Shown one piece after another: positions 1-64,000 of a DNA stretch of 64,000 bases (positions are counted from its first letter, which is position 1; each line of letters opens with the position of its first letter). The notes beneath the pieces were generated by a model. That model did no database searches and was not told where the DNA came from. It saw nothing but the letters and a program-made list of their open reading frames with translations. The DNA is taken from IMG/VR virus record IMGVR_UViG_3300013800_000001, positions 22,065 through 86,064 of that record. One strand, given 5' to 3'. Made by a program: the position numbers and the translations under genes. Source of the stretch: a virus. Its lineage: Duplodnaviria; Heunggongvirae; Uroviricota; Caudoviricetes.

Positions 1-90
1 TATAGCCTTCCTTACATGAGATATTTCATTTTTTGTGTAACACTTTTTTCCACTACAATTCATTGCTTTTATAGGATTAGTAATGTATCT

Positions 91-120
91 AATATACACT
101 ATGATTTTCCATTTGTCAAG
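91..120 (-). promoter_or_regulatory. Conserved phage promoter motif (TTGACA-N17-TATATT), reads leftward out of the window
   Basis: Reverse complement reads cTTGACAaatggaaaatcatagtgTATATT. It shares the 17-nt spacer with the other copies. Confidence 0.6.
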
Positions 121-134
121 TGGAATAAAAATTG

Positions 135-207
135 CTCCAACGGAAGGACTCGAACCTTCAACCATCGCCTTAACAGGGCGCCGCTCTGCCAATTGAGCTA
201 CACTGGA
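135..207 (-). tRNA. tRNA-Asn(GTT)
   Basis: Hand-folded cloverleaf. Acceptor TCCAGTG/CGTTGGA, T-arm GAAGG-TTCGAGT-CCTTC, anticodon loop CTGTTAA. Confidence 0.75.
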
Positions 208-218
208 ATATTTCCCTG

Positions 219-289
219 TTCTCCCGCCTGGAATCGAACCAGAATCTCTCGGGCTTCAACCGAGCGCTCAACCACTGAGCTACAGAAGA
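219..289 (-). tRNA. tRNA-Phe(GAA)
   Basis: Cloverleaf with D-arm GCTCAGTGGTTGAGC, anticodon loop TTGAAGC and T-loop TTCGATT. Confidence 0.75.
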
Positions 290-297
290 TTAGACCT

Positions 298-1041
298 CTA
301 ATCGAGGTCAAGTTTTAAATATCTACCCTGACTGCCTTTTAGAGTAAGCGCCTGGACAAAATGGTACTTCACTCCATCTACTTCTTTTGTCTTATGCACA
401 ACATGGTAATCTCCACCTAGTACATGTTTTACATTCGTGTCCTTAATAGCCTCAAAAAACTTTTCATATGTAGGTTTCGGTGTGACCGTGTCCTTTCTAA
501 ATGGTGGCTTTGAGATAGCAATAACGATCTTCTTATCTGTATCTAACTTCTCTTTCAGCCACTTAATCTGCTCATCTGAGAAACCGCCGTCATTCTGTCC
601 TGTTGGATTATATGAGACTTCTTCAGAGTTCATAACAATTATACGCCAACCATCCTTATCTACACTATAATATTTTGATCCTGATAGATACTTAAACCCT
701 TTATCACAATCATGATTACCGAATCCAAAGTAAACCTGTTTCCCTGATTTATCTACTGCTTTTCGAAGTTTTTTATCATACTTTTTAGCGTCTTTACACT
801 TATTGGAATTGTCACCAAGTGCGATATAAATATCTCCTGGTTGATTCAAGAATGCACTAAAATAAGATACTCCCTTGCTAGGATAAATTATATTGCCCGG
901 CGTTGACTTGCTGTAATCACGCTTTTTTTGACTTCCTGCATGGATATCTGATGTTACGTTTAATGTAAAAGCTTCTACTGATGGTAGGCTAACAAATGCA
1001 AATAAGAGTAACGACATCAAGCCTGTGAATGCTATTTTCAT
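298..1041 (-). CDS. Secreted calcineurin-like metallophosphoesterase (signal peptide MKIAFTGLMSLLLFAFVSLPSVEA). The start is moved to the Met at 1041 because the track ORF runs into a tRNA.
   Basis: Motifs IALGDN, GNHD and GDYHVVH. The hydrophobic N-terminus ends in an AxA-like cleavage site. Confidence 0.6.
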   Translation of the reverse strand: MKIAFTGLMSLLLFAFVSLPSVEAFTLNVTSDIHAGSQKKRDYSKSTPGNIIYPSKGVSYFSAFLNQPGDIYIALGDNSNKCKDAKKYDKKLRKAVDKSGKQVYFGFGNHDCDKGFKYLSGSKYYSVDKDGWRIIVMNSEEVSYNPTGQNDGGFSDEQIKWLKEKLDTDKKIVIAISKPPFRKDTVTPKPTYEKFFEAIKDTNVKHVLGGDYHVVHKTKEVDGVKYHFVQALTLKGSQGRYLKLDLD

Positions 1042-1068
1042 ATAATTTTCGATAATATTTAAACTCTG

Positions 1069-1143
1069 TGAACCATGATGGATTCGAACCATCGACCTTG
1101 AGGTTAAAAGCCCCCTGCTCTGGCCGGACTGAGCTAATAGTTC
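1069..1143 (-). tRNA. tRNA-Lys(TTT)
   Basis: Acceptor GAACTAT/ATGGTTC, anticodon loop CTTTTAA, T-arm GATGG-TTCGAAT-CCATC. Confidence 0.75.
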
Positions 1144-1261
1144 ATATTGATTCACTGATGTGTGGCCGAGTTTTACTGACTTATACCAGTCGTGAGGTAA
1201 TTAGCCTCCTCGGTGCCCGTTAGGACTGCTTCACCCTGCCACGCATCAATGAACCATCTTG

Positions 1262-1334
1262 TGATCTGAGAAGGAATCGAACCTTCAACCTTCTGGTTAA
1301 GAGCCAGTTGCTCTGCCTATTGAGCTACCAGATC
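1262..1334 (-). tRNA. tRNA-Lys(CTT)
   Basis: Acceptor GATCTGG/TCAGATC, anticodon loop CTCTTAA, T-arm GAAGG-TTCGATT-CCTTC. Confidence 0.75.
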
Positions 1335-1340
1335 ATCTTG

Positions 1341-1427
1341 AGGAGAATGAAGGATTTGAACCTTCGTTGCTTTTACACAATACAGTTTTCAAGACTGTTG
1401 CCATCAACCAGACTCGGCCAATTCTCC
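1341..1427 (-). tRNA. tRNA-Ser(TGA), class II
   Basis: 87 nt. Perfect acceptor GGAGAAT/ATTCTCC, anticodon stem ACAGT/ACTGT with loop CTTGAAA, long variable arm. Confidence 0.75.
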
Positions 1428-1478
1428 TGGAGAATGTTCCTATTGGGTATCCCCTAATCGTCACAAACAACCGTTATG

Positions 1479-1562
1479 AGGAAGACAGACTATTCGAAAG
1501 CCATTCCTTGCGGAACCCTTCCCTTAGCACGGGAGTGCAGCGCCTTGCTGCTTTATCTTCCT
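1479..1562 (-). tRNA. tRNA-Ser(GCT), class II, weak T-stem
   Basis: 82 nt. Acceptor (A)GGAAGAT/GTCTTCC(T), D-stem GCAG/CTGC, anticodon loop GTGCTAA, variable hairpin TTCC-GCAA-GGAA, T-loop TTCGAAT on a 4-bp stem. Confidence 0.55.
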
Positions 1563-1623
1563 AAATGAGGGAGTGCTATTAAGCGTCACTCAATCGCTAA
1601 ACATGACAGTACTATCATATTTG

Positions 1624-1695
1624 TTCTAGAGGTACGGATCGAACATACTCATACAGGGTTCAAAGCCCCGTGCCTTCCCATTTGGCTACTCTAGA
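1624..1695 (-). tRNA. tRNA-Gln(TTG)
   Basis: Acceptor TCTAGAG/CTCTAGA, anticodon stem CGGGG/CCCTG with loop CTTTGAA, T-loop TTCGATC. Confidence 0.7.
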
Positions 1696-1730
1696 ATATT
1701 TACAGACTGGAGGTGGAGTACCCAGAGGCC

Positions 1731-1773
1731 GTCGCCTCGCCAGTTCGTCTCTTCCATACGTCTATGGCCGGAC
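1731..1773 (-). other. Two spacer hairpins that share a GACG tetraloop (GAGGC-GACG-GCCTC and CCATA-GACG-TATGG on the minus strand)
   Basis: Both are perfect 5-bp stems with identical 4-nt loops, in the 106-nt spacer between two tRNA-Gln genes. No cloverleaf fits. Confidence 0.4.
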
Positions 1774-1802
1774 TTATACTCCCCCTTCAATCTGCAAATT
1801 TG

Positions 1803-1873
1803 TTTCAGTCCAAGGATTCGAACCTCACTTAACAGCTTCAGAGGCTGCTGTCCTACCGCTAGACGAGACTGAA
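1803..1873 (-). tRNA. tRNA-Gln(CTG)
   Basis: Acceptor TTCAGTC/GACTGAA, anticodon loop CTCTGAA, T-loop TTCGAAT. Confidence 0.7.
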
Positions 1874-1886
1874 AAATGAACTCTGG

Positions 1887-1960
1887 GGTGATCGGAGGGG
1901 CTCGAACCCTCAACGGCTCGCTTCACAAACGAGTACTCTGCCAATTGAGCTACGAACACC
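1887..1960 (-). tRNA. tRNA-His(GTG)
   Basis: Anticodon loop TTGTGAA. Extra 5' G(-1) opposite a C73 discriminator, the His identity signature. D-arm GCTCAATTGGCAGAG. Confidence 0.75.
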
Positions 1961-2148
1961 CCAGAATTCACTTGTGGACAGTGTCGGTAACGATCCGACT
2001 CTTTCTGGTTGCAAACCAGATGTGCTGGCCTTTATCACTAACCGCCCATAAATTGAAGAGTGGCCATCTAGTCCATTCAGGAGCGACCTGAGTTATCCCT
2101 TCGCTCTGCTAGATACCATTGAGGAAGGTGTTCGGCGTCTTCAATTTG

Positions 2149-2229
2149 TGGAGATAGAGAGAATCGAACTCTCGTCCGATAGAGTGCCCTTTCGGGATTT
2201 AACTACCGTCGAAACCATTGCTTATCCCC
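2149..2229 (-). ncRNA. Atypical tRNA-like element (81 nt): acceptor and T-arm present, no canonical D/anticodon arms, contains a CCC-GAAA-GGG hairpin
   Basis: Acceptor GGGGATA/TATCTCC and T-arm GAGAG-TTCGATT-CTCTC are clear. The internal part folds as GGTTT-(11 nt)-AAATC plus a CCCGAAAGGG GNRA hairpin instead of a 7-nt anticodon loop. Confidence 0.4.
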
Positions 2230-2230
2230 G

Positions 2231-2301
2231 CATAGAAACCTGGATTTGAACCAGGACTAAAGGTTTTGGAGACCTTTGTGCTGCCGTTACACTATTTCCA
2301 C
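2231..2301 (-). tRNA. tRNA-Trp(CCA)
   Basis: Anticodon stem AAGGT/ACCTT with loop CTCCAAA, G73 discriminator, T-arm CCTGG-TTCAAAT-CCAGG. Confidence 0.75.
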
Positions 2302-2431
2302 GTATTGCTTTTGCTTCTCGAAAATCTTTAGACTAAAGAAATCTTTAGCATTCCACCTGTTCTGCCACTTCATTTTATGAGGCTTACAGAGTGCACATGA
2401 TCGCTTTTTCTTTTTTAGTCTCTTTCTCATA

Positions 2432-2611
2432 CTACTTTCTTAACTCTAACTGATTCTCATTGAATATATGTAGCAACCCGTCTTTATGCTCTGCTACTAT
2501 TCTCACATCACCCTTTGTGTTGGTAAAAATAGCTACAATAATCGAGTTGAACTTATATCCACTAACTTTCTTTGCTTTATCGCCTATCTTGAATTTTGAC
2601 TTTATCTTCAT
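2432..2611 (-). CDS. Small hypothetical protein (59 aa, MKIKSKFKIGDKAKKVSGYKFNSIIVAIFTNTKGDVRIVAEHKDGLLHIFNENQLELRK) inside the tRNA array
   Basis: Translated by hand. It is one residue under the ORF-track cutoff. It looks like a KOW/SH3-like small domain and sits in a 330-nt tRNA-free gap. Confidence 0.4.
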   Translation of the reverse strand: MKIKSKFKIGDKAKKVSGYKFNSIIVAIFTNTKGDVRIVAEHKDGLLHIFNENQLELRK

Positions 2612-2630
2612 ATATTTCTTTATTTATCTG

Positions 2631-2704
2631 TAATCCTAGTCGGATTCGAACCGACGATAACCTGTCTGAAAAACAGGGGGCTTGGGCCGCTTGCCTATAG
2701 GATC
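2631..2704 (-). tRNA. tRNA-Glu(TTC)
   Basis: Anticodon stem CCTGT/ACAGG with loop TTTTCAG, T-arm GTCGG-TTCGAAT-CCGAC. Confidence 0.7.
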
Positions 2705-2709
2705 ATCTG

Positions 2710-2792
2710 TGGGAGGAGTTGGATTCGAACCAACAATGTTTCCGTGTCACGGTTTTACAGACCGCTTGCTTCACCAATTTGCATATCCGCCC
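2710..2792 (-). tRNA. tRNA-Tyr(GTA), class II
   Basis: 83 nt. Anticodon loop CTGTAAA, long variable arm, T-arm GTTGG-TTCGAAT-CCAAC. Confidence 0.7.
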
Positions 2793-2900
2793 TTTTGGAA
2801 CCTATTGCTAGGCGGCCTTTCACCCTATTGCGTAATGGGACTTCAGTAACGGATATATACGCTAACCGTTAAACCGAAAATGGCTCTTATTAATATTCTG

Positions 2901-2972
2901 TTGGCTTAACTAGATTCGAACTAGTGACCTTAGGATTAGAAGTCCTGCGCTCTTCCGCTGAGCTATAAGCCA
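2901..2972 (-). tRNA. tRNA-Arg(TCT)
   Basis: Perfect acceptor TGGCTTA/TAAGCCA, anticodon loop CTTCTAA, D-arm GCTCAGCGGAAGAGC. Confidence 0.75.
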
Positions 2973-2973
2973 G

Positions 2974-3047
2974 TAGGTTATGAAGGAGTCGAACCTTCAC
3001 TGTATGCATTTTGAGTGCATTGCGTCTGCCAATTGCGCCAATAACCC
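2974..3047 (-). tRNA. tRNA with Leu anticodon CAA but class-I (74-nt) architecture
   Basis: Anticodon stem TGCAT/ATGCA with loop CTCAAAA. A73. No long variable arm. It abuts its neighbours on both sides, so it cannot be longer. Confidence 0.6.
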
Positions 3048-3048
3048 G

Positions 3049-3120
3049 TAGGCAATGTTGGAATCGAACCAACGACTTGAAGTATATAAGACTTCATTTC
3101 TTCCACTGAATTAATTGCCT
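3049..3120 (-). tRNA. tRNA-Ile(TAT), reads AUA
   Basis: Perfect acceptor AGGCAAT/ATTGCCT, anticodon stem GAAGT/ACTTC with loop CTTATAT. Confidence 0.7.
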
Positions 3121-3213
3121 GTACGCAAGTATTCCCCCTCTATCACGATTACCAATCGGGGTCTTTCGACCTAATCACGATAGCTTCACCCGAATAGGAG
3201 GAATACCTACATG

Positions 3214-3285
3214 TTGGTAAGGAAGGAGTTGAACCTTCGACCTTAGCCGTATCAGGACTCTGCTCTACCGTTGAGCTACTCACCA
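3214..3285 (-). tRNA. tRNA-Ile(GAT)
   Basis: Acceptor TGGTGAG/CTTACCA, D-arm GCTCAACGGTAGAGC, anticodon loop CTGATAC. Confidence 0.65.
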
Positions 3286-3455
3286 ATATGGTCATTAGAT
3301 AGGTAAGGATTTGACGAGATGTGAGGCTGTAAAACCTTCTTTAATCTATCCACAGATAGAGCATTACTCGTATAGTCACCTTACATGGATTTCCTACCAG
3401 TATCTTTATCCCAACTGGTTTCAGGCGTTACTATTCCGCCACTATCTAAATCCCG

Positions 3456-3528
3456 TAGTTCCCCTGGGATTCGAACCCAGACTTTAGACATTTTAAGTGT
3501 CTTGCCTCTGCCGTTGGGCTAGAGAACC
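3456..3528 (-). tRNA. tRNA with Leu anticodon TAA but class-I (73-nt) architecture
   Basis: Anticodon stem AGACA/TGTCT with loop CTTAAAA. A73. Short variable loop. Confidence 0.6.
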
Positions 3529-3626
3529 ATTGCAATACCTTTTAATCCTATGTGCGGGGCCTCGATAATATTTATATCCAACCATGGTAACCTCACAAAA
3601 CACATTAACGGAAAAAAAGGATTTTG

Positions 3627-3707
3627 TGCGTTAGGAGAGACTCGAACTCTCAACCCTTTCGGGCACGGTTTCTAAGACCGCTGTGTAAACCGTTCCACCA
3701 CCAACGC
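3627..3707 (-). tRNA. tRNA-Leu(TAG), class II
   Basis: 81 nt. Anticodon stem GCGGT/ACCGT with loop CTTAGAA. Variable arm is a CCC-GAAA-GGG hairpin. Confidence 0.7.
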
Positions 3708-3749
3708 ATAGACTTATCGACTTATCGGCCATCGACGTATTACCATCTG

Positions 3750-3823
3750 TACGCTCTGAGGGATTTGAACCCCCGACTTTCTGGTTCGAAGCCAGACACT
3801 CTAGTCCACTGAGTTAAGAGCGT
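3750..3823 (-). tRNA. tRNA-Arg(TCG)
   Basis: Perfect acceptor ACGCTCT/AGAGCGT, anticodon stem TCTGG/CCAGA with loop CTTCGAA. Confidence 0.75.
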
Positions 3824-3949
3824 ATGTTCCCAGGCTTTCATTGGTACCTGGAGTGAGCCTGACATTAAGGGGTATAGCCCCGCATCTGACGACGCAACGT
3901 ACAACCACAATCCCGTAGTAAGGAAATGTATTCTAGTTACTTAATTCAC

Positions 3950-4046
3950 TAGTGGGGAGGAGCGCAAAGTATTACCAGTGACGCCATTCAACAGGGTACT
4001 CTATTACGCATTTCGCCTGAAGGTTTCGTAATCCCTCCCCCCCACT
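3950..4046. other. Structured spacer element: G-run (GTGGGGAGG) pairs with a C-run (CCTCCCCCCAC) about 80 nt away, enclosing repeated CGTAAT/ATTACG motifs
   Basis: It lies in the longest (about 235 nt) tRNA-free spacer of the array. No cloverleaf fits. Confidence 0.3.
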
Positions 4047-4058
4047 AAAGAACTATTG

Positions 4059-4129
4059 AGCACGATACTGGAATCGAACCAGTATATCAGGGTTTGCAAT
4101 CCTGCACCTAGCCTTTCGGTCAACCGTGC
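4059..4129 (-). tRNA. tRNA-Cys(GCA)
   Basis: Anticodon loop TTGCAAA. U73 discriminator, the Cys identity element. Confidence 0.7.
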
Positions 4130-4151
4130 TTATTTTAAAATAACTTCTTTG

Positions 4152-4225
4152 TAGTCCGTGTAGGACTTGAACCTACAACCTTCGGTATGTAACACCGTTG
4201 CTCTAGCCAATTGAGCTAACAGACC
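4152..4225 (-). tRNA. tRNA-Val(TAC)
   Basis: D-arm GCTCAATTGGCTAGAGC, anticodon loop GTTACAT, T-arm GTAGG-TTCAAGT-CCTAC. Confidence 0.7.
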
Positions 4226-4407
4226 AAATCAGGCAGGAGGGCGGCAATCCCCATCATGACTTACAGTGGGAGGGCTGTATAAGTCCCGCAGTAGAGCCTT
4301 TCTGCATTTCAACCTGGAGCGTCGTCAGGGTAACGATCCCTGTCCTTCGGTTTGGAAAACCACTATGCGTCCATGAACACCTACAACGCTTATTTTTCTA
4401 TCTTGGG

Positions 4408-4481
4408 AGCCTCCACGAGGATTCGAACCCCGGACCTACGCATTACAAGTGCGCCGCTCTGGCCAACTGAGCTATAAAGGC
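4408..4481 (-). tRNA. tRNA-Thr(TGT)
   Basis: Anticodon stem GCGCA/TGCGT with loop CTTGTAA, D-arm GCTCAGTTGGCCAGAGC. Confidence 0.7.
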
Positions 4482-4602
4482 TTATTACTAGAAATCATGG
4501 TTATCAATATGCCGTATTAGAGTTACTGATTACCATGAGCTGTGCCTACACTGGCTGGCAAGGCACTCGGTAGGGCTTCGGAATATGATCATCTCTTCCT
4601 TG

Positions 4603-4675
4603 TTGCGATAGTGAGAATCGAACTCACGTACTCCTGCTTATGAGACAGGCCTGGGGCCACTCCAGATATATCGCT
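4603..4675 (-). tRNA. tRNA with CAT anticodon (elongator Met or Ile2-lysidine type). Position 1-72 is an A-A mismatch.
   Basis: Anticodon loop CTCATAA. It lacks the three G-C pairs of initiator tRNAs. Confidence 0.65.
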
Positions 4676-4861
4676 ATATGATGTGGGCGCCTCGACCGAG
4701 GACACACATCGACTTTATCTATCCCATAAGCTGGGCTACCAACAAAACTCCAAAACTAGTATGTGCCCACATTGGCTTCTGTTAGCTAGACAGCAGCGCT
4801 TGAAGACATGGAGTGAATGTTCGTAAACCCCACTTATGAGATAGATTTTAAAATAACTGAG

Positions 4862-4932
4862 TCAGAGTACTAGGAGTTGAACCTAGGCCGAATCCTTCCA
4901 AAGGACTCGTGCTACCGTAACACTTTACTCTG
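4862..4932 (-). tRNA. tRNA-Pro(TGG)
   Basis: Perfect acceptor CAGAGTA/TACTCTG, anticodon loop TTTGGAA. Confidence 0.75.
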
Positions 4933-5015
4933 AGAGACGGATAGTTGTTTTTTCCAAGCAAGCAGCTAGGTAGGGGCTGCGATCCGTCAATGGGGCTTAA
5001 ACGCCGATATACCTG

Positions 5016-5087
5016 TGAGTCAGCCGAGAATTGAACTCGGGCCTGCTCCTTGAGAGGGAGCCGTCTTCGCCACTTGACTACAGACTC
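5016..5087 (-). tRNA. tRNA-Glu(CTC)
   Basis: Anticodon stem GCTCC/GGAGC with loop CTCTCAA, T-arm CCGAG-TTCAATT-CTCGG. Confidence 0.7.
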
Positions 5088-5190
5088 ATTTTTGGAACCA
5101 GACGTTTATAGTCCGGCGGCTCGTCTGACTTACGTGCTATAGGATGTGCACACCCCAACACTGCCGACGATGCTCTTTGATCAATTCCTG

Positions 5191-5261
5191 CGGGACATGC
5201 GAGAATCGAACTCGCACTTACTGGTAGACAACCAGGCGCGCTGCCACTACGCCAATGTCCC
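5191..5261 (-). tRNA. tRNA-Asp(GTC)
   Basis: Perfect acceptor GGGACAT/ATGTCCC. G73. Anticodon loop TTGTCTA. Confidence 0.7.
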
Positions 5262-5289
5262 ATTTACTTTTTCAATTTACTACTCTCTA

Positions 5290-5319
5290 AGTGTACATGA
5301 TGATTTTCCATTTGTCAAG
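5290..5319 (-). promoter_or_regulatory. Conserved phage promoter (TTGACA-N17-TACACT) driving the minus-strand tRNA array
   Basis: Reverse complement is cTTGACAaatggaaaatcatcatgTACACT, about 30 nt upstream of the first tRNA. Confidence 0.65.
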
Positions 5320-5325
5320 TCCCCT

Positions 5326-5360
5326 TTGTATAAAAGAAAAACCCACCGTAAGATGGGTTC
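5326..5360 (-). terminator. Rho-independent terminator for the upstream minus-strand operon
   Basis: Hairpin AACCCA-ccgtaaga-TGGGTT followed on the minus strand by TTTTCTTTTAT. Confidence 0.55.
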
Positions 5361-5389
5361 GTTCAAAATCATGAAAACGGATTCCGCAT

Positions 5390-5665
5390 CTATTTTTTCT
5401 TTCCTATTGCTTTTTTAACGAGCATCTTATTATCGGTATTGCTACTATTCGGTGAAACGTATGCACCTTTTCCTCCCTTGATGGTCGGCATTGATGCTAT
5501 CGATGGCTTGCTTTTACCTAAGGTGGTCATACCACCGAGAGAACTTTTGGCAAGCTTGCGAGCCCCTTGGACGCCTTTATAGGCAGCCTGCACGGGATGT
5601 GTAGCTCCAAAAGCGGCAGCCTTGCCACCATTGATCATTGATTTGAGAATGTTTTTCTTGTCCAT
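5390..5665 (-). CDS. Hypothetical Gly/Lys-rich protein (91 aa)
   Basis: ORF track. Same strand as the operon. Similar in composition to the next ORF. Confidence 0.45.
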   Translation of the reverse strand: MDKKNILKSMINGGKAAAFGATHPVQAAYKGVQGARKLAKSSLGGMTTLGKSKPSIASMPTIKGGKGAYVSPNSSNTDNKMLVKKAIGKKK

Positions 5666-5703
5666 AATTGAAAGTGTATAAAAGTCCTATTAATTTGTCA
5701 ATC

Positions 5704-6084
5704 CTAACTAGCGTACATCTTGCTTCCTGTATTAGTTCCACGAGCAACTCTAAGGGTATTCTTGAGTGCACGTCTCTTAGCAACATTGGCGCTCATGCGT
5801 CCTAGCACACCACCGGCGGCTAGGCTTCCAATAGTGCCGAGGGTCTTAGCTCCACTGATGGCAGCCTTCTTCCCACTGACATTATCAGAAACATACTTCT
5901 TGGCTGAAGGTGCTACCATACGTTTTGCTATCTTTGAACCAGCGTATTCGGCCAAATCAGTAGCGCCAGATATCCTATTGATTCCTGTAGCTACATCAAA
6001 AGCGAGTCCCTTGCCGGAGGCTTTAACACGTGGGTCATTACTTTTCATGACCTTCTTTAATGCTGCTCTTTTCTGTTCAAACAT
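5704..6084 (-). CDS. Hypothetical Gly/Ala/Lys-rich protein (126 aa), a possible paralogue of the previous gene
   Basis: ORF track. The overlapping plus-strand ORF 5720-6139 is judged antisense noise. Confidence 0.5.
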   Translation of the reverse strand: MFEQKRAALKKVMKSNDPRVKASGKGLAFDVATGINRISGATDLAEYAGSKIAKRMVAPSAKKYVSDNVSGKKAAISGAKTLGTIGSLAAGGVLGRMSANVAKRRALKNTLRVARGTNTGSKMYAS

Positions 6085-6104
6085 AAAAAAAGTATATAAC
6101 AGTC

Positions 6105-6848
6105 CTAAGAATTGTTTTTGTCATAAAGCTCAGGCATGAACCTTCTCAAATATTCGTTAGAAGGATATACAGGAGAGTACAACAAATTCTTGGTAGCTGG
6201 AACGTATATATCTCTATAATCAGGTGCTAATGGTGATCTCATGACGCTACTGCCATTTGAACCATACTCAGCAAAGGACTCAGTGTCCCTCATTCTCTGA
6301 TCAGCATCCATGTAATTGCTAAGGAACTTCTTTAAATACTTGGCGTATTTAGGATCATTCTTTGCTACTTTGTCTTCAAATAAATAGCTATTCCCAGATG
6401 TTCTCCCTCTTTTCACATAGCTGGCATTAGGTTCATCTCTGTTATTAACGTTCTCATCAAGAGAGTGAGTGATCTCATGTCGGAGTGTCCCCACCACTCT
6501 ATCCCCTCTATTCTTTGGGTTTAGTCCATTAGGGTGTACTGTAATCCCACCTTTAGCAGAATTATACTGTCCCATCACAAAAGCCCCTTTGGCTGCGTTA
6601 GACCCTTTGGTGTCTTTTGCTGTTAGAAGCCTAAGAGGCATTTTCTTGATGTATTTCTCTGCCTGTGGGGTATAGGCTGTCTGGTCTAGGACATTTTTCC
6701 TTAGGGTTTCCAATTCAATTGGTTTAGCCTTATATGTCGGTTCTTCATAGGCGTCACTCTTTTTGCTATGCACAAAACCTTTGACGTCACCTTTGACCTC
6801 ATTAATAACTTTCTTCAGAAATTGCTTCTTACTGTCCCAGAAACCCAT
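6105..6848 (-). CDS. Hypothetical protein with an HExxH motif (HEITH), a possible zinc metallopeptidase
   Basis: ORF track. The motif is seen in the translation. No further family call. Confidence 0.5.
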   Translation of the reverse strand: MGFWDSKKQFLKKVINEVKGDVKGFVHSKKSDAYEEPTYKAKPIELETLRKNVLDQTAYTPQAEKYIKKMPLRLLTAKDTKGSNAAKGAFVMGQYNSAKGGITVHPNGLNPKNRGDRVVGTLRHEITHSLDENVNNRDEPNASYVKRGRTSGNSYLFEDKVAKNDPKYAKYLKKFLSNYMDADQRMRDTESFAEYGSNGSSVMRSPLAPDYRDIYVPATKNLLYSPVYPSNEYLRRFMPELYDKNNS

Positions 6849-6886
6849 AGAGTCTTGTTTGTATAACTCTAGGGTAGCAAAGTCCC

Positions 6887-7156
6887 TTAGTTTATAGGGG
6901 CTATTACACCAAGGTCTGAGAGAGTCTCAGCAATGGTATCAAGAAGCATGAGATCATCAGTCTTATCATACTCCTCAATAGCTTTCTGTAATTCAGGGGT
7001 ATCTTCTAATCTTTCAATGTTGTACTTCCCACATAGGTAGCCGATAGCGAATATGTCTTGCGCAAGAAGAATATACTTCTCTTCAGCAGCTTTGTGCACC
7101 ATCTTACGCATATCATTTGATAACTCTTCCTTGCTGCATCTTTGTTTCTTTTCCAT
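6887..7156 (-). CDS. Hypothetical protein (89 aa)
   Basis: ORF track. In the operon. Confidence 0.45.
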   Translation of the reverse strand: MEKKQRCSKEELSNDMRKMVHKAAEEKYILLAQDIFAIGYLCGKYNIERLEDTPELQKAIEEYDKTDDLMLLDTIAETLSDLGVIAPIN

Positions 7157-7248
7157 ATGTTTATATATTACTTAATTATTGGCTTAAATCACCGGGGATT
7201 TTTCTTATTTATCTGTCACACGGTTCAAAGTTTATAACTGTTTATAAC

Positions 7249-7470
7249 TTACTCGTGTGGCGGTTCAATACCTTCCAGCATATACCTCACCATCTCTTCT
7301 GCTTGTGTGTACGTAAAGAGGTTAGTGCCAATAGGTTTATATTCACGCTTATACTCTCCCACTCCCTCGTGGAATTGCTTGAAGCTTATACCTCCATCTG
7401 GGTTAAAGTTCTCAGGTAGTCTCCATTGAAGGAACCGATTTACCATCTTTGCTATTTGCTCTTCATTCAT
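7249..7470 (-). CDS. Hypothetical protein (73 aa)
   Basis: ORF track. In the operon. Confidence 0.45.
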   Translation of the reverse strand: MNEEQIAKMVNRFLQWRLPENFNPDGGISFKQFHEGVGEYKREYKPIGTNLFTYTQAEEMVRYMLEGIEPPHE

Positions 7471-7474
7471 AGTT

Positions 7475-8179
7475 TTATATCAACATTAATGCCTTAATTA
7501 TAGCCTCCTTAAATTCCTTCATATTCCCAGAATCAGAATAGCTCACACCAAGTCCATCGGCTATTTGCCTCAAATTGGCAATCCCCTCGGGAGTGGTCGG
7601 AGCCTTCATTATCTTTCGCCTATTCTCATCATGATCCCCAATGTACAGACAATGCGCATCTCCAAGGCTTTTAGACATCTTTCGTGTCGGGTCCTTAATG
7701 CTCATAATCCTAGGAGTCTCCGTGAGGATAGTTTTTGCAACTTTTTTGATGCCTAGCCTTTTGCAAGTCCTGCGGTAGAACTCCATGTGCTGAATCTGGT
7801 CCTCACCAACGATGACAGCATCACAGTCAGAAAGGATGATATCAGCGGCCATGAGGCAGGGGTACGTAAAGAGTCCGACGTTCCCCTCCCCCTTATCCTT
7901 GAATTGGGTCATCCTTCTGAGGTCTGACATAGGAGTCACACATTGGATTTTAAACGCTAATACCGCTGCGTCTGGATTCTGCATGTAAGCCTTGCCGCCT
8001 AACTCCTCAAGTGTTTCAAGCACATTCACGACATTAATGACCGTATTGCTACCGGTTGTCTCAGCATGGTATTGGGCTACAAGCACCCTTGATTTCTTTT
8101 CTAGAGCCAACTTTAGGCCTCCTAAGTAGTTACCTAGGTGTATGCGTCCAGTCGGTTGTATGCCGTATAAGTATTTCAT
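7475..8179 (-). CDS. trpS-like: Truncated class-I aminoacyl-tRNA synthetase, tryptophanyl-tRNA synthetase-like catalytic core without the C-terminal anticodon-binding domain
   Basis: HIGH-type motif GIQPTGRIHLGNYLG. LRRMTQFKDK and LMAADIIL...VGEDQIQHMEF line up with E. coli TrpRS. KMSKS motif present. Only 234 aa against about 330. Confidence 0.8.
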   Translation of the reverse strand: MKYLYGIQPTGRIHLGNYLGGLKLALEKKSRVLVAQYHAETTGSNTVINVVNVLETLEELGGKAYMQNPDAAVLAFKIQCVTPMSDLRRMTQFKDKGEGNVGLFTYPCLMAADIILSDCDAVIVGEDQIQHMEFYRRTCKRLGIKKVAKTILTETPRIMSIKDPTRKMSKSLGDAHCLYIGDHDENRRKIMKAPTTPEGIANLRQIADGLGVSYSDSGNMKEFKEAIIKALMLI

Positions 8180-8207
8180 ATGGGTATAGTTTCTTTATCT
8201 ATGCCTA

Positions 8208-8237
8208 ATGTTACAGGAACATTTGGTATTTGTCAAG
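8208..8237 (-). promoter_or_regulatory. Variant copy of the conserved promoter (TTGACA-N17-TAACAT) driving the trpS-like operon
   Basis: Reverse complement is cTTGACAaataccaaatgttcctgTAACAT, 30 nt upstream of the trpS-like start. Confidence 0.55.
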
Positions 8238-8239
8238 AG

Positions 8240-9140
8240 GAAAGTCCTATTTTTTGCGAAAAAAATTTTGGCTTATCTGAAGCAAATAATTCAAAAAAAT
8301 GGGGGGTTAAATTTGTAGGGGTGTATGGACTTTCAAAAAATAGAAAATCTCCGTGTTGGTACCCTTCCACCACCCTATTTTCCAGACGGGACTCAGTACC
8401 GAATCACCCCCCATACCCCTATCAGCCTCGTAGTGTCCCCACTGTCCACGCTGTGTGCCCACCCACACTGTGTGCCTCTGCCTCTCACGCCCTGCCACCG
8501 TGCTCTCTACCACTTGATTGGTGTATATAACTATTAACCATACACAAGAGTATGTACATATACAGAGATGAGGCTACAGGTCTCTATCATTGCGATCATG
8601 TGTTCGTTACCGTACGTGGGCGTTGCTACCTGGTGGGGGTAGAGTACGTGGGCGTCACAAGGATGGAGGTCATACGTCAGGTAGTAGGCAATGCATGGTT
8701 CAAGAGAATGCGTCTCAACCTTGCTTACTCTATGACAGTGGATAGGTGAGTGGCTCTGTTGAGGGATTTACCACTTGAGTGGTGTTATGATTTAGGTCGA
8801 TTTAAAATCATGACGAGTGTTTGTGTGTTAGAGAAAAGTTAGAGTCGGTTGCTCTGATAACAGAGAATATCCGACAAAATGCTTGTAATAGGTATTACAG
8901 AGTGGCTAATAAACGCCAGCTGAATCAATCAACTACTTACGAAAGCAAAGACCATATCCACAGCAAACGTGATACATCTCACGAAATATATAATATACAC
9001 TGTGTGACTCGTCTGCTAGATAAGTAAAGACTCAGAGAGCATAAGCCACTGTCAAATGCCTACTACAAGCAAATCTCGCTTTATGCGGGTTAAGCGCTTG
9101 CACCGTAACAACTGCAATATCATCAATCTAAAATAATCCT
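8240..9140. other. About 0.9-kb non-coding region with atypical C/pyrimidine-rich, strand-biased composition and short repeats
   Basis: Repeats: CACGCTGTGTGCC / CACACTGTGTGCC, GTACGTGGGCGT x2, CCACTTGA(T/G)TGGTG x2. Only short, odd-composition ORFs. It lies between divergent transcription units. Confidence 0.45.
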
Positions 9141-9656
9141 ATGCCATTGCATAAAACATATATCCTCATAAAAGACCAACCTAGAATTGGTAAAGAGGCT
9201 GGAGATTACTATAACCATGAGTACTCCAATAGTATTGAAGACCTGCTAGCTCGAGGGATTATTGAAGAAGAAATTGATGAGTCTAAAGAAGTAAATAATT
9301 TTAAAGATAATATTATGTCACAAGAAACAATGCAAGAAGTAACTCCAGTATCACAAAACGACGGACTCAAGAACTTTATCATCGGTAAAGTATGGGCTCA
9401 GTCACAAGACGGTTCACGAGCTGGTTCTATCAAGATTAACCGTTCTCTACCAGCAAAGCTCGTCATCACACCAGGTATGACTCTTTTCCTCACAGCCAAC
9501 AAAAAGCGTGAAGGAAAGCAGGATGCAGATTATAGCGTATCAGTGCTCCTTCCAAAAGAGACTGCTGACCGTCTTATCGCAGCCCAAAACTTGGCAGAAG
9601 CAAACATCAAGAATGTAGAATTTGAGAACCAGAGCCAGGCTCATGGTCAAGAGTAA
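9141..9656 (+). CDS. Hypothetical protein (171 aa)
   Basis: ORF track. First gene of the plus-strand block. Confidence 0.5.
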   Translation: MPLHKTYILIKDQPRIGKEAGDYYNHEYSNSIEDLLARGIIEEEIDESKEVNNFKDNIMSQETMQEVTPVSQNDGLKNFIIGKVWAQSQDGSRAGSIKINRSLPAKLVITPGMTLFLTANKKREGKQDADYSVSVLLPKETADRLIAAQNLAEANIKNVEFENQSQAHGQE

Positions 9657-9756
9657 TACATAACACTCAACATGGGGATTAAAACCTCATGTAGGTGGCA
9701 AATTCGCACTCTAGTAGTGCTTGAGCGTTCTATGGGCATCGTATAAGAGCCCTAAC

Positions 9757-9801
9757 TAAAGCTGTTTTAAGAATTCACCCTCTTTTAACAGCTTTTTTTA
9801 T
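9757..9801 (+). terminator. Rho-independent terminator
   Basis: AAGCTGTT ... AACAGCTT hairpin followed by TTTTTTATT. Confidence 0.5.
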
Positions 9802-9835
9802 TGTCCACAAATTAACAAAAATACGTTTCAAACAT

Positions 9836-10084
9836 ATGAAACTCAAATATATCATGACAGACCAGCGTTACTTCATCATGTTCCCAATCACTCTCAATCA
9901 CGATGAAGTAGCTGCTGCTAATCGTCGTTTGCTCCCAGGAGAAGTCAGAAGTGCTGGATTCGTCAACTTTCGCATGAATGATGATGAAATACTAGAAGCT
10001 GTGCCTTTTGGAAAAAGCATTTCACTCAAGATGGAAGCCCATCCTGATGATGAAGGAATAATCAACAGAGCCATGAATCTCTAA
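9836..10084 (+). CDS. Hypothetical protein (82 aa)
   Basis: ORF track. Confidence 0.5.
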   Translation: MKLKYIMTDQRYFIMFPITLNHDEVAAANRRLLPGEVRSAGFVNFRMNDDEILEAVPFGKSISLKMEAHPDDEGIINRAMNL

Positions 10085-10088
10085 TCAT

Positions 10089-10334
10089 ATGACATACGCA
10101 AAAGCCAAAGAAATGGCCTCAAATGCAGGATACAAACAACCAAAAGAAGTAGCTGAAGCATATGACCATTCTGAGTTCTGGAGATACTTCAGCAAAGCAA
10201 TGAAATGGCCAGAATATCTCCCAGGAACAGATATACCCACATGGTACGTCAAATACCTATCACATAAAGGCCACATACTCACCGGCAACTCTCCTGAAAG
10301 CTGGTTCAAATGGGTAGGATTAACTCAAAACTAA
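10089..10334 (+). CDS. Hypothetical protein (81 aa)
   Basis: ORF track. Confidence 0.5.
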   Translation: MTYAKAKEMASNAGYKQPKEVAEAYDHSEFWRYFSKAMKWPEYLPGTDIPTWYVKYLSHKGHILTGNSPESWFKWVGLTQN

Positions 10335-10345
10335 AATAATAAACT

Positions 10346-11038
10346 ATGGGACTACGATTCGACCACGGGAAGGTAATAATCATTAACATCACAACAAGAT
10401 ATCAATATGAATATCACTGCAAAGAATTAGAAAAACTAGGATACAGATGGCGTAGCAAAGAAAAAATGACAGAAAAGCCACTCTGCGAAGTCAGCCTTCC
10501 AATGGCTTTCTACATAGAAGCAAACAAAGAAGTTGGCTATGGAAGCAGACAATTAACAGAAAATTCTCTATTCAAGCCATTTACGATAGCTCAATTAAAA
10601 AACACTTATCATTCAACAAATAATATTATGCCTCCAAAAACAACACCAAAAGCTTCTGATATCAAAGTAGGAGCCACATTTATCAATCAATATGGACATC
10701 AGGTCACTGTTACAGAGATTTATTACACCCATAAAGAAGTAAGTGGATTCAAATTCAATGACGGTGAAACAGCTGGCCCAGGATGGACATTTAGAAACAT
10801 GAAATTCATCAAAAACCCAGGTCCTACACCAAAAGCACCCAAAGCAAACTTCCTCCTCAAATATGACCTTGATGAAGATCCTATCGAAGAATACGAGACA
10901 ATGAAGCAAGTTGATGACCGCATCAAATATCTTGTAGAAAACGTTCAAGAACTCAAAAAAGAATCAATTGTTATCTATGAAATAAAGAAAAAGCATAGAG
11001 TGACCATCTCTACCCGTATCACCAAAAGAAACGCTTAA
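10346..11038 (+). CDS. Hypothetical protein (230 aa)
   Basis: ORF track. The antisense ORFs inside it are rejected. Confidence 0.55.
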   Translation: MGLRFDHGKVIIINITTRYQYEYHCKELEKLGYRWRSKEKMTEKPLCEVSLPMAFYIEANKEVGYGSRQLTENSLFKPFTIAQLKNTYHSTNNIMPPKTTPKASDIKVGATFINQYGHQVTVTEIYYTHKEVSGFKFNDGETAGPGWTFRNMKFIKNPGPTPKAPKANFLLKYDLDEDPIEEYETMKQVDDRIKYLVENVQELKKESIVIYEIKKKHRVTISTRITKRNA

Positions 11039-11071
11039 ATCAAACAAATAATTAATATAATATATAAATTT

Positions 11072-11545
11072 ATGTCAAAAGCTTACAAAAACCTCACAAA
11101 GCTCCAAGTAGAAACAGCTGAACAAGTGCTTCGAGAAGCTCTCCGAAAAAGAACCAAAGAAATCGCAGACAAAAAAGAAGCAGAAGCTCGAAAGAAGCAC
11201 GAAGCGGCAATGAAGGCAATCATCACAAAAGTAAAGAAATTTACTGATGAAATCATGAAAGATAAGAAGAAAATCGAAAAAGATCCAAACTTCTACCTAA
11301 TACTCGGATCAAATGAATACAGCGATCCAATTCGTGACCTAGACCCAACAAGAGGAGCGCTCACATCAGAAAAACTACTTAATGTCAGAAAGAAAGACGG
11401 ACATCACTACAATGAGTCTGTTTTCACTCCAGACACAACCAAAGAAGAAGAAGTCATCAGAAACTTCATTCTTGAGCTCAAATTGGGTACAGCAGTCATG
11501 GAAGATATCAAGCAAATCATGAAAGTAATCGAATCAATCAAGTAA
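11072..11545 (+). CDS. Hypothetical Lys/Glu-rich coiled-coil protein (157 aa)
   Basis: ORF track. Confidence 0.55.
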   Translation: MSKAYKNLTKLQVETAEQVLREALRKRTKEIADKKEAEARKKHEAAMKAIITKVKKFTDEIMKDKKKIEKDPNFYLILGSNEYSDPIRDLDPTRGALTSEKLLNVRKKDGHHYNESVFTPDTTKEEEVIRNFILELKLGTAVMEDIKQIMKVIESIK

Positions 11546-11555
11546 TTATCCTTTA

Positions 11556-11590
11556 ACAGAGGGCTAGACTAACCTCTAGCCCTCTTAAAT
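11556..11590 (+). terminator. Stem-loop, possible weak terminator
   Basis: GAGGGCTAG-actaacct-CTAGCCCTC hairpin. The downstream tract is AT-rich rather than a clean T-run. Confidence 0.3.
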
Positions 11591-11598
11591 ATAAATAT

Positions 11599-11880
11599 AT
11601 GTTCACAATATTACTCACAGGATTAATCCTCCCTATCATAGTAGGAATAATCATCGGACTAACAATCATAGAAATAATAAAATTTGTTTTCAACAGAAAA
11701 AGTGAAGAAAACTCTTATTTCATAGAAATACAAACAGAAGACAAAAAATACAAAAACTGGATATCAATACACAGAACAACTGCATATGAAGCTATAGAAG
11801 CAGCCGAGAAGAAAGTAAGAGAAAAAACATACAACGAAGGAAACGGCCGATGGTTTATCAGTAAAATAACAAAACTATAA
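11599..11880 (+). CDS. Small membrane protein (N-terminal TM helix)
   Basis: ORF track. Hydrophobic N-terminus ILPIIVGIIIGLTIIEII. Confidence 0.5.
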   Translation: MFTILLTGLILPIIVGIIIGLTIIEIIKFVFNRKSEENSYFIEIQTEDKKYKNWISIHRTTAYEAIEAAEKKVREKTYNEGNGRWFISKITKL

Positions 11881-12123
11881 ATAAATATATGAAATGGCTA
11901 CAAAACTACCTTTGCTACTGGGATCTAAGACATAGACTCACAAAAATAGGCTTAGGAAAAGGTTATATATGTTTCCATTGCTACAAAAAGTTCCCTTACA
12001 AACATTAATCTAAAACTATGTTAATCGAAATAGGACCAAATCTATCAGTAGCACTACAAGGATTCGCTTTTGCTTTAGGATTCGTAGGATTCTGGTGGGC
12101 AATAACTCGCAATTAATAAATAT

Positions 12124-12651
12124 ATGTCAACACGATGCCAATTAGGAATATATCCTAAACAAGGAACACCTATCAAAGATTTTGAAACACTCATTTACAG
12201 ACACTCAGATGGTTATCCATCAGGAGTTTTGCCAGATATTATGCCATTTCTCGTTCACTTCAAAACAAACAGAGGACTTGATGACATTGAATACGCCACA
12301 GCCAGATTAATCCAATACATGACCAATCAAAGCGATGAATCACACCGAGAATGGCAAAAACAATGGATGAAAGAAAATCCTCAAGAAATAAAGAAAAACT
12401 ACGAGAAAGCATTAGAAATGAAAAAAACACAAAAGTTCGGAAATGTCACAGGATTTGGAATATCTAATGCATTACATGGAGATATTGAATATTTCTACTA
12501 TATAAGCCAAGAGACAGTTATCGTATACACAATGGATATATGGCATGGAATAAATAACCCAGCATCAAACATAAATCAAATTGGAACAATACCAATCACG
12601 CTTGACTGGGAAACAGATCCAACATACCTAAAATTAATTCAAAATCATTAA
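12124..12651 (+). CDS. Hypothetical protein (175 aa)
   Basis: ORF track. Confidence 0.55.
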   Translation: MSTRCQLGIYPKQGTPIKDFETLIYRHSDGYPSGVLPDIMPFLVHFKTNRGLDDIEYATARLIQYMTNQSDESHREWQKQWMKENPQEIKKNYEKALEMKKTQKFGNVTGFGISNALHGDIEYFYYISQETVIVYTMDIWHGINNPASNINQIGTIPITLDWETDPTYLKLIQNH

Positions 12652-12656
12652 AATAT

Positions 12657-13028
12657 ATGAAAAATAAGAATGGAGTTCACTACATCTCAAAAAATATCTG
12701 CAAGAAAATAGTCAGAAAACTAGGAAAAAACAGCCCAGATACGACATTTATATTCAATTTATCCAACAATGCAAAAGCAAAAATCGTATATTGCGGAGAT
12801 GTTTCAAATCCAGTATCAGTCTTCAATGAAGCATTTATCCCAGCATATACAGTCAATGACCTACTCATGCCAGACGGAATTTTTGCTCGCTTAATGGACA
12901 AAAAGCTAGAAGATCCAGAAGTTAAGTTCGTCGAAAAGACGTCTACACTCTGCAACATCTTCACCACACTCTGGCACGAAGCCTCATGGAAAGAAGCTGA
13001 AGCCTACCTTAATTCTCTAGTCTCATAA
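12657..13028 (+). CDS. Hypothetical protein (123 aa)
   Basis: ORF track. Confidence 0.5.
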   Translation: MKNKNGVHYISKNICKKIVRKLGKNSPDTTFIFNLSNNAKAKIVYCGDVSNPVSVFNEAFIPAYTVNDLLMPDGIFARLMDKKLEDPEVKFVEKTSTLCNIFTTLWHEASWKEAEAYLNSLVS

Positions 13029-13036
13029 ACATATAT

Positions 13037-13282
13037 ATGAAAGCAATAGTAACAGCAAAATTTGAATTTGATGTAACAGACTGGTACGAAGATGAAAAAC
13101 TAACACTAAAACAAAAAGAAAAACAACTAAAAGAAGATTTATCAGACTTTTCAGTATTCATGCCATTAGCTGAATACAACACACTAAAAGATGTAAATGT
13201 AGATGTAATCCATAAAGTAAAATGTATATGCATAGATAATAAACTAGACAGAAAATGCATAGCTAAAATACATAACTGGTAA
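13037..13282 (+). CDS. Hypothetical protein (81 aa)
   Basis: ORF track. Confidence 0.5.
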   Translation: MKAIVTAKFEFDVTDWYEDEKLTLKQKEKQLKEDLSDFSVFMPLAEYNTLKDVNVDVIHKVKCICIDNKLDRKCIAKIHNW

Positions 13283-13286
13283 TTCT

Positions 13287-13721
13287 ATGAACCAAACAGA
13301 AATCAACAAAAAAACTGAAGATGAAGTAATTAGCCTAAATCTCGCTCAGGAGCTTAAAACACTCGGAGTGACACAAATATCCTACTTTGGATGGATAAAG
13401 ACGTCAGAGGGCAAAATAATGCTCGTAGACGTACGCTACGCAACACCAAAGAATAGCCAAGAGGAATTACTTTGTGCTGCTTACACCAACAAAGACATTG
13501 ATGTATTCCTATCAAAATATCAAGACCAAAGAGAAACATACTACGAAGAAACAGAAATATTCTCAGGATATGAACAAGAAAATGGTTTCTTTTGTGGCAT
13601 GTACAGCCATGGAATTGATAGATTCGCCACAATGGAATACGCAGACAAACCAGGTGATGCTAAAGCTAAAATGCTCATCGAATTAATCAAAAAAGGCCAT
13701 ATTAAAGTAAAAGAACTATAA
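13287..13721 (+). CDS. Hypothetical protein (144 aa)
   Basis: ORF track. Confidence 0.55.
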   Translation: MNQTEINKKTEDEVISLNLAQELKTLGVTQISYFGWIKTSEGKIMLVDVRYATPKNSQEELLCAAYTNKDIDVFLSKYQDQRETYYEETEIFSGYEQENGFFCGMYSHGIDRFATMEYADKPGDAKAKMLIELIKKGHIKVKEL

Positions 13722-13725
13722 AATT

Positions 13726-14142
13726 ATGGAAGAAACAACAAAAAGCCCTGAAAATGAGGCAAAAGAATCAGCACAAACAATAAAAGATGCAGCAAAAATA
13801 CTTAAAGAAGCTGCTGACATAGCAGAAAAGATAAGAAAGGAAATAAATGAAGGAAAAAAAGAAACATTGAAGCTAATTGAAGAAGAAGCCCCTAAATTCG
13901 CTAGATTCATCATTGTCAAAGAAAATCTATTCCAATCAATTATTGCAGATATCCTTACATTCGGAGCTCTTATCGGTGTAATCGCTATCAACTACCAATA
14001 CTTCGAAAACAGCACATTCGGAGCATGGATGTTAGGAATAATGTTCTTTATCATGATTTCAGCAAAAGCTAAGCAAAGAAGCAAAGAAATTATAGGTAAA
14101 GAAAATCTCATTAAATACCTTGAACACCTAAAAAATCACTAA
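13726..14142 (+). CDS. Hypothetical protein with a C-terminal TM segment (138 aa)
   Basis: ORF track. Confidence 0.55.
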   Translation: MEETTKSPENEAKESAQTIKDAAKILKEAADIAEKIRKEINEGKKETLKLIEEEAPKFARFIIVKENLFQSIIADILTFGALIGVIAINYQYFENSTFGAWMLGIMFFIMISAKAKQRSKEIIGKENLIKYLEHLKNH

Positions 14143-14148
14143 AAACAT

Positions 14149-14586
14149 ATGCTTAGATTCAAAATAGGAGACGAAGTAATAGCAAACCATACCGCAACAG
14201 AAGAATACGAATACACAATAACAAAACCAGGATGGAAAGGAAAAGTAATAGACGTAGCAGTAGATGGAGACCCAGACATGATACAGGTTGAAGGAAAAAA
14301 TGATCGTGGAGAAATTGACGATTATCCAGTAAACCAAAACGCATTCGATTTAATTCACTCAACAACAGGAAATATGCCAGAAACACCACAAATCAGCGAC
14401 ATCGCAAAACAACTCAAAAGAAAAGGTCCAAAAAAACCATTCAAAATAACCTTTAAGTTCAATCTAGATGCAGAAGGTGTAGATGAAGAACATGCCTCAG
14501 AAGAAGCCTACAAAAACCTAGAAAGAGCTTTCCCAGGAATAAACACAGATAGATTCACAATAACTGACATACTAGAAGTAATCTAA
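14149..14586 (+). CDS. Hypothetical protein (145 aa)
   Basis: ORF track. Confidence 0.55.
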   Translation: MLRFKIGDEVIANHTATEEYEYTITKPGWKGKVIDVAVDGDPDMIQVEGKNDRGEIDDYPVNQNAFDLIHSTTGNMPETPQISDIAKQLKRKGPKKPFKITFKFNLDAEGVDEEHASEEAYKNLERAFPGINTDRFTITDILEVI

Positions 14587-14594
14587 AAAAACTT

Positions 14595-14954
14595 ATGGAA
14601 GCACAAAACATTAATCCAATAGCTGAAGCACTAAAAAAGAAAGAAGAAGAAAAACTAACAGCAAAAACAGGATTAGGAACTCAACAAATAAATCAAATAC
14701 TCTCAGCATCACAACCATTCACCCCAAACTTTGGAATGGTCAATGGAACATCAGTAAAACTAAATATTGAATTCGTAGCCAAGCAAATCAAAACCCTAAG
14801 AAACAATGCTGGAATGACACAAAGATCATTAGCAAAAATAGCTCATGTTTCACAAGGAACAATTGCTAGAGCCGAAAAAGGAAATGCAGAAGTATCATTC
14901 TACACATTCTGCAAAATAGCCACAGCATTAGGAAAGATAATTACATTAACATAA
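14595..14954 (+). CDS. XRE/Cro-type helix-turn-helix transcriptional regulator
   Basis: Segment LRNNAGMTQRSLAKIAHVSQGTIARAEKG matches the XRE HTH pattern. Confidence 0.6.
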   Translation: MEAQNINPIAEALKKKEEEKLTAKTGLGTQQINQILSASQPFTPNFGMVNGTSVKLNIEFVAKQIKTLRNNAGMTQRSLAKIAHVSQGTIARAEKGNAEVSFYTFCKIATALGKIITLT

Positions 14955-14959
14955 ATATT

Positions 14960-15382
14960 ATGAGCGTAAGAGGACTCGCAATGGGACAAGAAGGAACTGA
15001 AAAGCGAAAGCCTACAACACCTTCTTACTACCCAAAGTACACACCACCAGCGTATACACCAAAAACGGGAGGATGGGGAGGACAATTACTACCAGAAGTA
15101 GAAGAAACAAACTACTACACACCTAGTAAATATGCCTCAACAGACACAAAACAGATTGACATTCTCATCAGAATACCAATGAAAGATATGATTTCTGTAA
15201 CAGATTTCTACGATCCTAAATATGACTACCAAGCAGCTTCATTAGAAGCAGAAGAAATAGCTTACGACAAGCTAGTAGAACTATTAGGAAAAGAGTTTGA
15301 ATCAAAATACACCAGTACATTCGACACCATGGAAGGAGTAACCTTCTATGAAGTAACAGCATTTCTAGTACCAGTTAAATAA
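14960..15382 (+). CDS. Hypothetical protein (140 aa)
   Basis: ORF track. Confidence 0.55.
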   Translation: MSVRGLAMGQEGTEKRKPTTPSYYPKYTPPAYTPKTGGWGGQLLPEVEETNYYTPSKYASTDTKQIDILIRIPMKDMISVTDFYDPKYDYQAASLEAEEIAYDKLVELLGKEFESKYTSTFDTMEGVTFYEVTAFLVPVK

Positions 15383-15395
15383 ACAAAATAAACAT

Positions 15396-15566
15396 ATGAA
15401 TCAAGAGCAAAAAGATAGGAAAGAAATGGATAGAGACCCTCTAGAACGCTTAAATAAAGCAAGAACAAAGAGACTCGAAAAAGCATACTTTCAAAAGCTC
15501 AAAGATGAAGAACTATTCGAAGAAGATAGAGAGATATTAGACGAGCTAGGAATTAACCATTATTAA
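15396..15566 (+). CDS. Small hypothetical protein (56 aa), below the track cutoff
   Basis: Hand translation MNQEQKDRKEMDRDPLERLNK...GINHY. It fills the gap before the ATPase gene. Confidence 0.35.
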   Translation: MNQEQKDRKEMDRDPLERLNKARTKRLEKAYFQKLKDEELFEEDREILDELGINHY

Positions 15567-15581
15567 ATCAAAATATATATT

Positions 15582-16880
15582 ATGCCAAAAACAACAACAA
15601 CCAAAGAAGAAGCAGCAAAAGAAGTAGAATACAATGGAATCAAAGTAGAAAAAGGTGACGGACTAAGCCAATTTATCCCAAAATCAGCAAAAAAATACAT
15701 CGACCACGGTAATATTCTAAAAACTCTAGCAATCGGTATTCGTGATGATATGGCAGTGCTACTCATCGGAGAATCAGGAACAGGAAAAACATCAGCTATT
15801 CGTCACATGGCTCAAGAAACCAACAACGGACTCCGTCGTATCAACCTCAACGGTGGCACAACAGCTGATGAACTCGTAGGACGAATGCTTATCAATGATC
15901 AAGGAACATACTGGGTTGATGGAGTACTCACAGAAGCCATGCGATCAGGAGATTGGATTGTTTTTGATGAAATTAACGCAGCACTCCCAGAAGTTCTCTT
16001 TGTGCTTCAATCAGTCATGGATGATGACGGATATCTAGTTCTCACAGAAAAAGATGATAAAGAAATTGTCCACAAACACAAAAACTTCCGCATCTTTGCT
16101 ACCTGTAACCCACCAGAATATGCCGGTACAAAGGAAATGAACAAAGCATTGCTCTCTCGCTTCGGTATCTGTATCAATGCAGAATTCCCTAAGAAAGAAG
16201 TAGAGCTAGAAATCATTGAGCATCACCTAGGAAAATCAGTAGCCGAATCAGAAATGGCTATCAAACTCGTAGATATGGCTAACGAAACACGTACTCAGAA
16301 GCAAAATGGAAAAGCTGAATACGAAATCAACACACGAGATATCTTGAACATCCTAAAGCTCGCACAAACAATGGAACCAATCCAGGCGGTACAAATGGGA
16401 TTTAGCAACAAATTAGAGCCTACAGACTCAAAAGCATTCCAAACATATGCAACTCTTCATGTACCAAGTTCAAGACAGAAAGCAAAAGCTACACGAACAG
16501 CTATGACAGACACAAATGCTTTTGAAATTGGAAAGAAATATATCTTAGATGCTGATATGCAAAAATGCTACTTTGGCCTAGAAAAGTATACAATCTCTGA
16601 ATTTGACGCCCTAAAAAAGAAAGGACTACTAGAAATTGTTACAGAAAAAGACCAAGACAACGGAATCAAAGGAGATGAGTTCAAAGTAACAGCAACATTC
16701 TACGAGAATGAAGTCCAAGCATCAGAAAAAGACCTAGATATGACACAAGCTGGACAGAAAACAGGAAGTGCAATCACCATCACAGCTGGTGCAAACAAAG
16801 GAAAGAAAGCCATCATAATCCATAACCAAGGCATTCAGGATGCAACAGAACTCCTAGCAACAATCTTCCAAATCAGCTAA
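15582..16880 (+). CDS. MoxR/CbbQ-like AAA_5 (dynein-related) ATPase
   Basis: Walker A LLIGESGTGKTS. Walker B WIVFDEINAA. The CNPPE...LLSRF arrangement is typical of the AAA_5 MoxR subfamily. Confidence 0.8.
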   Translation: MPKTTTTKEEAAKEVEYNGIKVEKGDGLSQFIPKSAKKYIDHGNILKTLAIGIRDDMAVLLIGESGTGKTSAIRHMAQETNNGLRRINLNGGTTADELVGRMLINDQGTYWVDGVLTEAMRSGDWIVFDEINAALPEVLFVLQSVMDDDGYLVLTEKDDKEIVHKHKNFRIFATCNPPEYAGTKEMNKALLSRFGICINAEFPKKEVELEIIEHHLGKSVAESEMAIKLVDMANETRTQKQNGKAEYEINTRDILNILKLAQTMEPIQAVQMGFSNKLEPTDSKAFQTYATLHVPSSRQKAKATRTAMTDTNAFEIGKKYILDADMQKCYFGLEKYTISEFDALKKKGLLEIVTEKDQDNGIKGDEFKVTATFYENEVQASEKDLDMTQAGQKTGSAITITAGANKGKKAIIIHNQGIQDATELLATIFQIS

Positions 16881-16892
16881 CAAAAACTCATT

Positions 16893-18419
16893 ATGAAACT
16901 CGTAGAATTCCAAAAAATAGCAGAGATGCTAGCAAAACAGCATAAAATCACAATTCACGAGGGAGAAAAATGGGCAGCTAACATTGAGCAAAGAAAGATA
17001 TTCTATGTAAAAAACGATATCTATAACCTGCCTGAGGATCATATCCTCGGGCTCTTGCTCCATGAGATTGCTCACATCCACTACACAACCGATGTTAAAT
17101 TACCAGAAGAAAACAAAGAATTGCTGCACACAGCCCTAAATATGATCGAAGATATCGCTATCGAACATATAATCGGAGGAGATTATCCTAATGCAGCAGA
17201 AATCCTTAATTCAACAAAAGATGAAGTATTGGACACTCTCGTAAGATTGCTCCCAAAATTAGAACGATCAGTCCATGAAAAAGCCCTTCTCTATGCCGCT
17301 GCTAGATTTGAAGGAAGAGGATACAAAAACGGAATCGAAGATTATGAAGTACTTGGAAACAAAGTAGCAGACATCATGATTCCTAAAAAAGAAGAAATCT
17401 ACAACAGAGAAGAAACAGAAAGTCTCATGCCAATTGTAGACGAAATAGCCAAACTTCTCGTAAAAGAAGCAGGAGAGCCAACAGACAAGGAAAAAGAAGA
17501 AATGATGGGAGAAGAACAGCATGGACAAGCCAATCCGAACGGAAAGGAAAGTCATCAAAAAAAAGCCTGTCACGGAAATCCTGTAAAACAAGAGATAATC
17601 GATGAATTAAAAGCAGGAAATGGCTGGATAAAAGGCATAGCACAAGAACAAAGAATAGAATTCGTCGATGAAATAGCAGAACAATCAGAAAAAATAGGCA
17701 AAGAAATCAGAAATGTCCTAAAAAGAAACAATGCTATGGAATTTGGCGGAAGATATAGAACTGGAAAGCTAAAAACAAAAAGAATCGTTAAAATAGTTGC
17801 ACAAAAAGACAGAAATCCTTTCTCAAGAAGAATTGTCAAAAGCAACCAAAGCTATGCCTTTTCAGTTGTTATCGACGTTTCGGGTTCAATGTTCAATGAC
17901 TACACCGCACCTGGTGAATACGACAAAGGAAGCTATGCCCTATCTAGTATGTATATGCTAGGAGAAGCCCTTAAAAAAGCCTCAATTCAAAGAAGTCTCA
18001 TCATATTCGGAGAAATAGCAGTCAAAATAAATGACATGAACAAAAAAGAAGTAAGATGGGAAGAAATCTGTGATCAAAAGAAACATGATCAAGCAGAATA
18101 TGGAGGAACAGACATCGCCCAAGGAATGGCTAAAGGCATACTAGAACTAGAAAAAACCAGAGCAGAAAGGAAAATACTCATAGTTCTCACAGACGGAAGT
18201 AGCCATAAACCAGACATGGAAAGAGTCCATGAAATAGGAAAAAAAGCAGGAATAGAACAACTAGGAATAACAATATCTCAAAACGACCTACCAATAGAAA
18301 TCATGAATGAAGTCTTCGGAGAAGAAAAAAACACAATCATCAAAGATGTTCAAGACACAAAACTAATTGGTAAGGCATTTATTGATATCCTTAAAAGATC
18401 TGTAAAGAAATCAGTATGA
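16893..18419 (+). CDS. von Willebrand factor A (VWA) domain protein with an N-terminal HExxH motif, partner of the MoxR-like ATPase
   Basis: MIDAS-like VIDVSGSM...TDGS. HEIAH motif near the N-terminus. Classic MoxR-VWA adjacency. Confidence 0.7.
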   Translation: MKLVEFQKIAEMLAKQHKITIHEGEKWAANIEQRKIFYVKNDIYNLPEDHILGLLLHEIAHIHYTTDVKLPEENKELLHTALNMIEDIAIEHIIGGDYPNAAEILNSTKDEVLDTLVRLLPKLERSVHEKALLYAAARFEGRGYKNGIEDYEVLGNKVADIMIPKKEEIYNREETESLMPIVDEIAKLLVKEAGEPTDKEKEEMMGEEQHGQANPNGKESHQKKACHGNPVKQEIIDELKAGNGWIKGIAQEQRIEFVDEIAEQSEKIGKEIRNVLKRNNAMEFGGRYRTGKLKTKRIVKIVAQKDRNPFSRRIVKSNQSYAFSVVIDVSGSMFNDYTAPGEYDKGSYALSSMYMLGEALKKASIQRSLIIFGEIAVKINDMNKKEVRWEEICDQKKHDQAEYGGTDIAQGMAKGILELEKTRAERKILIVLTDGSSHKPDMERVHEIGKKAGIEQLGITISQNDLPIEIMNEVFGEEKNTIIKDVQDTKLIGKAFIDILKRSVKKSV

Positions 18420-18772
18420 AAAACATAGAAAGATTATCCAATCACATCACAAAGAATGGAACTGACGGAATGATGATTCATACAATACCAGGAACAAACA
18501 ATTGGGTAATCTGCCAAAAAATGGAAGAGGATAAATGGATGTTAACTCTTGCAGACCCAATGGGGAATACAACCTACAACCTGGGTACTGTATCAGACAA
18601 AGACCATATTGCACTCTGGGTAGAAATAACCCGCATGGGCATAGAAAACAAAACAAGCCAGATAAAACAGGTCAATGAACTAAAAAGAACCATCCAAAAC
18701 TTCAAAAGAAGAGAATCATATAGGCATAAAAAGCTTATAAAACTAGAAGATAATCCATTAATAAAGCAATAA
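18416..18772 (+). CDS. Hypothetical protein (118 aa)
   Basis: ORF track. Start overlaps the preceding stop. Confidence 0.5.
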   Translation: MKNIERLSNHITKNGTDGMMIHTIPGTNNWVICQKMEEDKWMLTLADPMGNTTYNLGTVSDKDHIALWVEITRMGIENKTSQIKQVNELKRTIQNFKRRESYRHKKLIKLEDNPLIKQ

Positions 18773-18773
18773 T

Positions 18774-19295
18774 ATGCCTAATTGGTGTCTAAACAACCTA
18801 AAAATTGTAGGAGAAGTAAAAGAACTAAAAAAGTTCGAAAAAAAAGTAGATAAAGAAAACTTCTTAGGGAGCTTCATCCCACTTCCAAAAGAATTAGAAG
18901 AAAGACAATCTCCATCAAAAACAACCAATACAGTCAATCCAACAAAAGAAGACCTAAAAGAAAACATTGAGAAAAATAGACTAAAAAAACTATATGGATC
19001 TGATAATTGGTATGATTGGTCAATAAAGAACTGGGGAACAAAATGGGATATGAACGAAGTATGCCGAGATGATGATGAAGAACTAGATGCTTATGAAGAA
19101 GATGAACAAGAAGAAGTACTAGAAATACAATATGCATTCTCTAGCCCATGGTCTCCACCAATAAAAGGACTAGAATCCATATCAAAACTATTTCCAAATC
19201 TCACATTTCATCTAGATTATTCAGAAGATGGAATGGGATACAGAGGAATATCCAGATTCCAAGACGGAAATACAGAAGATTATTGTATAGACTAA
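18774..19295 (+). CDS. Hypothetical protein (173 aa) with an acidic middle segment
   Basis: ORF track. Confidence 0.55.
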   Translation: MPNWCLNNLKIVGEVKELKKFEKKVDKENFLGSFIPLPKELEERQSPSKTTNTVNPTKEDLKENIEKNRLKKLYGSDNWYDWSIKNWGTKWDMNEVCRDDDEELDAYEEDEQEEVLEIQYAFSSPWSPPIKGLESISKLFPNLTFHLDYSEDGMGYRGISRFQDGNTEDYCID

Positions 19296-19315
19296 AAAAA
19301 CTAAATAGAAAAGAA

Positions 19316-19347
19316 TTAACCCTGCCTACAAGCAGGGTTTTTTTATT
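19316..19347 (+). terminator. Rho-independent terminator ending the plus-strand early block
   Basis: AACCCTGC-ctacaa-GCAGGGTT followed by TTTTTTATT. Confidence 0.65.
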
Positions 19348-19557
19348 GCCCTAAGAAATATAAAGAAACAATCAGTTTTTCTCAATATCCGCCCGAAAAA
19401 AAAGGCGCTCTCACCAAACTATGCGCTTTTTTAGGTTCGTACAACTTACAACCCTCGGAGCTATCTCACAGATATTTTTATAAAAATAAAACAGACCTAA
19501 ATATTTCAGGCCTGCATATTCTCAAAATGACTTTTTTTTCAAAAAAACAAAAGTGCT

Positions 19558-21294
19558 TTATTTCTGCCAGTAATTATTCTCAGATCCTGAATCGCTTGAC
19601 GAATCAGCAGTGTTCTTTGATGCGTCATAGTAATATCTACCGAAAACAAAATCAAAAGTAGCATTAACAGAAATACCCGTCTTACGGTTCTTAACTAACC
19701 AAAGTTTTGCTTGGTTTGTAGGAAGACCATAATCATCTTTTTCTCTCCCAATAAAAAACACTGTATCTGCCTCCTGCGCAATTCCTAAAGAATCTCTAAT
19801 ATCATTCAAATCTGGGTTTTTTGAAGCAGTTTTTCGTACATGAACTGGAAGCATGATAATCAAGCCATGCTTTACGGCTAGTTTTTTCAAAGCTCGAACA
19901 GTATGTGTCACAGAATCAGCTGCGTTAGAGTAATTTCCCTTTGGAGCTCTCAAGAAACCTAAATGATCAATACAAACGACTTTTATTCCCCATTTCAAAA
20001 TGGCCTTTTCAATCACCTGAATCACCCACTCGATATCACCCGTCTCATTGAATCGTGGCATGTATACAGGCGTGTTCAAATCAGCCCCCATTCCCATAAA
20101 CTTCTGCCAAAGCGGTTTTGCCAGAACTTCGTAAGAAAACCACAAAGAGGGCAGTTTTTCATATTGTTCTTGGTTTCCGGTTGAAAGAGTCACTGACCAA
20201 TCTTGAATCAGGGTTGTTTTTCCATGTCCGGATTGACCCGCCACAACGATAAGCTCACCGGCGGAAAAACCGCCTAACAAAGCATCATCAAAAGGCAACA
20301 TTCCTAAAGAATATGTATGATCCGAATCAATAGTTTGCAACTGAGCTACTTCTGACGCGTGAAGCGTTTCTTGTGAATCTTCAGCCTTTTCTTCTTCATC
20401 GTCGCTCAGAGAATCATTGTATTTTCTAGGCGCACTTGAATCGATAGGTGGTTTTTCTGGAGCTGGTCCCCAAGTTTTTGTAGATTGACCTCCCGTAAAA
20501 GTCCTTCCATTTGGATTTTGCGTTTGTTCTCGCTCACTTATCGAATTCCAAATAACTCGTAATTCATAAGAACTCAACGGCGGAATATTTTTTTGGTTAG
20601 CATTCTCAAACATCTGCCAGCCGATTGTCCCCCAAAGACTCGGATGCAGTTTCGCATGAACTTTTCCAGCAAATTTTGTCATCGAATCGTTACGACCACC
20701 TTCACCAACTCCATCATATTCCAAACCGTCTCCATCAACCTTCGGATAAATACTTGTTTCAACAGCAGTCGCAGACCACGGTAGAATATCGCTAGGGCTC
20801 ATTTTTGGTGCCTGGAAGAGTTTTTTCGTAGCATCTGGCATCTGCATATTACTCGCCTCGTAAATCACGCTGTAAGACCCTTTTTGTGTTTTGGAAAAAG
20901 GCGCCACAACATACCCACCTTCTGACCGAACATCGACGCTTGGAAGTATACGAACGGCGTTTTTGAAATCTTTATCGTATTGGAAATAGTAATGTCTACC
21001 GCCTCCACCAGTCGCTACAGTAAAAGTTTTATCTTTGATAAGGGAAAAATCGCCATCTGACTCAACATCAATGACCGTCAAATTAGAAATAGCTCCAGTC
21101 ACAATACCAATCTGGGCATCAGGATAAATCGTCCACCAATTCACCAATTCTTCAGGAGTGGCCTTTCTAGATTGAAATTCTTTCCAAGAAATCAAAGGTC
21201 GCTTATCAAGCCCAACAGGAATCACTGAATAACCCTTCAGCAACAGAAACGTCATGGCGATATTTAGCATTGATGTGTCTTTTTTTTCGCTCAT
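19558..21294 (-). CDS. Bifunctional primase-polymerase (Prim-Pol N-terminus) fused to a DnaB/RecA-fold replicative helicase
   Basis: N-terminal Prim-Pol-like segment (LLKGYSVIPVGLDKRPLISWKEF...VIDVESDGD). C-terminal Walker A GQSGHGKTTL and helicase C-terminal-like region. Confidence 0.75.
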   Translation of the reverse strand: MSEKKDTSMLNIAMTFLLLKGYSVIPVGLDKRPLISWKEFQSRKATPEELVNWWTIYPDAQIGIVTGAISNLTVIDVESDGDFSLIKDKTFTVATGGGGRHYYFQYDKDFKNAVRILPSVDVRSEGGYVVAPFSKTQKGSYSVIYEASNMQMPDATKKLFQAPKMSPSDILPWSATAVETSIYPKVDGDGLEYDGVGEGGRNDSMTKFAGKVHAKLHPSLWGTIGWQMFENANQKNIPPLSSYELRVIWNSISEREQTQNPNGRTFTGGQSTKTWGPAPEKPPIDSSAPRKYNDSLSDDEEEKAEDSQETLHASEVAQLQTIDSDHTYSLGMLPFDDALLGGFSAGELIVVAGQSGHGKTTLIQDWSVTLSTGNQEQYEKLPSLWFSYEVLAKPLWQKFMGMGADLNTPVYMPRFNETGDIEWVIQVIEKAILKWGIKVVCIDHLGFLRAPKGNYSNAADSVTHTVRALKKLAVKHGLIIMLPVHVRKTASKNPDLNDIRDSLGIAQEADTVFFIGREKDDYGLPTNQAKLWLVKNRKTGISVNATFDFVFGRYYYDASKNTADSSSDSGSENNYWQK

Positions 21295-21998
21295 ACGCTT
21301 GTTTTTTCAGCTCTTTTATCAACATCCTCAAATCTCACCAACTTGCAATATCCTAATAATCGGGAAGCAATTCGTTCACCAAAATGTGCCTTAAAATCCT
21401 CTGGTTTTACGTTTGTAGTAAGCAAAAACGGCATATAAGAGTTAAGTCTTTTTTCTAGAAATATCATAAACTTATCAATTTCAAAGTCAGTTAATTTCGT
21501 AGAAGACAAATCATCTAAAAATAACATTCCGTCGTACATTCCTGAACCATTCGTAATTTTGTCCCACGTAGAACTCATTTCTTCAAAAGCATTTCCACTG
21601 GAAAACTCTGTCCTTAGGTTTGAAACGACCTCTGGGTAACTAGCCATATAAGCCACCATCTCTGGGTTTTGCTCGATCAAAAATCTCATAACCGCATATC
21701 CAGCATGTGTTTTACCGCTACCTGCTGGGCCATAAAATATCAATCCAACAATCTTGTTTTTATCAGGTGAAGCAAAAACATCAGCCAAACCCTCGGTGAT
21801 ATTTTTTGTTACATACCCAAGCTCGCTCATCGTGGCATCAGCAAAACGCTCAGGTATCCTGGATTGAACCAGCTCCCGTTTCTTATCCCAAATACCATCA
21901 ACAACCGCTGTGCATAATTCAATCGGTCGTCCTGGATTGTCACGAAACATACGTTCAATCCTCTGGTCTCGTGTTTCAAATAAATAAGATGATGCCAT
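21291..21998 (-). CDS. DnaC/IstB-like AAA+ helicase loader
   Basis: Walker A FYGPAGSGKTH. Walker B MLFLDDL. The size and adjacency to the helicase fit DnaC. Confidence 0.7.
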   Translation of the reverse strand: MASSYLFETRDQRIERMFRDNPGRPIELCTAVVDGIWDKKRELVQSRIPERFADATMSELGYVTKNITEGLADVFASPDKNKIVGLIFYGPAGSGKTHAGYAVMRFLIEQNPEMVAYMASYPEVVSNLRTEFSSGNAFEEMSSTWDKITNGSGMYDGMLFLDDLSSTKLTDFEIDKFMIFLEKRLNSYMPFLLTTNVKPEDFKAHFGERIASRLLGYCKLVRFEDVDKRAEKTSV

Positions 21999-22004
21999 AT
22001 ATTT

Positions 22005-23099
22005 TTATTCTTGATTTTTCAATGCTTCTTGTTCTTTTTCCCATTCTTGCTTAGCAATTCTTGACTCTTCCTCCGCTTTGTCGATGATCGCCTGATATTG
22101 CTTATCTCGAACATCTGACTCTTCCTGGGTGCTGATAGATTTCTGGGCATACAAACCGCCTGACGATTTGGATACGTAGGCTTCAACCTTCGCCAGTTTG
22201 AAAGTGCAGAACTCATACACCGTTCCAACACTCGGTCGGTATGGGTCAGTTTTTCCAGCGTCGTATTTTTGAATCAGAATATTTAACTCTGCAAGTGAAT
22301 ATCTCTCCAGGAGGGCATCGACTGCTTCACGGGTCGGTTTGCGAGCATACGGGTTACTTTTCTTACTAGCAAAATCACCTGGGAATATTTCTTTGAATAA
22401 TCCGATAGCCGCATTTGTAACATTGCCAGTTTTGTCTTCTTCAACCAAAAGGGTAAACTCTTCATCAGTTTTCTTTTTCTTATCGTTTTTTTTACCCGAA
22501 GGGTAAACACTACTGCTATTGTCTACTGCTATGTCTACTGCTACTGTCTTATTAGATGGTTCTATTGTGGGACTCAGATGGTTCATATTCGGGACACTGA
22601 TGTCTGGATTGTGAACCATCTCTGTCCCATTTTTGACACTTCTGGATGGTTCACTTTTGACACTTCTAATTGGATGGTTCACTTTTGACACTTCTCTATC
22701 CTTTTTATCGCTAGAGAGATGTGTCATATTTGAGTCATCTGTATCCACTGAATCGGTAGAGAGATGTGTCATATTTGAGTCATCACTCGACTTCTTATTA
22801 AACCTTTTTTTAGCTTTCGTAATTACGATACAGCTACCGTATGGAGTGCGAAGTGTGGTGATGTACCCCCCAGATTTTAGAGTCTCTAGCCAACGGAAAT
22901 ATGTTGAACGTGAAATGCCTAAATCCTCTTTTACGTCCTCATATTTGATTGGCTTACCCCCCAAAACCTTCCCTTTTTCACTTGTAATTGTAGTGACTTT
23001 ATCTATGAACCACATAAAAAGCCAAACAGCATCGCCCATCTGCTTGCAATGTCTTGAATCTAAAAGATTGTTTGATACTTCAATATAGAATCCTTTCAT
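22005..23099 (-). CDS. Replication initiator / replisome organiser (N-terminal winged-helix, DnaD-like C-terminus) with internal iteron-like repeats
   Basis: N-terminal HTH-like region. Repeated peptides DDSNMTHLS. It sits upstream of the loader and helicase, like lambda O-P or DnaD-DnaC arrangements. Confidence 0.6.
   Translation of the reverse strand: MKGFYIEVSNNLLDSRHCKQMGDAVWLFMWFIDKVTTITSEKGKVLGGKPIKYEDVKEDLGISRSTYFRWLETLKSGGYITTLRTPYGSCIVITKAKKRFNKKSSDDSNMTHLSTDSVDTDDSNMTHLSSDKKDREVSKVNHPIRSVKSEPSRSVKNGTEMVHNPDISVPNMNHLSPTIEPSNKTVAVDIAVDNSSSVYPSGKKNDKKKKTDEEFTLLVEEDKTGNVTNAAIGLFKEIFPGDFASKKSNPYARKPTREAVDALLERYSLAELNILIQKYDAGKTDPYRPSVGTVYEFCTFKLAKVEAYVSKSSGGLYAQKSISTQEESDVRDKQYQAIIDKAEEESRIAKQEWEKEQEALKNQE
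22515..22790. repeat. Iteron-like tandem direct repeats inside the initiator gene (candidate origin of replication)
   Basis: TCTACTGCTA(T)G x3. TGGATGGTTCACTTTTGACACTTCT x2 plus a partial copy and an inverted GTGAACCATC. TAGAGAGATGTGTCATATTTGAGTCATC x2. Confidence 0.55.
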
Positions 23100-23252
23100 A
23101 TCATTTTTATTTTCATAAACAAAAGAGATCAGGGGACAACTCCTGGCCTACGACAGCCAAAAATCCCCTAATCTCTTATATTGATGAAACCTAAATTTTG
23201 TCGTAGTTTGGAGCATATTTTTTCATATTATCTTGAACACGTAACAAATAAG

Positions 23253-23282
23253 ATGTTACATGATTATTTTCTATTTGTCAAG
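23253..23282 (-). promoter_or_regulatory. Variant conserved promoter (TTGACA-N17-TAACAT) driving the minus-strand replication operon
   Basis: Reverse complement is cTTGACAaatagaaaataatcatgTAACAT, about 150 nt upstream of the initiator gene. Confidence 0.55.
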
Positions 23283-23308
23283 AGTCTGAAAAAACCGCTT
23301 TTATGAGC

Positions 23309-23605
23309 CTAATATCGGTTCATTGATGATGTCGGATTTTGAAACATATTCACAACCTCGCTCTTTAGAGACTGTAGGTTTGAAATAAACAGTTTTGGCT
23401 CTACAGAGAGCAAAGACTGGTTGTATTGGTTACGTGTATCACGCAATTCTTGAGTATCTTCGAACTTGAAATAGCCGATTGGTTTTGGCTTAATACCCTC
23501 TACTTGATAGTCTACTCCTAAGAGTGGAAAATGTAATGTCACCAGCGTGGATGCTAGATATAAATCTCTTGTTGAAAACACGGGAGCCTCGTTTTTTGGG
23601 TCCAT
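23309..23605 (-). CDS. Hypothetical protein (98 aa)
   Basis: ORF track. It lies upstream of the replication-operon promoter, so it needs its own promoter. Confidence 0.35.
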   Translation of the reverse strand: MDPKNEAPVFSTRDLYLASTLVTLHFPLLGVDYQVEGIKPKPIGYFKFEDTQELRDTRNQYNQSLLSVEPKLFISNLQSLKSEVVNMFQNPTSSMNRY

Positions 23606-23695
23606 ATAATTTCTCTTATAATATTTTTTAATGGCTATACCAAGCGGTATGCTTGTCTAAATATATATGAGTACCAGCTTTGGCGCTATTGGGGA

Positions 23696-23725
23696 CTTGA
23701 CAAATGGAAAATCATCATATACACT
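23696..23725 (+). promoter_or_regulatory. Conserved promoter (TTGACA-N17-TACACT), first of a tandem pair
   Basis: cTTGACAaatggaaaatcatcataTACACT. Confidence 0.6.
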
Positions 23726-23742
23726 GTAGATACAAATAGGTA

Positions 23743-23772
23743 CTTGACAAATAGAAAATATGGGTGTACGAT
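23743..23772 (+). promoter_or_regulatory. Variant conserved promoter (TTGACA-N17-TACGAT), second of the tandem pair
   Basis: cTTGACAaatagaaaatatgggtgTACGAT, about 30 nt upstream of the sigma region-4 gene. Confidence 0.55.
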
Positions 23773-23803
23773 AGATAGGCAAGTTAAGATGTAAGTATTA
23801 TGT

Positions 23804-24031
23804 ATGTTTCCAATTAAGATAAAGATAGAGGCCGAAAAGGTAGAAAAGGCCTTTAGAGAGCGAAAAGAAATGCTCACGGAAAAAGAAATTGAGGTTATTA
23901 CCCGTTTCTATGGTATAGACGATCGTGTACGACACACACTTGAAGAAATAGCAGCCATGTACCAGGTGACTCGTGAACGAATCCGTCAAATAAAATCGGG
24001 AGCATTGAAAAAGCTCGAAGTCAAGAAGTAA
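23804..24031 (+). CDS. Free-standing sigma-70 (RpoD) region-4 domain protein (75 aa)
   Basis: LTEKEIEVITRFYGIDDRVRHTLEEIAAMYQVTRERIRQIKSGALKKL lines up almost residue-for-residue with sigma-70 region 4.2 (RFGI...TLEEVG...VTRERIRQIEAKALRKL). Confidence 0.8.
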   Translation: MFPIKIKIEAEKVEKAFRERKEMLTEKEIEVITRFYGIDDRVRHTLEEIAAMYQVTRERIRQIKSGALKKLEVKK

Positions 24032-24057
24032 AAAACTCGAATTAACTACGACACATT

Positions 24058-24624
24058 ATGAACGATATCAACCTCACGCCAATTTTGATGAACAAAATGA
24101 AGAGTTATCCTCGCAAAAGAGGGCGTTATAACTCATCAGAACTGTATTTCATCAATAATGGCGATGTTACACCAGAAGAATGGCTTAATCCTAAGGAAAA
24201 AAGCCCTGAAGAAGTAATGAAAATGTGGAACGGTATCGGTGTACATAACCAGCTTGAGGATTTACTCGGCAGGCGTTTTTCGGAGCGCAAAAAAGAGGTG
24301 GTATACCGTGGGATTGTGCTTGTAGGAAAGGCAGATTATGAGCCAGCGCAATATCCAGATGAAGTATGGGAATTTAAGAGCTCTACTAGAAAGATGTCAG
24401 AACCGAAAGAATGGCATAAACACCAGACAAAGCTGTACACGACAATGTTTGATAAGAAAATAGGGAGAGTGTTTCAACCAGTTAAAAATAAGGATGGAAT
24501 GTATTTGAAAAATCTCGGAACGGTCGAACGAGATGACAGATGGTTTGAAGAAGAAATGGAGAAGTTATACCAGTTTCACCTGAAAGTTGAGAAACTTTGG
24601 GAGGAGAAGTTAAAAGAAACTTAG
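24058..24624 (+). CDS. PD-(D/E)xK nuclease-fold protein (putative)
   Basis: Core motif VLVGKADY ... EVWEFK (D ... ExK). Confidence 0.45.
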   Translation: MNDINLTPILMNKMKSYPRKRGRYNSSELYFINNGDVTPEEWLNPKEKSPEEVMKMWNGIGVHNQLEDLLGRRFSERKKEVVYRGIVLVGKADYEPAQYPDEVWEFKSSTRKMSEPKEWHKHQTKLYTTMFDKKIGRVFQPVKNKDGMYLKNLGTVERDDRWFEEEMEKLYQFHLKVEKLWEEKLKET

Positions 24625-24662
24625 AAAGTCAGAAAATATTAAATCGTTTAGCATAAAACTAT

Positions 24663-25091
24663 ATGAATAAGAACAAAGAAAAGGGAATCCGCAGACAGAC
24701 TCTAAAAGACAAGATTATCTTGCTTTTAACAGAGCGAAAAGACTTAACTCGCTTTGATCTAGCAGAAATGCTCAATAAAACACCATTGGAGGTTTCTATT
24801 GCGATTTCTTCACTGAGAAAAGATGGCTTCAAGATTTGGCCGTCAAAAGGTCCTGGAACTCCATATAAGATAGCTCGGTCAGCAAATGACGCTATAAAAT
24901 ACATCGCATGGCGCCGAACACGCTTCTTGGATGTATCACGTCGCATGATTATGACTGAATCAGAACTAGGAGAACAATTCAAAGAACTCGCAAAAAGCCA
25001 CGATGAACTCCTTAAACTCCTAGCACAAAATGATTATGAATTACCAGAAAGCACTCCTAAAAGACTTAAAACAGGACAAAAGTCAGCCTAG
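24663..25091 (+). CDS. Winged-helix DNA-binding protein (putative regulator)
   Basis: HTH-like segment FDLAEMLNKTPLEVSIAISSLRKDG. Confidence 0.45.
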   Translation: MNKNKEKGIRRQTLKDKIILLLTERKDLTRFDLAEMLNKTPLEVSIAISSLRKDGFKIWPSKGPGTPYKIARSANDAIKYIAWRRTRFLDVSRRMIMTESELGEQFKELAKSHDELLKLLAQNDYELPESTPKRLKTGQKSA

Positions 25092-26034
25092 ACAGTATTT
25101 TGATGACGAAGCCATCGCTAGAATGGCTGTATCAATCAAAAATGAGGGTGTCATCAATCCTATTGAGGTAGATGAGGACATGGTTATCATAACAGGAGAA
25201 AGACGTTATAGAGCATCAAAATTGGCAGGATTAACAGAAGTACCGATTAAAATCCTGCCTAAGATGTCTTATAAAGACCGATTTATCCGCCAGGTGCAGG
25301 AAAATATTCACCAGAATACTATGAGCACTTGGGACACAGCTAAAGCGTTCAAGAAAGTAATTGATCTTCTTGTTGCAGATGATCCGAGTATTCAGCCCAC
25401 GCGTAAGTCTGGGAATCCAAAGCAAGGTTACTTTTCTACAGGAGTAAAAGAACTAAATGAATTGTTTGGAATTAGTAAGAGATATATCGAAGAGCTCCTC
25501 GGGCTTATCGGAGAGACGAGTAAAATGAAAAAACTTCTCGATGAAGGTGCTAACACCCATTCTGCCAAAGTTGTCTTACTCCAAAGAGAAAAGGGTAAAA
25601 TGCCTCCTGAATACGAAAATGATATTCGAAACCTGGTTCTGAATCAAAAGGATTTGCCACGGGATGGACTTGGACACATCATTTACGGAGTCAAAAGGGC
25701 TTACAGGTATGGAGAGCATAATGCTATTAGAGAGCTTCTAAGCAAGGACTTTAATGGATTGACAGGAAAGCAAGTGCTTAAAATAGTGGAAAGCCTTATC
25801 CCTAGCGAAGAAAACCGTATTAAAGGCCCAGCCGATGCAGTAGATAATATCTCTAATAAAGTATCAGAACTAGTAGATTTGCTAGACAAATATCCGTTTG
25901 ATGGATTTGATCAATATCACAAACCATTAGCTGGAAGAAGTTTGATGTCACTAGGCCTGTATCTACAGGGGTATCTAAAGGAAATGGACATGTCAGATAT
26001 GCCGAATAAAGATAAGTCGAAACTCTTAAAATAA
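25030..26034 (+). CDS. ParB-like nuclease domain (ParB/Srx N-terminus plus HTH) protein. The start may instead be the Met at 25123.
   Basis: GVINPIEV...IITGERRYRASKLAGL...VP matches the ParB N-terminal domain. The track start overlaps the previous ORF by 62 nt. Confidence 0.65.
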   Translation: MIMNYQKALLKDLKQDKSQPRQYFDDEAIARMAVSIKNEGVINPIEVDEDMVIITGERRYRASKLAGLTEVPIKILPKMSYKDRFIRQVQENIHQNTMSTWDTAKAFKKVIDLLVADDPSIQPTRKSGNPKQGYFSTGVKELNELFGISKRYIEELLGLIGETSKMKKLLDEGANTHSAKVVLLQREKGKMPPEYENDIRNLVLNQKDLPRDGLGHIIYGVKRAYRYGEHNAIRELLSKDFNGLTGKQVLKIVESLIPSEENRIKGPADAVDNISNKVSELVDLLDKYPFDGFDQYHKPLAGRSLMSLGLYLQGYLKEMDMSDMPNKDKSKLLK

Positions 26035-26040
26035 AACTTT

Positions 26041-27162
26041 ATGGAAAATAGCACTACACCAAGAAAGGAGCCATATATAGAAAAGGATGATTTAGCCTTT
26101 TTTAATGGGGTTATTGAAGATTTCTTAGGGCAAAGAACAACCATTGTAATGCTTCCATTTTCCTTAAAGTCTATAGAAGGTTTTGAAGGAGATGATATGT
26201 GGAATGAGCTAAAGAAGCAAGCAGTTATCTATTATAGAGATGTAAAAGAAGAGCTTCCTAGCAACTCAAAACCACAGGATTATAACAGAGTAGGAGCTGC
26301 ATCAATCTCTGGGTATGAGGGTATCGTTAATATGGCAGAAAGGATTACATCTATCGTAGATGAGGTAGTTGAAGAAGAAGAAGAAATAAAAGTATTTGAC
26401 AATGCCTTTGACAAAATTGTCCTCCCTAAAGGATTTAAGGAAAAGATAATAGAAGTGACCTCACAGTTGAAGGAAAGCAAGAAGATATTCGAAGAATGGG
26501 GATTGAATGACAAGATTAAAAAAGGAAAAGGAGTCAATTTGTTATTCAGTGGAGAGTCAGGAACAGGAAAGACTTATTGCGGAGAAGTGATTGCTGAATA
26601 CCTAGGGACAAAAGCAGAGATTATCTCTGTGTCAGATATTGAAGATAAGTACGTAGGACAGTCAGAAAGGAACGTCAGTGGAATATTCAAAAGGCTAAAA
26701 GGAGGCAGTGTGGTCCTTATTCTAGATGAAGTAGATAGTTGGTTAAGCTCACGAAGCGGGTCAAAACAACACCATGAGAACAAGCTCACGAACCAGTTCT
26801 TAATTGAACTAGAGCGTCATAATGGTATCGTTGTTATGACTACCAACCGTCCAGTGAAGCTAGATAAGGCTCTACAGCGCCGAATTGACCTTAATATGCA
26901 CTTCCCGTTTCCGAATCAAGAAGCTAGAAAAAAGATTTGGGAATATATAATCCCAGAAAAGATGCCTAAAGATGGAGAGATTGACTTCGATAAAATATCA
27001 GAGGCTAGACTCAATGGAGGTAACATCAAGAATGCCATTCTCACGGCAGCCAGAAAGATGGTGATAAAAGATGTAAAGCTCACTACAGATATTATTCTAG
27101 AGTCAGTTAAAGAAGAAGTCGCAGAAATAGAACAAGTCGCTAATTCGAAAGATCATTCATAG
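26041..27162 (+). CDS. Classical AAA family ATPase (FtsH/Vps4-type ATPase domain) with a unique N-terminal region
   Basis: Walker A SGESGTGKT. Walker B LILDEVDS. Second region of homology (SRH) TTNRPVKLDKALQRRID. Confidence 0.8.
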   Translation: MENSTTPRKEPYIEKDDLAFFNGVIEDFLGQRTTIVMLPFSLKSIEGFEGDDMWNELKKQAVIYYRDVKEELPSNSKPQDYNRVGAASISGYEGIVNMAERITSIVDEVVEEEEEIKVFDNAFDKIVLPKGFKEKIIEVTSQLKESKKIFEEWGLNDKIKKGKGVNLLFSGESGTGKTYCGEVIAEYLGTKAEIISVSDIEDKYVGQSERNVSGIFKRLKGGSVVLILDEVDSWLSSRSGSKQHHENKLTNQFLIELERHNGIVVMTTNRPVKLDKALQRRIDLNMHFPFPNQEARKKIWEYIIPEKMPKDGEIDFDKISEARLNGGNIKNAILTAARKMVIKDVKLTTDIILESVKEEVAEIEQVANSKDHS

Positions 27163-27165
27163 TAT

Positions 27166-28863
27166 ATGAAAATAATCGCTGAAAAAACTAAATACCATCG
27201 TTTTGCCTTTTATTACGACTATTCTCCAGAAAGGGTTGAATTTTGCCGAAGCTTGAAAGAATCTTTTGGATGGGCAAAGTTCTCTTTTGAAACGGAAGGC
27301 GAATTAAAGAGATGGCTTTTCAGCGACTCGTTGTTTATTCCTGTTATCAAAGAACGGTTTCCAGAAGTACAGATAGACGAACAGGTTGAACAATTAGTAA
27401 TGCAAGAGCAGAAGTGGGCCAATGAGCTTATAAAGCAAGAGAAAAAGATAGATGAAATCAGAAAGAAAGTAGACACCAGATTTGACGTAAGAGGCCTGAA
27501 ACGGGACCTGTATGCTTACCAAAAGGTAGGAGTAGAGTTTCTTACAGCCTCTGGTGGTAGAGCCATCATTGCTGATGCTCCTGGCCTCGGTAAGACAGCT
27601 CAATCTTTGGCTTTTATTAAGCATTCTAAGTTCAAAAGAACGCTTATTGTTTGTCCTGCTTCTGTAAAATTCTCTTGGCAGAATGAAGTGTCTAAGTGGA
27701 CAAATCTATCATCTGTAGTGATTGACAGCAAAACTGATCTATCAAGTGTTGATACTGATGTGAACGTGTGGATTATCAATTATGACATCCTCAAAAAGCA
27801 TTACGGTCAGTTATCTAAAATACGTTTCGATTGCATGGTAGGAGACGAAGTGCAAATGATTAAAAGTACAAATGCCCTTAGGACAAAGGCTTTCCGATCA
27901 ATATCTCGTGACATTAAGTCTGTGGTATTGCTTTCTGGAACGCCATTGCTCTCAAGACCATCTGAACTATTCTCCCTTCTAAACATTGTAGACCCTAATA
28001 CATGGAATAACTGGTATGATTTCGCTCGTAGATATTGCGCTATGAAACAAACACACTGGGGAATGGATACGTCTGGTGCATCTAACATTGAAGAGCTACA
28101 CGCTCGTATCAAGCGTTATTTCATCCGCCGAGATAAGTCTCAGGTGCTCAAAGAGCTCCCTCCAAAGACATTTATTACTATTCCGGTTCAGCTAAGCTCT
28201 GAGTACAACAAACAATACAAAGAAGCATCAAAGAACCTCGCTACGTATCTTAGACTTTATGCGGGTAAACAGCCTGCAGATATCGCTAAAGCTATGGCAG
28301 CTGAGAAACTCACTCAGTTGAATGTTCTCCGCCATCTCAATGCTATGGGTAAGGTAAAAGTGGCTATAGAACTGATAGAGTCAATCCTAGAAGCTGGTGA
28401 AAAGGTTCTCATATTCTCTTCATTTGTTGAGCCATTGCTCGAATTGCAGGATAAGTTTTACAGCGAATCAGTGATGATAACTGGACAAACTCCTGTTCAA
28501 GATAGAGGCTTCATTGTTAATTCTTTTCAGAATGATCCAAACGTAAAAGTATTCTTAGGAGGAATCAAGAGTGCTGGTGTGGGTATTACCCTTACAGCCG
28601 CCTCTAATGTTATTTTCCTTGATTATAGCTGGAATCCAGCTGACCATCAGCAGGCTCAAGACCGTGTGCATAGACCAGGGCAAGTAGCTAATTCTGTGAA
28701 TATCTATCAGCTAACTGCTATTGATACGATAGATGAAGACTTGAAAGAAACGCTTGACCGAAAACAGGGCATATTTGACCAGGTTATAGAAGGAAAGAGG
28801 GCTGTTAAGAAAGAAAAGAACGCCATGGACTCAGCTGTGCAGCGTGTGCTGGATAATTACTAA
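27166..28863 (+). CDS. SNF2-family (Swi2/Snf2) helicase
   Basis: Motifs LYAYQKVGVEFL, ADAPGLGKT, DEVQMIK, and helicase C-terminal QDRVHRPGQ. Confidence 0.85.
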   Translation: MKIIAEKTKYHRFAFYYDYSPERVEFCRSLKESFGWAKFSFETEGELKRWLFSDSLFIPVIKERFPEVQIDEQVEQLVMQEQKWANELIKQEKKIDEIRKKVDTRFDVRGLKRDLYAYQKVGVEFLTASGGRAIIADAPGLGKTAQSLAFIKHSKFKRTLIVCPASVKFSWQNEVSKWTNLSSVVIDSKTDLSSVDTDVNVWIINYDILKKHYGQLSKIRFDCMVGDEVQMIKSTNALRTKAFRSISRDIKSVVLLSGTPLLSRPSELFSLLNIVDPNTWNNWYDFARRYCAMKQTHWGMDTSGASNIEELHARIKRYFIRRDKSQVLKELPPKTFITIPVQLSSEYNKQYKEASKNLATYLRLYAGKQPADIAKAMAAEKLTQLNVLRHLNAMGKVKVAIELIESILEAGEKVLIFSSFVEPLLELQDKFYSESVMITGQTPVQDRGFIVNSFQNDPNVKVFLGGIKSAGVGITLTAASNVIFLDYSWNPADHQQAQDRVHRPGQVANSVNIYQLTAIDTIDEDLKETLDRKQGIFDQVIEGKRAVKKEKNAMDSAVQRVLDNY

Positions 28864-28874
28864 AGAAAAAGCGT

Positions 28875-29483
28875 ATGGCTACTGCAAAACTAAATATGTC
28901 GAAAAAAGAAAAAATAGAGGAATTTAATAGATTGAGTACTTTCAAAGATCCTAGATATAAAGAACTGGTAGAGTATATTCTTTCTGACCTAGAAAGTAGT
29001 GTATCTGGTTCTGGTGAAGGTAAGTCTGAAAAACCTAGTGTTTCTTCTATTGCTGTTGCACTAAAAAGAAAGAATGGGGATGTACCCAGTATTGAATCAA
29101 TAAAAAAGGCTATAGAAGAAAAAACACATATTGTCCCTTCTAACATTTATGCCAGGAAGTTACAGAATGCTAATCAGAGGCATCCTCACTGGGGAATTCC
29201 TCAACCACCTAATAAGTTAACGATAAATGCTTATCAATCAGGTGGAAGTGGTGTGATGATGGGCACCACACAGGTTAAAAAACTTCAGTCTTATGATGAA
29301 CTGAAAAAGAAATACGAAAAGTTGGGGTTAGAGCCAAAAGGTAAGAAAATAAGTGCCCTTCACTATGATGAATGGGCAGAAATACCTTCTAAACCTTCAT
29401 ACATTGAAGATAAGGAAGTATTGAAAGATTTTATATTGAGGAAGGAAGGTAACTACGATAACTACGATGTAGCTAGTTTCTAG
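28875..29483 (+). CDS. Hypothetical protein (202 aa)
   Basis: ORF track. Confidence 0.55.
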   Translation: MATAKLNMSKKEKIEEFNRLSTFKDPRYKELVEYILSDLESSVSGSGEGKSEKPSVSSIAVALKRKNGDVPSIESIKKAIEEKTHIVPSNIYARKLQNANQRHPHWGIPQPPNKLTINAYQSGGSGVMMGTTQVKKLQSYDELKKKYEKLGLEPKGKKISALHYDEWAEIPSKPSYIEDKEVLKDFILRKEGNYDNYDVASF

Positions 29484-29485
29484 GC

Positions 29486-29515
29486 CTTGACAAATGGAAA
29501 ATCATCATGTACACT
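29486..29515 (+). promoter_or_regulatory. Conserved promoter (TTGACA-N17-TACACT) upstream of the LemA gene
   Basis: cTTGACAaatggaaaatcatcatgTACACT. Confidence 0.65.
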
Positions 29516-29546
29516 TAGGATGTTAAATAATTAAAAAAATAATGAT

Positions 29547-30134
29547 ATGAAAATATTAGGAATGGCTTTGGGAGGCATTTTTTCCCTTGTATTTGTAGTA
29601 ACAGCGATAGGAATACTTTGGTATATAGGAGCATATAATTCTTTGGTAAGCTCATATGAAAATGCAGATACAGCATATGCTGCTATTGAGACCCAGTATC
29701 AAAGACGTTTTGATCTAGTACCTAATCTTGCAACCGCCACTAAGGCTTTTCTACAGCAAGAAAAAGATGTGCTTGGAGAAATTGCAAGAGCTCGCACTCA
29801 ATATGCTGGTGCTAAGAGTGGTTCAGCAGACCAGATTGAGGCTATGGGAAGTTATAGCTCAGCTTTGGCCCGTCTGATGGTTATTGTAGAGAATTATCCA
29901 GAGCTTAAATCAGATCAGACTGTGCGTGACTTGATGACAGAATTAGCTGGAACTGAAAATAGAATCAATGTAGCACGAGATAGATATAATGAGGCTGTAC
30001 GTTCATACAACGTATCTATAAAGTCATTCCCTAAGAATATGATTGCTAAGAGATTAGGGTTTGAAGAGAAGCTTATGTTTGTATCAGAAAAGGGTGCTGA
30101 AAAAAGCGTTAATATCAATCTAGATACAAAATAA
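29547..30134 (+). CDS. LemA family membrane protein
   Basis: N-terminal TM helix and LemA-like core (YQRRFDLVPNL...ENYPELKSDQ...RDRYNEAV). Confidence 0.7.
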   Translation: MKILGMALGGIFSLVFVVTAIGILWYIGAYNSLVSSYENADTAYAAIETQYQRRFDLVPNLATATKAFLQQEKDVLGEIARARTQYAGAKSGSADQIEAMGSYSSALARLMVIVENYPELKSDQTVRDLMTELAGTENRINVARDRYNEAVRSYNVSIKSFPKNMIAKRLGFEEKLMFVSEKGAEKSVNINLDTK

Positions 30135-30135
30135 T

Positions 30136-30687
30136 ATGAATACCAGAATAACAATAATATCTATTCTGTGTGTCTCTATAATATTTCTTATTATAGCTTC
30201 AGTTGGTAACTCAACCCCAACTGTACCAGAGCACATGAAAATGGATGATAGACCAAAGTCTACAGATATCCTAGGGCAGAATATTCCAGACGTGGTTGGA
30301 TATGTGAATGATGAAGCAAAACTTATAGATGAAATCCAAGAAGTACAAATAAAGCATAAAATACAGGTGTTTTCAGAAGAATCAAGCAAAGGAGAAATGG
30401 CTGTAGTTACCGTTAATTCACTGAATGGTCTCTCGGTCGAAGAGTTTGCCATCAGGCTTGCAGAGAAGTGGCAAGTTGGGAAAGAAGGTAAAGACGATGG
30501 CATTATCATTATCATAGCCAAAGCAGAACGAAAGGTTCGCATTGAAGTTGGAAGAGGAACAAATATAACTGATGCTCAAGCAAAAGGGGTTCTTGATGAT
30601 GTAATGATACCGAAGCTTAAAGAAGGAGATTGGGCTGGAGCAGTAGACTCTGGTGTAGACGCACTAATTAATCTAGCTAGTGAATAA
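30136..30687 (+). CDS. TPM (TLP18.3/Psb32/MOLO-1) domain protein with an N-terminal TM segment
   Basis: TPM-like core (EMAVVTVNSLNG...IIIIIAKAERKVRIEVGRG...AQAKGVLDD). LemA-TPM adjacency is a known bacterial gene pair. Confidence 0.65.
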   Translation: MNTRITIISILCVSIIFLIIASVGNSTPTVPEHMKMDDRPKSTDILGQNIPDVVGYVNDEAKLIDEIQEVQIKHKIQVFSEESSKGEMAVVTVNSLNGLSVEEFAIRLAEKWQVGKEGKDDGIIIIIAKAERKVRIEVGRGTNITDAQAKGVLDDVMIPKLKEGDWAGAVDSGVDALINLASE

Positions 30688-31126
30688 ATATATGGAATAT
30701 AAATTTGGAGAAATATATACAGATAAGCCGATGGTAGATGATACTGTCCAGCTACAAAAAGGCCTTCCGCTTCCAGTGGTTCTTTGTGAAGAAACAGGAG
30801 TGAGAATGCTGAACATTGATGCAGATGAAATCCAAAGAGGAGATCTTCAATTCATAAAAAGCCTTGGTTTGACTATCTCTAACCCAGATACAGACAGGCC
30901 AATTGCACTCGGAGTTGATTTTCTAGAAGACTCATGGGGTGAGCGTATCAACGATTATTTGAACAACGAAGATGATGATGACGATAGTGACTTCTTCGGT
31001 GGAGATGACGATGATGATGACGATAGCTTCCTTGGCGGTTTCGGAAGTGGAGGCTTCAGTGGTGACTCATTTGGCGGATTTGGTGGCGGGTTATTCAGTG
31101 GAGGTGGCGCTAGCGGGGATTTCTAG
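30680..31126 (+). CDS. Asp/Gly-rich low-complexity protein (148 aa)
   Basis: ORF track. C-terminal DDDDDDSFLGGFGSGGFSG...GGGASGDF resembles the tails of YgcG/TPM partners. Confidence 0.4.
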   Translation: MNKYMEYKFGEIYTDKPMVDDTVQLQKGLPLPVVLCEETGVRMLNIDADEIQRGDLQFIKSLGLTISNPDTDRPIALGVDFLEDSWGERINDYLNNEDDDDDSDFFGGDDDDDDDSFLGGFGSGGFSGDSFGGFGGGLFSGGGASGDF

Positions 31127-31127
31127 T

Positions 31128-31337
31128 ATGTCGAAGAATATAAAAGACTTGTATGAACACAGTAGACTTGATTTCGTTTCTGAGGATGCACAACATAGAG
31201 TTTGCTGGAATCAGAAAGAAAAGAAATGCTGTGATTGTAAACCTCATGACAATTGCCTTCTTCCAGAAGAGGATGCAGAATCACGTAGTTTTTTAGAATG
31301 GCTTGAAATAGAGAGATTGAGAAAAGATAATAAATAA
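31128..31337 (+). CDS. Small Cys-rich protein (70 aa). It is the distal in-frame part of track ORF 30972-31337.
   Basis: ATG at 31128 avoids overlap with the previous gene. CCDCKPHDNC cluster. Confidence 0.3.
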   Translation: MSKNIKDLYEHSRLDFVSEDAQHRVCWNQKEKKCCDCKPHDNCLLPEEDAESRSFLEWLEIERLRKDNK

Positions 31338-31349
31338 TATGAAAATCAT

Positions 31350-32666
31350 ATGTTAACATTACCAATTATTTTAGCAATATGCGGTGGAGGAATAGTAGTC
31401 CTCATCTGGGCTTTCCTAGCCACATATAAAGTTGTCGGTACAAACGAGGCTCACGTTATAGTGTTTATGGGTCGTGGACGTAAGATTAAGTCGCCTGTAG
31501 CCAATGATGGTGTAGAGGGGAAGACTTCTTACTTCTACATTCCATTCTTGATGAAACGGTATATCATGCCTCTCACCAACGTGAAGCTTGATATCAACGA
31601 AATTCATCTAAATGATGTAGAAATGGCACCATTTAAGTGTGATGTAGTGACCTGGCTTCACATCGAAGACCCTGTCAAGGCAGCAGAACGTCTTGATTTT
31701 AGCGAAGAAAACGTATTTATTTCACTTCATCAAGATTTGTCAGCCATTGTTCAGGCCATTGCTCGTGCGTCAGCCATGAAACAAGAAATCCTTGATATCA
31801 TGCGTGATCGTGCCACTTTTGCTCAAGGTGTAAGTATAGAAGTAGATGGCGTTCTAAAGTCATGGGGAGTGCAGCTCGTAAACCTCGAAATTAACGAAAT
31901 TCGGGACCAAGACGACTCTCAGATCATAAAAGGGTACGAAAGTATTCGTAAAGCGACTATTGCGTCTAAAGCCCGTATTGAAGTTGCTACGCGTAATCGT
32001 GAAGCGATTCAAGCTGAACAGGAAAACCTGCAGTTGGCTGAGATTTCAAAGGCAGAAGCTGAAAAGGCTTTTATTACAAGCCAAATTCTTCGAGATAAGT
32101 CTATTGGTATCAGTACTCAGGAGAAAGATCAAGATATTGCTGTTGCTGAAGCTATCACAAATGCCAAGAAAGTGGCTGCTTTGAAGGTGACGACAGTTGG
32201 AGAAGCTAATGTTACCAAGGAGGCTGCTATTGTTGAGGCTGAAGGACGTGGAGAAGCAATCCGTATTCAGGGAGAAAAAGAGGCTAATGTTGTTGCCCTG
32301 AAGGGTAAGGCCGAAGCTGATGTTGTCTCTCTTACTGGTAAAGCCGAGGGAGAAGCAATTGAAGCTAAGGGTCTTGCTGAAGCTCTTGCAAAAGATAAGA
32401 TGGCAGATGCTCTTGTTAAATTCAATGAGGCAGCCACTGGTATTGAAAAGATCAAAGCATGGGTTGAAGTGCAGAAGTCATTTGCTGAAGCATACGGCCA
32501 GATGGCTAAAAATGCTGATATCAAGGTTGTTACTAGCGGTGAAGGCGGAAATATCCTCGGATTACCGATGAACGCTCAAACTGGAGGTGACTTAGGCCAA
32601 ATGATTGAGGCAATGGGTGGGTTTGGAAAGATTAAAGACATGTTCACAGGAACAAAGTCTGAATAA
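31350..32666 (+). CDS. SPFH/band-7 flotillin-like protein
   Basis: N-terminal TM helix, band-7 domain, then a long Ala/Glu/Lys-rich coiled coil with AEA/EAK repeats typical of flotillins. Confidence 0.75.
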   Translation: MLTLPIILAICGGGIVVLIWAFLATYKVVGTNEAHVIVFMGRGRKIKSPVANDGVEGKTSYFYIPFLMKRYIMPLTNVKLDINEIHLNDVEMAPFKCDVVTWLHIEDPVKAAERLDFSEENVFISLHQDLSAIVQAIARASAMKQEILDIMRDRATFAQGVSIEVDGVLKSWGVQLVNLEINEIRDQDDSQIIKGYESIRKATIASKARIEVATRNREAIQAEQENLQLAEISKAEAEKAFITSQILRDKSIGISTQEKDQDIAVAEAITNAKKVAALKVTTVGEANVTKEAAIVEAEGRGEAIRIQGEKEANVVALKGKAEADVVSLTGKAEGEAIEAKGLAEALAKDKMADALVKFNEAATGIEKIKAWVEVQKSFAEAYGQMAKNADIKVVTSGEGGNILGLPMNAQTGGDLGQMIEAMGGFGKIKDMFTGTKSE

Positions 32667-32681
32667 CAACAGATGTCTGTA

Positions 32682-32710
32682 TAAAGCCCACCATTCGGTG
32701 GGTTTTATAT
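32682..32710 (+). terminator. Rho-independent terminator
   Basis: AAGCCCACC-attc-GGTGGGTT then TTATATT. Confidence 0.65.
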
Positions 32711-32750
32711 TGGGCTTCTGGTAAGCTAAATTCATATTAAAAAATTCATT

Positions 32751-32963
32751 ATGAAGATAACATTTCAAGCAGATCCGGAGGATCCAGTGTACCCAATTAT
32801 GCACGGCAGGACTCCTGCTGCTAAAGAATTTAACAAAAGAATGAAAAAGTTTTGGAAGGACGGTGTCTTTGACAAAACAAACTTTTCAGAGTTCATCACT
32901 ACTTCTCTTATGGAGATGTTGATAGATGACTATAATTTAAGGCATAAAAAAGCCAATAAATAA
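32751..32963 (+). CDS. Hypothetical protein (70 aa)
   Basis: ORF track. Confidence 0.4.
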   Translation: MKITFQADPEDPVYPIMHGRTPAAKEFNKRMKKFWKDGVFDKTNFSEFITTSLMEMLIDDYNLRHKKANK

Positions 32964-32973
32964 CTTCAAAACC

Positions 32974-33210
32974 ATGAAGCCTAAAATGAAGCCGAAGCCA
33001 AAGAAGGATAATGTTTTCGGAACAACTAAGAAACTTAGCCCTAAGACTAAGAAGAAGATTGCTCCACTTGAATCATTTTGGAAGAAAAAGCTAAAGAAAG
33101 CCATGTTATCTGACAACTCAGATGTTTGGGTAGCTGGTTTTATTACAGGGTCATTCCTGGTGTTATCTATTGCCTTTGCCGTATTTGAATCAATAATAAG
33201 GAGTCGTTGA
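32974..33210 (+). CDS. Small basic protein with a C-terminal TM helix (78 aa)
   Basis: ORF track. Confidence 0.45.
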   Translation: MKPKMKPKPKKDNVFGTTKKLSPKTKKKIAPLESFWKKKLKKAMLSDNSDVWVAGFITGSFLVLSIAFAVFESIIRSR

Positions 33211-33236
33211 CTCGTGAACTGAATACTTAAAGACGT

Positions 33237-33533
33237 ATGATAGAAGAATTAACAGGGATTAAATTAACTCATGCTACAGCTGGTTTTCTAGGAGGTTTGA
33301 CAGCTTACCTCGTAAATCCACACATGCATTGGAGAGACGGAGCAGCATTAATGATTATTGGAGGAGTATCATCATATTATCTGATACCAGCCATTTCTGA
33401 ATATTTTACACTTTCTATAGCTACAGCTAGCTTTATTGGCTACGCTGTTGGGCTCATAGCTCAGGGTTTTATACTGAGAGCTAAAGAAAAGATTATAGAA
33501 AAACTCGTATCACGAGTAGAATCGCAGATTTAA
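33237..33533 (+). CDS. Small multi-TM membrane protein (holin-like topology)
   Basis: ORF track. Two or three hydrophobic segments. Confidence 0.45.
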   Translation: MIEELTGIKLTHATAGFLGGLTAYLVNPHMHWRDGAALMIIGGVSSYYLIPAISEYFTLSIATASFIGYAVGLIAQGFILRAKEKIIEKLVSRVESQI

Positions 33534-33586
33534 CGGTCTGACTTCTAGGCTTAAACGCTTAGAGTTAGTTCATTAAACCGGTTATA

Positions 33587-33652
33587 TGGGGGGATAGTTG
33601 GAAAACTCTTGACTCTTGTCACGAGTCGTAGGTTCGATCCCTACTCCCTCAA
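33587..33652 (+). ncRNA. Plus-strand tRNA-like element without a variable loop or a proper D-loop (anticodon-like loop TTGTCAC, GTC)
   Basis: Perfect T-arm GTAGG-TTCGATC-CCTAC. Stem-loop GACTC-TTGTCAC-GAGTC. Acceptor TGGGGGG/TCCCTCA with two G-U pairs. Only about 66 nt. Confidence 0.35.
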
Positions 33653-33677
33653 CCTAACCAACAACATAGAAAAGGAG

Positions 33678-33863
33678 ATGAGAATTGTGGAATGCCCTCG
33701 TTGTAGCGCAACCATGCTCTCATCTCAACACATAGAGACAGAGCAACTTGGTGCGGTAACTATCCGTACTGTTACTCATAAGGCAGAGTGTCCTAAATGC
33801 TCAGCCATGATAAAGACTATTCTGCCAACCGTAACTCCCATTTTAAGGATAAAGGGGAAATAA
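33678..33863 (+). CDS. Zinc-ribbon protein (CPRC...CPKC, 62 aa). Start moved to the Met with an AAAGGAG ribosome-binding site.
   Basis: Internal ATG of track ORF 33609-33863. A Shine-Dalgarno sequence lies 6 nt upstream. Confidence 0.45.
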   Translation: MRIVECPRCSATMLSSQHIETEQLGAVTIRTVTHKAECPKCSAMIKTILPTVTPILRIKGK

Positions 33864-33865
33864 AA

Positions 33866-34045
33866 ATGCTGATCTGCCCTAAGTGTGACCACCCAATGCA
33901 ACTGCGTGGAGGTATCGATGTCATCTGCGACGAATACGAGTGCGACTGTGGCCTGGAAATCAAGGCCCCCAAGAACACCGTCAAAGTCGGCGATCATCGT
34001 CAATTCAACCTCCCCCTGGTACAGGGTGCGAAAATCAACCCATGA
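33866..34045 (+). CDS. Zinc-ribbon protein paralogue (CPKC...CDC, 59 aa) in a GC-rich island
   Basis: Internal ATG of track ORF 33797-34045 with a ribosome-binding site AAAGGGGAAATAAAA. Local GC is about 55% against about 38% around it. Confidence 0.45.
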   Translation: MLICPKCDHPMQLRGGIDVICDEYECDCGLEIKAPKNTVKVGDHRQFNLPLVQGAKINP

Positions 34046-34079
34046 GCATCTCGAAAGGAGGTGATCCTTTTCTACGGCA

Positions 34080-34110
34080 GGGCGAGCCGTTAAATCGCCC
34101 CTTTTTCTTA
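34080..34110 (+). terminator. Rho-independent terminator
   Basis: GGGCGA-gccgttaaa-TCGCCC then CTTTTTCTT. Confidence 0.6.
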
Positions 34111-34195
34111 CTTGACCGTTTTGCTCCATGATGAGAAAATTAAGACACTAAAAGTACTTTGAAAACTGAGTGTCTAGTCATGTTATGTCACACAT

Positions 34196-34612
34196 ATGTC
34201 ACGTATTTCAAAAGTCAAGTTAATGTCATTATTAAAGGATAATATTAGAAGCATGATTGCTAATCACGAGCAACATCGTCTAGGTAAAGTCCTTACCATC
34301 ATTGATGCTTCCATCAGTGATCCAGAACAGAGAAAAGGTCTCAAAGACCTAGTGAAAGAAGCATTTTGGGCAGAAGTTTACTTCTCTCAACATCTTCCAA
34401 ACCTAATAGAGCAATTCGTAAATAGATTAGGTATCTATGATATATACCAATCTAGTAAACAAGAAAGAGATTTCAAACTGGGGTCACTTCGTGTATCAGA
34501 TGAAGATAGACTAAATCCGTCTTACATAGAGGATTTCTTCCCTGAACTACATATTCAAGAAGATCCAGGAGTTACATCAGGTGAGGCAAACTCACCGAGT
34601 AGCAAAAACTAA
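34196..34612 (+). CDS. Hypothetical protein (138 aa)
   Basis: ORF track. Confidence 0.5.
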   Translation: MSRISKVKLMSLLKDNIRSMIANHEQHRLGKVLTIIDASISDPEQRKGLKDLVKEAFWAEVYFSQHLPNLIEQFVNRLGIYDIYQSSKQERDFKLGSLRVSDEDRLNPSYIEDFFPELHIQEDPGVTSGEANSPSSKN

Positions 34613-34837
34613 TCTAATCAGTAGATTAGGCACTCAGCTTTAAGAGCTATTTTTATACAAGAAAGACATTTTTAAGAGTTAGTTAGAAGTTAAGACCCGT
34701 ATCACGGTATGGGCAGTAATATTTAACATCAACCTCTGAAACACAATGCATTTCACAAAAGGTTATTACATAGGTTAAGAAGAAAAAGGGCTAAGTTTAG
34801 GCTGTTTTTCGAACAAGGATTAGGATGCTTTGATTTA

Positions 34838-35056
34838 ATGGTGTTCTTTGCAATATTATCAGTGATTGTCATGTTTCTTACCCTTTTATTTCCAGAAGAA
34901 GCTATGGCAGACCCTAAAAGTCGTTTCGAGCTCTATCAACAAGAACATCCTATTGAGAGGAGGAAATATCAGCCTCCTACACCAAAAACTGAGGAAAGCA
35001 TATCCATTGATGAATATCATAAAAAGTTAGAAGAAAAACGCTTAAACAAGCAATAA
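34838..35056 (+). CDS. Small protein with an N-terminal TM helix (72 aa)
   Basis: ORF track. It lies directly upstream of the M23 peptidase gene. Confidence 0.45.
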   Translation: MVFFAILSVIVMFLTLLFPEEAMADPKSRFELYQQEHPIERRKYQPPTPKTEESISIDEYHKKLEEKRLNKQ

Positions 35057-35064
35057 AGTAGATT

Positions 35065-35736
35065 ATGTACCCACTGAATAAATGGCTTTTATACCCTAGA
35101 GGATATAGATTCGGACAACCGACTTTTTATAGTGACTTTCACCTTGGTTTGGATGTAGTATGTCCGTCTGGAACTGAAATTATTGCATGGGATGACTTAG
35201 TGGTTTCTAATGCTCTGGTTGGTGCACAAGGAGGAAATACTATATGGGTGAAATCAGATGGAAAGCTGTTTCGTCTGATGCATCTTTCAAAACCTGGTAA
35301 AACAGGAACATATAAAAAAGGACAGGTCATAGGATATACTGGTAACACTGGTGCAAGCACAGCTCCGCATTTGCACATAGATATATCTAAGAATGGCAAT
35401 CTAGAGCTTAATAATCACGCTAATTTCATAGACCCAGAGGAATACTTTAAACAACTCAATGACAATAATATGGAACTCACAAAAGATCAGAAGAATGAAT
35501 TAGCAAAGTTAGGCTTTGACTTTGGAAACAATCTTAACTCATCAGAGCTTGATAAGCTGATTAAGAAAGCTGTTGATCTTCAAGAAGAGCCTGATCCAGT
35601 TTGTCCACCTGCCGAAAACTGTGATATATACAAGCAGCAGATAATTGAGAAAGATGCCGAAATAGCTGGATTGAGACCAAAGGCAGACGTAGGGAATCGT
35701 TTTATCGAAGTATCTAAAATGGCAAATAGCCTTTAG
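35065..35736 (+). CDS. Peptidase M23 (LytM-type) family protein
   Basis: HLGLDV ... GNTG...APHLHID motifs. Confidence 0.75.
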   Translation: MYPLNKWLLYPRGYRFGQPTFYSDFHLGLDVVCPSGTEIIAWDDLVVSNALVGAQGGNTIWVKSDGKLFRLMHLSKPGKTGTYKKGQVIGYTGNTGASTAPHLHIDISKNGNLELNNHANFIDPEEYFKQLNDNNMELTKDQKNELAKLGFDFGNNLNSSELDKLIKKAVDLQEEPDPVCPPAENCDIYKQQIIEKDAEIAGLRPKADVGNRFIEVSKMANSL

Positions 35737-35757
35737 AAGAGAAAAATTATACACTAT

Positions 35758-36045
35758 ATGAATATACTAGGTACAAATAAGCCCGTTACTGAGCCTAGTT
35801 TCTTCGCACTTCTTGTCAAAACAATTAATGTTAAGTTCTTGCATCTCGGCGTTTACACTTCAGTAGACGCCGCTTTTAGTGCTGCAATCGACCAAATGAA
35901 GGATCTTCCTTTCTATAACAGTGCAGATGCCGTTGAAATAGAACTATGGAATAGTGTGTCATTAAGTGAAATTGAACCTCCAAAGGATATTAAAAAAAGT
36001 GAAAAAGTAGATTCTAAGATAATAGAAAGGTCAACAAATGGCTAG
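35758..36045 (+). CDS. Hypothetical protein (95 aa)
   Basis: ORF track. Confidence 0.45.
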   Translation: MNILGTNKPVTEPSFFALLVKTINVKFLHLGVYTSVDAAFSAAIDQMKDLPFYNSADAVEIELWNSVSLSEIEPPKDIKKSEKVDSKIIERSTNG

Positions 36046-36054
36046 AAATGGGGG

Positions 36055-36084
36055 CTTGACAAATGGAAAACTAGGGTGTACACT
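36055..36084 (+). promoter_or_regulatory. Conserved promoter (TTGACA-N17-TACACT)
   Basis: cTTGACAaatggaaaactagggtgTACACT. Confidence 0.6.
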
Positions 36085-36111
36085 TAATTTACATTTAAGT
36101 AGTAAAAAAGT

Positions 36112-36426
36112 GTGATTATGTTGGAGAACCTCTTTAGAAAAGAAACAAGAACAGTCAGAGACGTTGCTATAAGCAGTCTTTGTGAAGTGATTAAGGACTA
36201 CTCTGAGTGGTACGACGAGAAAGGTCTTTATTTGCCACCTAATTTTGCTACTGATCCTGCAGGTTGGTGTGAGGCCCTCCACAAAATGAAGGAAGCTTTT
36301 ATGCTACTTAGAAATGCAGAAGACATGGATGACATTGAAGGGTATGAAAAAGACATTGTTGAAGGCTTAACCCTGTTTGGTGAAAATCTCATGTATATGA
36401 ATGATCCTAAAAAAGAAAACAAATAA
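36112..36426 (+). CDS. Hypothetical protein (104 aa)
   Basis: ORF track. Confidence 0.5.
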   Translation: MIMLENLFRKETRTVRDVAISSLCEVIKDYSEWYDEKGLYLPPNFATDPAGWCEALHKMKEAFMLLRNAEDMDDIEGYEKDIVEGLTLFGENLMYMNDPKKENK

Positions 36427-36937
36427 CTCTATGTATAAAAACTACGACAACTGCATATGTGATCCACTCGAAGCGTGGGAAAACAAGTCATATTGTTATG
36501 CCAAGAACTGTAAGAATATTATTAGTGCCAGAGACAGAACTAATAACTCTATACGCCTTTTGATTGGAACATTTATAATTGCTTCATTCTTTGTATTTTA
36601 CCCCCTAATTCATAATTTCTTTATTCTAAATAAGAGTATTTCTGATTGTCTGTGTGATAAACCTCATTCTGTTGTTGTACCGGTTACTTTTGTATTAGGA
36701 GGAGTAACGATGACCTTATCTTTTGTGGCTATTATGGATCTTATGAATAAAAGAAGGGCGATAGCAATAAGGCTAAATGAGCTGAAAGAAGAAGAAACAG
36801 TAAATAATTCACCTAAGAAAAGAAAGCGTATGCCAAGGATATTTAGATACTCTCTATACACGATACTGGTGCTATCACTATGGAAAGTATACACCAATTT
36901 GGAGCCGATAGTAATTTATTTTTTTAACAGACACTAA
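36401..36937 (+). CDS. Membrane protein (several TM segments, 178 aa)
   Basis: ORF track. Confidence 0.5.
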   Translation: MILKKKTNNSMYKNYDNCICDPLEAWENKSYCYAKNCKNIISARDRTNNSIRLLIGTFIIASFFVFYPLIHNFFILNKSISDCLCDKPHSVVVPVTFVLGGVTMTLSFVAIMDLMNKRRAIAIRLNELKEEETVNNSPKKRKRMPRIFRYSLYTILVLSLWKVYTNLEPIVIYFFNRH

Positions 36938-36938
36938 T

Positions 36939-37091
36939 ATGAACTTCTCAGAAAAATTAACAAAAGTGGAGAGCGAGCTAAATGAAATAACAAATGGGTC
37001 TATGTCATTCATTAAAAATCACAAGAAGTTGCTTCTTACAGTTGCTGTAGTGTACCTGGTGTACAAGTTTCTTTTTGGAGAAGAGGAATAG
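36939..37091 (+). CDS. Small protein with a C-terminal TM helix (50 aa), below the track cutoff
   Basis: Hand translation MNFSEKLTKVESELNEITNGSMSFIKNHKKLLLTVAVVYLVYKFLFGEEE. Confidence 0.3.
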   Translation: MNFSEKLTKVESELNEITNGSMSFIKNHKKLLLTVAVVYLVYKFLFGEEE

Positions 37092-37092
37092 T

Positions 37093-37353
37093 ATGTCAAA
37101 AAGCCCTTATTACTCAGAAAAACAGCTAGAGATTGATAGTATTCTACGATCATCACTCAAAGAAGACGCACCAAGCGACGTGATAGACACTATTATGACC
37201 ATTGTTGGGGATGCTGAGAATAAGGGCTCAGTGAGCAGTGAGGTAGAAAAAGGCGAAACAATAGATTCAATAAAGCTTCGTCTTTTGGATGAGAAGGATT
37301 GGAGAAAGAGAGCAGCTTTATCTGCCATGATAATTTCTAAGTCGCTTGAGTAA
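37093..37353 (+). CDS. Hypothetical protein. The ATG at 37093 is in frame with the track's TTG-initiated ORF 37075-37353.
   Basis: ORF track. Start adjusted to the first ATG. Confidence 0.45.
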   Translation: MSKSPYYSEKQLEIDSILRSSLKEDAPSDVIDTIMTIVGDAENKGSVSSEVEKGETIDSIKLRLLDEKDWRKRAALSAMIISKSLE

Positions 37354-37576
37354 AGCAAAAAGTGAGTTTTGTTCTTTACCTTATAGGAGGATGAATGTCA
37401 ATATTAACTAGGGAATGGCGTTCCCGAGTGTCTAGGTAGTAGTTTAAACAATATACTATGAAGCAACATCAGTTTCAGCCAAATTGTGAGTGATGAATAG
37501 TGAGTTTGATGAAGGGAGGCAAGGCAAAGAGTCCTTTTGGGGTAAAGAGCAAAGCTCATTTTAGTAAAAAATTATT

Positions 37577-37876
37577 ATGAAAAAATTCGATAAGTACACA
37601 GAAGAGCAAGATGGGAGAGTAAAGCTGACAAGCGCTCAGAAAGAAGAAATAAAAATACGCTATGCGGCTGGTGGAGTCTCTTGGAAAAATCTTGCAGAAG
37701 AGTATCATGTGAGTAAGAGATTGATAGGATTTATAGTAAATCCAGCTACTCTTGAGAAGGTATCAGAAAGGGTAAAAACTAGCTGGAAAACCTATCAGGC
37801 TACTAAAGAGCAAAGGAAGCTCATAATGCGTAAGTACAGAGCGAAAAAGAGAAGTTTAGGGTTAGCGTCAGGATAA
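37577..37876 (+). CDS. Hypothetical basic protein, possibly HTH DNA-binding (99 aa)
   Basis: ORF track. Segment GGVSWKNLAEEYHVSKRLIG. Confidence 0.45.
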   Translation: MKKFDKYTEEQDGRVKLTSAQKEEIKIRYAAGGVSWKNLAEEYHVSKRLIGFIVNPATLEKVSERVKTSWKTYQATKEQRKLIMRKYRAKKRSLGLASG

Positions 37877-37988
37877 TTTGTATGTCCATTCATGCACAAG
37901 GGGAATATGAAAAGTTTTGAAACTTCTTTTCTATAGCCTTGTGCAGTAGTGGATATATCAGTATAAACAATCATTAAATCAAAAACAT

Positions 37989-38453
37989 ATGAAAGCATTA
38001 GGATATATTTTGTTAATAATAGGGGTATTCTTCGGAATATCAGTAGCAGCCCTTGGCTTAAAGGCTCTTTTCTTTCCACTTCATGTGGCTGAAAAAGAGG
38101 TTCAACTTGGACATGATGTTGTTGATAAAACATTGGACGCTGATAATGCCATCTATAACTACGAATGGTTCAAGAGGCAGAAAGAGCAAATTGATGCTAC
38201 TAACAAGAAGCTACAGATAGCAGATGAGGCTGCTGCATCTTTTAGCGAAGAAGCTGGACCACGTAAAGATTGGACATTTGAAGATAAGAATGAGTCTGCC
38301 CGTCTACATGCCATATCTCAAGGTATTGAGAGCCAGTTGAAAGATATGATTGCTGAATATAATGCTCGCACCAAGATGGCTAATCGTAATATCTTTGAGG
38401 ATGGGATTCTTCCTGATTTCATAGATGCTACAACCTTTATCTTTAAGCAATAA
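37989..38453 (+). CDS. Membrane-anchored protein (N-terminal TM helix, 154 aa)
   Basis: ORF track. Confidence 0.5.
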   Translation: MKALGYILLIIGVFFGISVAALGLKALFFPLHVAEKEVQLGHDVVDKTLDADNAIYNYEWFKRQKEQIDATNKKLQIADEAAASFSEEAGPRKDWTFEDKNESARLHAISQGIESQLKDMIAEYNARTKMANRNIFEDGILPDFIDATTFIFKQ

Positions 38454-38457
38454 CCAT

Positions 38458-39036
38458 ATGAAAAAGTATATATTTCGAGGAGGATTTCTTTTCCTATTAC
38501 TGGCCACATTAACTGGTTGTTCTGCAAATTCTGACGTAAAGCAGTCTTCAGGGAATATAGAGCAGAATCATACTGAAGAAAATCAAAAGAATCTTGTAAA
38601 GAATCAGCCTCCAGTAACATTAGATTGGTCATTGGAGAGAGAAAACATCAATAAGCGCACCAGTCTTTGGAACGATGCCAATAAGATCAGCTATATCTAT
38701 CTAGTGAATTATGGTAAAGTGATGGCTTTTTACACCCTAAAGGGGAAGGTATCATCAGTGAATAGTCATATTACTAATGACTCCCAACTAAGTTGGAAAT
38801 GTGTAAATGCAGACGGTACATATGCAACAAATGAGGGGTGTAGTGGTTTTGGGCAAAGACAAGTAGATGGGATTATTCCATCACCAGCAGAGGACGGTAG
38901 CTATGGAACGAATGGTGATGCTATTTTCTTTTTCACTACTGAAGGGGCATATGTTGAGTGGGCTGGAGATTACATGCTGGCTGATCAGCCACTGAAGCTT
39001 ACTACCCAACCAGAGCTCATTAGAGAGATTAAATAA
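38458..39036 (+). CDS. Lipoprotein (signal peptide with lipobox LTGC). Start moved to the Met at 38458.
   Basis: MKKYIFRGGFLFLLLATLTGCS. The track ORF began 33 nt earlier, inside the previous gene. Confidence 0.55.
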   Translation: MKKYIFRGGFLFLLLATLTGCSANSDVKQSSGNIEQNHTEENQKNLVKNQPPVTLDWSLERENINKRTSLWNDANKISYIYLVNYGKVMAFYTLKGKVSSVNSHITNDSQLSWKCVNADGTYATNEGCSGFGQRQVDGIIPSPAEDGSYGTNGDAIFFFTTEGAYVEWAGDYMLADQPLKLTTQPELIREIK

Positions 39037-39048
39037 TAATCTAATTAT

Positions 39049-39222
39049 ATGGATATAAAAGAAGCAAAGGAAAAACTAAGTAAGGCTCACGGAGATGATG
39101 ATGCCTACCACGCTCTTTTTGATAAAATTATCGAGATGAGACTTGAAGAGCTAGATAAAGAGTTTATGGATGAAATGAAAAAGATCTATGATGAGAGTAA
39201 TTGTTGCCGATTTTACGCTTAA
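39049..39222 (+). CDS. Small hypothetical protein (57 aa)
   Basis: Hand translation MDIKEAKEKLSKAHGDDDAYHALFDKIIEMRLEELDKEFMDEMKKIYDESNCCRFYA. Confidence 0.3.
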   Translation: MDIKEAKEKLSKAHGDDDAYHALFDKIIEMRLEELDKEFMDEMKKIYDESNCCRFYA

Positions 39223-39233
39223 TAGATAACTAT

Positions 39234-39524
39234 ATGGAGTGCATAACATGTGAAGGAAATGGATTTACGTCAGAACATGCCCCAGCTGGTGTGCACGGAG
39301 GAGATGGAGAGTGTTTGGTGTGTCCAATACAAGTTGGATGCGAAGATTGCCAAGGTACTGGTCATAAACCCATAGAGGATGTTGTAGATAACATGGTTCG
39401 TGACTTCACAAAAGTGCACCCTATGCCAAAAAGTGAGGCCAGAAGAAGGCTAAATAGTCTTATAGAGGCAGTTAGAGAAGAAAGAAAAGGGTGCTATGAG
39501 TGTGGGTCTGTAACCGGTAAGTAG
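39234..39524 (+). CDS. DnaJ-type zinc-finger (CxxCxGxG repeats) protein
   Basis: CITCEGNG ... CLVCP ... CEDCQGTG ... CYECG. Confidence 0.5.
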   Translation: MECITCEGNGFTSEHAPAGVHGGDGECLVCPIQVGCEDCQGTGHKPIEDVVDNMVRDFTKVHPMPKSEARRRLNSLIEAVREERKGCYECGSVTGK

Positions 39525-39534
39525 ATAAAAGCCT

Positions 39535-39849
39535 ATGACAATTAAAGAAACAATCGAGAAAGCTATTGAAGGAGGGTATTTAGGCGGTAAATCCTTTGCT
39601 AAATACAGAAACAAATCAGGTATTATCGTCTATGAGGTAGAAGATTATGTTACCCCAAAGCCTACTATGACTATATCCGAAGCATTTCTTGACCCACTTT
39701 TCTGGAAATCACTCGGTAAGGCCATGTCATGGGGTGAGGTCAGGCCAGACGGAGTAAACTACAAACCAGAATGGTTATGGCGTTGGCATCTTTTTATTGA
39801 CCACCTTGCTAAAGGAAAAAATCCTAAATCATTTTTTGAAAATCTGTAA
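39535..39849 (+). CDS. Hypothetical protein (104 aa)
   Basis: ORF track. Confidence 0.5.
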   Translation: MTIKETIEKAIEGGYLGGKSFAKYRNKSGIIVYEVEDYVTPKPTMTISEAFLDPLFWKSLGKAMSWGEVRPDGVNYKPEWLWRWHLFIDHLAKGKNPKSFFENL

Positions 39850-39867
39850 CCGGTAAATAAAAAATAT

Positions 39868-40392
39868 ATGTCTAAGAAATCATATAAAGAAATAGAAGAA
39901 AAAGCAGAGAAACTTCGAGGTAAGACTATCAGGGATTTTGTAAAAATAACTGAATGGAAAGACGTTGAGAGGGCTATGAAGTATTGGTATCCAGGAACAA
40001 GAAAATCTGTAATGGGACGTTATAAAGAAATATTCGAGTGGCTAAAGACAGTGCCTCGTATAACACCTAAAGATAAAAAGGACTTTCTTGAATTTCAGTT
40101 GTGTGATGAATTATTTTGGTCTGCTCAGAGGGGAAAGGTAGACGAAGATGACTTTCGCCAATGTTACCACGTAAACTCAACGAAGTTCTCTTGTTCATTT
40201 AGGCCTTGGAAAACAATTGCAAACTTAGAGGTTAAGCCTATCTATAGGGAAAATATTCCACGTCCTGATATGATTGCAATGATGCTTTGGGAGATTACAT
40301 TCTACGGATATCATGAAGAAGAAATTGATAAACTGGGTAAGGATCTCAATAAGTCAGTGAAGGATATTAAAAAATCGTTGTCTAAGAAGTAA
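39868..40392 (+). CDS. Hypothetical protein (174 aa)
   Basis: ORF track. Confidence 0.55.
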   Translation: MSKKSYKEIEEKAEKLRGKTIRDFVKITEWKDVERAMKYWYPGTRKSVMGRYKEIFEWLKTVPRITPKDKKDFLEFQLCDELFWSAQRGKVDEDDFRQCYHVNSTKFSCSFRPWKTIANLEVKPIYRENIPRPDMIAMMLWEITFYGYHEEEIDKLGKDLNKSVKDIKKSLSKK

Positions 40393-40412
40393 TAATCGAT
40401 AAACGTAACAAT

Positions 40413-41453
40413 ATGGCAAAACGAGAACAAATCGAAGAAGATGGCACATCATTAGAGGATGCCTTGAAGAAGCTTAGAAAAGAGTACGGCCCTGGTGTTA
40501 TCTTGAGTTCAAAAGATATTCCTACCAATATTGAGGCTATCTCAACTGGATGTTTTGCCTTGGATAACCTCCTAGGGTGTGGAGGACTCCCTAAAGGAAG
40601 GATTATCGAGATATTTGGAGAGCCATCCGAGGGCAAATCAACACTTTGCTTGTTTTTGACTGCTCAAGTCCAAAAATCAGGTGGAACAGTGCTCTATATA
40701 GACGCTGAGAACGCGTATGATGCGTTCTACGCCAAGAATATGGGTGTAGACACTGATAAGCTCCTTATCTCACAACCATCGACCTTAGAGGAGACTTTTG
40801 ACACGGTTCGTGCAATGGCTGAAACGAAGAAGATTGATCTCATTGTTGTTGACTCTGTAGCTGCATTGGTGCCGAAAAGTGAGTTGGAAGGTGAAGATAT
40901 GCTAAAAGAGACCATGGCACTGCAGGCTAGACTTCTTGGGAAAGCCCTTAGAATCGTCACAGGACCTATTTCTAGGAGCAATACAGTGGTTATCTTCATC
41001 AACCAGACCCGTTCTAAAGTAGGCATTGTATGGGGAAATCCAGAGACTACACCAGGAGGTAAGGCTTTGAAGTTCTTTGCATCTGTAAGACTTAAAGTCT
41101 CAAAGGGAGATAAGATCTTTGGAGCGAATAAAGATGAGCAGATAGGGAATACAGTCAAGATCACAGCGGTTAAGAACAAAGTAGGTCTCCCGTTTAGAAA
41201 AGCAGAGTTTGATCTGTATTACGGTTCAGGAGTAGACCTCGTAGCAGATACAATAGATACGGCTGAAGAATTAAAGCTCATCAAGAAAGAAGGAATGACT
41301 TATTTCTCAGGAGATACAAAGATAGCAGTTGGACGAGAGAAAATGATAGAAGCTTTAAGAAATGATAAAAAACTATATGCAGAAATCCGTAAAAGCGTCG
41401 AAAAAGCCCTCCAAGCCAAAAAAGAAGGTCCAAAAGAAACAGCCGGAGCTTAA
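40413..41453 (+). CDS. recA: RecA-family recombinase
   Basis: ALDNLLGCGGLPKGRIIEIFGEPSEGKSTLCL (Walker A). FINQTRSKVG (L2-like). Size fits. Confidence 0.9.
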   Translation: MAKREQIEEDGTSLEDALKKLRKEYGPGVILSSKDIPTNIEAISTGCFALDNLLGCGGLPKGRIIEIFGEPSEGKSTLCLFLTAQVQKSGGTVLYIDAENAYDAFYAKNMGVDTDKLLISQPSTLEETFDTVRAMAETKKIDLIVVDSVAALVPKSELEGEDMLKETMALQARLLGKALRIVTGPISRSNTVVIFINQTRSKVGIVWGNPETTPGGKALKFFASVRLKVSKGDKIFGANKDEQIGNTVKITAVKNKVGLPFRKAEFDLYYGSGVDLVADTIDTAEELKLIKKEGMTYFSGDTKIAVGREKMIEALRNDKKLYAEIRKSVEKALQAKKEGPKETAGA

Positions 41454-41550
41454 TCATATTCCAACAAAGCTGAGAAAGCTGATTGGTACGAGTGTCAATG
41501 ACTACATTAAAGTCCTTGGCATAGGGAACTATAAGGTCAAAACATTCTAT

Positions 41551-41859
41551 ATGAAAAAGGATGTTGAAGTACCTGGTGATAGCAGCGTATTGGCTTCAAT
41601 GAACGTTGATATGCGATATCTTAATGCCAATCTATACATTTACCCATCAATGATTAGGAATTGGAACCAGAAGATAATGGATGATGAGGATATCAAAGAT
41701 GCAATCGCCCATGAGATATCTCACATTGCCACTAATCATATGTATATGCTGGCTACATCAATCTATAAGGACGAAGGCGAGATGAAAGATGCTTGGGAGT
41801 CTCTAACTACAGTTATTGGGCGACTAGTCCATGAGATAGATTCACATAGAAAAAAATAA
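41551..41859 (+). CDS. Small HExxH-motif protein (AHEISHIATNH), a putative zincin-like domain. Start moved to the first ATG after the recA stop.
   Basis: Distal part of track ORF 41362-41859, which overlaps recA in another frame. Confidence 0.4.
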   Translation: MKKDVEVPGDSSVLASMNVDMRYLNANLYIYPSMIRNWNQKIMDDEDIKDAIAHEISHIATNHMYMLATSIYKDEGEMKDAWESLTTVIGRLVHEIDSHRKK

Positions 41860-41860
41860 T

Positions 41861-42415
41861 ATGACATTTGTTTCACTTCAACAATTATCTTACTTCCTCA
41901 ATAAGTACAAAATGACAGGCAGAATAGCCGATTTTGGAGGTACAGACAAAATAGGATCAGAAATAGTCAAACAAATGCTTAGTTTAAGGGATGTTACTGT
42001 CCGTCAAGGTGAGCCAGGAGCTGAGAAGAATTTACTATTGTCAGGAGAACCGAAAAAGAAGGTCCCTACATACCATGTTCTTGATTATGATAATGGTGTT
42101 GACCTGCTAAAGCCTATCCCTGGTGAGAAGTTTGACGGAGGTCTTTGTATGGACTTACTAGAACATACAAGCAACCCGTTCATAGTGGCAGATAATATTT
42201 CTGATTCATTAAAGAAAGGCGCTATTCTTTTTGTGACAGTGCCGTGGGTATGGGAGATTCACCACTATCCAAATGACTACTGGAGATTTGCTCCACAGGG
42301 ACTTGAAGAGATATTCCCTAAAATGAAGGTATTATCTATGGAAATGATTAGAGATAAGTCTGACATAGAAGAACTCCCGAGACATAGATTAGTAGCAGTA
42401 TTCAAAAAGAAGTAA
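41861..42415 (+). CDS. Putative class I SAM-dependent methyltransferase
   Basis: ADFGGTDKIGSE (motif I-like), LCMDLLEH and ILFVTVP segments resemble methyltransferase type 11. Call is weak. Confidence 0.4.
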   Translation: MTFVSLQQLSYFLNKYKMTGRIADFGGTDKIGSEIVKQMLSLRDVTVRQGEPGAEKNLLLSGEPKKKVPTYHVLDYDNGVDLLKPIPGEKFDGGLCMDLLEHTSNPFIVADNISDSLKKGAILFVTVPWVWEIHHYPNDYWRFAPQGLEEIFPKMKVLSMEMIRDKSDIEELPRHRLVAVFKKK

Positions 42416-42417
42416 TT

Positions 42418-42714
42418 ATGAAAGGTTACGATATTGATGGTGTTTTGAGTTTAGGCATAGAGCCATCAGGTGAATATGTTGTTATATCTGGGAGAACTAT
42501 GGCTGAGTATGATGAATTAGTGAAATATCTTGCTCAAAAAGCCCCTGTATACATAAGATGCACAGGTGAATATGGTGATAGGAAAGATGCTGGAAAATTT
42601 AAGGCAAAAATGATCAATATACTTGGAGTAACAGAGTTTCACGAAGACGATCCTATCCAGGCAGAAATCATAAAAAAAGCCTGTCCAAAGTGCCAAGTAG
42701 TTATGCACAAATAG
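42418..42714 (+). CDS. Hypothetical protein (98 aa)
   Basis: ORF track. Confidence 0.5.
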   Translation: MKGYDIDGVLSLGIEPSGEYVVISGRTMAEYDELVKYLAQKAPVYIRCTGEYGDRKDAGKFKAKMINILGVTEFHEDDPIQAEIIKKACPKCQVVMHK

Positions 42715-42718
42715 AAAA

Positions 42719-42748
42719 CTTGACAAATGGAAAATCATCGTGTACACT
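42719..42748 (+). promoter_or_regulatory. Conserved promoter (TTGACA-N17-TACACT)
   Basis: cTTGACAaatggaaaatcatcgtgTACACT. Confidence 0.65.
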
Positions 42749-42823
42749 AAAAAAGTAAGTATTGGTGTGGTCGATCCATCTAACAAAGTAAGAAAGTCTA
42801 ATTAAACGATAAAGTATAAATAT

Positions 42824-43558
42824 ATGAGCGACTTAAATATTTTCGATAGTGCAGCCCCACAGGCTGGTGAATTCTTCAAGTTCAAAGAAGTCGGTGATTC
42901 TCTTCAGGGTACATACATTGATGTCCGAAAAGTGATGGATAGCTTTGGTAATCAACAAACTATCTACGTGATTCAAGATAAGGATGGTAAAGTTTGGAAT
43001 GCAGGATTTCGTGATTCCCAAGTATTCATTCATGAAAGAATGAGTGGTATTCGCTTTGGGCAGATTATTGGATTTCGATTTGATGAAAACCGAGAAAGCA
43101 AGAAAAAGCCAGGTACAATGGCTAAGATTATTCGTGTATATGCTGACCCTAAATTCGTAAATACAGAGTGGTTGGAACAGCAAAAAGAGCTAGAGTCAAA
43201 GTTTGGTGCCACAGCTCCAGCTTATTCAGCTCCTGCTCCAGTTGCTGACGTACCATTCGAAAGCAATCACTTCGAGAAAAATGATACACCTTCAATCAAC
43301 ATGGACCCGTTTTCAGTCCCTGCTGATGCATCTCCTGTTTCAGGAGCATTGCCTACAGATAGCGCAGTTTCAGGTAGTGAACAGCCTAAAAATGATGCTC
43401 TCGATGCAGTTAGACAATTAGCTCTCACCAAGGGTCTCACTCATCAGGCCATGACTCCTATTGAGGCAGATGCTGCAATTGAAGGATTCGCAGAAATGGA
43501 TCTTAATGAAGAAAACCTCACTAAGATCATCATCAAGCTAACTAGCTTCAGTAAATAG
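42824..43558 (+). CDS. Hypothetical protein, possibly an OB-fold ssDNA-binding protein (244 aa)
   Basis: ORF track. It lies between recA and sbcD. The Ser/Pro/Ala-rich acidic tail is suggestive only. Confidence 0.5.
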   Translation: MSDLNIFDSAAPQAGEFFKFKEVGDSLQGTYIDVRKVMDSFGNQQTIYVIQDKDGKVWNAGFRDSQVFIHERMSGIRFGQIIGFRFDENRESKKKPGTMAKIIRVYADPKFVNTEWLEQQKELESKFGATAPAYSAPAPVADVPFESNHFEKNDTPSINMDPFSVPADASPVSGALPTDSAVSGSEQPKNDALDAVRQLALTKGLTHQAMTPIEADAAIEGFAEMDLNEENLTKIIIKLTSFSK

Positions 43559-43567
43559 GTTTTCTAT

Positions 43568-44566
43568 ATGAAGGTATTAATTCTAGGTGATCCACACTTC
43601 CGAGCTGAAATGCCTTATTCGTCCTCTCTTCCTGATGGGAGAAAGGACGAATGGGAGGGGGTTAAAAATACTCTCCTTGAAGAGGCAAAGAAATGTGATG
43701 CAATCGTCCTGATGGGTGATAACCTAAACTCAAGAAATAATCCTTCTATAGTGCTCAGGGAATTCGTCGAATTCTTAAACGGGTTCGGCGAAAAACCTGT
43801 GCATATACTCATAGGTAATCATGAAAGACAGGGCTCTAATACAGCATTAGATTTCCTAGATAGAGTCAACCATCCTAACTGGAATGTTTACTCAGAAATA
43901 TCAGAACGTCAGATTGGAGATGGAGTACATGCTACATTTGTCCCTTATATGACACCAGCCCTACTCGGTCTTGGAACGAAAGAAGAAGCAGAAGGTCACA
44001 TCAATGGTCTAAATCAATCAGATATAGCATTTTTTCATCATGCCATTACTGGTACGTCAAACACAGAATTTTTTGATGAGATAATGATAGATCAATCTAA
44101 GTTGAAGTTTGGATTCACGTTTGGAGGTCATGTCCATAAGCATGAAAAACTAGCTGACAATGTTATAGTGACTGGAAATTTAATGACTCATGAGGTTGGA
44201 GAACACGAGAAATTTGCATGGATATGGGATAGTAATACTAATAAGGCAGAGGAGATAAAACTCCCAGTCAGGGGTATATACAAATTCGTGTGGGAAGAAC
44301 AGACAGAACAGTCCACAGAAATACCGATGAATTCAATAGTAAAGTGCTATGTCACTGACAAGAAAACGAATATAGAAGACGTAAAAACATTCCTTGAACC
44401 GTTTGACGCATCACTGATAGTCGAGCAGTACCCTTCAGAAAGACAGAAGGTTCATGTGCAAGATGGAGCCTTAGATACATCTATAGAATCGATGTTAAAG
44501 GTATATGCTGAGGCAAAGGGAGTTGATTATGCAGATTTAATGGGTGGTTTAGAGTTAATAAAGTAA
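43568..44566 (+). CDS. sbcD: SbcD/Mre11-like metallophosphoesterase nuclease
   Basis: LGDPHF, MGDNLN and IGNHE phosphoesterase motifs. Size and a downstream SbcC partner. Confidence 0.8.
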   Translation: MKVLILGDPHFRAEMPYSSSLPDGRKDEWEGVKNTLLEEAKKCDAIVLMGDNLNSRNNPSIVLREFVEFLNGFGEKPVHILIGNHERQGSNTALDFLDRVNHPNWNVYSEISERQIGDGVHATFVPYMTPALLGLGTKEEAEGHINGLNQSDIAFFHHAITGTSNTEFFDEIMIDQSKLKFGFTFGGHVHKHEKLADNVIVTGNLMTHEVGEHEKFAWIWDSNTNKAEEIKLPVRGIYKFVWEEQTEQSTEIPMNSIVKCYVTDKKTNIEDVKTFLEPFDASLIVEQYPSERQKVHVQDGALDTSIESMLKVYAEAKGVDYADLMGGLELIK

Positions 44567-44570
44567 AAAT

Positions 44571-44900
44571 ATGTTTATTACAAAAGAGATTGTTATACCA
44601 GCCACTCCAGAAAAGACAATATCAAAGAGTGTCAGAATCTGCGATATATGCAAACAAGAGGGTAGTACTGTAGTATGTGTTCAGTGTAGAAGAGATGCCT
44701 GTAGTAATTACACCAAAGACTGCTCTACATACGATTCTAGAGATCATGGTGATTACCCTGATAGATACTGTAAAATCTGCCACAATATAAAATTCGAGAA
44801 GTACAAGCAAGAATATCTTGATATTGAGCAGGAAGCGGAAGATAAGTACCAAAAGCTGAATGAGAAAATAACTGAAGAATCATTATTAATTAATACATAA
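44571..44900 (+). CDS. Cys-rich zinc-finger protein (109 aa)
   Basis: CDICKQ...CVQC...C...YCKICHN. Confidence 0.5.
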   Translation: MFITKEIVIPATPEKTISKSVRICDICKQEGSTVVCVQCRRDACSNYTKDCSTYDSRDHGDYPDRYCKICHNIKFEKYKQEYLDIEQEAEDKYQKLNEKITEESLLINT

Positions 44901-44904
44901 TATT

Positions 44905-45144
44905 ATGCAACTCCCAAAAATAGACATTGACGGCGCCTACAAAGGTATTGACTCAGCTTTTAGAGAAAGACTCACAAAGAGCGATCTAAAGCATTTTCAG
45001 AATGGTTACAACCAAGCTGTAAGTGACATGGCAGAGCTTGAAAGAAAGGAATTCGATAAAAAAACTCCAGGAGATGGATGTTGTAATGATGAAAGAGCAG
45101 AAGAAGTCAGTGAAACAATTGCTATAAGAGTGATATTAGTATAA
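44905..45144 (+). CDS. Hypothetical protein (79 aa)
   Basis: ORF track. Confidence 0.45.
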   Translation: MQLPKIDIDGAYKGIDSAFRERLTKSDLKHFQNGYNQAVSDMAELERKEFDKKTPGDGCCNDERAEEVSETIAIRVILV

Positions 45145-45148
45145 TCCA

Positions 45149-45292
45149 ATGATAAAGAAACTCCTCAAAAAAATACTAGATATATTCTATGAACAGTGCC
45201 CTGAATGCGGGGAAAGATTATATCAAGAGTTTTACTCAGATAAGGTTTATATAGCTGTCTGTCTTGAGTGTGGTTACGAGAAAAGGATATGA
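45149..45292 (+). CDS. Small zinc-ribbon protein (47 aa, CPECG...CLECG)
   Basis: Hand translation. The ATGA overlap with the next gene's start is typical of phage operons. Confidence 0.3.
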   Translation: MIKKLLKKILDIFYEQCPECGERLYQEFYSDKVYIAVCLECGYEKRI

Positions 45293-45576
45293 AAAAAGAA
45301 AAAAACGTATTATATTCAAAAAAACCACAAGACTTCAGAGTAGATGGGTATTATAGATTTGTACCTACATGGTTTTCTTATGATAACCGTCCGGAAAAGA
45401 TAAGCCCTTTGATGTTTAAGTTTCTTTCTATGTTGCCCTCCTATCGGATAAATCCGTACAACGGATATCTGATCAAGAAGACTAAATACACTGGTCCTGA
45501 AGACTTTTCAGACTTCAAATATAACCCTCACGAGAAGACAGACTGGTTTCTTAAAAAAGAATTTGGATTTGAATAA
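45289..45576 (+). CDS. Hypothetical protein. The ATG at 45289 lies within the GTG-initiated track ORF 45268-45576.
   Basis: ORF track. Start adjusted. Confidence 0.45.
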   Translation: MKKEKNVLYSKKPQDFRVDGYYRFVPTWFSYDNRPEKISPLMFKFLSMLPSYRINPYNGYLIKKTKYTGPEDFSDFKYNPHEKTDWFLKKEFGFE

Positions 45577-46159
45577 TATGCAAAAAGAAAAAGAGATTTC
45601 ATCTCATCAGTTTAAAGACGTATACGAAAATCTTGGAATCAGTCTAGAAAGTCTAGGATGTATTATGTTGGAAGTAGAGCCAACTATTGAACTGCTGAGG
45701 ATAGGAAACAAGCTAGAACAAGAAAAATGCCTTTACTACGCCAAAAATAAGAAGCTTTTTTGGGTAGATGGTTTTGTAGGTAAGAAGCCCCATGTATCAT
45801 TACTATATGGGCTTCTTGGTGTTGGTGAAGATATAAAGCCATATGTAGACAGGGTTTTAGATGGATGGGATTTGAAAGAGGTTGAAGTTGAAAAGATAGG
45901 CTTCTTTCCATCACCATACCCAGATGAAGAATATAAGTGTATTGTGGCTCACGTTAAAATTACTCCGAAATTAATGGAGGGCCATGAGCGTCTTGAACTC
46001 TTGCCTCATATAAACACGTTCCCAGGATATAAAGCCCACTTTACTCTTGCTTACGTGAATAGTGATGACACCGGTATAGACGTGATAAAAGAGTTTTCAT
46101 CCCTTGAAGGAAAGAAGTTCTCTACCAAAGGTTTGAACTACGGAGGTAACAAAAAGTAA
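45563..46159 (+). CDS. 2H phosphoesterase superfamily protein (LigT / cyclic phosphodiesterase / Acb1-like)
   Basis: Two H-x-T/S-x motifs: PHVSLLYG and AHFTLAYV. Confidence 0.6.
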   Translation: MDLNNMQKEKEISSHQFKDVYENLGISLESLGCIMLEVEPTIELLRIGNKLEQEKCLYYAKNKKLFWVDGFVGKKPHVSLLYGLLGVGEDIKPYVDRVLDGWDLKEVEVEKIGFFPSPYPDEEYKCIVAHVKITPKLMEGHERLELLPHINTFPGYKAHFTLAYVNSDDTGIDVIKEFSSLEGKKFSTKGLNYGGNKK

Positions 46160-46170
46160 AAACAATCACT

Positions 46171-46470
46171 ATGGAGGTGAATAACAGCAGTCTAGATAAG
46201 TATAGGCTTTCGAAGCTATTAGATGAGATGAACAAAGACGAATACGATATGACTGATTACAAGTCAAAAGTGAAGGATGTTTGCTTTATTTGCGGTAAAA
46301 TATGCAATCCAAAGAAAGATTATAATTATTATGTGAGGAATGGAAATGCTTGTCAGGTTAGATGCTTTAATTCAAAAATAGCCAAGCATAACGAAGAAAT
46401 GCGGATCAAAAAGGAAATAAGAATAGGTGAGTGGAAGGATAATGCTAAAAAAAGAAAAATAAAGATATGA
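46171..46470 (+). CDS. Hypothetical Cys-containing protein (99 aa)
   Basis: ORF track. Confidence 0.5.
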   Translation: MEVNNSSLDKYRLSKLLDEMNKDEYDMTDYKSKVKDVCFICGKICNPKKDYNYYVRNGNACQVRCFNSKIAKHNEEMRIKKEIRIGEWKDNAKKRKIKI

Positions 46471-47009
46471 TAACAGTAGGATTAGACCTTTCACTAACAA
46501 AAACAGGATATGCGATTGTCGATTCAGATGGCAATGTTTTAGCATCTGGAGTCATAAAGTCGAAACCATCCGGTGACAAACCTATTAATGAGGTGAGACG
46601 TATTGTAGATATATCTGAGACTATAATGGAGAAAATAGATGAACACTGTCCGTCAGAAGACCCAGCAATGGTAGCTATCGAAGGGCTGGCATTCATGGCA
46701 AAAGGGACATCATTGGTACAGCTATCTGGCCTAAACTACCTAACTCGCATACTCTTGAGCCAGTTTGAATGGCCATTCATCATTGTTGCCCCGACATCTT
46801 TGAAAAAGTTCATCACTGGTTCAGGAAAGGGCGACAAAGATATGATGTCAATGCAGATATATAAAAGGTATGGCTTTGAAGCATTAGACAACAATGAAGC
46901 TGACGCATATTCTCTAGCTGTATGTGCATTAGCAGTACTAGATAAGCCATTAATAGAGCTAGGTGTCCCTCAAAAAGAGGTATCAACATTATTAAAAAAA
47001 CAATTATGA
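46467..47009 (+). CDS. RuvC-like Holliday junction resolvase
   Basis: N-terminus MITVGLDLSLTKTGYAIVD matches the RuvC/YqgF fold start. A downstream acidic residue lies in EADAYSLA. Confidence 0.65.
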   Translation: MITVGLDLSLTKTGYAIVDSDGNVLASGVIKSKPSGDKPINEVRRIVDISETIMEKIDEHCPSEDPAMVAIEGLAFMAKGTSLVQLSGLNYLTRILLSQFEWPFIIVAPTSLKKFITGSGKGDKDMMSMQIYKRYGFEALDNNEADAYSLAVCALAVLDKPLIELGVPQKEVSTLLKKQL

Positions 47010-47158
47010 ACGATCAACCAACCCCAGATGAGACAAATCTAGTGTTACCAATTATTTGCCCGTCTTGTTCGCATGAGATTGAACTTTCAATGCTATTTGA
47101 ACTCTTACCTCCTAAGACAAACAATGTTGAAGTAAAAGACGCTATTGTAGAAGCCTAA
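47006..47158 (+). CDS. Small protein (50 aa, CPSCSHE)
   Basis: Hand translation. ATGA overlap with the resolvase stop. Confidence 0.3.
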   Translation: MNDQPTPDETNLVLPIICPSCSHEIELSMLFELLPPKTNNVEVKDAIVEA

Positions 47159-47172
47159 AACAATAGAAATAT

Positions 47173-47619
47173 ATGAATAATGAAGAAAAAAATGTATATC
47201 CTAGGTCATTACAGCCTGATTTAAAGCCTGTTATTTCTGCGCCTGTAGTAGAAGAGGCTCCAAAAAAGGTAGAGAAAAAAGAGTTATGTTCTCATAATTA
47301 TGTTCCATATGAGCTTGTTTCATTTGAAGAACCTGATCGTTTTACCAAAAAGTATATAACAGAGTCTGCCGTATGTATTGACTGCGGATACTTTAAAAAA
47401 ATACTTAATAGTAAAAAACAGGCATTTTTTGTACAAGGATCTGAATCAGTAATAGGTTCATCTGGATCTGGAGGATCTGGAGGATCAGTAGGACATTCAT
47501 ACGGCGGTTATCCATATGGAGTTAGGATAGCAAATCCTGGAAATTCAGGTCAGTTGTCTAGATTATCATCAAACAGGACGAATTTTTCTTCACATAGATA
47601 TACGACTACAATATGGTAA
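47173..47619 (+). CDS. Hypothetical protein with a Gly/Ser-rich segment (148 aa)
   Basis: ORF track. Confidence 0.5.
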   Translation: MNNEEKNVYPRSLQPDLKPVISAPVVEEAPKKVEKKELCSHNYVPYELVSFEEPDRFTKKYITESAVCIDCGYFKKILNSKKQAFFVQGSESVIGSSGSGGSGGSVGHSYGGYPYGVRIANPGNSGQLSRLSSNRTNFSSHRYTTTIW

Positions 47620-49736
47620 CTCTAAAACACCTACAAATAAATGACTTTCTAAGTCACAAAGAAACAGAGATATCATTTGATAATAATGAGAAGATTCTTA
47701 TAGATGGAAACTCTGGATCAGGGAAAAGCTCTATCTTTGATGCAATTGTATGGGCTCTTTATGGTGTTGGAAGAGCTGATAACCGATCACTAGTCCGCAA
47801 GGGAGCAAAAGAGGCTAGAGTAAAGCTTTCTTTAAAAAAAGACGATGAAGTAATCGTTGTTTTTAGAAGCGTATCTGATAAAGGAAAGCACACTATTGCT
47901 ATCTTTACTGAACAGCCTGATGGGTCACTTCTTTCATACCCCCTTTCTGGTGTACGTGAAATACAAGCGTGGATAGAAAGAGACCTTATTGGTGCTAGCT
48001 ATCTACTTTTTGTGAATAGTATCGCCTATGTTCAGGGGAACTCAGATAGTTTTGTCTCTCAGGGAGCACCAAAAAGGAAAGAGCTTCTTTTAGAGATTGT
48101 TAAGGCTGATGACTACCAGAAATACTACGAAAAGTCACGTCAGACGCTTCAAAAACTAGAAAGTGAGCTTATGCTACTATCTGGACAGTATGGAGAGCTA
48201 GATAGGCATTTTAAGTCTATATTCAGTCGTCGTGGGGACAAAGTAGAACAAGAAAAGATAATAAGAAACTCTCAGAAGTATATTGATGGCCTAGAGCCTG
48301 AATTAAAGTCACTAGAAGATGAAAGATCATCATTACTGGTTGCTCTTTCAGAAGCAGAGTACATCGAAAGAGACATAGCCAGTATTCAGAGTGAAGGTGC
48401 TTATTTGAGGAAAGAATTAAGTGAAAGACTAGAAAAGATAAAAGAAAAGCCTATTCTTTTGCCTTTGCTTGAGCTTATACCAGAGAGGGAGAAAAATATA
48501 GAAGAAGCAAAAGATAGGCTTCTATATTTAAGGGATTCTTTGAAATTTGTTTCTGATATAGAAGCAAAAAGGAACGAGTTCTTGAGTCGTAAACCGAGTG
48601 TTGATGAATTTAACATAAAGGCGATAAGTGACATGTTAGATCAAGTTAAGGTACTAGAACAAGAACCTACTTGTCCTAGTGGAAATTCATGTCCATATTC
48701 TGGGAACCATGCTCCAAAGATAGCTAGTCTTAAAGAAGATATTAAGATTCGTAATGCCACGCTTTTAGAGCAAACAATGGCTCTCGCTAATTGGGAAGCT
48801 GATAAGGCCAGTCTTCCTCCTAAACCTGATATAGAGACCATTCTAAGCGACATAGATCACACCGAGAAGCTCATAAAAAAGCTAGAGGCAGAACTAGAGG
48901 ACGTCCTTTCTATCAGGAAAAAGATAGAAATGATAGACCAGGTTGCTACAGAGATACCTTCATTGAAGGCTGATATATCAGCTAACGAAATTAGGTATGC
49001 TGAATTGAAAGAAAAGCAAGAAAAGTCTGATTTAGAAACAAATAAAAAACAGTCAGATATAGTCTCTAAAAGGATAGATGAAATACGGTCATCAATAAAT
49101 GAGGCAAGCAACGCTATTACAATGGCAAAAGCTACTATTGAGACCATTACAAGGGATGAAGAGGAGATGAACGATATCAAAGGAAAGATTGATGATATCA
49201 AGAAGAACAGAATGCCAGTTCTTGGAGATAACATCAATAAAGTTCGTCTTGTTAAAGAAGCATTTGGAGAGAAAGGAATAAAAACTATGGTAATTGATTA
49301 CCTTCTTAGTTCTCTAGAGGACAAAGTTAACTCTATACTAAGCAGACTTTCTGACTTCCAGATAAGATTAGACACTCAGAAAAAGTCGGCTGACGGTGAA
49401 AGTATCATTGAAGGACTCTTTATTACAGTTTGCAATGAAATCGGTGAAGAAATGCCATTTGAGGCTTATTCTGGCGGAGAAAAGGTAAGAATAATATTTG
49501 CCATATCAGAGGCTCTTGCATCTCTAAGTAGTAAAAACATTGGATTTAGACTTGTAGACGAAGCTGTGTTAGCGCTTGATGATAATTCTTTAGAGTCATT
49601 CATGGATGTAGTTGGAACATTGCTCACAGATTTTGATCAAGTGATGTTCATTTCACATATTCAAGGTGTAAAAGACTTGTTTGAAAAGAGAATAAAAGTG
49701 AAAAAGCATAATGCTATTTCTAGGATAGAAAAATAA
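47613..49736 (+). CDS. sbcC: SbcC/Rad50-like ABC ATPase
   Basis: Walker A GNSGSGKSSIFDAI. Long coiled coil with a CxxC zinc hook (CPSGNSCPYSG). C-terminal signature/D-loop (SGGEKV...LVDEAVLALD). Confidence 0.85.
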   Translation: MVTLKHLQINDFLSHKETEISFDNNEKILIDGNSGSGKSSIFDAIVWALYGVGRADNRSLVRKGAKEARVKLSLKKDDEVIVVFRSVSDKGKHTIAIFTEQPDGSLLSYPLSGVREIQAWIERDLIGASYLLFVNSIAYVQGNSDSFVSQGAPKRKELLLEIVKADDYQKYYEKSRQTLQKLESELMLLSGQYGELDRHFKSIFSRRGDKVEQEKIIRNSQKYIDGLEPELKSLEDERSSLLVALSEAEYIERDIASIQSEGAYLRKELSERLEKIKEKPILLPLLELIPEREKNIEEAKDRLLYLRDSLKFVSDIEAKRNEFLSRKPSVDEFNIKAISDMLDQVKVLEQEPTCPSGNSCPYSGNHAPKIASLKEDIKIRNATLLEQTMALANWEADKASLPPKPDIETILSDIDHTEKLIKKLEAELEDVLSIRKKIEMIDQVATEIPSLKADISANEIRYAELKEKQEKSDLETNKKQSDIVSKRIDEIRSSINEASNAITMAKATIETITRDEEEMNDIKGKIDDIKKNRMPVLGDNINKVRLVKEAFGEKGIKTMVIDYLLSSLEDKVNSILSRLSDFQIRLDTQKKSADGESIIEGLFITVCNEIGEEMPFEAYSGGEKVRIIFAISEALASLSSKNIGFRLVDEAVLALDDNSLESFMDVVGTLLTDFDQVMFISHIQGVKDLFEKRIKVKKHNAISRIEK

Positions 49737-49766
49737 CTTGACAAAAGCCAACTTAAAAAATACACT
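49737..49766 (+). promoter_or_regulatory. Conserved promoter with a degenerate spacer (TTGACA-N17-TACACT)
   Basis: cTTGACAaaagccaacttaaaaaaTACACT, about 10 nt upstream of the deformylase gene. Confidence 0.55.
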
Positions 49767-49774
49767 AAAAATAT

Positions 49775-50479
49775 ATGGAAAAAGATCCCAACACATTAGA
49801 AGTCTTTGCTGCTGAAGACGTAAAAATGGAAGATGTGCCACCAGGCACTCCAACTTCAGCAACTCAAAATGAAGAGAAACTTCCTCAAGACGAGATAGAA
49901 AAGAGACAGAAGATAATGACTGAGTATACTCGCCTCATGGCCAGATACGTTGCTCCTCATAATAACAAGTCTCGATTTGTTAAAACAGAAGACCTAGATA
50001 GACTTCTAGCTGATGGGAAAGACCTAGTAGCTATGTGTGGATTACCTAGAGGTCTTTATGGAGGGATTGCTGCACTTGCGCACTCACAAATAGACGATAA
50101 AGATCCTCTTAGATTCTTCGTTCTCCCTAGTGGTATGGTTATTATTAACCCTATCGTGCTTAATCACACCAAAGTTACTGTAATGAAAGAAGAGGGTTGT
50201 CTAACATTCCCAGATAACGAAATAAAGAAAGATGTTCCAAGATACAACAAGATTACTGTTATTTACCAGACATTAGAGAAGCCTACAAACGTAGATGATC
50301 CTGTTATTTCTAAGCCAAAAGTTGAGGGTATGGCCGGAGGAATGGCTCATGTATTTCAGCATGAAATAAGCCATTTAAATGGATGTCAAGTATACGACGA
50401 AGATTTTAAACCAGAGTCTTGTGAGGGTCTTGGGGAAGGTCTCATTCCTGAAGAAGATGTAAAAAAATTATATGAGTAA
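49775..50479 (+). CDS. def: Peptide deformylase with an N-terminal extension of about 70 aa
   Basis: Motif II EEGCLTFP. Motif III QHEISHLNG. GIAALAHSQ resembles motif I. Confidence 0.8.
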   Translation: MEKDPNTLEVFAAEDVKMEDVPPGTPTSATQNEEKLPQDEIEKRQKIMTEYTRLMARYVAPHNNKSRFVKTEDLDRLLADGKDLVAMCGLPRGLYGGIAALAHSQIDDKDPLRFFVLPSGMVIINPIVLNHTKVTVMKEEGCLTFPDNEIKKDVPRYNKITVIYQTLEKPTNVDDPVISKPKVEGMAGGMAHVFQHEISHLNGCQVYDEDFKPESCEGLGEGLIPEEDVKKLYE

Positions 50480-50657
50480 ACGGCAAACAGTAGGAGAGTC
50501 AGATGTAGCAGTACATATAAGATACGCCGAGAAACAGATTATTGATCTTATAGGAGCAATACTATCAGATAAGGAGCAAAGAGATCATGCAAAAAAGGCT
50601 GCATCGTACATCTTTACAGAAACTCTAAGGACTTACAAAGGGATTGATAAAAAATAA
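50472..50657 (+). CDS. Hypothetical protein (61 aa)
   Basis: ORF track. Confidence 0.4.
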   Translation: MSKRQTVGESDVAVHIRYAEKQIIDLIGAILSDKEQRDHAKKAASYIFTETLRTYKGIDKK

Positions 50658-50669
50658 TGAAATAATTAT

Positions 50670-51047
50670 ATGAACAGCTCACAGTCAATAACGTACGATT
50701 ATATCGAAGAATACGATCAATTCATGAATAGCTTCAGAAAGACTGAAGTTAGCGGTGAAGAAGTAGGTGAGTTTATTATGAGAATGACTGGACATTACAT
50801 TCGATACAATATCCGGTACAGCGACTCTATCAGACTATTTTCAGCTGTTAAGTCAGACTTTCAGAATAGACTTGATAGTAATGGAAAGCCTATGTCTAGT
50901 GCCAAAGCTCAAATGTTGGCAGATTCAACACCAGAGGCTGCAACATATGAAATAGCTAGAATCCATGTACAGAACTTAGAGCAGATTATAAATAGTATGA
51001 AGTCACTTCAGAAAGGAGTTCTGACAGAATACGCAAACTCTAAATAA
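50670..51047 (+). CDS. Hypothetical protein (125 aa)
   Basis: ORF track. Confidence 0.5.
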   Translation: MNSSQSITYDYIEEYDQFMNSFRKTEVSGEEVGEFIMRMTGHYIRYNIRYSDSIRLFSAVKSDFQNRLDSNGKPMSSAKAQMLADSTPEAATYEIARIHVQNLEQIINSMKSLQKGVLTEYANSK

Positions 51048-51079
51048 AACCCCTTAAAGACGTATTAAGATTATCAAGT

Positions 51080-51586
51080 ATGAGGATTGATAGATCATGT
51101 AAGATTTGCGGTAGCGTTTTTGAAGCCATCAAAACAACCCAATTCTTTTGCTCTCGAAAGTGCTTTAAAAGAGACTATTATATTCGAACAAAGGCAATTA
51201 CGGTAAAGAAAAAGCAGAATCCAAGCTTCCCACAGAAAAAATGCGGATTTTGCCTGGAGATTTCTCAGCTTGATTTTGATCCTATGACACATCCAAGCCT
51301 GTATACAGGATGGTGTTGCCCGTTCTGCGGTACTCACAATAAGATAGTCTTGCAGTATCAAGGAAAGCCTGGATCAAGACAAAGTATAATAGATATATAT
51401 CTGCAATCCGAGTCAAACTTTCCGAACAATACTCTTGTACAGACTCATATAACAGAATACAAAACATACCATATACCGATTCATAATCCGGCAGAAGGTA
51501 ATGATTCTATACTGGTGTTAACGTGTGAGCTAATGAATATCCTAGAGATTCAGAAAGGAAACAGAAAAAAGATAGTGTTTTCTTAA
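51080..51586 (+). CDS. Zinc-ribbon-containing hypothetical protein (168 aa)
   Basis: CKICGSV...CSRKC and CCPFCG clusters. Confidence 0.5.
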   Translation: MRIDRSCKICGSVFEAIKTTQFFCSRKCFKRDYYIRTKAITVKKKQNPSFPQKKCGFCLEISQLDFDPMTHPSLYTGWCCPFCGTHNKIVLQYQGKPGSRQSIIDIYLQSESNFPNNTLVQTHITEYKTYHIPIHNPAEGNDSILVLTCELMNILEIQKGNRKKIVFS

Positions 51587-54500
51587 TACCACCCGTTCTC
51601 ATCATGGAATCTCAAAGCCATTGATGGTGAGCCATAGCGCTCTTTAATGTATCTCAAACCAGCGGCGATCTGAACATTAGGATCGTCGCTTTTTTGTGCT
51701 CCATATCCTCCCCATGTACTATCTAAGAATTGGAATAAACCGAAAGCTGTAGAGTTAGGATTTTTTACATTGTGGCGGAAAGAAGATTCTCTGTTTACAA
51801 GTTCAAGAAGAGCGTTAACCTCATTTTGTCCAAAGTAGTCTGCCCCAGACTGGGCTACTAGTATCTTGTTTCTTTCTATGTCAGAATTTCCAGTTGTCTG
51901 AACAGCAGCTGGAGCTGGCTTGATAGATTTAGCCACTGGCTCCATAGCATCAGCTATATTAGCGTAATCTCTAGGTCCTTTATATCCTTTAATAGGCACT
52001 GGGCGTGGCTCAAGTCGTAATGTACTTGGACCTGTCTTTTTTACAGGTTTAACTGGAGCAGGCTTATTCTCAACCTTTGGCTGAACTGGCTTAGGCTCCT
52101 GTGGTTTTGGTTTCGGCTTATTAAATGTTAATTCAGTTGTCTTTACCTCTGGTTTTGGCGAGTTTTGGTTCACAAAAACTGTTTGCTTTGGCTTAATAAA
52201 GCTACTAAGAGTGTCACTGACTTTATTTCCTATAGAATGGCCAATAGATGAGGCTTTCTGCTTAAACCAGTCTCCAAATCCTCCGGCACCATCATGATAT
52301 CCAGGCCCTCCTCCTCCATCGTTTTTACTTTGAGATAGAATAGCATCGTATTTCTTAATTTTATCAAGAATATCTTTGAAGTTACCCTGAATCATTTCTG
52401 GTGTTTGCCATGATGGGGCTGGGTTCTCTGGATCTGGATTGTCGATTTCTTGCTGTAGTCTCTCTATTTTAGCCTTTAATTCAGGAAGAACTACCTTTGC
52501 TTCTTCAACAGCTTGCATCTCCTTGCTCTTCTGCAAAGCAGACTTAACATCAGCTACCATAGCTTCTTTTTCAAGCTTCTCGAATATACTGAAAGGAATA
52601 GAAAGCTTCTTAGCCTTCGGGTTATTTTCAGTTAATCTCTTGTTCATGTATTGCAATAGACCTGGATTTTCTTTTCCAGCTCCAATAAACAAACGCTTGA
52701 TATCACGTACTGAAGCAGCTCCAGTCATTGGAAGATCTGATGCAACACCAGCTAGAAGATTTTCTCCCTGAGTAAGGTTTCCGATCATGTTGTCTTCTTG
52801 GTACCATGGGGTTACTCGCATTCCATTTGCAAGTTCTGGTGTTTCCAGTCCCAATGCTGCTTTTTCACTATCAGTCATTCCTCCACCTTCTTCGGTAGGA
52901 TTATCTTTCAATTGCTGTCTTCTTTCGCCGTAAGCCTTCATTTCTGCATCTCTATCTCCAGCAGAACGAGCATTAACAATATTCTTATTCTGCTTTATTT
53001 CACGTCCAGCAGCATTAACCTCACTGGCAAAGTAATTGTTCCAGAAATCATCCCCCCATGGATGAATAGTAGAGGTAAATTTAGCAAGAGTAGGGTTATT
53101 CTTGTATTTAGGTCCAAACATGTGGGTGAATACTTCATCCATAGTCTTGGCATTGTAAAAAGCTGGGAGATTTTCTTTGTCTTTAAGACCTTCTTCAATG
53201 CTACGGTAAAAGCTATTTGACTTAACAGCAGGCATTTCTATAGGAGCATCATTAGCTTTTAAGCCAACTCCAAGCATCTCTGAAGAACGCTTTTCCATTT
53301 CTCTTATAACATTCTCTTTTACATCTTTGATGATGTTACCAGGGACACCTTTTGCTGCAAGATCGAACTGAACCATCTTCTCTACATCTTGGATAGCCAT
53401 TTTGTGAGATTTGACGTTATCTTGCATATATCCACCCTTCGCATTTTCAATAGCAGAAACAGCTTCTGGGATGAAACTATCAGTTAATCTTGATATTTCG
53501 TCCAATTCTTTAGAAGAAACAACTCTCTGAGCCTTTGTATTACTATTCTTTTTGAGTGAGGGGAGCTCAACCTCTGCAGTAGCTGTAATTCTTTCTGTAA
53601 GGGGATCAACAACTGGAGGAGTAATAGTTTCCATCACTTTCTCCTGAACTGCCTGAGGAGCACTGATTTCAGCTGTTTTTTGAGCTGTAGGGCTCTCAAA
53701 CGGCAAAGTGTTATCAGATGTACTTTTAACTGGTAAAACTGCCTCCTGAGGCATAATATGCTCTTCTACACCACTTACAGGTGATTTCTTCAGCTTGCTA
53801 ACCAAAGGCATGTCTAAAACAGCATTTCCAGCTCCTTGAGCCTGTAATGCTCCACTTTCGAGGTATGTCTTAGTGAATTGAAGTTTTAGCTTTGTAGCAA
53901 GACTGGCTTCACCGCTATTTACAGCTTCTACTAGGATATTTAGACCGTCTCGCATGGTTAGATTATCCTTCTGCTTGAATATAGCCTGAGCCTGAGAATC
54001 CTGAAGGACAATTCCAAACTTTTCAAGGAATCCTTGTTTCAGGGTCTCTGGACTAGAAGTATCAATAACATCTTCAATATCCTTAACCAATGATCTTGTT
54101 GTCTGTTGAGGTACAGCAATCTTTTCTGTCTTCGGTGTTTCTTTTACAACAACCTTTGGTATATATTCAGATGCTGGATGAACAACATTCTTTCTCATCT
54201 GAGCAATTGCCTCAGACTTTTGTTTAGCACCCATAGCACTATTAACCTTAGCAATATGCATAGAAATGGGGCTTTTTTCTCCTTGATTTCTCATTCTGTC
54301 TCCTAAGTTCTTGCTATACTCCCAGTTTGAGTCTTTGACATTCAAAGGAATAAAAGGATTCTTGCTTTCTAATGTCTCCATTGTGGCTCTAGGGTCAAGG
54401 TTTGCCACCAAAACGCTAATATCATCCTTTTTCATAGCAGTAGCAAGCTGATCTTTGTGAAGATCAATTGGACGCATACCTTTCTTTCCGCCTGTTTCTT

Positions 54501-57216
54501 TGTATTGTTTTACTAATTCATGCTGGTTAAAGGCTGTATGTCCTTTACCTGTAGCAAGATTAAGACGGAAATCACTAGCTACCCATCCAAGTGGGACTAG
54601 TTCTTTTGCTCCTGTAGTAGGGTTTTTGACAACACCAAATGCCTGAAGAGCGTTTTCAGGATTAGGATCCGGTGCGTAGTTGCCAAGTTCAATGTCTTTT
54701 TGCTCTATGAGCTTGTTTTTCATGCTCCAAAGGGGAGCAGTATCTGTACGGTCAACCAATAGGATGTTTGGAGAAGCATTTCCAGCAGCACGTTGATCAA
54801 AGAAATACTTAGCATTTTCCTTGTTTATCTTCAAAGCGGCTCCAGTAAGGGCTATATCTCCATTCGGATATTTTCCTGATGCTGGTGTGCCATCATTATT
54901 GAAGGAGTTCTTCATGAATGACTCATCAATAGAGTCAACAGCCTGCTTAGCAATAGGTGGATTCATGAATCTTTCTTGTTCATTGAAGCGTCCCTGTATA
55001 TTGCTCTTGCTAAAAGATAACAAGTCATCCATATCAGCCTTATTGCGCAGCTCTTTTGATAATCCTCCCTTATAAAGCTGACGAGAAGCTACTGTAATTC
55101 TTTTTATCTCATTTAAGGCTGTCTGAAGATCCATGCCATCCCCATCAAACTCGACCTCAGTCGGATTCTTTCTCTCAGTAAAGCCTTTACCGAATTGTGT
55201 TTCTAATTCAGCATCCTTTTCTTTTAGCAGTCTACTTCGTGAACGACGAGCAGACATTGAAAGACGCTCTAGACCTTTTAGTTCAGGGACTTGAGCTGAT
55301 TCGATACCTGACTCAAGGTTACTTGAGAAGCTCTTAAAATCACCTAAAGTCTTTTGCTGAGCGAATTCTGGAGTTGTTTTACCAAAGAAGAACCTTTTCC
55401 AAACATTTTCTATAGCAGTTTCTTTAGCCTTCTGAATAAGTTCTGGTGAATGAGCAGATGCTGGTAGAGCAGCCCCTGGCTTTACAGCAGGAAGCAATTC
55501 TGGAGCATAATGGCTGAGTGAAGCATAAGATGCATTATTAACAGCCTCTTCAAAGGCCTTAATGCTTGGAGCTTCGTATTTCTTTCCACCTAGAGCTTTT
55601 ACATCATTAAAACCAGGTGCTTTATATGAACTAGCACCATGTAGAGCTCCGAAAATAACACCATTTGTAATGGCATCCAATGGATCATCTGGATTAGCTA
55701 GGTAAGTAAGTGTCAATGGCATCATTACTGCTCCAGCCGTTCCTTTTAGTGTTGATGGGAGAATACCTCCAGTTGCTCCAAGAGCGAGGTCTTTAAACAT
55801 GTTTCCGATAACACTCTCCTGGTCTGTTTCCATCTGTGTTCCACTGAGGGTACCTGGGTTGAACTTGTTAGCTACAAACTGGCTAGCTTGTCCAAAAGCT
55901 ACGTTACCTAGTCCGAACTTCCCAGCTCTTATAGCAGATTCTGGTGTAAGTAAGTTTCTAAGATAACTAGGTGCACTATTAAGAGATTTAAAGGTAGTTG
56001 CTTTTGGAGCAATATTAAGCGCTCCTTCAGCTGCTACTCCAGCTCCTTCTGTTAGTGAGGCGACTCCTTCTGCTGCTTTAAAACCATTAGCTAGAGCTTT
56101 TGTAGAAGATAGACCTTTATATGCTGTTAAAGCTCCTTTAGCCATCCCTACCCCTCTTAGAGCACTATTTACAAGACCATATCCAAGCATGAATGAGGCT
56201 GCTGTACCAGCAACTTGTCCAATCTTTCCTGTAAGCCATGCTGCTTTACCTTCATTATCGTCTTGTTCGTATGGAAGAAATCCGAGCGTTGCAGCAGAAC
56301 CAAATCCTTTGATAAATTCACGAACCGTATCAGGTAGGAACCCTTCTCCAAGATTCTTTGTAGCATTAGGAATCTCAGCCATAACATCCTTAAAACCAAC
56401 TGGCTTAGGCTTTGACCATCTATCTCTTGCTTCACGAGCAATTTCAATTCCTGATTTACCTTCCATATCAGAAACAAGCCCTATTTCATTTGGCTGTGGA
56501 ATATCTGTAAGGTCTCTGTTTTTCCACTGCATAGCCATTGCTCTAGCATCTGCAAGAGAAATATCTCCATGAGCATAAAGTGTGTATGGAATAGCCTGGG
56601 CTCTTGTCTTCTTATCGTTTTGGTCATAAGTCAAAAGCTGTCGGTTTGCAAGAGTATCAGCGCCTCCTAAAGAAAGAGGCATAATGTGATCAATCTGGTA
56701 CATGAATCCAGGACGTCCATTCTTTATAGCCTGGTCTGCTATGCTGTTGTTGCCACGTATTGTCTTTACTAGCTTCTTTGGATCAGTTAAATCTTGCACA
56801 AACTGTCCATTAGCGTCTCCTGATATGTTACGAATAACAGGCTTGTTTGGAGTTCCCCATGAAAGTTTCTCTTCTCCATTATTAATAGACATAGGTGGCA
56901 TAAACTCACCGTAATCAGATGGAATCTGGATAACATTCTTAAAACTGGTATCTTCTGGTGGTAAAAATGACTGTCCAGTCTCTACACCCATTCCATCATT
57001 CAGAAGTCTTCCATATTGTGATATTCCAGCATTTTTTGCAATTCCATATTGAGGTGTACCTGGGATAGCTGGTGCTGCTGGCGCAAACGGTGAAGCACCA
57101 CTAGATCTTAGTTGAGCTAGATTTTGGTAAGTAGTGCTTGGGGTATATCTGTAGCTACTTTTTGGCATTACAGGCCCAGTGCTCTGATATTGGTCATTGT
57201 TTGCAATGTTTGCCAT
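51583..57216 (-). CDS. Giant virion-associated protein (1877 aa) with a C-terminal lytic transglycosylase (SLT-like) domain and an N-terminal HNH-like motif
   Basis: C-terminus RESSF...AFGLFQF..TW (SLT E-S / GLxQ motifs). N-terminus QIDHIMPLSLGGADTLANRQ. Length and position next to the structural genes. Confidence 0.75.
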   Translation of the reverse strand: MANIANNDQYQSTGPVMPKSSYRYTPSTTYQNLAQLRSSGASPFAPAAPAIPGTPQYGIAKNAGISQYGRLLNDGMGVETGQSFLPPEDTSFKNVIQIPSDYGEFMPPMSINNGEEKLSWGTPNKPVIRNISGDANGQFVQDLTDPKKLVKTIRGNNSIADQAIKNGRPGFMYQIDHIMPLSLGGADTLANRQLLTYDQNDKKTRAQAIPYTLYAHGDISLADARAMAMQWKNRDLTDIPQPNEIGLVSDMEGKSGIEIAREARDRWSKPKPVGFKDVMAEIPNATKNLGEGFLPDTVREFIKGFGSAATLGFLPYEQDDNEGKAAWLTGKIGQVAGTAASFMLGYGLVNSALRGVGMAKGALTAYKGLSSTKALANGFKAAEGVASLTEGAGVAAEGALNIAPKATTFKSLNSAPSYLRNLLTPESAIRAGKFGLGNVAFGQASQFVANKFNPGTLSGTQMETDQESVIGNMFKDLALGATGGILPSTLKGTAGAVMMPLTLTYLANPDDPLDAITNGVIFGALHGASSYKAPGFNDVKALGGKKYEAPSIKAFEEAVNNASYASLSHYAPELLPAVKPGAALPASAHSPELIQKAKETAIENVWKRFFFGKTTPEFAQQKTLGDFKSFSSNLESGIESAQVPELKGLERLSMSARRSRSRLLKEKDAELETQFGKGFTERKNPTEVEFDGDGMDLQTALNEIKRITVASRQLYKGGLSKELRNKADMDDLLSFSKSNIQGRFNEQERFMNPPIAKQAVDSIDESFMKNSFNNDGTPASGKYPNGDIALTGAALKINKENAKYFFDQRAAGNASPNILLVDRTDTAPLWSMKNKLIEQKDIELGNYAPDPNPENALQAFGVVKNPTTGAKELVPLGWVASDFRLNLATGKGHTAFNQHELVKQYKETGGKKGMRPIDLHKDQLATAMKKDDISVLVANLDPRATMETLESKNPFIPLNVKDSNWEYSKNLGDRMRNQGEKSPISMHIAKVNSAMGAKQKSEAIAQMRKNVVHPASEYIPKVVVKETPKTEKIAVPQQTTRSLVKDIEDVIDTSSPETLKQGFLEKFGIVLQDSQAQAIFKQKDNLTMRDGLNILVEAVNSGEASLATKLKLQFTKTYLESGALQAQGAGNAVLDMPLVSKLKKSPVSGVEEHIMPQEAVLPVKSTSDNTLPFESPTAQKTAEISAPQAVQEKVMETITPPVVDPLTERITATAEVELPSLKKNSNTKAQRVVSSKELDEISRLTDSFIPEAVSAIENAKGGYMQDNVKSHKMAIQDVEKMVQFDLAAKGVPGNIIKDVKENVIREMEKRSSEMLGVGLKANDAPIEMPAVKSNSFYRSIEEGLKDKENLPAFYNAKTMDEVFTHMFGPKYKNNPTLAKFTSTIHPWGDDFWNNYFASEVNAAGREIKQNKNIVNARSAGDRDAEMKAYGERRQQLKDNPTEEGGGMTDSEKAALGLETPELANGMRVTPWYQEDNMIGNLTQGENLLAGVASDLPMTGAASVRDIKRLFIGAGKENPGLLQYMNKRLTENNPKAKKLSIPFSIFEKLEKEAMVADVKSALQKSKEMQAVEEAKVVLPELKAKIERLQQEIDNPDPENPAPSWQTPEMIQGNFKDILDKIKKYDAILSQSKNDGGGGPGYHDGAGGFGDWFKQKASSIGHSIGNKVSDTLSSFIKPKQTVFVNQNSPKPEVKTTELTFNKPKPKPQEPKPVQPKVENKPAPVKPVKKTGPSTLRLEPRPVPIKGYKGPRDYANIADAMEPVAKSIKPAPAAVQTTGNSDIERNKILVAQSGADYFGQNEVNALLELVNRESSFRHNVKNPNSTAFGLFQFLDSTWGGYGAQKSDDPNVQIAAGLRYIKERYGSPSMALRFHDENGWY

Positions 57217-57219
57217 ATT

Positions 57220-59991
57220 CTATCTAAATGATTGGCTGAGAATGTTAGATGCGTACATAGATCCTATATTTCTAGCAAATTGATCTGGTGTAAATGCTAC
57301 TGGATTAGCTCTATCTGATGTAGAACTAGTTGGGTAAAGAAGAGCATGAACTGCATTTGTAGGTGAGTCTGGAGTATTTCCTTCATCTTGAATATATCTT
57401 AGATACACAGCATAGATAGCTCTAGCGATTGATTCGTCTAGCGAGTTATCAGTCTTAGTCGCTACTGTCTTCAAGAACTCCTGTTCAGATGGAGCAGCTT
57501 TTGGTCCACCAAACCAGCCTCTTGGTGCCAGTGTCTGTACAGCTTCAATAATCTGAGGTGACTTGCTAGAGATATTTGAGCCTACTTGTTCAGCTAATCT
57601 ATCAGCGATTTCACTTGCTGAAGACTGTCCGAGCATTACTGTATTAGGGTTATTTGCTCCAGTTAGAGATAGGTTAGCAAACTGTCTAATAGCCTCTTCA
57701 GCTATTTTCTTCTTTCCTTCAAATGTAATTCCTGGATTTGCGTCTGTACCTGGTGTAATAGGGGCGCTTAGGTAATTTGAAACGCCAGCCGTGTATGCTT
57801 GGATGATATTAGCTGGTGAAATAGATGGGTCAAGAACAGCAAACTTTTGAATAGTATCAACCAAGTTTGTACCTGGCATTACCATGTTGTTATTATCTAC
57901 TACATGACCTTTCAACTTCTGGTATTGCTCAATATATCCACCCTGAGCTAAGGCTTTTGCATTATCTGTCACAACCTTAGTGTGAGCATCAATCATTTCT
58001 TGTTCCATAGCCTGCTTCTGCAGAGCTTTTAGAGGGGCTTGCTCTACAGCTGTATACATATCTGCCAAAGCTGCTGAGTACATCTTATACTGCTCTTCAG
58101 TAATAGCATTTTGTCCTTTGAGGTCATTTTCGTATGAGGTAAGCGCTGTCTGGTAAAGGTTTGATACATGATCAAGTCCTGTAGCGTGTTGAGTAACAGC
58201 ATCATTCAAATATCCGATGTAGGTCTGATTCTGACGTCCTCTCAATGTATATAGGTAATTCAACTGAGCATTTGCTTTAGAGGCATTTGCTGGATCTGAC
58301 ATATCAGTATTATCCATTGATTCTTCAATGAATCTATCAATTTCCTTATCTGTCTGATTCAAATACTGGTCACGTGCCTTTATATAGGCAGTAACATTTG
58401 TTGGGAGCATAGCGCCTTCTTCACGAAGTCTAGACTCTTCTTTCTGTAGATCCCCAACATCATATTTATCCCATAGACTTTTCTGATTTTCAACCATTGC
58501 TTGCGTCATTGATTTACCCTTTGTTAGAGGGTTATTTGGGTCCATTATCTGATTCATGGCAAACATTCCAGCACCCGTGTTGGCATTAACAGCTGCCTGA
58601 GCTGCTGCAGCAATGCCTGAGTATCCAGCCGGTGAACCAGATGGTGAATAATATCCAGCTACTTGACCCTGCCCGATAGTATGTCTGTTAACCTTTTCGT
58701 CTTTGCCCCAGTTACTATCAACAACTGTTATTGACCCGTCTGGGTTAATAGATTCTACAATAGCAACGTGACCATATGGGTCATTTGTAGGAATAACAGC
58801 AATAGAACCGACTGCTGGAACATTTGAATTTATCTGACTTACTTTTTGTTCGTAAGAATCTCCAAATACACCTACTCCTAGGTAATCATTAACAAAGGCT
58901 CCGCATTGTCCTCCTAAAGCTCCAATTGGAACATCTTTTAATGATTTTGCAGCTGCAAATAGGTTATTAGCCTGGTTTTGTTGCTGAAGTGCAATATCTT
59001 GTGCTGGAAGTTCTCCTCCCTGTTGCTGAGATGGATTTGATGGATCTGGGACTGATTCTGGAGTTGGTTGATTTAGGTTTATTGGAGCAGCTGGTTTTGG
59101 AGCTGGATTAGATTGGGCAACTGAAAAAGTCCCCGTAGCTCCTCCTGGATTTCCTCTTGTGATAAGACCCACACCTGAATTATTTTTTGGAAATAGCGAT
59201 TCGTATGTCGGTACGTTTTTTGTGACACTCAGACCAGGGATAATCTTGCTAGCTTGTGGCGCTGGAAGTGGCTTCAAGAGTGTAGGTGTAGTAATTTGAG
59301 CCGGTTGACGTGTCTGAGCAATAGTCATCGGCTGGTTCATAACAGGAATAAGCGGACCCTGTGGACTAACACCGGCGGCTGTATTCTGTGTCGGAAGTCC
59401 TTTAAAAAGACCCTGTATATCAACTGGCTGATAACCTGTTGGAGCAGCTGGTGTTGCTGGTTTTGGTGCAGAGCCACTCTTCATAGCATTAAGCAACGCT
59501 ACGTTCTGAGAAGCGGTCCCTGAGTAGTTAGAAATACCCTTCTGGGCGGCCAATTTTGCTCGACTGCTATAAGAACTATCTTGTCCAGTACTATTCAAGA
59601 ACTCAACAATTCCACCACTTCCTCCTGCTCCATCGTGGTATCCAGGGCCTCCTCCACCATCTGCTGGAAGTCTTTTTCCATACTTAATACGAGGGGTAGG
59701 TATTCTTTTAAATACTACTATTGGACGTGATCCTTCTGGAGTAATCTGTATAGGTTCTGATTCTCCTGACGGCATCATATTATATGACGAATCCATCATC
59801 CCTGGGCCACCAGCACCATCACTATTGGCTATATTCAGCTTATTTACAATACTAAAAATCTTCTTCGCTTTTGCACGAGAAGTACTTCCTACTGGTGAAG
59901 TTAGGGCCTCTTGTATTAACTTTGCGGTTTCTGGTCTCCGCATCATTGATTTCAGAACTTCGCCCTTAGTTGTCTGGAAAAAATCACTCAT
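57220..59991 (-). CDS. Large virion-associated protein (923 aa) with a central CHAP (cysteine/histidine amidohydrolase/peptidase) domain
   Basis: GQCGAFVNDYLG ... GHVAIVESI ... DSNWG matches the CHAP Cys/His core. Confidence 0.75.
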   Translation of the reverse strand: MSDFFQTTKGEVLKSMMRRPETAKLIQEALTSPVGSTSRAKAKKIFSIVNKLNIANSDGAGGPGMMDSSYNMMPSGESEPIQITPEGSRPIVVFKRIPTPRIKYGKRLPADGGGGPGYHDGAGGSGGIVEFLNSTGQDSSYSSRAKLAAQKGISNYSGTASQNVALLNAMKSGSAPKPATPAAPTGYQPVDIQGLFKGLPTQNTAAGVSPQGPLIPVMNQPMTIAQTRQPAQITTPTLLKPLPAPQASKIIPGLSVTKNVPTYESLFPKNNSGVGLITRGNPGGATGTFSVAQSNPAPKPAAPINLNQPTPESVPDPSNPSQQQGGELPAQDIALQQQNQANNLFAAAKSLKDVPIGALGGQCGAFVNDYLGVGVFGDSYEQKVSQINSNVPAVGSIAVIPTNDPYGHVAIVESINPDGSITVVDSNWGKDEKVNRHTIGQGQVAGYYSPSGSPAGYSGIAAAAQAAVNANTGAGMFAMNQIMDPNNPLTKGKSMTQAMVENQKSLWDKYDVGDLQKEESRLREEGAMLPTNVTAYIKARDQYLNQTDKEIDRFIEESMDNTDMSDPANASKANAQLNYLYTLRGRQNQTYIGYLNDAVTQHATGLDHVSNLYQTALTSYENDLKGQNAITEEQYKMYSAALADMYTAVEQAPLKALQKQAMEQEMIDAHTKVVTDNAKALAQGGYIEQYQKLKGHVVDNNNMVMPGTNLVDTIQKFAVLDPSISPANIIQAYTAGVSNYLSAPITPGTDANPGITFEGKKKIAEEAIRQFANLSLTGANNPNTVMLGQSSASEIADRLAEQVGSNISSKSPQIIEAVQTLAPRGWFGGPKAAPSEQEFLKTVATKTDNSLDESIARAIYAVYLRYIQDEGNTPDSPTNAVHALLYPTSSTSDRANPVAFTPDQFARNIGSMYASNILSQSFR

Positions 59992-60016
59992 AACCTCAAT
60001 ATTAACAGGGTACTAT

Positions 60017-60448
60017 CTATTTTTTATTTAAATACATCATTGGGTTCATATATCTGCCGTACGCATCAACTATTCTATAATCTAAGTGCGTTCCATCACC
60101 ATGGCCACTCTGGCTGTATGTCGCTCCAGTATTACCCATCGTTGCTATCTGTGTCCCAGTCCCAACCTGCTCCCCTGGTCTTACACCAATGTTTTGGAGG
60201 TGGTGAAACTGGTGGGTATTGCCATCAGCGTCCTTTATTTCTACAGTGTTACCGAAGTTATTCTCACCATGTGCGTGGCCATCATCTACTTTAGTAACGA
60301 CTCCATCGGTACTTGAAGGTATAGGAGTACCCATGTCATTTGCAAAGTCAACACCTTGATGATGTTGTTCCATTGAAGTAGGATCTCCATAATTAACAGT
60401 TAAGTTACCTAATTTTTTAAATACCTCTTTTGGGTTAGGCCCTCTCAT
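60017..60448 (-). CDS. Peptidase M23 family protein
   Basis: HQGVDF ... GTHLDYRIVD (HxxxD / HxH motifs). Confidence 0.75.
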   Translation of the reverse strand: MRGPNPKEVFKKLGNLTVNYGDPTSMEQHHQGVDFANDMGTPIPSSTDGVVTKVDDGHAHGENNFGNTVEIKDADGNTHQFHHLQNIGVRPGEQVGTGTQIATMGNTGATYSQSGHGDGTHLDYRIVDAYGRYMNPMMYLNKK

Positions 60449-60452
60449 ATTT

Positions 60453-61805
60453 TTATAGACTACCAGGGAGTTTTATTTTTCCTGTCTTGTAATTTAAGCT
60501 ACCACCTTTTTGCTTTGCTGCGTACTCTCTCTTTGATAGACCTCCTCGGCCACTGCTCGAAGATGATGAAGAGCCTCCACTTGATGCTCCAGTTCCGTAT
60601 TTTGCATCATATTCTCTTTGTGATAAACCACCCCTATCAACTTTTTGAGGAACTGGATTTGTGAGGCTTGATGTTGTTCCTGTAGGAATACTTCCTACAC
60701 TAGGGTCTGGTGTTATCTGATTGAATTGTGTTCCGGCAGAAGTGCCTGAATCTGCCCCAGAAGTAGGCTTAATAGCCCCTAACTTTACTAGAGCACTATA
60801 GTTAGCTGATTGAGCTTTTAGAGGTGTATTTAAAGACTGATACTGTTCTTTAGCGGCTTGAATATCTAGAACTCCAGTATCTGAAGGCTTAACTGGCATA
60901 GCAATTTCGTTACCGTATTGGTCACGGACAATATTGGCTGTATCAACATTACCCTGATTAGCACCTAAGTTATTACCAGTCATATATTTCTGGTAAAGAC
61001 TACTACGATAGTTTCCGTTCTCGTCTAGAACACTAGCAATATTCTTTTGAATATCAGCATCAGACATTGTAGGGTATTTTGCTTTTAATGCAGCAACGCT
61101 CATATTGTTTCTTATCTCATCTGAAGGCAATAATCCCCACCCTTTAGCTTTTTCTGGATCAGATGCGACAAGAGCCTTAATCTGCTCTGGAGTAGCAAAC
61201 TTCATGTAGTAATCCTGCATAGAAGCATCCTCCTTTGTTTGGCCTTCTGTCCGAATAGCCTCATCAGCTCTACGGGCTTTAGCAAGATATGAGTCTATAG
61301 CTTCATTCTGAATACCACTTCCTTCTATTCCTTGCTGATTATACTGATTTCTCATGCTTTGAACCTGGTCCCATGCCTGAAAAGCATCATCAGAAAGAGA
61401 AACATTTAGATTTGTCTCCAGGGCTTTTTTAAGGTTTTGCCAGTTATAATTTGCAGCTTCCTGTTCTTGCTGTGTACTAGCATTTACTTGCTGTTGAATA
61501 ACGTCAAAATAGGCTGTACTAAGCTTATCCATAGCCGCCTGATACTCTGGTGTCCCTGGCACTAACTGTGGTGTGAGCTGTTTAAAAGCCTCATCTGGAA
61601 GATTATAAACAGTAAGATTCTGCATACTAGCAGGAAGCATACCATTAGGGATGGCATGAGTACGGCTCTTATTATATTTTTCTAGAATAGTCTTGGCCTC
61701 ACCTGAATTGATCTTGCTACCATAGCCTTTTAAAAAGTCACTAGTAACACCTTGATCTTTCAGGTATTTGATATTTGCCTTACTTTCTTCTTTTGAGACA
61801 GCCAT
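60453..61805 (-). CDS. Virion structural protein (450 aa) with a C-terminal Gly/Ser-rich tail carrying a tandem GGLSxREYxAK repeat
   Basis: ORF track. RGGLSQREYDAKYG / RGGLSKREYAAKQKG repeat. Confidence 0.55.
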   Translation of the reverse strand: MAVSKEESKANIKYLKDQGVTSDFLKGYGSKINSGEAKTILEKYNKSRTHAIPNGMLPASMQNLTVYNLPDEAFKQLTPQLVPGTPEYQAAMDKLSTAYFDVIQQQVNASTQQEQEAANYNWQNLKKALETNLNVSLSDDAFQAWDQVQSMRNQYNQQGIEGSGIQNEAIDSYLAKARRADEAIRTEGQTKEDASMQDYYMKFATPEQIKALVASDPEKAKGWGLLPSDEIRNNMSVAALKAKYPTMSDADIQKNIASVLDENGNYRSSLYQKYMTGNNLGANQGNVDTANIVRDQYGNEIAMPVKPSDTGVLDIQAAKEQYQSLNTPLKAQSANYSALVKLGAIKPTSGADSGTSAGTQFNQITPDPSVGSIPTGTTSSLTNPVPQKVDRGGLSQREYDAKYGTGASSGGSSSSSSSGRGGLSKREYAAKQKGGSLNYKTGKIKLPGSL

Positions 61806-61810
61806 ATTTT

Positions 61811-62485
61811 TTATTGCATGAAATTCTGAGCCATATCATCTCTGACCATGGTCGGGTGGATAATATCTTCACTATCATCATCGTGGTATCTACGGGCTAT
61901 ATCTGAATATATATCTTCCATCATATAATTTCCGTATGCTAGAGAAGAGATATAAAAAGCCATCAGTTGGCTATCTTTTTTCAACTGATCTATAAAGCTA
62001 GCAGGTATACCAGTCTGGTCTGCGTTTTTTTTCATTAGAGATAGAAACCCATCAGTCACCTCAGTTGCGAGGTCTTCTGCTTTTTCATCTATAGGTTTTC
62101 CATAACGACTCTTGAGTTGGTGTGAGCTAAAACGTAAAGGCTTGCTTGTACCATCGTCATGGATTGCATATTCTGGACCTAAAATTGAAAAATCAGCTAG
62201 AATACCCTCCATAATATTTCCACTTTTATCTGTAGATGGGGTTGAAATTACCATTGCGCTCCTTAGGGCTTGTTCAAGTTCATCTCCAAATGCAGCGTCT
62301 AAAGCCATCTCAGACTCAAAAGGCCTAATTGTATGATCATTTTTATCCAAAAGCCAATAGTTTTCACTATCTCCTCCGTCAGAGAACTTTACTAAAGCAT
62401 GATCTCCCATAAAATAAGGAGAACCATCCTGAATTGGGGTGGAATTAGGCATCATTGGAGTATTTTCTAGAGAATTTTGTTCCAT
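61811..62485 (-). CDS. Hypothetical structural-module protein (224 aa)
   Basis: ORF track. Confidence 0.55.
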   Translation of the reverse strand: MEQNSLENTPMMPNSTPIQDGSPYFMGDHALVKFSDGGDSENYWLLDKNDHTIRPFESEMALDAAFGDELEQALRSAMVISTPSTDKSGNIMEGILADFSILGPEYAIHDDGTSKPLRFSSHQLKSRYGKPIDEKAEDLATEVTDGFLSLMKKNADQTGIPASFIDQLKKDSQLMAFYISSLAYGNYMMEDIYSDIARRYHDDDSEDIIHPTMVRDDMAQNFMQ

Positions 62486-62513
62486 AATTGTTTCTATAGT
62501 ATCATCGTCCTAT

Positions 62514-62897
62514 TTAGACTATCGATTTTGCAAAGTTTTCACTAATTGTTGCTGTATCAGAAACACTAATGTATTTAGTGCCAGTCATAGTAACTGATTC
62601 TGAAACGGTAACGGCATCAAACAAATCTATTCTTGTTCTCTTATCTATAGTAACTCTTTCAGTAACGTGAATAGTTTCAAAAAGAGTATTGGCAACGCCT
62701 AGAAATACTATAGCAGAACTATAAATGAGCTGCGAACCTTGATAAACAGTTAAATCACCAGAGGTTAAATCGGCATCAAAACTAAGCCTATAAGTGTTGC
62801 CTGAAACAATACCTAGACTAGTCTGATATAAGGCAGGTGGAAAAACATGTATGAAATGTTCTGTTACCGCAATTGATTCGTATACTGAAAGATTCAT
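62514..62897 (-). CDS. Hypothetical structural-module protein (127 aa)
   Basis: ORF track. Confidence 0.5.
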   Translation of the reverse strand: MNLSVYESIAVTEHFIHVFPPALYQTSLGIVSGNTYRLSFDADLTSGDLTVYQGSQLIYSSAIVFLGVANTLFETIHVTERVTIDKRTRIDLFDAVTVSESVTMTGTKYISVSDTATISENFAKSIV

Positions 62898-62902
62898 ATA
62901 TT

Positions 62903-63418
62903 TTATTCAGGAGAGTCCATATTGCCTGGTATAAAGACAATAGCAGTCTGGTTTAATCTACAAAGCTGTTTTGATGAATCACGCCATGATACTCGTATTT
63001 CTCTCGCAATAGGAGGACTTGGGTTGCCTTTTCTGTCATTAGAGTGGACTTTTAGTATAGATACGCCCTTTGTGACTGTTCCTTCTAGTTCATAGAAGTC
63101 TTCGTCATCAAGAGCTACAAAACACTTCATCAGAGAACCTCTCTGAGTACGTGTTGCTATCGCAATAGGATTTGAATAGTTCTCAAACTCTTCGCTGAGA
63201 AGCAACTGCTGGGTATCAGCTCGAAAGAATATAGGCTCTCCTTCATCGGTATTACCGGTGAGGAACTCTTTTACAGGATAATTGTCTACAGTCTCCTGAG
63301 AAGTAATTGGTTTTAAACTGACATTATCAATAGCTAAAGATGCAGAAACACCGCTTCCTTTGAAAACAAGGACGTCTCCTGAACTATCTGCTACGAAATT
63401 AATGTCTATATTTTGCAT
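62903..63418 (-). CDS. Hypothetical structural-module protein (171 aa)
   Basis: ORF track. Confidence 0.5.
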   Translation of the reverse strand: MQNIDINFVADSSGDVLVFKGSGVSASLAIDNVSLKPITSQETVDNYPVKEFLTGNTDEGEPIFFRADTQQLLLSEEFENYSNPIAIATRTQRGSLMKCFVALDDEDFYELEGTVTKGVSILKVHSNDRKGNPSPPIAREIRVSWRDSSKQLCRLNQTAIVFIPGNMDSPE

Positions 63419-63420
63419 AA

Positions 63421-63987
63421 TTATGATGTATATTCTACTTGTCCATTATCATATTCCCACCCAGTTCCAACTTCCCATGAATCTGCACTGCCTACGAAAC
63501 TCCCATTTGTAACCATTTCTGATCCAAGTACAGCATCTCTAGCTACAGAGAAAGATGTTGATGTCAGCTTTTCTGAATCGTCAGACATATATCGCTGAAA
63601 TTTGGTAGCAACTACATTTGTGTGAACATAGAAGTTTTCATCAGCAATAGAATATTCTATACATACATCAGGAAGAACCTTCCACAGAGATCCATCATTA
63701 TTATAAAGCGTTACATCACCTATAGTAGCAAAGACACTTAATCCTTTTGCACCCATAGCACATGCCTCTAATCCTGCTCTTGTTGCTCCGTTAATATATC
63801 TCTCGACTTTTCGTGACAAAAGCTCTGGAGTCTTTCCGCTAGTAGAGTACATTCCTGAGTAATGCATGAAGAAAAGCGACCCTTTTAGCTTTGTATAGCC
63901 ATTTACAGAACAACATCCTATTCCCATATCGAATCCTTCTAAAGTGAAGTCATTCCATGTCATCATGTTGTTTCTGTTGGCTATCAA
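63421..63987 (-). CDS. Hypothetical structural-module protein (188 aa)
   Basis: ORF track. Confidence 0.55.
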   Translation of the reverse strand: MIANRNNMMTWNDFTLEGFDMGIGCCSVNGYTKLKGSLFFMHYSGMYSTSGKTPELLSRKVERYINGATRAGLEACAMGAKGLSVFATIGDVTLYNNDGSLWKVLPDVCIEYSIADENFYVHTNVVATKFQRYMSDDSEKLTSTSFSVARDAVLGSEMVTNGSFVGSADSWEVGTGWEYDNGQVEYTS

Positions 63988-64000
63988 AAGGATATTTCCA

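What the first reader, a model, noticed from the sequence alone, without database searches (positions are those of the whole stretch)
8240..9140. 0.9-kb non-coding island with strand-asymmetric C-rich composition and short direct repeats between divergent operons
In an otherwise AT-rich genome with small spacers, this stretch is C/pyrimidine-rich on the plus strand (runs like CCCCCCATACCCCTATCAGCC, CACGCTGTGTGCCCACCCACACTGTGTGCC). It contains repeated GTACGTGGGCGT and CCACTTGA(T/G)TGGTG units and has no credible ORF. Candidates are a structured non-coding RNA, a second replication origin or packaging site, or foreign DNA.
Basis: seen in the sequence. Interest (0 to 1): 0.55.

Follow-up and report, generated by a model that had tools for sequence, protein, structure and literature searches.

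The report
Conserved phage operon leader, hidden gene
The "empty" C-rich island is the conserved control region at the head of a phage operon: it hides a real 65-amino-acid gene and carries a C-rich/G-poor tract plus several conserved hairpins found in no RNA database, most likely a regulatory leader RNA.

Summary
The composition claim is correct: 8334-8520 is the most C-rich, most negatively GC-skewed and highest-GC 180-nt stretch of the 64 kb, and all three short repeats occur only here. "No credible ORF" is wrong. The ORF at 8552-8749 is a real 65-aa gene, with homologs at the same position in relatives, 10/10/34 substitutions at codon positions 1/2/3, and a confident fold.

The rest is conserved non-coding sequence. 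At least ten diverged lineages of uncultivated tailed phages keep the same ordered elements upstream of one ~100-aa gene family that always opens a rightward operon:
- an A/T palindrome
- the lead motif TTTAAAAAAGTAGAAAATCTCCGTG
- a 90-180-nt C-rich/G-poor tract (composition conserved, sequence free)
- a box hairpin (H1)
- a hairpin with GUCGA fixed in the loop and a different stem in every lineage (H2; p about 1e-5)
- in longer versions, a third hairpin and a long-range helix

Non-coding blocks are 90-96% identical where the neighbouring gene is about 70%. Rfam has no match.

My best reading is a long, structured plus-strand 5' leader. Its C-rich tract meets published Rho-loading (rut) criteria, and two adjacent hairpins follow it in a put/nut-like position. 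Transcription, Rho dependence and the transcript start are inferred, not shown. An origin, a packaging site or foreign DNA are less likely.

The parts
8208..8236 (-). Sigma-70-like promoter of the leftward TrpRS-like/tRNA operon (TTGACA 8236-8231, 17-nt spacer, TAACAT 8213-8208)
   Evidence: Consensus scan, 10 of 12 matches. It lies 22-50 nt upstream of the ATG at 8179. This is a pattern match only.
8241..8274 (.). A/T palindrome AAGTCC-TA-TTTTTTGCGAAAAAAATTTT-GGCTT. It is the conserved boundary element between the divergent units.
   Evidence: Unique in the window. Equivalent palindromes are present in L051, L048, L070, L064/L074, L065, L066, L077, L079 and L082. The inner A6/T6 arms are swapped between the window and L051 while hairpin potential is kept (read).
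8301..8306 (+). G6 run about 35 nt upstream of the lead motif
   Evidence: G6-G8 runs occupy the same relative position in L051, L048 and L070, with a weaker one in L066. L064 has none. Role unknown.
8330..8365 (+). Lead motif CTTTCAAAAAATAGAAAATCTCCGTGTTGGTACCCT. It is the most conserved non-coding block and the candidate rightward promoter or 5' end of the leader.
   Evidence: Consensus TTT(A/T)AAAAA(A)GTAGAAAATyTCCGTG across window, L051, L048, L070, L065 and L063, partial in L009, L066 and L079. It shares the GAAAATC core with the phage's repeated promoter. Promoter function is inferred.
8356..8507 (+). C-rich/G-poor tract with core AATCACCCCCCATACCCC (C6 at 8407-8412) and a local 17-nt tandem duplication CCACRCTGTGTGCC (8446-8476). 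It is a candidate Rho-loading (rut-like) unstructured leader segment.
   Evidence: Composition is the extreme of the window. The best 78-nt window at 8362 has C=35, G=10, with regularly spaced C. It is non-coding: it differs from L050 by single-nt indels and shows no codon periodicity. C-richness and G-poorness are conserved in the relatives fetched while the sequence is free.
8508..8551 (+). Box 1: the upstream copy of the TACCACTTGAkTGGTGT repeat (weak hairpin ACCA/TGGT), plus the block running to the ATG
   Evidence: 100% identical to L050 from ACCACTTGA to the ATG, while the adjacent tract differs by about 17%. Only two copies exist in 64 kb. Compact relatives in which tblastn finds no small-ORF homolog have one box only.
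8552..8749 (+). Small protein-coding gene, 65 aa (five beta-strands plus a long C-terminal helix), function unknown
   Evidence: - Homologs lie at the same position: P0001 at 42% identity (BLASTP 8e-10), plus P0003, P0004 and P0002.
- Substitutions by codon position: 3/3/13 against L050 and 7/7/21 for L051 against L048.
- AlphaFold pLDDT is 91.
- No Pfam, PHROG or PDB match.
8612..8655 (+). The two GTACGTGGGCGT copies flanking a small hairpin CTACC/GGTAG (8626-8642), all inside the small gene
   Evidence: The repeats are unique to this place. L050 and L073 carry CTATC/GATAG, a compensatory C-G to T-A change. The repeat is lineage-specific and absent from the L051-type gene.
8769..8784 (+). Box 2 / hairpin H1 (ACCAC-UUGA-GUGGU)
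   Evidence: Folded in window, L051 and L064. The stems differ between lineages (ACCAC/GUGGU, CAACU/AGUUG, UACAA/UUGUA) while the CUUGA loop is kept (read). Also flagged as terminator-like. 100% conserved against L050 and L073.
8785..8813 (+). Hairpin H2: stem UUAUGAUUU/AAAUCAUGA, loop AGGUCGAUUUA with the conserved GUCGA core
   Evidence: Every one of ten lineages has a stem around GUCGA, and each stem has a different sequence. The longest-helix test against all positions of the same loci gives Fisher p=1.1e-5. A shuffle test is, and the folds are.
8844..8875 (+). Hairpin H3: outer stem GUCGG/CCGAC, inner stem CUCUG-AUAA-CAGAG
   Evidence: Found 31-88 nt after H2 in six independent lineages, with different outer stems. 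Window against L073 shows a compensatory change, GUCGG/CCGAC to AUCGG/CCGAU.
8880..9071 (+). Long-range helix (arms 8880-8910 and 9041-9071) closing a variable domain of about 130 nt
   Evidence: Inverted repeat of 31 nt, 81% complementary. The 306-nt segment 8815-9120 folds with z=-3.4, and its L073 homolog folds on its own into the same topology with z=-3.9. The arms are 90-92% conserved against L073 and the interior only 52%.
9067..9117 (+). Conserved block CGCTTTATGCGGGTTAAGCGCTTGCACCGTAACAACTGCAA (hairpin CGCUU/AAGCG at 9067-9086), with the motif GGTyAAGCG...ATCGTA shared by relatives
   Evidence: Over 90% identical to L073. Related motifs lie 30-190 nt before the start of the right-hand gene in L051, L063, L066, L077 and L078 (read).
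9141..9656 (+). First gene of the rightward operon. It belongs to a family of at least 134 uncharacterised proteins of about 100 aa. The conserved core starts at the Met at 9315, and about 9118-9300 is a lineage-specific insertion.
   Evidence: Family search. The alignment with L073 shows the insertion. It is always the first gene after a 300-1260-nt gene-free divergent gap. AlphaFold pLDDT is 81 and there is no PDB match.

Best explanation
The island is the conserved control region at the head of the phage's rightward operon (9141-19295), and it is mostly a long structured 5' leader read on the plus strand.

Proposed layout:
1. An A/T palindrome separates the divergent promoters.
2. A rightward transcript starts at or just before the lead motif (about 8340-8355). 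This is inferred.
3. Its first roughly 150 nt are a C-rich, G-poor and therefore unstructured tract. This tract is the kind of RNA that termination factor Rho loads onto.
4. Two adjacent hairpins follow: H1, and H2 with its fixed GUCGA loop. The longer versions also have H3 and a long-range helix.
5. The first conserved gene of the operon comes next.

Proposed mechanism (inferred): the C-rich tract makes transcription into the operon conditional, through Rho-dependent attenuation. The H1-H2 pair acts as a cis RNA signal that modulates pausing or termination or recruits a factor, in the position that nut and put sites occupy in lambdoid phages.

In the window's lineage a real 65-aa gene sits inside this leader, bracketed by a duplicated box. 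Translating it would also shield or expose leader RNA. The duplicated box looks like the scar of a cassette insertion.
For: Shown:
1. The architecture is conserved, in the same order, upstream of one gene family that always opens a rightward operon, in at least ten diverged lineages.
2. C-richness and G-poorness are conserved while the sequence is not. The best 78-nt windows have C/G of 3.5 in the window and 2.8-39 in the relatives, mostly at the 98th-99.98th percentile of their own loci (three compact relatives are weaker). C residues are regularly spaced and hairpins follow within 150 nt. This meets the RhoTermPredict definition (criteria from PMC6407284).
3. H2 has a fixed GUCGA loop core and ten different stems (Fisher p=1.1e-5). 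H3 recurs in six lineages, with a compensatory G-C to A-U change between window and L073.
4. The segment 8815-9120 folds with z=-3.4 and z=-3.9 in two diverged copies.
5. Strand: the H1-H3 segment has z between -1.05 and -2.89 on the plus strand in 9 of 9 lineages, and a lower MFE than the minus strand in 9 of 9. Several stems contain G-U pairs that would be A-C mismatches on the minus strand.
6. Non-coding blocks are 90-97% identical where synonymous sites or the adjacent coding sequence differ by 26-31%.
7. The small ORF is a gene: codon-position counts of 10/10/34 give chi-square 21.3 and p about 2e-5, it has homologs, and its model has pLDDT 91.
8. Relatives in which no small-ORF homolog is detected carry a single box.
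9. The phage's own repeated strong promoter is absent from the plus strand of the island, so the rightward operon needs a different start signal here.
Against: - There are no expression data, so the transcript start, its direction through the C-rich tract and Rho dependence are all inferred.
- No convincing sigma-70 -35/-10 pair fits the lead motif or the boxes.
- A high C/G ratio alone is not rare in this AT-rich genome. About 0.9% of plus-strand 78-nt windows reach 3 or more, and RhoTermPredict-type criteria are known to be unspecific, with 23,930 predictions in E. coli.
- Per-lineage hairpin statistics are modest, with p between 0.003 and 0.77. Only the combined value is strong.
- The minus strand also folds better than shuffles on average (mean z -1.3), as expected for hairpins, so the strand call is a preference and not proof.
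- The host is unknown, so the presence and type of Rho are unknown.
- Some relatives have perfect DnaA boxes and replication-type genes next to the gap.
Confidence: 0.55

Rival explanations
1. One or more stand-alone structured non-coding RNA genes, for example an RNA starting after box 2 and covering H2, H3 and the long-range helix (about 8785-9117). This RNA would act in trans rather than as the operon's 5' leader.
For: - The 8815-9120 segment is strongly structured in two diverged copies (z -3.4 and -3.9).
- It is more conserved than the flanking coding sequence.
- H1 is terminator-like and could end the small gene's transcript.
- In L051 against L048, a block of about 150 nt after H2 is about 97% identical.
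Against: - In compact relatives (L064, L065, L074, L082) only H1-H2 remain, followed by the gene within 40-90 nt. That leaves no room for a separate RNA gene.
- The elements always point towards the downstream gene and stay next to it.
- No terminator follows the structured domain.
- No Rfam family matches.
Confidence: 0.15
2. A replication origin. The A/T palindrome would be the unwinding element, the strand-asymmetric G/C tract would form a stable R-loop or primer when transcribed leftward as G-rich RNA, and the hairpins would be single-strand initiation signals.
For: - The position, a large divergent intergenic region, is typical of origins.
- An A/T-rich palindrome is conserved.
- Perfect DnaA boxes TGTGGATAA occur in L065 and L079/L080, with 8-of-9 matches in L064/L074.
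- The leftward neighbours in L074 are an HTH_36 protein and a DnaA/DnaC-like ATPase.
- Strong G/C strand asymmetry favours R-loops. This point rests on established knowledge of ColE1 and T4 oriF/oriG, not on anything tested here.
Against: - Cumulative GC skew has no inflection at the island. It declines steadily to about 23 kb.
- There are no conserved iterons.
- The left part of the window's island has no DnaA box.
- No leftward promoter is detectable to the right of the tract.
- The elements travel with the right-hand gene whatever lies on the left: TrpRS, a 57-aa ORF, HNH or replication genes.
- The hairpins prefer the plus strand and contain G-U pairs.
Confidence: 0.12
3. A genome terminus or packaging (pac/cos) region that assembly has joined across.
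For: The IMG/VR contig behind L009 ends exactly at the lead motif, TAAAAACCTCCGTG. Large non-coding regions with repeats occur at phage ends.
Against: - Three independent assemblies read through the island with identical sequence: the window, L001 and L086.
- Many relatives' contigs also span it.
- No terminase gene lies next to it.
- One contig end is weak evidence.
Confidence: 0.05
4. Foreign, junk or decayed DNA with no function. The repeats would be chance or slippage products.
For: The composition is unlike the rest of the genome. There is no database match by blastn, Rfam, Pfam or PHROGs.
Against: The architecture is conserved over large divergence. Non-coding blocks are more conserved than coding sequence. 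Stem changes are compensatory. The embedded gene is under purifying selection.
Confidence: 0.03

Closest known systems
Rho-dependent attenuators in mRNA leaders (rut sites), as defined for RhoTermPredict (PMC6407284) and studied in bacterial leaders (PMC5314796)
   Same: An untranslated tract of at least 78 nt with C well above G and regularly spaced C. Sequence is free while composition is kept, and hairpins follow within 150 nt. It sits between a presumed promoter and the first gene of an operon.
   Different: Neither transcription nor Rho dependence is shown. The tract is unusually long (150-180 nt) and C-rich (45% C) for a 39% GC genome. It carries a conserved C5-C8 core (ACCCCCCCATACCCC), which rut sites do not need. 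The host is unknown.
Lambdoid early-operon antitermination signals: HK022 putL/putR (two stem-loops, about 70 nt, downstream of PL/PR; PMC9378689) and lambda nut sites. The lambda comparison rests on my own knowledge.
   Same: Two adjacent stem-loops (H1-H2, about 45 nt) lie in the leader of an operon. In the window lineage they come just after a small first gene of about 65 aa, as putR and nutR follow cro. The loop sequence is conserved and the stems vary.
   Different: No sequence similarity was detected and no antitermination was tested. No lambdoid gene context is present. Here the element follows, rather than precedes, the rut-like tract. The GUCGA loop motif is not a put or boxB feature.
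PeSL cassettes of T4-type phages: composite promoter-terminator stem-loops that bracket small ORFs and mediate their gain and loss (PMC2839356, PMC4122927)
   Same: A 17-24-nt direct repeat containing a stem-loop and a -35-like ACTTGA brackets one small ORF. Relatives in which no small-ORF homolog is detected have a single copy, as expected after recombination between repeats.
   Different: Only two copies exist in 64 kb, whereas PeSLs are dispersed through hyperplastic regions. No matching -10 element is present. This is not a T4-type genome.
Large conserved phage-associated RNAs next to tRNA arrays (GOLLD, ROOL). The association with tRNA arrays rests on my own knowledge.
   Same: A non-coding region of several hundred nt with conserved structure lies in a phage genome about 3 kb from a 26-tRNA array.
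   Different: No Rfam family reached even E<=10 on the island, and no family other than tRNA reached E<=0.1 in the relatives' loci. The island is modular and interrupted by a gene, not one compact ornate RNA.

Membership tests
Any Rfam 15 family | Covariance-model score at or near the gathering threshold | tested here: not met
   The island gives six hits at E 3.4-8.8, all far below gathering. At E<=0.1, eleven relatives' loci give only a tRNA.
T-box leader (considered because a TrpRS-like gene lies to the left) | Match to the T-box model, located upstream of and on the same strand as the aaRS gene | tested here: not met
   No Rfam family, T-box included if Rfam holds it, appears among the E<=10 matches on either strand. 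In relatives the TrpRS gene has no such gap upstream, and the island travels with the right-hand gene instead.
Rho-dependent terminator / rut site | 78-nt window with C/G > 1 (top tier > 2) and C spaced every 11-13 nt | tested here: met
   At 8362-8439, C=35 and G=10, a ratio of 3.5, with spaced C. Relatives have ratios of 2.8-39. The criteria come from PMC6407284.
Rho-dependent terminator / rut site | Hairpin or pause element within 150 nt downstream | tested here: met
   The box-1 hairpin lies at 8509-8522 in the window. In compact relatives H1 and H2 follow the tract directly.
Rho-dependent terminator / rut site | The tract is transcribed, untranslated and unstructured | tested here: inconclusive
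   It is untranslated: indels and the lack of codon periodicity against L050 show this. Being G-poor should limit self-structure, but the whole-island MFE pairs part of it with the G-rich small gene. Transcription cannot be tested here.
Rho-dependent terminator / rut site | Termination depends on Rho | not testable with these tools
   This needs in vitro transcription with Rho, or bicyclomycin treatment in vivo.
HK022 put-type cis antiterminator RNA | Two stem-loops of about 70 nt in the nascent RNA downstream of an early promoter | tested here: inconclusive
   Two adjacent conserved stem-loops, H1-H2, are present at 8770-8813. The promoter position and its timing class are unknown.
HK022 put-type cis antiterminator RNA | Sequence or structure homology to putL/putR, and binding to RNA polymerase with read-through of terminators | not tested
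   No put sequence was compared. Activity cannot be tested here.
PeSL mobile regulatory cassette | Stem-loop-containing repeats that bracket small ORFs, with presence/absence polymorphism between relatives | tested here: met
   The repeats lie at 8508-8524 and 8769-8785. Relatives in which tblastn finds no small-ORF homolog have one box.
PeSL mobile regulatory cassette | Many dispersed copies per genome that include a functional early promoter | tested here: not met
   Only two copies exist in 64 kb. The phage's real repeated promoter is a different motif. No -10 element lies at a workable spacing.
Replication origin | AT-rich unwinding element | tested here: met
   The A/T palindrome at 8250-8269 is conserved in relatives.
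Replication origin | Iterons or clustered initiator (DnaA) boxes | tested here: inconclusive
   No conserved iterons. Perfect DnaA boxes occur in L065 and L079/L080 only. By eye I saw only an 8-of-9 DnaA-box match in the window's island, ATATCCACA at about 8953-8961, and ran no dedicated scan.
Replication origin | Switch of cumulative GC skew | tested here: not met
   Cumulative skew falls steadily from 0 to about 23 kb, with only a local blip at 8.5-9.0 kb.
Protein-coding gene (ORF 8552-8749) | Excess of third-position substitutions, conserved length and position, detectable homologs, and a foldable product | tested here: met
   Codon-position counts are 3/3/13 and 7/7/21. ORFs of 65-67 aa lie at the same place in five sequence types, plus L070 and L063. 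BLASTP gives 8e-10. The model has pLDDT 91.
Recoded genetic code hiding a long ORF | A frame that opens when one stop codon is reassigned | tested here: not met
   All six frames keep stops of at least two kinds across the island. Gene density under the standard code is normal.

The most novel reading that the evidence does not exclude
H1-H2 (the GUCGA-loop hairpin pair), together with the C-rich tract, is a new and widespread class of phage cis-acting transcription-elongation control RNA. In this reading a built-in Rho-loading site is coupled to a factor-independent or phage-factor-dependent anti-terminator, functionally like put/nut but unrelated in sequence. It would gate a conserved operon (a ~100-aa protein, an HTH protein and a MoxR/CobS-CobT module) in a large clade of uncultivated tailed phages.
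Probability: 0.2. Interest if true: 0.7.

Novelty: new variant of a known kind. Interest (0 to 1): 0.5.

Why it matters
If the reading is right, it adds an unrecognised family of regulatory RNA elements, plus two uncharacterised protein families (a small 65-aa protein and an operon-opening ~100-aa protein with at least 134 clusters). All are conserved across a clade of environmental phages known only from metagenomes.

It would also give a concrete, testable example of how phages outside the lambdoid model gate an operon through termination control.

In practice, it shows that gene callers miss or inconsistently call the 65-aa gene. It was called on L001 but not on L086, which has identical sequence. 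It also shows that the start of the right-hand gene is probably mis-annotated in this genome.

Tried and rejected
- **Database searches:** blastn of the island and tblastn of the right-hand gene against 50,697 phage records gave nothing. Rfam at gathering and at E<=10 gave nothing. Pfam and PHROGs found nothing for any island ORF.
- **Alternative genetic code:** no frame opens.
- **Synteny through TrpRS:** relatives have no gap upstream of TrpRS, so this was a dead end.
- **Motif scans of viral contigs:** 34 hits for TACCACTTGA..AGGTCGA were almost all chance, apart from L036 and L042. L047 was chance. The lead-motif-plus-C-run pattern gave three chance hits in GC-rich coding sequence.
- **Small-protein locus scan:** nothing in viral contigs.
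- **Structural alignment:** MAFFT could not register H2 across lineages. The covariance model R1, seeded from two near-identical sequences, recovered four lineages at E 0.001-0.25 but aligned H2 poorly and missed the compact forms. I therefore used alignment-free anchor tests. The first statistic, the number of enclosing pairs, was uninformative and I replaced it.
- **Fold searches:** no significant PDB match for either protein.
- **Sigma-70 promoter inside the boxes:** TTGAgt/TTGAtt lie 22-29 nt from the nearest -10-like hexamer, which is too far.
- **G6 run pairing with the C6 core:** this is 9 bp in the window, but it is not consistent across lineages because L064 has no G run.
- **Identical copies:** L001 and L086 are identical to the window and added no substitutions.
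Full report
**1. The observation**

The stretch 8180-9140 lies between a minus-strand TrpRS-like gene (7475-8179, PF00579) and a plus-strand ORF starting at 9141. The TrpRS-like gene heads a leftward unit that ends in a 26-tRNA array.

Under the standard code the window is densely coding, and this is its largest gap outside the tRNA region. No stop-codon reassignment opens a frame across it.

The composition claim holds quantitatively. The 180-nt window at about 8334-8520 has 73-74 C against a mean of 34.6 (SD 8.0). It has the most negative GC skew (-0.46) and the highest GC (0.578) of all windows.

The three short repeats are real and occur nowhere else in the 64 kb. In 100 shuffles, none reached two matches.

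**2. A hidden gene**

L001 and L086 are independent assemblies identical to the window. On L001 a gene caller had called the 65-aa ORF at 8552-8749.

Reading diverged relatives showed ORFs of 65-67 aa at the same position:
- The window's product is 42% identical to P0001 (BLASTP 8e-10).
- A profile search of 5.8 billion proteins returns just five clusters, none annotated.
- Substitutions between close pairs fall 3/3/13 (window against L050) and 7/7/21 (L051 against L048) on codon positions 1/2/3. Pooled, that is 10/10/34, chi-square 21.3 on 2 df, p about 2e-5.
- AlphaFold gives a confident model (pLDDT 91) of five beta-strands and a long C-terminal helix. It has no significant PDB neighbour.

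So 'no credible ORF' is wrong. Both GTACGTGGGCGT copies lie inside this gene, flanking a small hairpin. That hairpin shows a compensatory C-G to T-A change in L050 and L073.

The C-rich tract itself is not coding. It differs from L050 by single-nt indels and shows no codon periodicity.

**3. Conserved non-coding architecture**

The right-hand gene belongs to a family of at least 134 clusters of uncharacterised proteins of 92-125 aa.

In every contig fetched, this gene is the first gene of a rightward operon. It sits behind a gene-free divergent gap of 300-1260 nt, whatever lies on the left. Downstream the operon often carries an HTH_3 protein and a MoxR/CobS-type ATPase. The window has the ATPase too, followed by a CobT-like protein.

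The gaps share the same ordered elements:
- an A/T palindrome
- usually a G run
- the lead motif TTT(A/T)AAAAA(A)GTAGAAAATyTCCGTG
- a C-rich/G-poor tract of 90-180 nt with a C5-C8 core, otherwise free in sequence
- a 'box' hairpin, H1
- hairpin H2
- in the longer versions, H3, a long-range helix and a GGTyAAGCG...ATCGTA block before the gene

Compact relatives (L064/L074, L065, L082) have one box, and tblastn finds no small-ORF homolog in them. In the window lineage the small gene therefore sits between duplicated boxes.

**4. Evidence that the non-coding parts are functional and structured**

*Conservation.*
- Window against L050: the two ~45-nt blocks starting at ACCACTTGA are 100% identical, while the C-rich tract differs by about 17%.
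- L051 against L048: about 150 nt after H2 is about 97% identical, while third codon positions of the small gene differ by 31%.
- Window against L073: 8759-8808, 8859-8908 and 9054-9117 are 90-96% identical, while the right-hand coding sequence is 68-74%.

*Hairpin H2.*
- It has GUCGA fixed in its loop, and its stem is different in each of ten lineages. Examples are UUAUGAUUU/AAAUCAUGA, ACGAUAUA/UAUAUCGU, AUUGGUU/AACCAAU, GUUAUAA/UUAUAAC, UAUGAACU/AGUUCAUA and ACCCUAA/UUAGGGU.
- The longest helix enclosing the anchor was compared with helices enclosing all other positions of the same loci. This gives Fisher p=1.1e-5. An earlier energy-based shuffle test gave about 2e-4.
- A conserved loop with variable arms is the opposite of a dimeric-protein operator. 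It points to a folded single strand.

*Hairpin H3.* It recurs in six lineages with different outer stems. Between window and L073 the outer stem shows a compensatory change, GUCGG/CCGAC to AUCGG/CCGAU.

*The right half.* The 306 nt from 8815 to 9120 fold with z=-3.4. The L073 homolog folds on its own into the same topology with z=-3.9.

*Strand.* The H1-H3 segment folds better than shuffles on the plus strand in 9 of 9 lineages, and more stably than the minus strand in 9 of 9. This is a preference, not proof.

*Known families.* Rfam has no match in the window or in the relatives.

**5. Mechanism**

*What is shown.* The region combines three things at the head of a conserved operon:
- a composition-conserved C-rich/G-poor tract
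- a conserved pair of hairpins, plus further structure
- an embedded small gene

*What is inferred.*
- The rightward transcript starts at the lead motif, which is A-rich and -10-like.
- The phage's own repeated strong promoter, CTTGACAAATGGAAAATCATCATGTACACT, is absent here on the plus strand. The operon must therefore use a different signal.
- The tract meets the published rut definition: C/G of 3.5 in 78 nt, spaced C, and a downstream hairpin (criteria from PMC6407284). Those criteria are unspecific, and similar C/G ratios occur elsewhere in this AT-rich genome.
- The H1-H2 pair occupies the place that put and nut signals occupy in lambdoid early operons. HK022 put RNAs are two stem-loops of about 70 nt, and putR lies about 270 nt downstream of PR (PMC9378689).

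I therefore propose Rho-dependent attenuation modulated by the hairpin element and by translation of the small gene. I give about 0.55 to the general claim of a regulatory structured leader. I give roughly 0.3 to the specific Rho and antitermination mechanism.

The duplicated box around the small gene resembles PeSL cassettes (PMC4122927). It fails the 'many dispersed copies' criterion.

**6. Rival explanations**

- *Stand-alone ncRNA.* This is possible for the long versions, but the compact relatives leave no room for one.
- *Replication origin.* It has in its favour the A/T palindrome, DnaA boxes in some relatives and replication genes next to the gap in L074. There is no skew inflection, no iterons and no leftward promoter. 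The elements also follow the right-hand gene.
- *Terminus or packaging site.* It rests on one contig end against several read-through assemblies.
- *Foreign or junk DNA.* The conservation data contradict it.

**7. Verdict**

The island is a conserved, modular operon control region with a hidden small gene and RNA-like elements that are not in Rfam. It is a new variant of a known kind of system, and of moderate interest. The main open question, whether and from where it is transcribed, can be tested directly.

Noticed in passing
window 2146-2229 (-): An 84-nt 'mini-tmRNA' sits inside the tRNA array. Rfam tmRNA scores 60.1 bits (gathering 47), but only the tRNA-like ends are present (GGGGATAAGCAATGGTTTCGACGG ... 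GGACGAGAGTTCGATTCTCTCTATCTCCACAA), with no mRNA-like tag region. ARAGORN does not call it.
   Followed up: partly
window 5290-5324(-), 23691-23725(+), 29481-29515(+), 36050-36084(+), 42714-42748(+); weaker copies at 97-119(-), 23259-23281(-), 23744-23766(+): A highly conserved promoter of about 30 nt, CTTGACAAATGGAAAATCATCATGTACACT (TTGACA, a conserved 17-nt spacer, TACACT), is repeated at operon starts, including the one driving the tRNA array. The conserved spacer suggests recognition beyond plain sigma-70.
   Followed up: partly
window 134-5261 (-) and 7475-8179 (-): An array of 26 tRNA genes, all on the minus strand, lies together with a short (234 aa) TrpRS-like gene. The best phage-database relatives of that gene (41.7-44.3% identity) are in the 642-735-kb 'huge phage' genomes LR756501-3.
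   Followed up: partly
window 9118-9300: The N-terminal 58 aa of the called 171-aa ORF lie in a segment that is absent from the close relative L073. Family members are 92-125 aa, so the true start is probably 9315 or 9330 and the annotation is likely over-extended.
   Followed up: yes
L070 920-1295, 1441-1662 and 2134-2392: This relative has two paralogs of the ~100-aa gene, with the small-ORF homolog between them. The C-rich tract precedes the first paralog, and neither TACCACTTGA box is present.
   Followed up: partly
L036 about 13225 and 12945 (minus strand) = L081 1457-1510 and 1737-1790: A direct repeat of about 50 nt (CCTACCTTGCGTAGGTCAAGCGTATAGTGGTATCGTArCCCAAATCCAC) occurs twice, 280 nt apart, in the long leader of the L051-type phage. 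It contains the GGTCAAGCG...ATCGTA motif seen once in the window at 9078-9103.
   Followed up: no
L065 about 1585-1593; L079 about 1703-1711; L064/L074: Perfect DnaA-box 9-mers (TGTGGATAA) lie in a block conserved between L065 and L079 (…AAAACyTGTGGATAAC…CGAGGGAAAA…), 100-200 nt upstream of the A/T palindrome. L064/L074 have TGTGGATAT.
   Followed up: partly
L009 position 1 (end of IMGVR_UViG_3300029171_000014): A 46.8-kb viral contig ends exactly at the lead motif (TAAAAACCTCCGTG). This could be coincidence, an assembly break or a genuine terminus.
   Followed up: no
L051 3281-3353 (-): A tRNA gene lies just to the left of the island in the L051-type phage. This mirrors the window, where tRNAs lie in the leftward unit.
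   Followed up: no
L081 (JAGWAE010000025.1) and L082 (JBAZDQ010000042.1): Phage contigs that carry this island are binned into a 'Candidatus Woesearchaeota' MAG (sequence identical to the L051 type) and a Bacteroidales MAG. These are probably binning artefacts and give at best weak host hints.
   Followed up: partly
window 9141-19295 compared with 23800-51000: The operon headed by the island has a distinct composition (GC 0.31-0.41, AT skew +0.12 to +0.46, GC skew near or below zero) compared with the other plus-strand block (GC skew about +0.15 to +0.3). This suggests a separate expression or evolutionary module.
   Followed up: no

Follow-up and report, generated by a model that had tools for sequence, protein, structure and literature searches.

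Two adjacent genes of an uncultivated tailed phage of about 99-100 kb encode a MoxR-type ATPase and a protein with a VWA domain, and the question they raise is what such a pair does for the virus that carries it. Both lie on the plus strand of the 64,000-nucleotide stretch that was analysed (the window), the ATPase ORF at 15582-16880 and the VWA ORF at 16893-18419, with a gap of 12 nt between them. The initial annotation took them for a MoxR-VWA pair of the CbbQ/O and NorQ/D class, and profile, structural and comparative evidence agree with that assignment. It overlooked that the pair is the already described viral "cobST", or MoxR plus metallopeptidase-vWA, pair. The cobST-type MoxR-VWA cluster is widespread in tailed viruses (PMC8651126, PMC7824862). 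It is among their most widespread accessory gene pairs, being core in T4-like cyanophages and found also in pelagiphages, rhizobiophages, actinophages, SSU5-like phage-plasmids and haloviruses. Two incompatible proposals have been made for it, more B12 synthesis and virion assembly, and we found no experiments on any viral cobST pair in the literature searched.

The ATPase (432 aa) is of the MoxR/CobS type, with a large AAA+ subdomain at residues 59-199 and a helical small subdomain at residues 205-293. Its AAA_5 signature, noticed in the initial annotation, was borne out by Pfam (106.7 bits against a cut-off of 22, E=1.3e-30, residues 59-194), and the protein matched phrog_249 with E=2.9e-51. 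A profile search against PDB matched Midasin (1e-122, summed over six modules), CobS (4.5e-29 over residues 17-280), CbbQ and NorQ. The translations of Walker A (GESGTGKT, 15768-15791) and Walker B (WIVFDEINA, 15954-15980) were checked. Both motifs are invariant in 37 homologs, as are the sensor-1 residue N176 (within 16089-16115), the arginine finger R193 (within 16146-16163) and the sensor-2 arginine R252 (within 16323-16340). GESGTGKT, DEIN, N176, R193 and R252 correspond to G71-S78, D141-E142, N186, R210 and R271 of Brucella CobS. As read from its sequence, the AAA_5 active site is intact. The AF2 model (mean pLDDT 82) contains hairpin inserts at residues 100-105/108-113 and 151-153/162-164 (overall 100-113 and 151-164), which, as modelled, are the helix-2 insert and the pre-sensor-1 insert typical of the CobS-CbbQ-NorQ-Midasin clade. 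The score with the GvpN model (85.1) did not reach its cut-off of 266.8.

Residues ~300-432 of the ATPase (16479-16877) are predicted to fold into an extra C-terminal alpha/beta domain (pLDDT 78-93). This domain of ~130 aa is conserved in the full-length homologs and is specific to the lineage studied. Viral MoxR/CobS models cover just 258-351 of the 432 ATPase columns, and Brucella CobS, with 328 aa, is without the domain. No counterpart of it was found in Pfam, PDB sequences or viral structures, and a KOW match was below threshold.

The adaptor (508 aa) follows the CobT domain plan: a zincin-like N-terminal domain, a disordered acidic linker, a conserved pre-VWA segment and a C-terminal VWA domain. 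The motifs are not a product of chance: over 100 full-length homologs, with identities of 36-78%, were found for each of the two proteins. The charged linker (residues ~206-276, 17508-17720) aligns with many gaps and varies in length among the homologs. Short helices are predicted at residues 230-240 and 259-276, and the rest is largely low-confidence or disordered, with pLDDT 38-54 for residues ~210-250. Its counterpart in CobT is a disordered linker of ~90 residues. The pre-VWA segment, KRNNAMEFGGRYRTGKL..KRIVKIV..PFSRRIVKSNQS (residues 277-320, 17721-17852), is strongly conserved and has a low pLDDT of 55-72. Among PDB sequences it was matched best by the corresponding stretch of the Midasin MIDAS domain (E=2.6e-11). 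Against residues ~371-421 of Brucella CobT, which include the shaft Q373-R413, hhalign gave E=9e-4 with a probability of 23%. In Brucella melitensis, CobS is a ring-forming AAA_5 motor with CobT as its adaptor, and the CobT shaft inserts into the pore of the CobS ring (bioRxiv 10.64898/2026.07.21.739949). By analogy, we infer that the pre-VWA segment is a putative equivalent of the shaft that enters the ATPase ring.

The VWA domain (17853-18401) carries a complete MIDAS, made up of D328-x-S330-x-S332, T406 and T433-D434-G435. Translation was checked for DVSGS (17874-17888, within VIDVSGSM) and for TDGS (18189-18200, of which T433-D434-G435 occupies 18189-18197); T406 lies in 18102-18116. The initial annotation had reported VWA and MIDAS motifs in this protein, and profile searches do support them. 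Pfam VWA matched with 31.5 bits (cut-off 23.8, E=2.5e-7) and VWA_2 with 28.7 bits (cut-off 27), and the MIDAS residues are invariant across 39 diverse adaptor homologs. For the VWA half, the closest matches are NorD and the Rea1/MDN1 MIDAS domains, and the nearest solved relatives of the whole adaptor are NorD, the Midasin MIDAS domains and CobT. Weak DUF58 or BatA similarity was also seen inside the adaptor's own VWA domain.

The N-terminal domain (residues 1-205, 16893-17507) was modelled with pLDDT 85-97 as a helix, a three-stranded sheet and eight helices, the same order of secondary structure as reported for the "M48C-like" CobT_N of Brucella. With hhalign, it matched SSU5 gp049 (residues 55-140, E=7.9e-7) and a "putative peptidase" of Mosig (E=8.7e-7), and the N-terminus of SSU5 gp049 in turn matches Pfam CobT PF06213 at 2.1e-37. 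The sequences thus point to a domain that is homologous to CobT_N through a link that is transitive, via SSU5 gp049, and not direct. The HExxH motif reported in the initial annotation was found in this domain as HEIAH (residues 57-61, 17061-17075, translation checked); that the domain holding it is homologous to the CobT N-terminal domain had been overlooked. Candidate third ligands E86, D87 and E91 lie downstream in NMIEDIAIEHII (17139-17174). H57, E58, H61, E86, D87 and E91 are all invariant across 39 homologs, and of 123 full-length representatives of related superfamily clusters, 122 retain HExxH. In the predicted model, HEIAH falls in helix 48-64 and E86/D87/E91 in helix 75-97, which is a zincin-type arrangement of helices.

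Opposite HEIAH, Brucella CobT has DSMAL in two concordant HMMER alignments, each non-significant. The contrast rests on these weak alignments because hhalign, applied directly to the N-domain profile and an N-terminal fragment of Brucella CobT, gave no significant match (E=0.39). The invariant HExxH and downstream Glu/Asp residues, together with DSMAL in CobT, lead us to infer that the N-domain still binds zinc, and it may cleave a client protein. Because the N-domain of CobT is a docking module, conservation of HExxH could also reflect structure or metal binding without proteolysis. The N-domain profile alone found nothing significant among PDB sequences (best, proabylysin, E=0.45), and none of the curated peptidase models was significant (PhageMetallopep, E=0.024 in 1 of 39 members). 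An identity as a DUF2201_N plus VWA-like (COG3864) protein was considered as well. DUF2201_N gave a sub-threshold match (E=0.0014) in one distant relative; Pfam did not support this identity for the adaptor and its 39 homologs, and the link to CobT_N is the better one.

These features place the pair as a divergent member of the known viral cobST cluster, not as something new in kind. SSU5 gp050/gp049 (Salmonella), RHEph10 gp044/gp043 (Rhizobium), CRP-810 gp06/gp07 (Roseobacter), ChisanaKitsune gp69/gp70 (Gordonia) and Mosig (Pelagibacter) are examples of this cluster, in family phrog_249. In each, as here, the gene next to that of the AAA_5 ATPase encodes a protein that runs from an HExxH N-domain through a charged linker and a pre-VWA segment to a VWA domain with a MIDAS. 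Sequence identity is low, 24-32% by tblastn, and confined to the AAA+ core or the VWA domain. The adaptor here has 508 aa, whereas those of the examples have 605-836 aa, and the ATPase gene comes first here, whereas SSU5, RHEph10 and Mosig have the VWA gene in front. The Pfam models CobT and CobT_C detect the proteins of SSU5, RHEph10 and CRP-810 but not our adaptor: PF06213 had no match at E<=1 for the adaptor or at E<=0.1 for the 39 homologs, and CobT_C PF11775 had none for the adaptor and a weak one in 1 of the 39. Three traits are peculiar to the lineage, namely a Pfam-CobT-negative adaptor, the extra ATPase domain and a coupled 118-aa gene (present in 11 of 13 related loci). It adds a compact, very divergent branch to the cluster, in which the zinc motif, the MIDAS and the putative ring-inserting segment are all invariant. 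A DNA similarity search of 50,697 phage records gave no match, so the phage has no close cultured relative among them.

Outside phages, the Brucella melitensis CobS-CobT-CobN system shares the AAA_5 motor, the M48C-like N-domain, the linker, the MIDAS and, putatively, the pre-VWA shaft. NorQ-NorD and CbbQ-CbbO, the chaperones of the MoxR CGN subfamily for nitric oxide reductase and Rubisco, differ in context, which here is that of a phage with no nor or cbb client genes near the pair. Relatives of the CobT type were the only ones to show the zincin-like N-domain, in a comparison that excluded the N-terminal regions of NorD and CbbO. The strongest sequence matches for both proteins are to Midasin/Rea1 of eukaryotic ribosome assembly, whose MIDAS site grips a client protein by an acidic residue before the client is pulled away. 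Midasin is, however, a single polypeptide of ~4,900 residues with six fused AAA modules, whereas the phage pair is two proteins, and the Midasin MIDAS construct that was matched has no counterpart of the adaptor N-domain. Among viruses, ATV p618/p892 is a comparable pair in which p892 is reported to be without a peptidase domain (PMC7824862).

The surroundings of the pair bear on its role. Upstream on the plus strand are a gene for a 119-aa HTH_3 (XRE-type) regulator (14595-14954; PHROG transcriptional repressor/regulator families, best E=3e-11) and one for a conserved 140-aa protein (14960-15382) that has no match in Pfam or PHROG. Of 13 related loci, 9 have a homolog of the regulator upstream of the ATPase, and 9 have a homolog of the 140-aa protein (28-40% identity) in the same position as here. 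Downstream, a lineage-specific gene for a 118-aa protein (18416-18772, plus strand) overlaps the VWA gene in ATGA, as confirmed by reading the sequence, and by this overlap is translationally coupled to it. In 11 of 13 loci, the gene directly after the VWA gene is a homolog of it (38-56% identity). Pfam and PHROG searches gave no match for the 118-aa protein, and among the 10 relatives found none is named and none has a Pfam domain. The initial annotation had raised the possibility of a DUF58-like third partner; Pfam and PHROG found none among the neighbours, and the conserved third gene is this ORF, whose product is a candidate third component, cofactor or substrate. A gene for a 173-aa protein with a DUF1281_C (Api92-like, ferredoxin-like) domain (18774-19295, plus strand; Pfam PF18406 E=1.8e-11, phrog_12644 E=1.6e-19) is the last of the plus-strand unit and is near the pair in 7 of 13 loci. 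The unit is closed by a bidirectional intrinsic-terminator-like hairpin at 19318-19339, for which a terminator scan gave a stem of 8-9 pairs and a T-run on each strand, and it converges with a primase-helicase/DnaC/DnaD operon on the minus strand (19558-23099).

The pair thus sits in an early/replication region and, as the initial annotation had stated, among small early genes and not structural ones, with the reservation that gene position is weak evidence of expression timing. The same pair was found in related phages, both in related loci and in viral cobST clusters. In all related loci with enough flank, it stands beside an HTH regulator, small early-type genes and replication genes, which ties it to the replication/early module in this lineage. 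We put at roughly 0.55 the probability that the two proteins are a CobS/CobT-type MoxR-VWA motor-adaptor machine, made by the phage with its early and replication genes, that remodels a client protein. In our judgement, the pair is not a cobalt chelatase but a machine that remodels proteins, driven by ATP and targeted through its MIDAS, and it may be a protease as well.

It is unlikely, though still worth weighing, that the pair is instead a virion morphogenesis chaperone with a processing protease. This was proposed for group 2.2 jumbo phages, which encode a MoxR ATPase and a vWA co-chaperone with an N-terminal metallopeptidase domain that were read as morphogenesis machinery (Iyer et al. 2021, PMC7824862). 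By description that architecture is the same as here, although our phage is not jumbo-sized. A deletion in Bacillus phage 0305phi8-36 that removed MoxR and vWA along with tRNAs and other genes left the phage viable with poor growth, which counts in favour of this proposal. The location of our pair speaks against such a role: it is grouped with the HTH regulator, early-type and replication genes, is closed off by a terminator of its own, and is separated by more than 30 kb from the tape-measure/tail region, which is on the opposite strand. The pair is thus outside any tail module, and no structural gene co-varies with it among the 13 related loci. In SSU5, RHEph10 and Hardycor1 the pairs likewise lie in replication/accessory regions.

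A role as a cobalamin auxiliary metabolic gene seems less probable again. In the proposal of Liu et al. 2021 (PMC8651126), viral CobS/CobT replaces or supplements the host subunits and drives host CobN, giving more cobalamin, for example for a B12-dependent ribonucleotide reductase. The domain plan of the adaptor and the CobS match of the ATPase fit this proposal, and so do the annotations of PHROG 249 as "porphyrin biosynthesis" and of JGI as "cobaltochelatase CobS". However, with the NCBIfam CobS equivalog (TIGR01650) the ATPase scored 74.3 bits, far under the cut-off of 558.55, Pfam CobT and CobT_C fail to detect the adaptor, and no CobN-like gene was evident among the large ORFs of the window, though the host might supply a CobN. 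NorD and Midasin are at least as close to the adaptor as CobT is, and the viral family retains the HExxH that Brucella CobT, in weak alignments, appears to be without. Homologous pairs occur, moreover, in phages of Salmonella (SSU5), Vibrio cholerae (ICP2) and Pelagibacter. To our knowledge, these hosts have no aerobic CobN route. Annotation under the names "porphyrin biosynthesis", "CobS" and "CobT" is a problem, since these names suggest a part in metabolism for which the sequence features give no support. By itself, the lineage does not decide between the B12 and virion-assembly proposals.

Least probable is a defence or counter-defence conflict system of the MoxR-vWA ternary type, in which the vWA protein senses an invader or a host defence protein and an effector peptidase is released or activated: MoxR-vWA systems with peptidase effectors have been described as conflict systems (PMC7159879; Kaur et al. 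2020), an early-gene position would fit counter-defence and the ATPase has a weak Pfam bpMoxR match (E=5.7e-4), but this match (19.5 bits) is below the cut-off of 27, Pfam and PHROG found no VMAP, beta-propeller or FtsH third component among the neighbours, the closest relatives are CobS/CobT-type pairs and not bpMoxR systems, and a known defence system was rejected because PADLOC yielded no system match, the ATPase having no more than marginal P-loop hits and the VWA protein none.

The structures of CobST, NorQD and Midasin suggest how a remodelling machine of the CobS/CobT type would work. Six ATPase subunits would form a ring, the adaptor N-domain would dock on the ATPase small subdomain, and on nucleotide binding adaptor residues 277-320 would enter the ring pore. 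The MIDAS site would hold an acidic residue of the client, and ATP hydrolysis would pull or rotate the adaptor so that the client is remodelled. Judging from the invariant HExxH and Glu/Asp residues, the N-domain would keep its zinc and may cut the client. Rather than a corrin ring, this client is most probably a protein, from host or phage, that is important in the early phase of infection (replication, takeover or defence), and the conserved 118-aa protein is a candidate cofactor or substrate of the machine.

More tentatively, viral CobT-like adaptors might be active zinc proteases, and the pair a split AAA+ unfoldase/protease that extracts and cuts a MIDAS-selected protein of early infection. 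Should this be true, the CobT of cobaltochelatase would have descended from such machines and degenerated into a pseudo-peptidase. The 118-aa protein would then be a dedicated substrate, inhibitor or targeting factor, and the client a specific host or phage protein that is taken out of a complex.

As for the host, GTDB matches were limited to short contigs of Nanoarchaeia, Woesearchaeota and Staskawiczbacteria MAGs. We judged these bin assignments to be unreliable, because the phage encodes murein-degrading tail proteins.

The two open reading frames of the initial annotation lie on the + strand at 15582-16880 (432 aa) and 16893-18419 (508 aa), with 12 nt between them. The first was confirmed as an AAA_5 ATPase by Pfam (E=1.3e-30, residues 59-194), and the second as a VWA protein by Pfam VWA and VWA_2 matches over the gathering scores (residues 325-489). 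The motifs quoted for the latter were all found: HEIAH at nt 17061-17075, DVSGS at 17874-17888 and TDGS at 18189-18200. Small genes surround the pair on the + strand and the structural genes are far off; it had been stated that the pair does not lie among structural genes. The same pair recurs in relatives, the ATPase gene being directly 5' of the VWA gene in 12 of 13 related loci, with a remnant of about 70 residues in L016, one of these loci. A DUF58-like third partner, suggested as a check, was not found among the neighbouring genes. Judged from the sequences, the pair is real and under purifying selection. Full-length homologs show both families to be populous and purely metagenomic.

The ATPase has 466 relatives, and the 120 listed are all at least 52% identical to it; an identical copy is recorded on a contig of 99,376 bp. 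Walker A, Walker B, the sensor-1 Asn, R193 and R252 are invariant in an alignment of 37 homologs. Compared with PDB sequences, the family profile matched the six AAA modules of Midasin (summed E=1e-122) and Brucella CobS (E=4.5e-29 across residues 17-280), as well as CbbQ and NorQ. Its PHROGs family is phrog_249, the phage CobS-like family annotated 'porphyrin biosynthesis'. The AF2 model (mean pLDDT 82) predicts two beta-hairpin inserts (100-113 and 151-164) in the large AAA+ subdomain, followed by a small helical subdomain (205-293), for which Pfam gave a sub-threshold CbbQ_C match, and a well-predicted extra alpha/beta domain (residues ~305-431) that the alignment shows to be kept across the family. 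Nothing in Pfam or PDB sequences covers this C-terminal domain, and alignments to viral MoxR/CobS-like structures stop short of it, reaching 258-351 of 432 columns. It is an addition specific to this ATPase lineage.

The VWA protein has 113 relatives (36-75% identity). Alignment of 39 diverse homologs showed H57, E58, H61, E86, D87 and E91 to be invariant, and likewise D328, S330, S332, T406, T433, D434 and G435. Four parts can be told apart in its model (mean pLDDT 85): residues 1-205, with one helix, a three-stranded sheet and eight helices; a charged linker, mostly of low confidence (~206-276); a segment of low confidence that is strongly conserved in the alignment (277-320); and a VWA fold (321-503). 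Brucella CobT has the same domain plan, and its shaft region, the segment just before the VWA domain that enters the ATPase ring pore, aligns with residues 277-320 (hhalign E=9e-4).

Pfam CobT (PF06213) and CobT_C did not detect the VWA protein or its 39 homologs. A tblastn search with the N-terminal 266 residues gave weak matches (E=0.003-8) in phages of Gordonia, Rhizobium, Roseobacter and Pelagibacter and in SSU5-like phages, most of them to genes labelled CobT-like, cobalamin/porphyrin biosynthesis or peptidase, or adjoining a CobS-like ATPase. Profile comparison of the N-domain gave E=7.9e-7 to residues 55-140 of gp049, the CobT-like protein of Salmonella phage SSU5, and E=8.7e-7 to a 'putative peptidase' of Pelagibacter phage Mosig; the motif HExAHxxxT...NxLED.xIE is shared with both. 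Pfam CobT matches the N-terminus of SSU5 gp049 at 2.1e-37 and that of gp07 of Roseobacter phage CRP-810 at 2e-15. The significant profile matches to gp049 and Mosig, together with the Pfam CobT match of gp049, place the VWA protein in the viral CobT-like family, as a highly diverged member. The pair belongs to the known viral cobST or MoxR-(metallopeptidase)vWA kind, and what is new is at the lineage level only: an extreme divergence, by which the VWA protein escapes Pfam CobT models and the PHROG coverage of the CobT N-terminus; a compact 508-aa adaptor; the additional C-terminal domain on the ATPase; and a translationally coupled 118-aa partner. Public labels of the family conflict ('predicted metal-dependent peptidase', 'Mg-chelatase subunit ChlD', 'VWA domain-containing protein', 'cobaltochelatase CobS', 'MoxR-like ATPase'), and relatives in isolated phages are labelled 'porphyrin biosynthesis' and 'CobT-like'. 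Equivalog scores give no support to the metabolic labels.

A phmmer search of the whole library with the N-domain alone yielded 147 cluster representatives, and HExxH followed by a downstream DxSxS was present in 122 of the 123 with a length of 400 aa or more. The C-terminal halves of these proteins match VWA and, weakly, CobT_C in Pfam; their N-domains are mostly without Pfam assignment. In HMMER alignments to Brucella CobT, which agree with each other, HEVAH of SSU5 gp049 and HEAGH of CRP-810 gp07 face DSMAL within a common RG..D context, and the downstream viral LED..IE faces Brucella VEQARVE. HExxH is absent from the visible Brucella CobT N-domain sequence (residues 25-146). On the simplest interpretation, a zincin metal site lost by the chelatase subunit is kept in viral CobT-like proteins; the correspondence of DSMAL to HExxH is provisional because these stretches are individually non-significant and a direct profile test of the N-domain against the Brucella CobT fragment failed. 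Since curated peptidase models gave no significant match to the N-domain, we only infer catalysis. What emerges is a sharper hypothesis, the retention of a zinc site by viral CobT-like adaptors, and cultured relatives offer a test of it.

Neighbouring genes were counted in the 13 independent related loci. Upstream of the ATPase gene on the + strand lies an XRE-type HTH gene (14595-14954), then, directly before the pair, a conserved 140-aa gene; each is found upstream in 9 of the 13. The + strand 118-aa gene has a start codon that overlaps the stop codon of the VWA gene (ATGA); it is directly 3' of the VWA gene in 11 loci, and its product has just 10 relatives, all unannotated. A + strand 173-aa DUF1281_C gene (18774-19295), nearby in 7/13 loci, closes the unit, which ends at a bidirectional terminator-like hairpin (19318-19339). 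The convergent primase-helicase/DnaC-like/DnaD-like operon (19558-23099) recurs in 7/13, those with enough flank. The 173-aa protein matches DUF1281_C (Api92-like, ferredoxin-like; E=1.8e-11) and phrog_12644. In L016 (IMGVR_UViG_3300020047_015793, 1586-3043) the VWA and 118-aa genes are intact and the ATPase is reduced to its last ~70 residues (2819-3040); the rest of its slot is taken by two ORFs, one of 246 aa and a hydrophobic one of 182 aa that probably encodes a membrane protein. Either the motor has recently decayed or been replaced in this relative, or the locus is an assembly chimera. In related elements (L001, 880-3861; L003, 15276-17030), genes for large serine recombinases (Resolvase + Recombinase) and ParB_N and FtsK/SpoIIIE-like genes lie <10 kb from the pair; the recombinase of L001 abuts a ychF GTPase gene. 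The presence of these genes near the pair suggests a temperate or integrative lifestyle for some relatives.

The ATPase active site and the MIDAS and HExxH motifs of the adaptor are intact in sequence, and the two genes are strictly adjacent and co-conserved. By analogy with CobS-CobT, NorQ-NorD and Midasin, the ATPase subunits would assemble as a hexameric ring whose pore is entered by the conserved adaptor segment 277-320. The adaptor N-domain would dock on the ATPase small subdomain, the MIDAS site would grip an acidic residue of a client protein, and ATP-driven movement of the adaptor would remodel that client. The N-domain would further bind zinc and may cleave the client. The client is probably a protein relevant to early infection, because the module sits with regulator and replication genes far from the structural genes and because the pairs of SSU5 and Rhizobium phage RHEph10 adjoin ligase, polymerase or replication genes. 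Less probably, the pair is a virion morphogenesis factor, but gene context does not support this; Iyer et al. (PMC7824862) proposed virion assembly with proteolytic processing for the MoxR-vWA pair of group 2.2 jumbo phages. Such a pair lies in a replication/accessory module of halovirus Hardycor1, and a deletion including the MoxR and vWA genes of phage 0305phi8-36 is viable with a growth defect. Liu et al. (PMC8651126) proposed that viral cobST hijacks host CobN. Action in cobalt chelation with CobN is disfavoured for the present pair, which was rejected as a true cobaltochelatase: the ATPase scored 74 bits against a CobS equivalog cut-off of 558.55, the large ORFs of the window show no evident CobN-like gene, the protease motif is retained, and homologous pairs occur in phages of Salmonella, Vibrio cholerae and Pelagibacter, hosts that are not known to have the aerobic CobN pathway. 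No functional experiments on any viral cobST pair were found in the literature searched.

The window belongs to the genome of a tailed phage. Among its DNA-metabolism genes are those for a helicase, a UvsX-like recombinase and an SbcC-like protein; a tape-measure protein of 1,877 aa and a 923-aa protein that has a cell-wall peptidase domain are encoded on the far side. The transglycosylase end of the tape measure and the L-Ala-D-Glu peptidase domain protein (51583-59991), with the DnaD/DnaC-type loaders, imply a host with murein. Among GTDB species genomes, the pair's family is confined to 8-23 kb contigs (L009, L010 and L011) binned as Nanoarchaeia, Woesearchaeota and Staskawiczbacteria; Izemoplasmatales are also among the NCBI names of homologs. 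The archaeal assignments probably arose from faulty binning. A dense − strand array (134-5261) has 26 tRNA genes for 19 amino acids and lacks a glycine tRNA. A gap in it contains an 84-nt Rfam 'tmRNA' match (2146-2229; 60 bits, over gathering), where ARAGORN calls neither tRNA nor tmRNA; possibly this is a tRNA-like gene that is degenerate or unusual. A second, unrelated AAA+ ATPase (26041-27162, 373 aa; phrog_10401/phrog_3757, E about 1e-43) is followed directly by a large helicase gene (27166-28863).

Follow-up and report, generated by a model that had tools for sequence, protein, structure and literature searches.

A free-standing sigma-70 region 4 protein in uncultivated phages and its possible role in masking -35 boxes

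The open reading frame at positions 23804..24031 on the plus strand, hereafter called the sigma4 gene, starts with ATG and encodes a protein of 75 amino acids (MFPIKIKIEAEKVEKAFRERKEMLTEKEIEVITRFYGIDDRVRHTLEEIAAMYQVTRERIRQIKSGALKKLEVKK) which is a complete sigma-70 region 4, comprising regions 4.1 and 4.2 (helices H1–H4) without regions 1–3 and without helix H5. It lies in a window of 64,000 nucleotides from the IMG/VR virus record IMGVR_UViG_3300013800_000001, the window being the whole stretch of DNA that was analysed. By sequence profile, by fold and by its -35-contact residues alike the protein is a sigma region 4; it is not itself a sigma factor, because region 2 and H5 are absent. Its family was found only in uncultivated phages and is uncharacterised and new, the theme of small phage regulators built on the helix-turn-helix of sigma region 4 being known. 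As a tentative proposal, held with somewhat less than even confidence, we suggest that the protein is a trans-acting -35-box binder which masks TTGACA promoters; the binding, its targets and the sign of the regulation are what we infer.

The Pfam model Sigma70_r4 (PF04545) matched the 75-aa protein with 44.2 bits (E = 1.3e-11), above the curated cut-off of 24.1. The NCBIfam RpoD model matched with E = 3.3e-14, the protein aligning to positions 556–617 of 631, and in both the RpoD and the RpoS models it was the last ~60 positions that aligned (E = 3e-14). The top PHROG was 'RNA polymerase sigma factor' (E = 5e-12), with the C-terminal part of the profile only, and there was a weak match to the PHROG 'late transcriptional activator' (E = 0.042). 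A search of 177,635 PDB sequences with the family profile returned sigma region 4 chains only (best E = 3.6e-17). The free-standing, phage-encoded sigma-70 region 4 described in the initial annotation is thus upheld by Pfam, the RpoD model, the PDB profile search and the fold, which all agree. The match is not confined to region 4.2, as had been stated there, since 4.1 and 4.2 are both covered, and the likeness to RpoD region 4.2 'almost residue for residue' applies to the recognition helix VTRERIRQI, which is the sole stretch identical to RpoD, whereas overall identity to RpoD region 4 is only ~45–58 % among the matches listed. Free-standing bacterial proteins of ~75–110 amino acids with a sigma region 4-like or LuxR-type HTH, such as YlxM/p13 (UPF0122) and GerE-type proteins, are similar in build but have not retained the residues by which sigma-70 recognises the -35 element; UPF0122 (PF04297) scored 18.7 bits against the 75-aa protein, under its cut-off of 22.7, and the search with GerE gave no match.

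An AlphaFold model computed from the 55-sequence family alignment had a pLDDT of 88.7 and four helices (residues 4–23, 26–36, 46–53 and 57–70). The best Foldseek matches of the model were Thermus sigmaA region 4 structures, alone or on -35 DNA without core. The matches 1ku3, 1ku7, 1rio and 3n97 had a probability of 1.00 and a target TM-score of up to 0.86, with an rmsd of 1.4–1.6 Å over ~50 residues for 1ku3 and 3n97 and of 3.3–4.0 Å for the top 1rio and 1ku7 alignments. As these matches include region 4 crystallised on -35 DNA without core, such a domain is known to be capable of binding -35 DNA in isolation.

The residues of E. coli sigma-70 which we take to contact the -35 element are R584, E585, R586, R588 and Q589, and their counterparts in the window protein are R57, E58, R59, R61 and Q62. 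Across the 55 family members compared, the recognition helix reads T or S, then R (54/55), E (55/55), R (55/55), I or V, R (55/55) and Q (55/55). The conservation of the contact residues in 54–55 of 55 members, at an overall identity of 35–65 %, argues for DNA reading as the selected function of the family. The median net charge of the family is +7, compared with +1 for the equivalent span of full sigmas, that of the window protein is +5, and Lys occupies the position of E. coli E591 in 54 of the 55 members. By our own residue mapping, the window protein presumably has G in place of E. coli K593 and E in place of R599. The domain thus shares with region 4 of primary sigmas (PDB 1KU7, 1RIO, 3N97) the Pfam domain, the four-helix HTH fold, the motif TRERIRQI and the five -35-contact residues; unlike it, the 75-aa protein is a separate phage gene product without regions 1–3, the 3.2 linker and H5, and the phage family is more basic, has Lys at E591 and carries an N-terminal motif of its own.

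The tail which follows RQI has a median length of 13 residues in the family and of 22.5 in full-length sigmas; the window protein ends 12 residues past RQI. Such a short tail means that helix H5 is missing. Region 4 of sigma-70 consists of residues 540–613 with helices H1–H5 (PMC2988021, Figure 3), and H5 is embedded in the beta-flap, H1 and H2 also contributing to the flap contact (PMC2988021). Canonical engagement of the beta-flap therefore appears weakened, because H5, one of the three flap-contacting elements of sigma, is missing in the family.

An exhaustive phmmer search of 1.84 billion representatives with the 75-aa protein gave 7,184 matches, and many proteins of 66–110 amino acids were among the best. 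Three metagenomic proteins with 6–9 tandem, degenerate sigma-region-4-like repeats, P0004 (589 aa), P0005 (647 aa) and P0013 (1692 aa), also ranked among the top matches. In a profile search the family comprised at least 55 clusters of 70–102 amino acids, scoring from 112 down to ~91 bits with one outlier at 80, while RpoD fragments reached at most 87 bits. Its members share an N-terminal helix xAExVxxAY in which one Ala (A10) never varies, RYYG in place of the RFG of RpoD, the helix TRER(I/V)RQIK and a C-terminal end ~13 residues past RQI. They are located in IMG/VR viral contigs and in metagenome contigs of up to 100 kb, and their source annotation is automatic only ('sigma factor'). In a contig search with the family, the matches listed were all cellular RpoD, from many phyla and at no more than 58 % identity.

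In 50,697 GenBank phage records, tblastn found no family member; it found region 4 of full-length sigmas only, for example in SSIP-1 ORF2 (340 aa) and in Vibrio phage VAP7 (415 aa). Megablast of 12 kb against the same records gave no cultivated relative, and the primase-helicase shares no more than 30 % identity with those of known phages. A characterised phage protein of exactly this kind was found neither in the literature nor in those records. The earlier statement that no such phage protein had been described holds in this narrow sense and has to be qualified, as small late activators resembling sigma region 4 are known from the LtrA family (PMC3753634); LtrA is unrelated to the present family at the profile level, with an hhalign probability of 0.6 %.

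The sigma4 gene was found to be a gene in its own right. An in-frame stop codon lies 4 codons 5' of the ATG, and the 198 bp 5' of the gene are promoter DNA, beyond which a conserved gene is encoded on the opposite strand. The window was searched by phmmer with 54 full-length sigmas and with an HMM built from those 54, and among its 590 stop-to-stop ORFs none besides sigma4 matched (next best E = 0.11). An ORF similar to region 2 or 3 was found neither in the 64-kb window nor in the 4.8 kb beyond it, in a genome of ~99 kb, nor in 14 related loci, 10 kb to either side. The additional 4.8 kb were reached via the edge proteins and contain structural genes throughout. Among the 40 other window proteins compared with PHROG and Pfam, no sigma-like, gp55-like, anti-sigma or RNA polymerase genes were detected. 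That regions 1–3 are missing, as read in the initial annotation, is therefore confirmed by the stop codon, the promoter DNA, the divergent gene and the lack of any other sigma-matching ORF in the window; regions 2–3, whose recovery upstream had been named there as a ground for refutation, were present neither among the 590 ORFs nor at the 14 related loci. A disrupted full-length sigma gene, considered as a candidate, was ruled out, the sigma4 ORF alone having matched in the window and in the 14 loci.

An orthologue is present in five other contigs (L003–L007), likewise 75 amino acids long and 91 % identical to the window protein. In the codon comparison of the window gene with its 91 % identical L003 orthologue, dN/dS was 0.044, with 29.5 synonymous and 10.5 non-synonymous differences and a dS of ~1.4, at which synonymous sites are saturated. 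On these substitution counts the sigma4 gene is shown to be under purifying selection.

The window is phage DNA. Replication genes (PrimPol-DnaB, DnaC-like and DnaD-like) are encoded on its minus strand, and the plus strand carries a long DNA-metabolism block with Cas4-like nuclease, ParB-like, AAA, SNF2, UvsX-like, RuvC-like and SbcC-like genes. Tail and lysis-type genes occupy the right end of the window, and an SU10-type adaptor is encoded immediately outside it. The rightward DNA-metabolism block is led by the sigma4 gene, which in every relative is the first gene behind strong promoters. The Cas4-like PD-(D/E)XK nuclease gene (24058..24624, plus strand, 188 aa; PHROG 1706, E = 1.1e-9) starts 26 nt past the sigma4 stop codon, with no terminator found between them by a terminator scan, and it lies downstream of sigma4 in 10 of the 10 loci compared, either adjacent to it or separated from it by one to three small inserts. 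On the left side of the module, 9 of the 10 loci have a divergent gene for a DUF5659-like protein of 98 amino acids (23309..23605 in the window, minus strand; Pfam DUF5659, E = 6e-5, 23.3 bits, just under the cut-off of 23.6). The only other recognisable transcription factor in the window is an XRE-type HTH protein (14595–14954).

Further features of the window were recorded. Together, 26 tRNA genes for most of the amino acids form an array at 134–5261 (minus strand), which is driven by a promoter copy at 5290–5318. Within the array, 2146–2229 (minus strand, 84 nt) matched the Rfam tmRNA model with 60.1 bits (gathering score 47); the match covers only the two ends of the 374-position model and was not called by ARAGORN, and the element could be tRNA-like or mini-tmRNA-like. 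Adjoining the array is a gene for a 234-aa protein with a class Ib aminoacyl-tRNA-synthetase domain (tRNA-synt_1b; 7475–8179, minus strand). A 372-bp intergenic region between divergent blocks (8180–8551) is unusually rich in G+C and in C (…CCCCATACCCCTATCAGCC…CACACTGTGTGCC…). A second motif, ACCACTTGAnTGGTGT, was found twice in the window (8509 and 8770), no more often than expected by chance. Genes for a MoxR-type AAA ATPase and a VWA protein form a pair at 15582–18419 (plus strand), within a block of low GC and high AT skew at 10–19 kb. The DNA-metabolism block also includes genes for an M23-type metallo-endopeptidase (35065–35736, plus strand) and for a protein with a peptide-deformylase-like domain (49775–50479, plus strand; PHROG 2890, E = 9e-13).

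The sigma4 gene is preceded by two promoters, P1 (23697..23725, plus strand; TTGACA, 17-bp spacer, TACACT) and, 47 bp downstream of it, P2 (23744..23772, plus strand; TTGACA, 17-bp spacer, TACGAT). Both are copies of a phage-wide promoter of 30 bp, CTTGACAAATGGAAAATCATCATGTACACT, of which the window contains about 11 copies. The transcript start inferred for P2 is ~25 nt before the sigma4 ATG, and no Shine-Dalgarno sequence is present. Both promoters are nearly invariant in the five orthologous contigs (L003–L007), despite the saturation of synonymous sites in the gene. The two tandem consensus promoters reported earlier are thus supported in their perfect TTGACA boxes, their 17-bp spacers and their conservation in five contigs, but not in their -10 hexamers, each of which agrees with the consensus at only 4 of 6 positions. 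Since the DNA directly 5' of P1 in L006 (1–105) and L007 (68–170) is unrelated to window 23590–23695 while P1, P2 and the gene are kept, the promoter-sigma4 module behaves as a mosaic unit.

The first 16 nt of the phage-wide promoter, CTTGACAAATRGAAAA, occur exactly 8 times in the window; with up to 3 mismatches there are 10 matches against 3.25 expected, a number reached in 0 of 100 shuffles. Promoter sites precede the tRNA array, the replication genes and several plus-strand units. On the minus strand they are found at 23253..23281 (TTGACA, 17 bp, TAACAT), driving the leftward DnaD-like, DnaC-like and PrimPol-DnaB genes, at 5290..5318 (a copy of the 30-bp promoter, heading the 26-tRNA array) and at 91..119 (the same type, with the -10 hexamer TATATT), with looser copies at 8208..8236 (CTTGACAAATACC...TAACAT) and 5673..5701 (TTGACAAATTA...TACACT). 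On the plus strand the 30-bp promoter recurs at 29487..29515, upstream of the LemA/TPM/Band7 genes, promoters of the same type lie at 36056..36084 and 42720..42748, and a looser copy is at 49738..49766 (CTTGACAAAAG...TACACT). A perfect CTTGACAAA is present in every one of the ~11 conserved promoters of the window, P1 and P2 included. In four diverged relatives the promoters are of the cTTGACAAA-N14-TA(A/G)GAT type, and in the window and these relatives together all promoter copies have a perfect TTGACA, usually as cTTGACAAA, and an imperfect -10 box. The pairing of a perfect -35 hexamer and an imperfect -10 hexamer is thus a property of the clade. Tandem promoters are not family-wide, other members having a single promoter and some of them a long leader. 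In L009 (536–775) and L012 (7705–8008) the sigma4 gene is found 220–270 nt downstream of a single promoter, with the conserved blocks TATTTAACCAGnAGCCACGTAGCGTGGCA … ATGAAGGCCGG in the leader, which may be a cis-regulatory RNA; a search of the long leaders of related loci against Rfam gave no match.

Among the three mechanisms named in the initial annotation, a decoy at -35 boxes, an anti-sigma and a sigma appropriator, DNA binding at TTGACA is favoured because of the invariant contact residues (n = 55), the charge of +7 compared with +1, and the perfect TTGACA of the phage promoters. In the mechanism that we propose, the host sigmaA-RNA polymerase would transcribe the sigma4 gene from the two tandem TTGACA-N17-TAnnnT promoters, yielding a stand-alone -35-reading domain without regions 1.2 to 3.2 and H5, the parts that tie sigma to core. 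The protein would bind TTGACA-type hexamers by itself, and as all ~11 window promoters have a perfect CTTGACAAA, its occupancy would compete with the holoenzyme for the -35 element, its own two promoters being among the targets. The predicted outcome is a dose-dependent repression of -35-dependent promoters, by which early and middle phage transcription would limit itself, host -35-dependent promoters would probably be damped, and transcription would move to promoters with no need of a -35 box.

Several points weigh against masking. Only ~6 bp are read by a region 4 monomer, and its binding is weak, so that very high levels or extra contacts would be needed to compete effectively with the holoenzyme. 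Selection for strong host-sigmaA promoters explains the perfect TTGACA equally well, and the recognition residues and the hexamer are both invariant, so no covariation links the protein to the site. The retention of H1 and H2 and the N-terminal helix with the invariant A10 leave room for some contact with RNA polymerase.

It is unlikely, although conceivable, that the protein is a conventional activator of the LtrA/RinA kind, which would recruit RNA polymerase to otherwise weak (late) promoters from a TTGACA-like operator close by. The LtrA/RinA/ArpU superfamily consists of small phage late activators with a sigma region 4-like DNA-binding part (PMC3753634), and like them the 75-aa protein is a free-standing, presumably regulatory phage protein resembling sigma region 4. 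Small proteins of this sort have been proven to activate late operons (PMC3753634), the weak 'late transcriptional activator' PHROG match (E = 0.042) points the same way, and besides this protein just one further transcription factor could be recognised in the window. It is however not homologous to LtrA of phage 37 (YP_240149; 134 aa), whose match to Sigma70_r4 (E = 0.0047) falls short of the cut-off and whose recognition helix differs; the LtrA/RinA/ArpU genes lie beside terS, whereas the sigma4 gene heads the early DNA-metabolism operon; and a promoter class with a displaced TTGACA box was not seen in the window. Membership of the LtrA group was rejected on the hhalign comparison of the sigma4 family with LtrA (probability 0.6 %, E = 0.093) and on the position of the gene away from terS.

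A module bound to RNA polymerase on the beta-flap, where it would take the place of a sigma's own region 4, either as the -35-reading half of a split sigma with a phage-encoded region 2-like partner or as an appropriator that re-equips the host holoenzyme, is rather improbable. Split systems exist, for example T4 gp55 with gp33, and form a precedent; T4 gp33/gp55 and Bacillus sigmaO-RsoA resemble such an arrangement in having region 4-type and region 2-type functions on separate polypeptides. T4 gp33, to our knowledge, lacks both homology to region 4 and the ability to bind DNA. The phage protein retains H1 and H2, two helices that take part in the flap contact of sigma-70 (PMC2988021), its N-terminal helix has the conserved AExVxxAY with the invariant A10, and the ~31 kb of the ~99-kb genome outside view could house a region 2-like partner, as could the DNA searched if the partner were very divergent. 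Set against this, H5, which is embedded in the flap hook, is missing across the family. In contrast to the split sigmas, no region 2-like partner (and no region 2/3-like ORF) was seen in the window, in the 4.8 kb beyond it or within 10 kb to either side at the 14 related loci, and no sigma-like, gp55-like or anti-sigma PHROG was matched by the 40 other window proteins. A flap-bound copy with the -35 specificity of the host would moreover change nothing unless a partner without region 4 exists.

Equally doubtful is a role as a protein decoy, in which the free domain 4 would titrate a binder of host region 4 (an Rsd- or AsiA-like anti-sigma, an activator or a defence sensor) and so protect or redirect transcription. 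High expression from two promoters would suit a stoichiometric decoy, but the five invariant DNA-contact residues and the raised charge are what DNA binding predicts and are no requirement for a decoy, and the basic activator-contact patch is partly lost, if K593 and R599 have, as we assume, been replaced by G and E. Evidence that a free region 4 can be a sink in vivo comes from E. coli, in which, as far as the report is cited, a co-expressed C-terminal fragment of sigma-70 neutralised the toxicity of AsiA (Sharma et al. 1999, cited in PMC2988021). T4 AsiA, which binds and remodels host region 4, has no sequence or fold relation to the 75-aa protein, and the analogy between them is functional only: both are small early phage proteins, and a selective loss of -35-dependent transcription early in infection would be expected for both (PMC2988021), but the 75-aa protein, being a region 4 in its own right, would have DNA or the ligands of region 4 as its target.

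That the gene is a non-functional remnant of a captured host rpoD gene, a reading suggested by a sequence covering only region 4 of a primary-type sigma with 45–58 % identity to many RpoD among the matches listed, is effectively refuted by the selection and family data, namely a dN/dS of 0.044, at least 55 clusters of uniformly 70–102 amino acids with RYYG, the N-terminal AExV helix, K after RQI and no H5, synteny kept in 10 of 10 loci, and a dedicated promoter.

Some features of the phage bear on its host. None of 70 ORFs (of at least 100 aa) has GGAG, GAGG or AGGA at -20 to -4, the positions searched for a Shine-Dalgarno sequence. Gene leaders are A/T-rich (…ataaaaatATG) beside classical TTGACA-N17-TAnnnT promoters, an unusual pairing; the lack of Shine-Dalgarno sequences together with classical promoters may be informative on the host. 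A cluster of genes for LemA, TPM-domain and SPFH/Band7 membrane proteins is located at 29547–32666 (plus strand), behind a phage promoter copy of its own, and LemA is kept in related phage contigs too. The nearest named cellular homologues of LemA are from a 'Bacilli' MAG (57 %), Candidatus Shapirobacteria (54 %) and Candidatus Gracilibacteria (51 %), and they hint weakly at a CPR/Patescibacteria host.

Three routes are known by which phages redirect the RNA polymerase of their host: anti-sigmas, sigmas of their own and flap-binding proteins. A detached -35-reading domain of a primary sigma, maintained by strong selection across a phage clade, would add a fourth and very simple strategy, in which a copied reading head competes for the DNA or for the binders of that head. 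If -35-box masking by the 75-aa protein is true, it would parallel AsiA-type shut-off at the level of DNA and would imply a new timing of early phage genes and a silencing of host promoters. A further use of the domain could be as a portable, orthogonal repressor at -35-dependent promoters. The uncultivated phage lineage marked by the family is unusual in having no Shine-Dalgarno sequences, 26 tRNAs and one 30-bp promoter reused across the genome. It is possible, if at present more doubtful than assured, that the family as a whole is a widespread one of phage 'promoter-masking' proteins, made at a high level early in infection and competing with the host holoenzyme on TTGACA, in a clade that may infect CPR/Patescibacteria.
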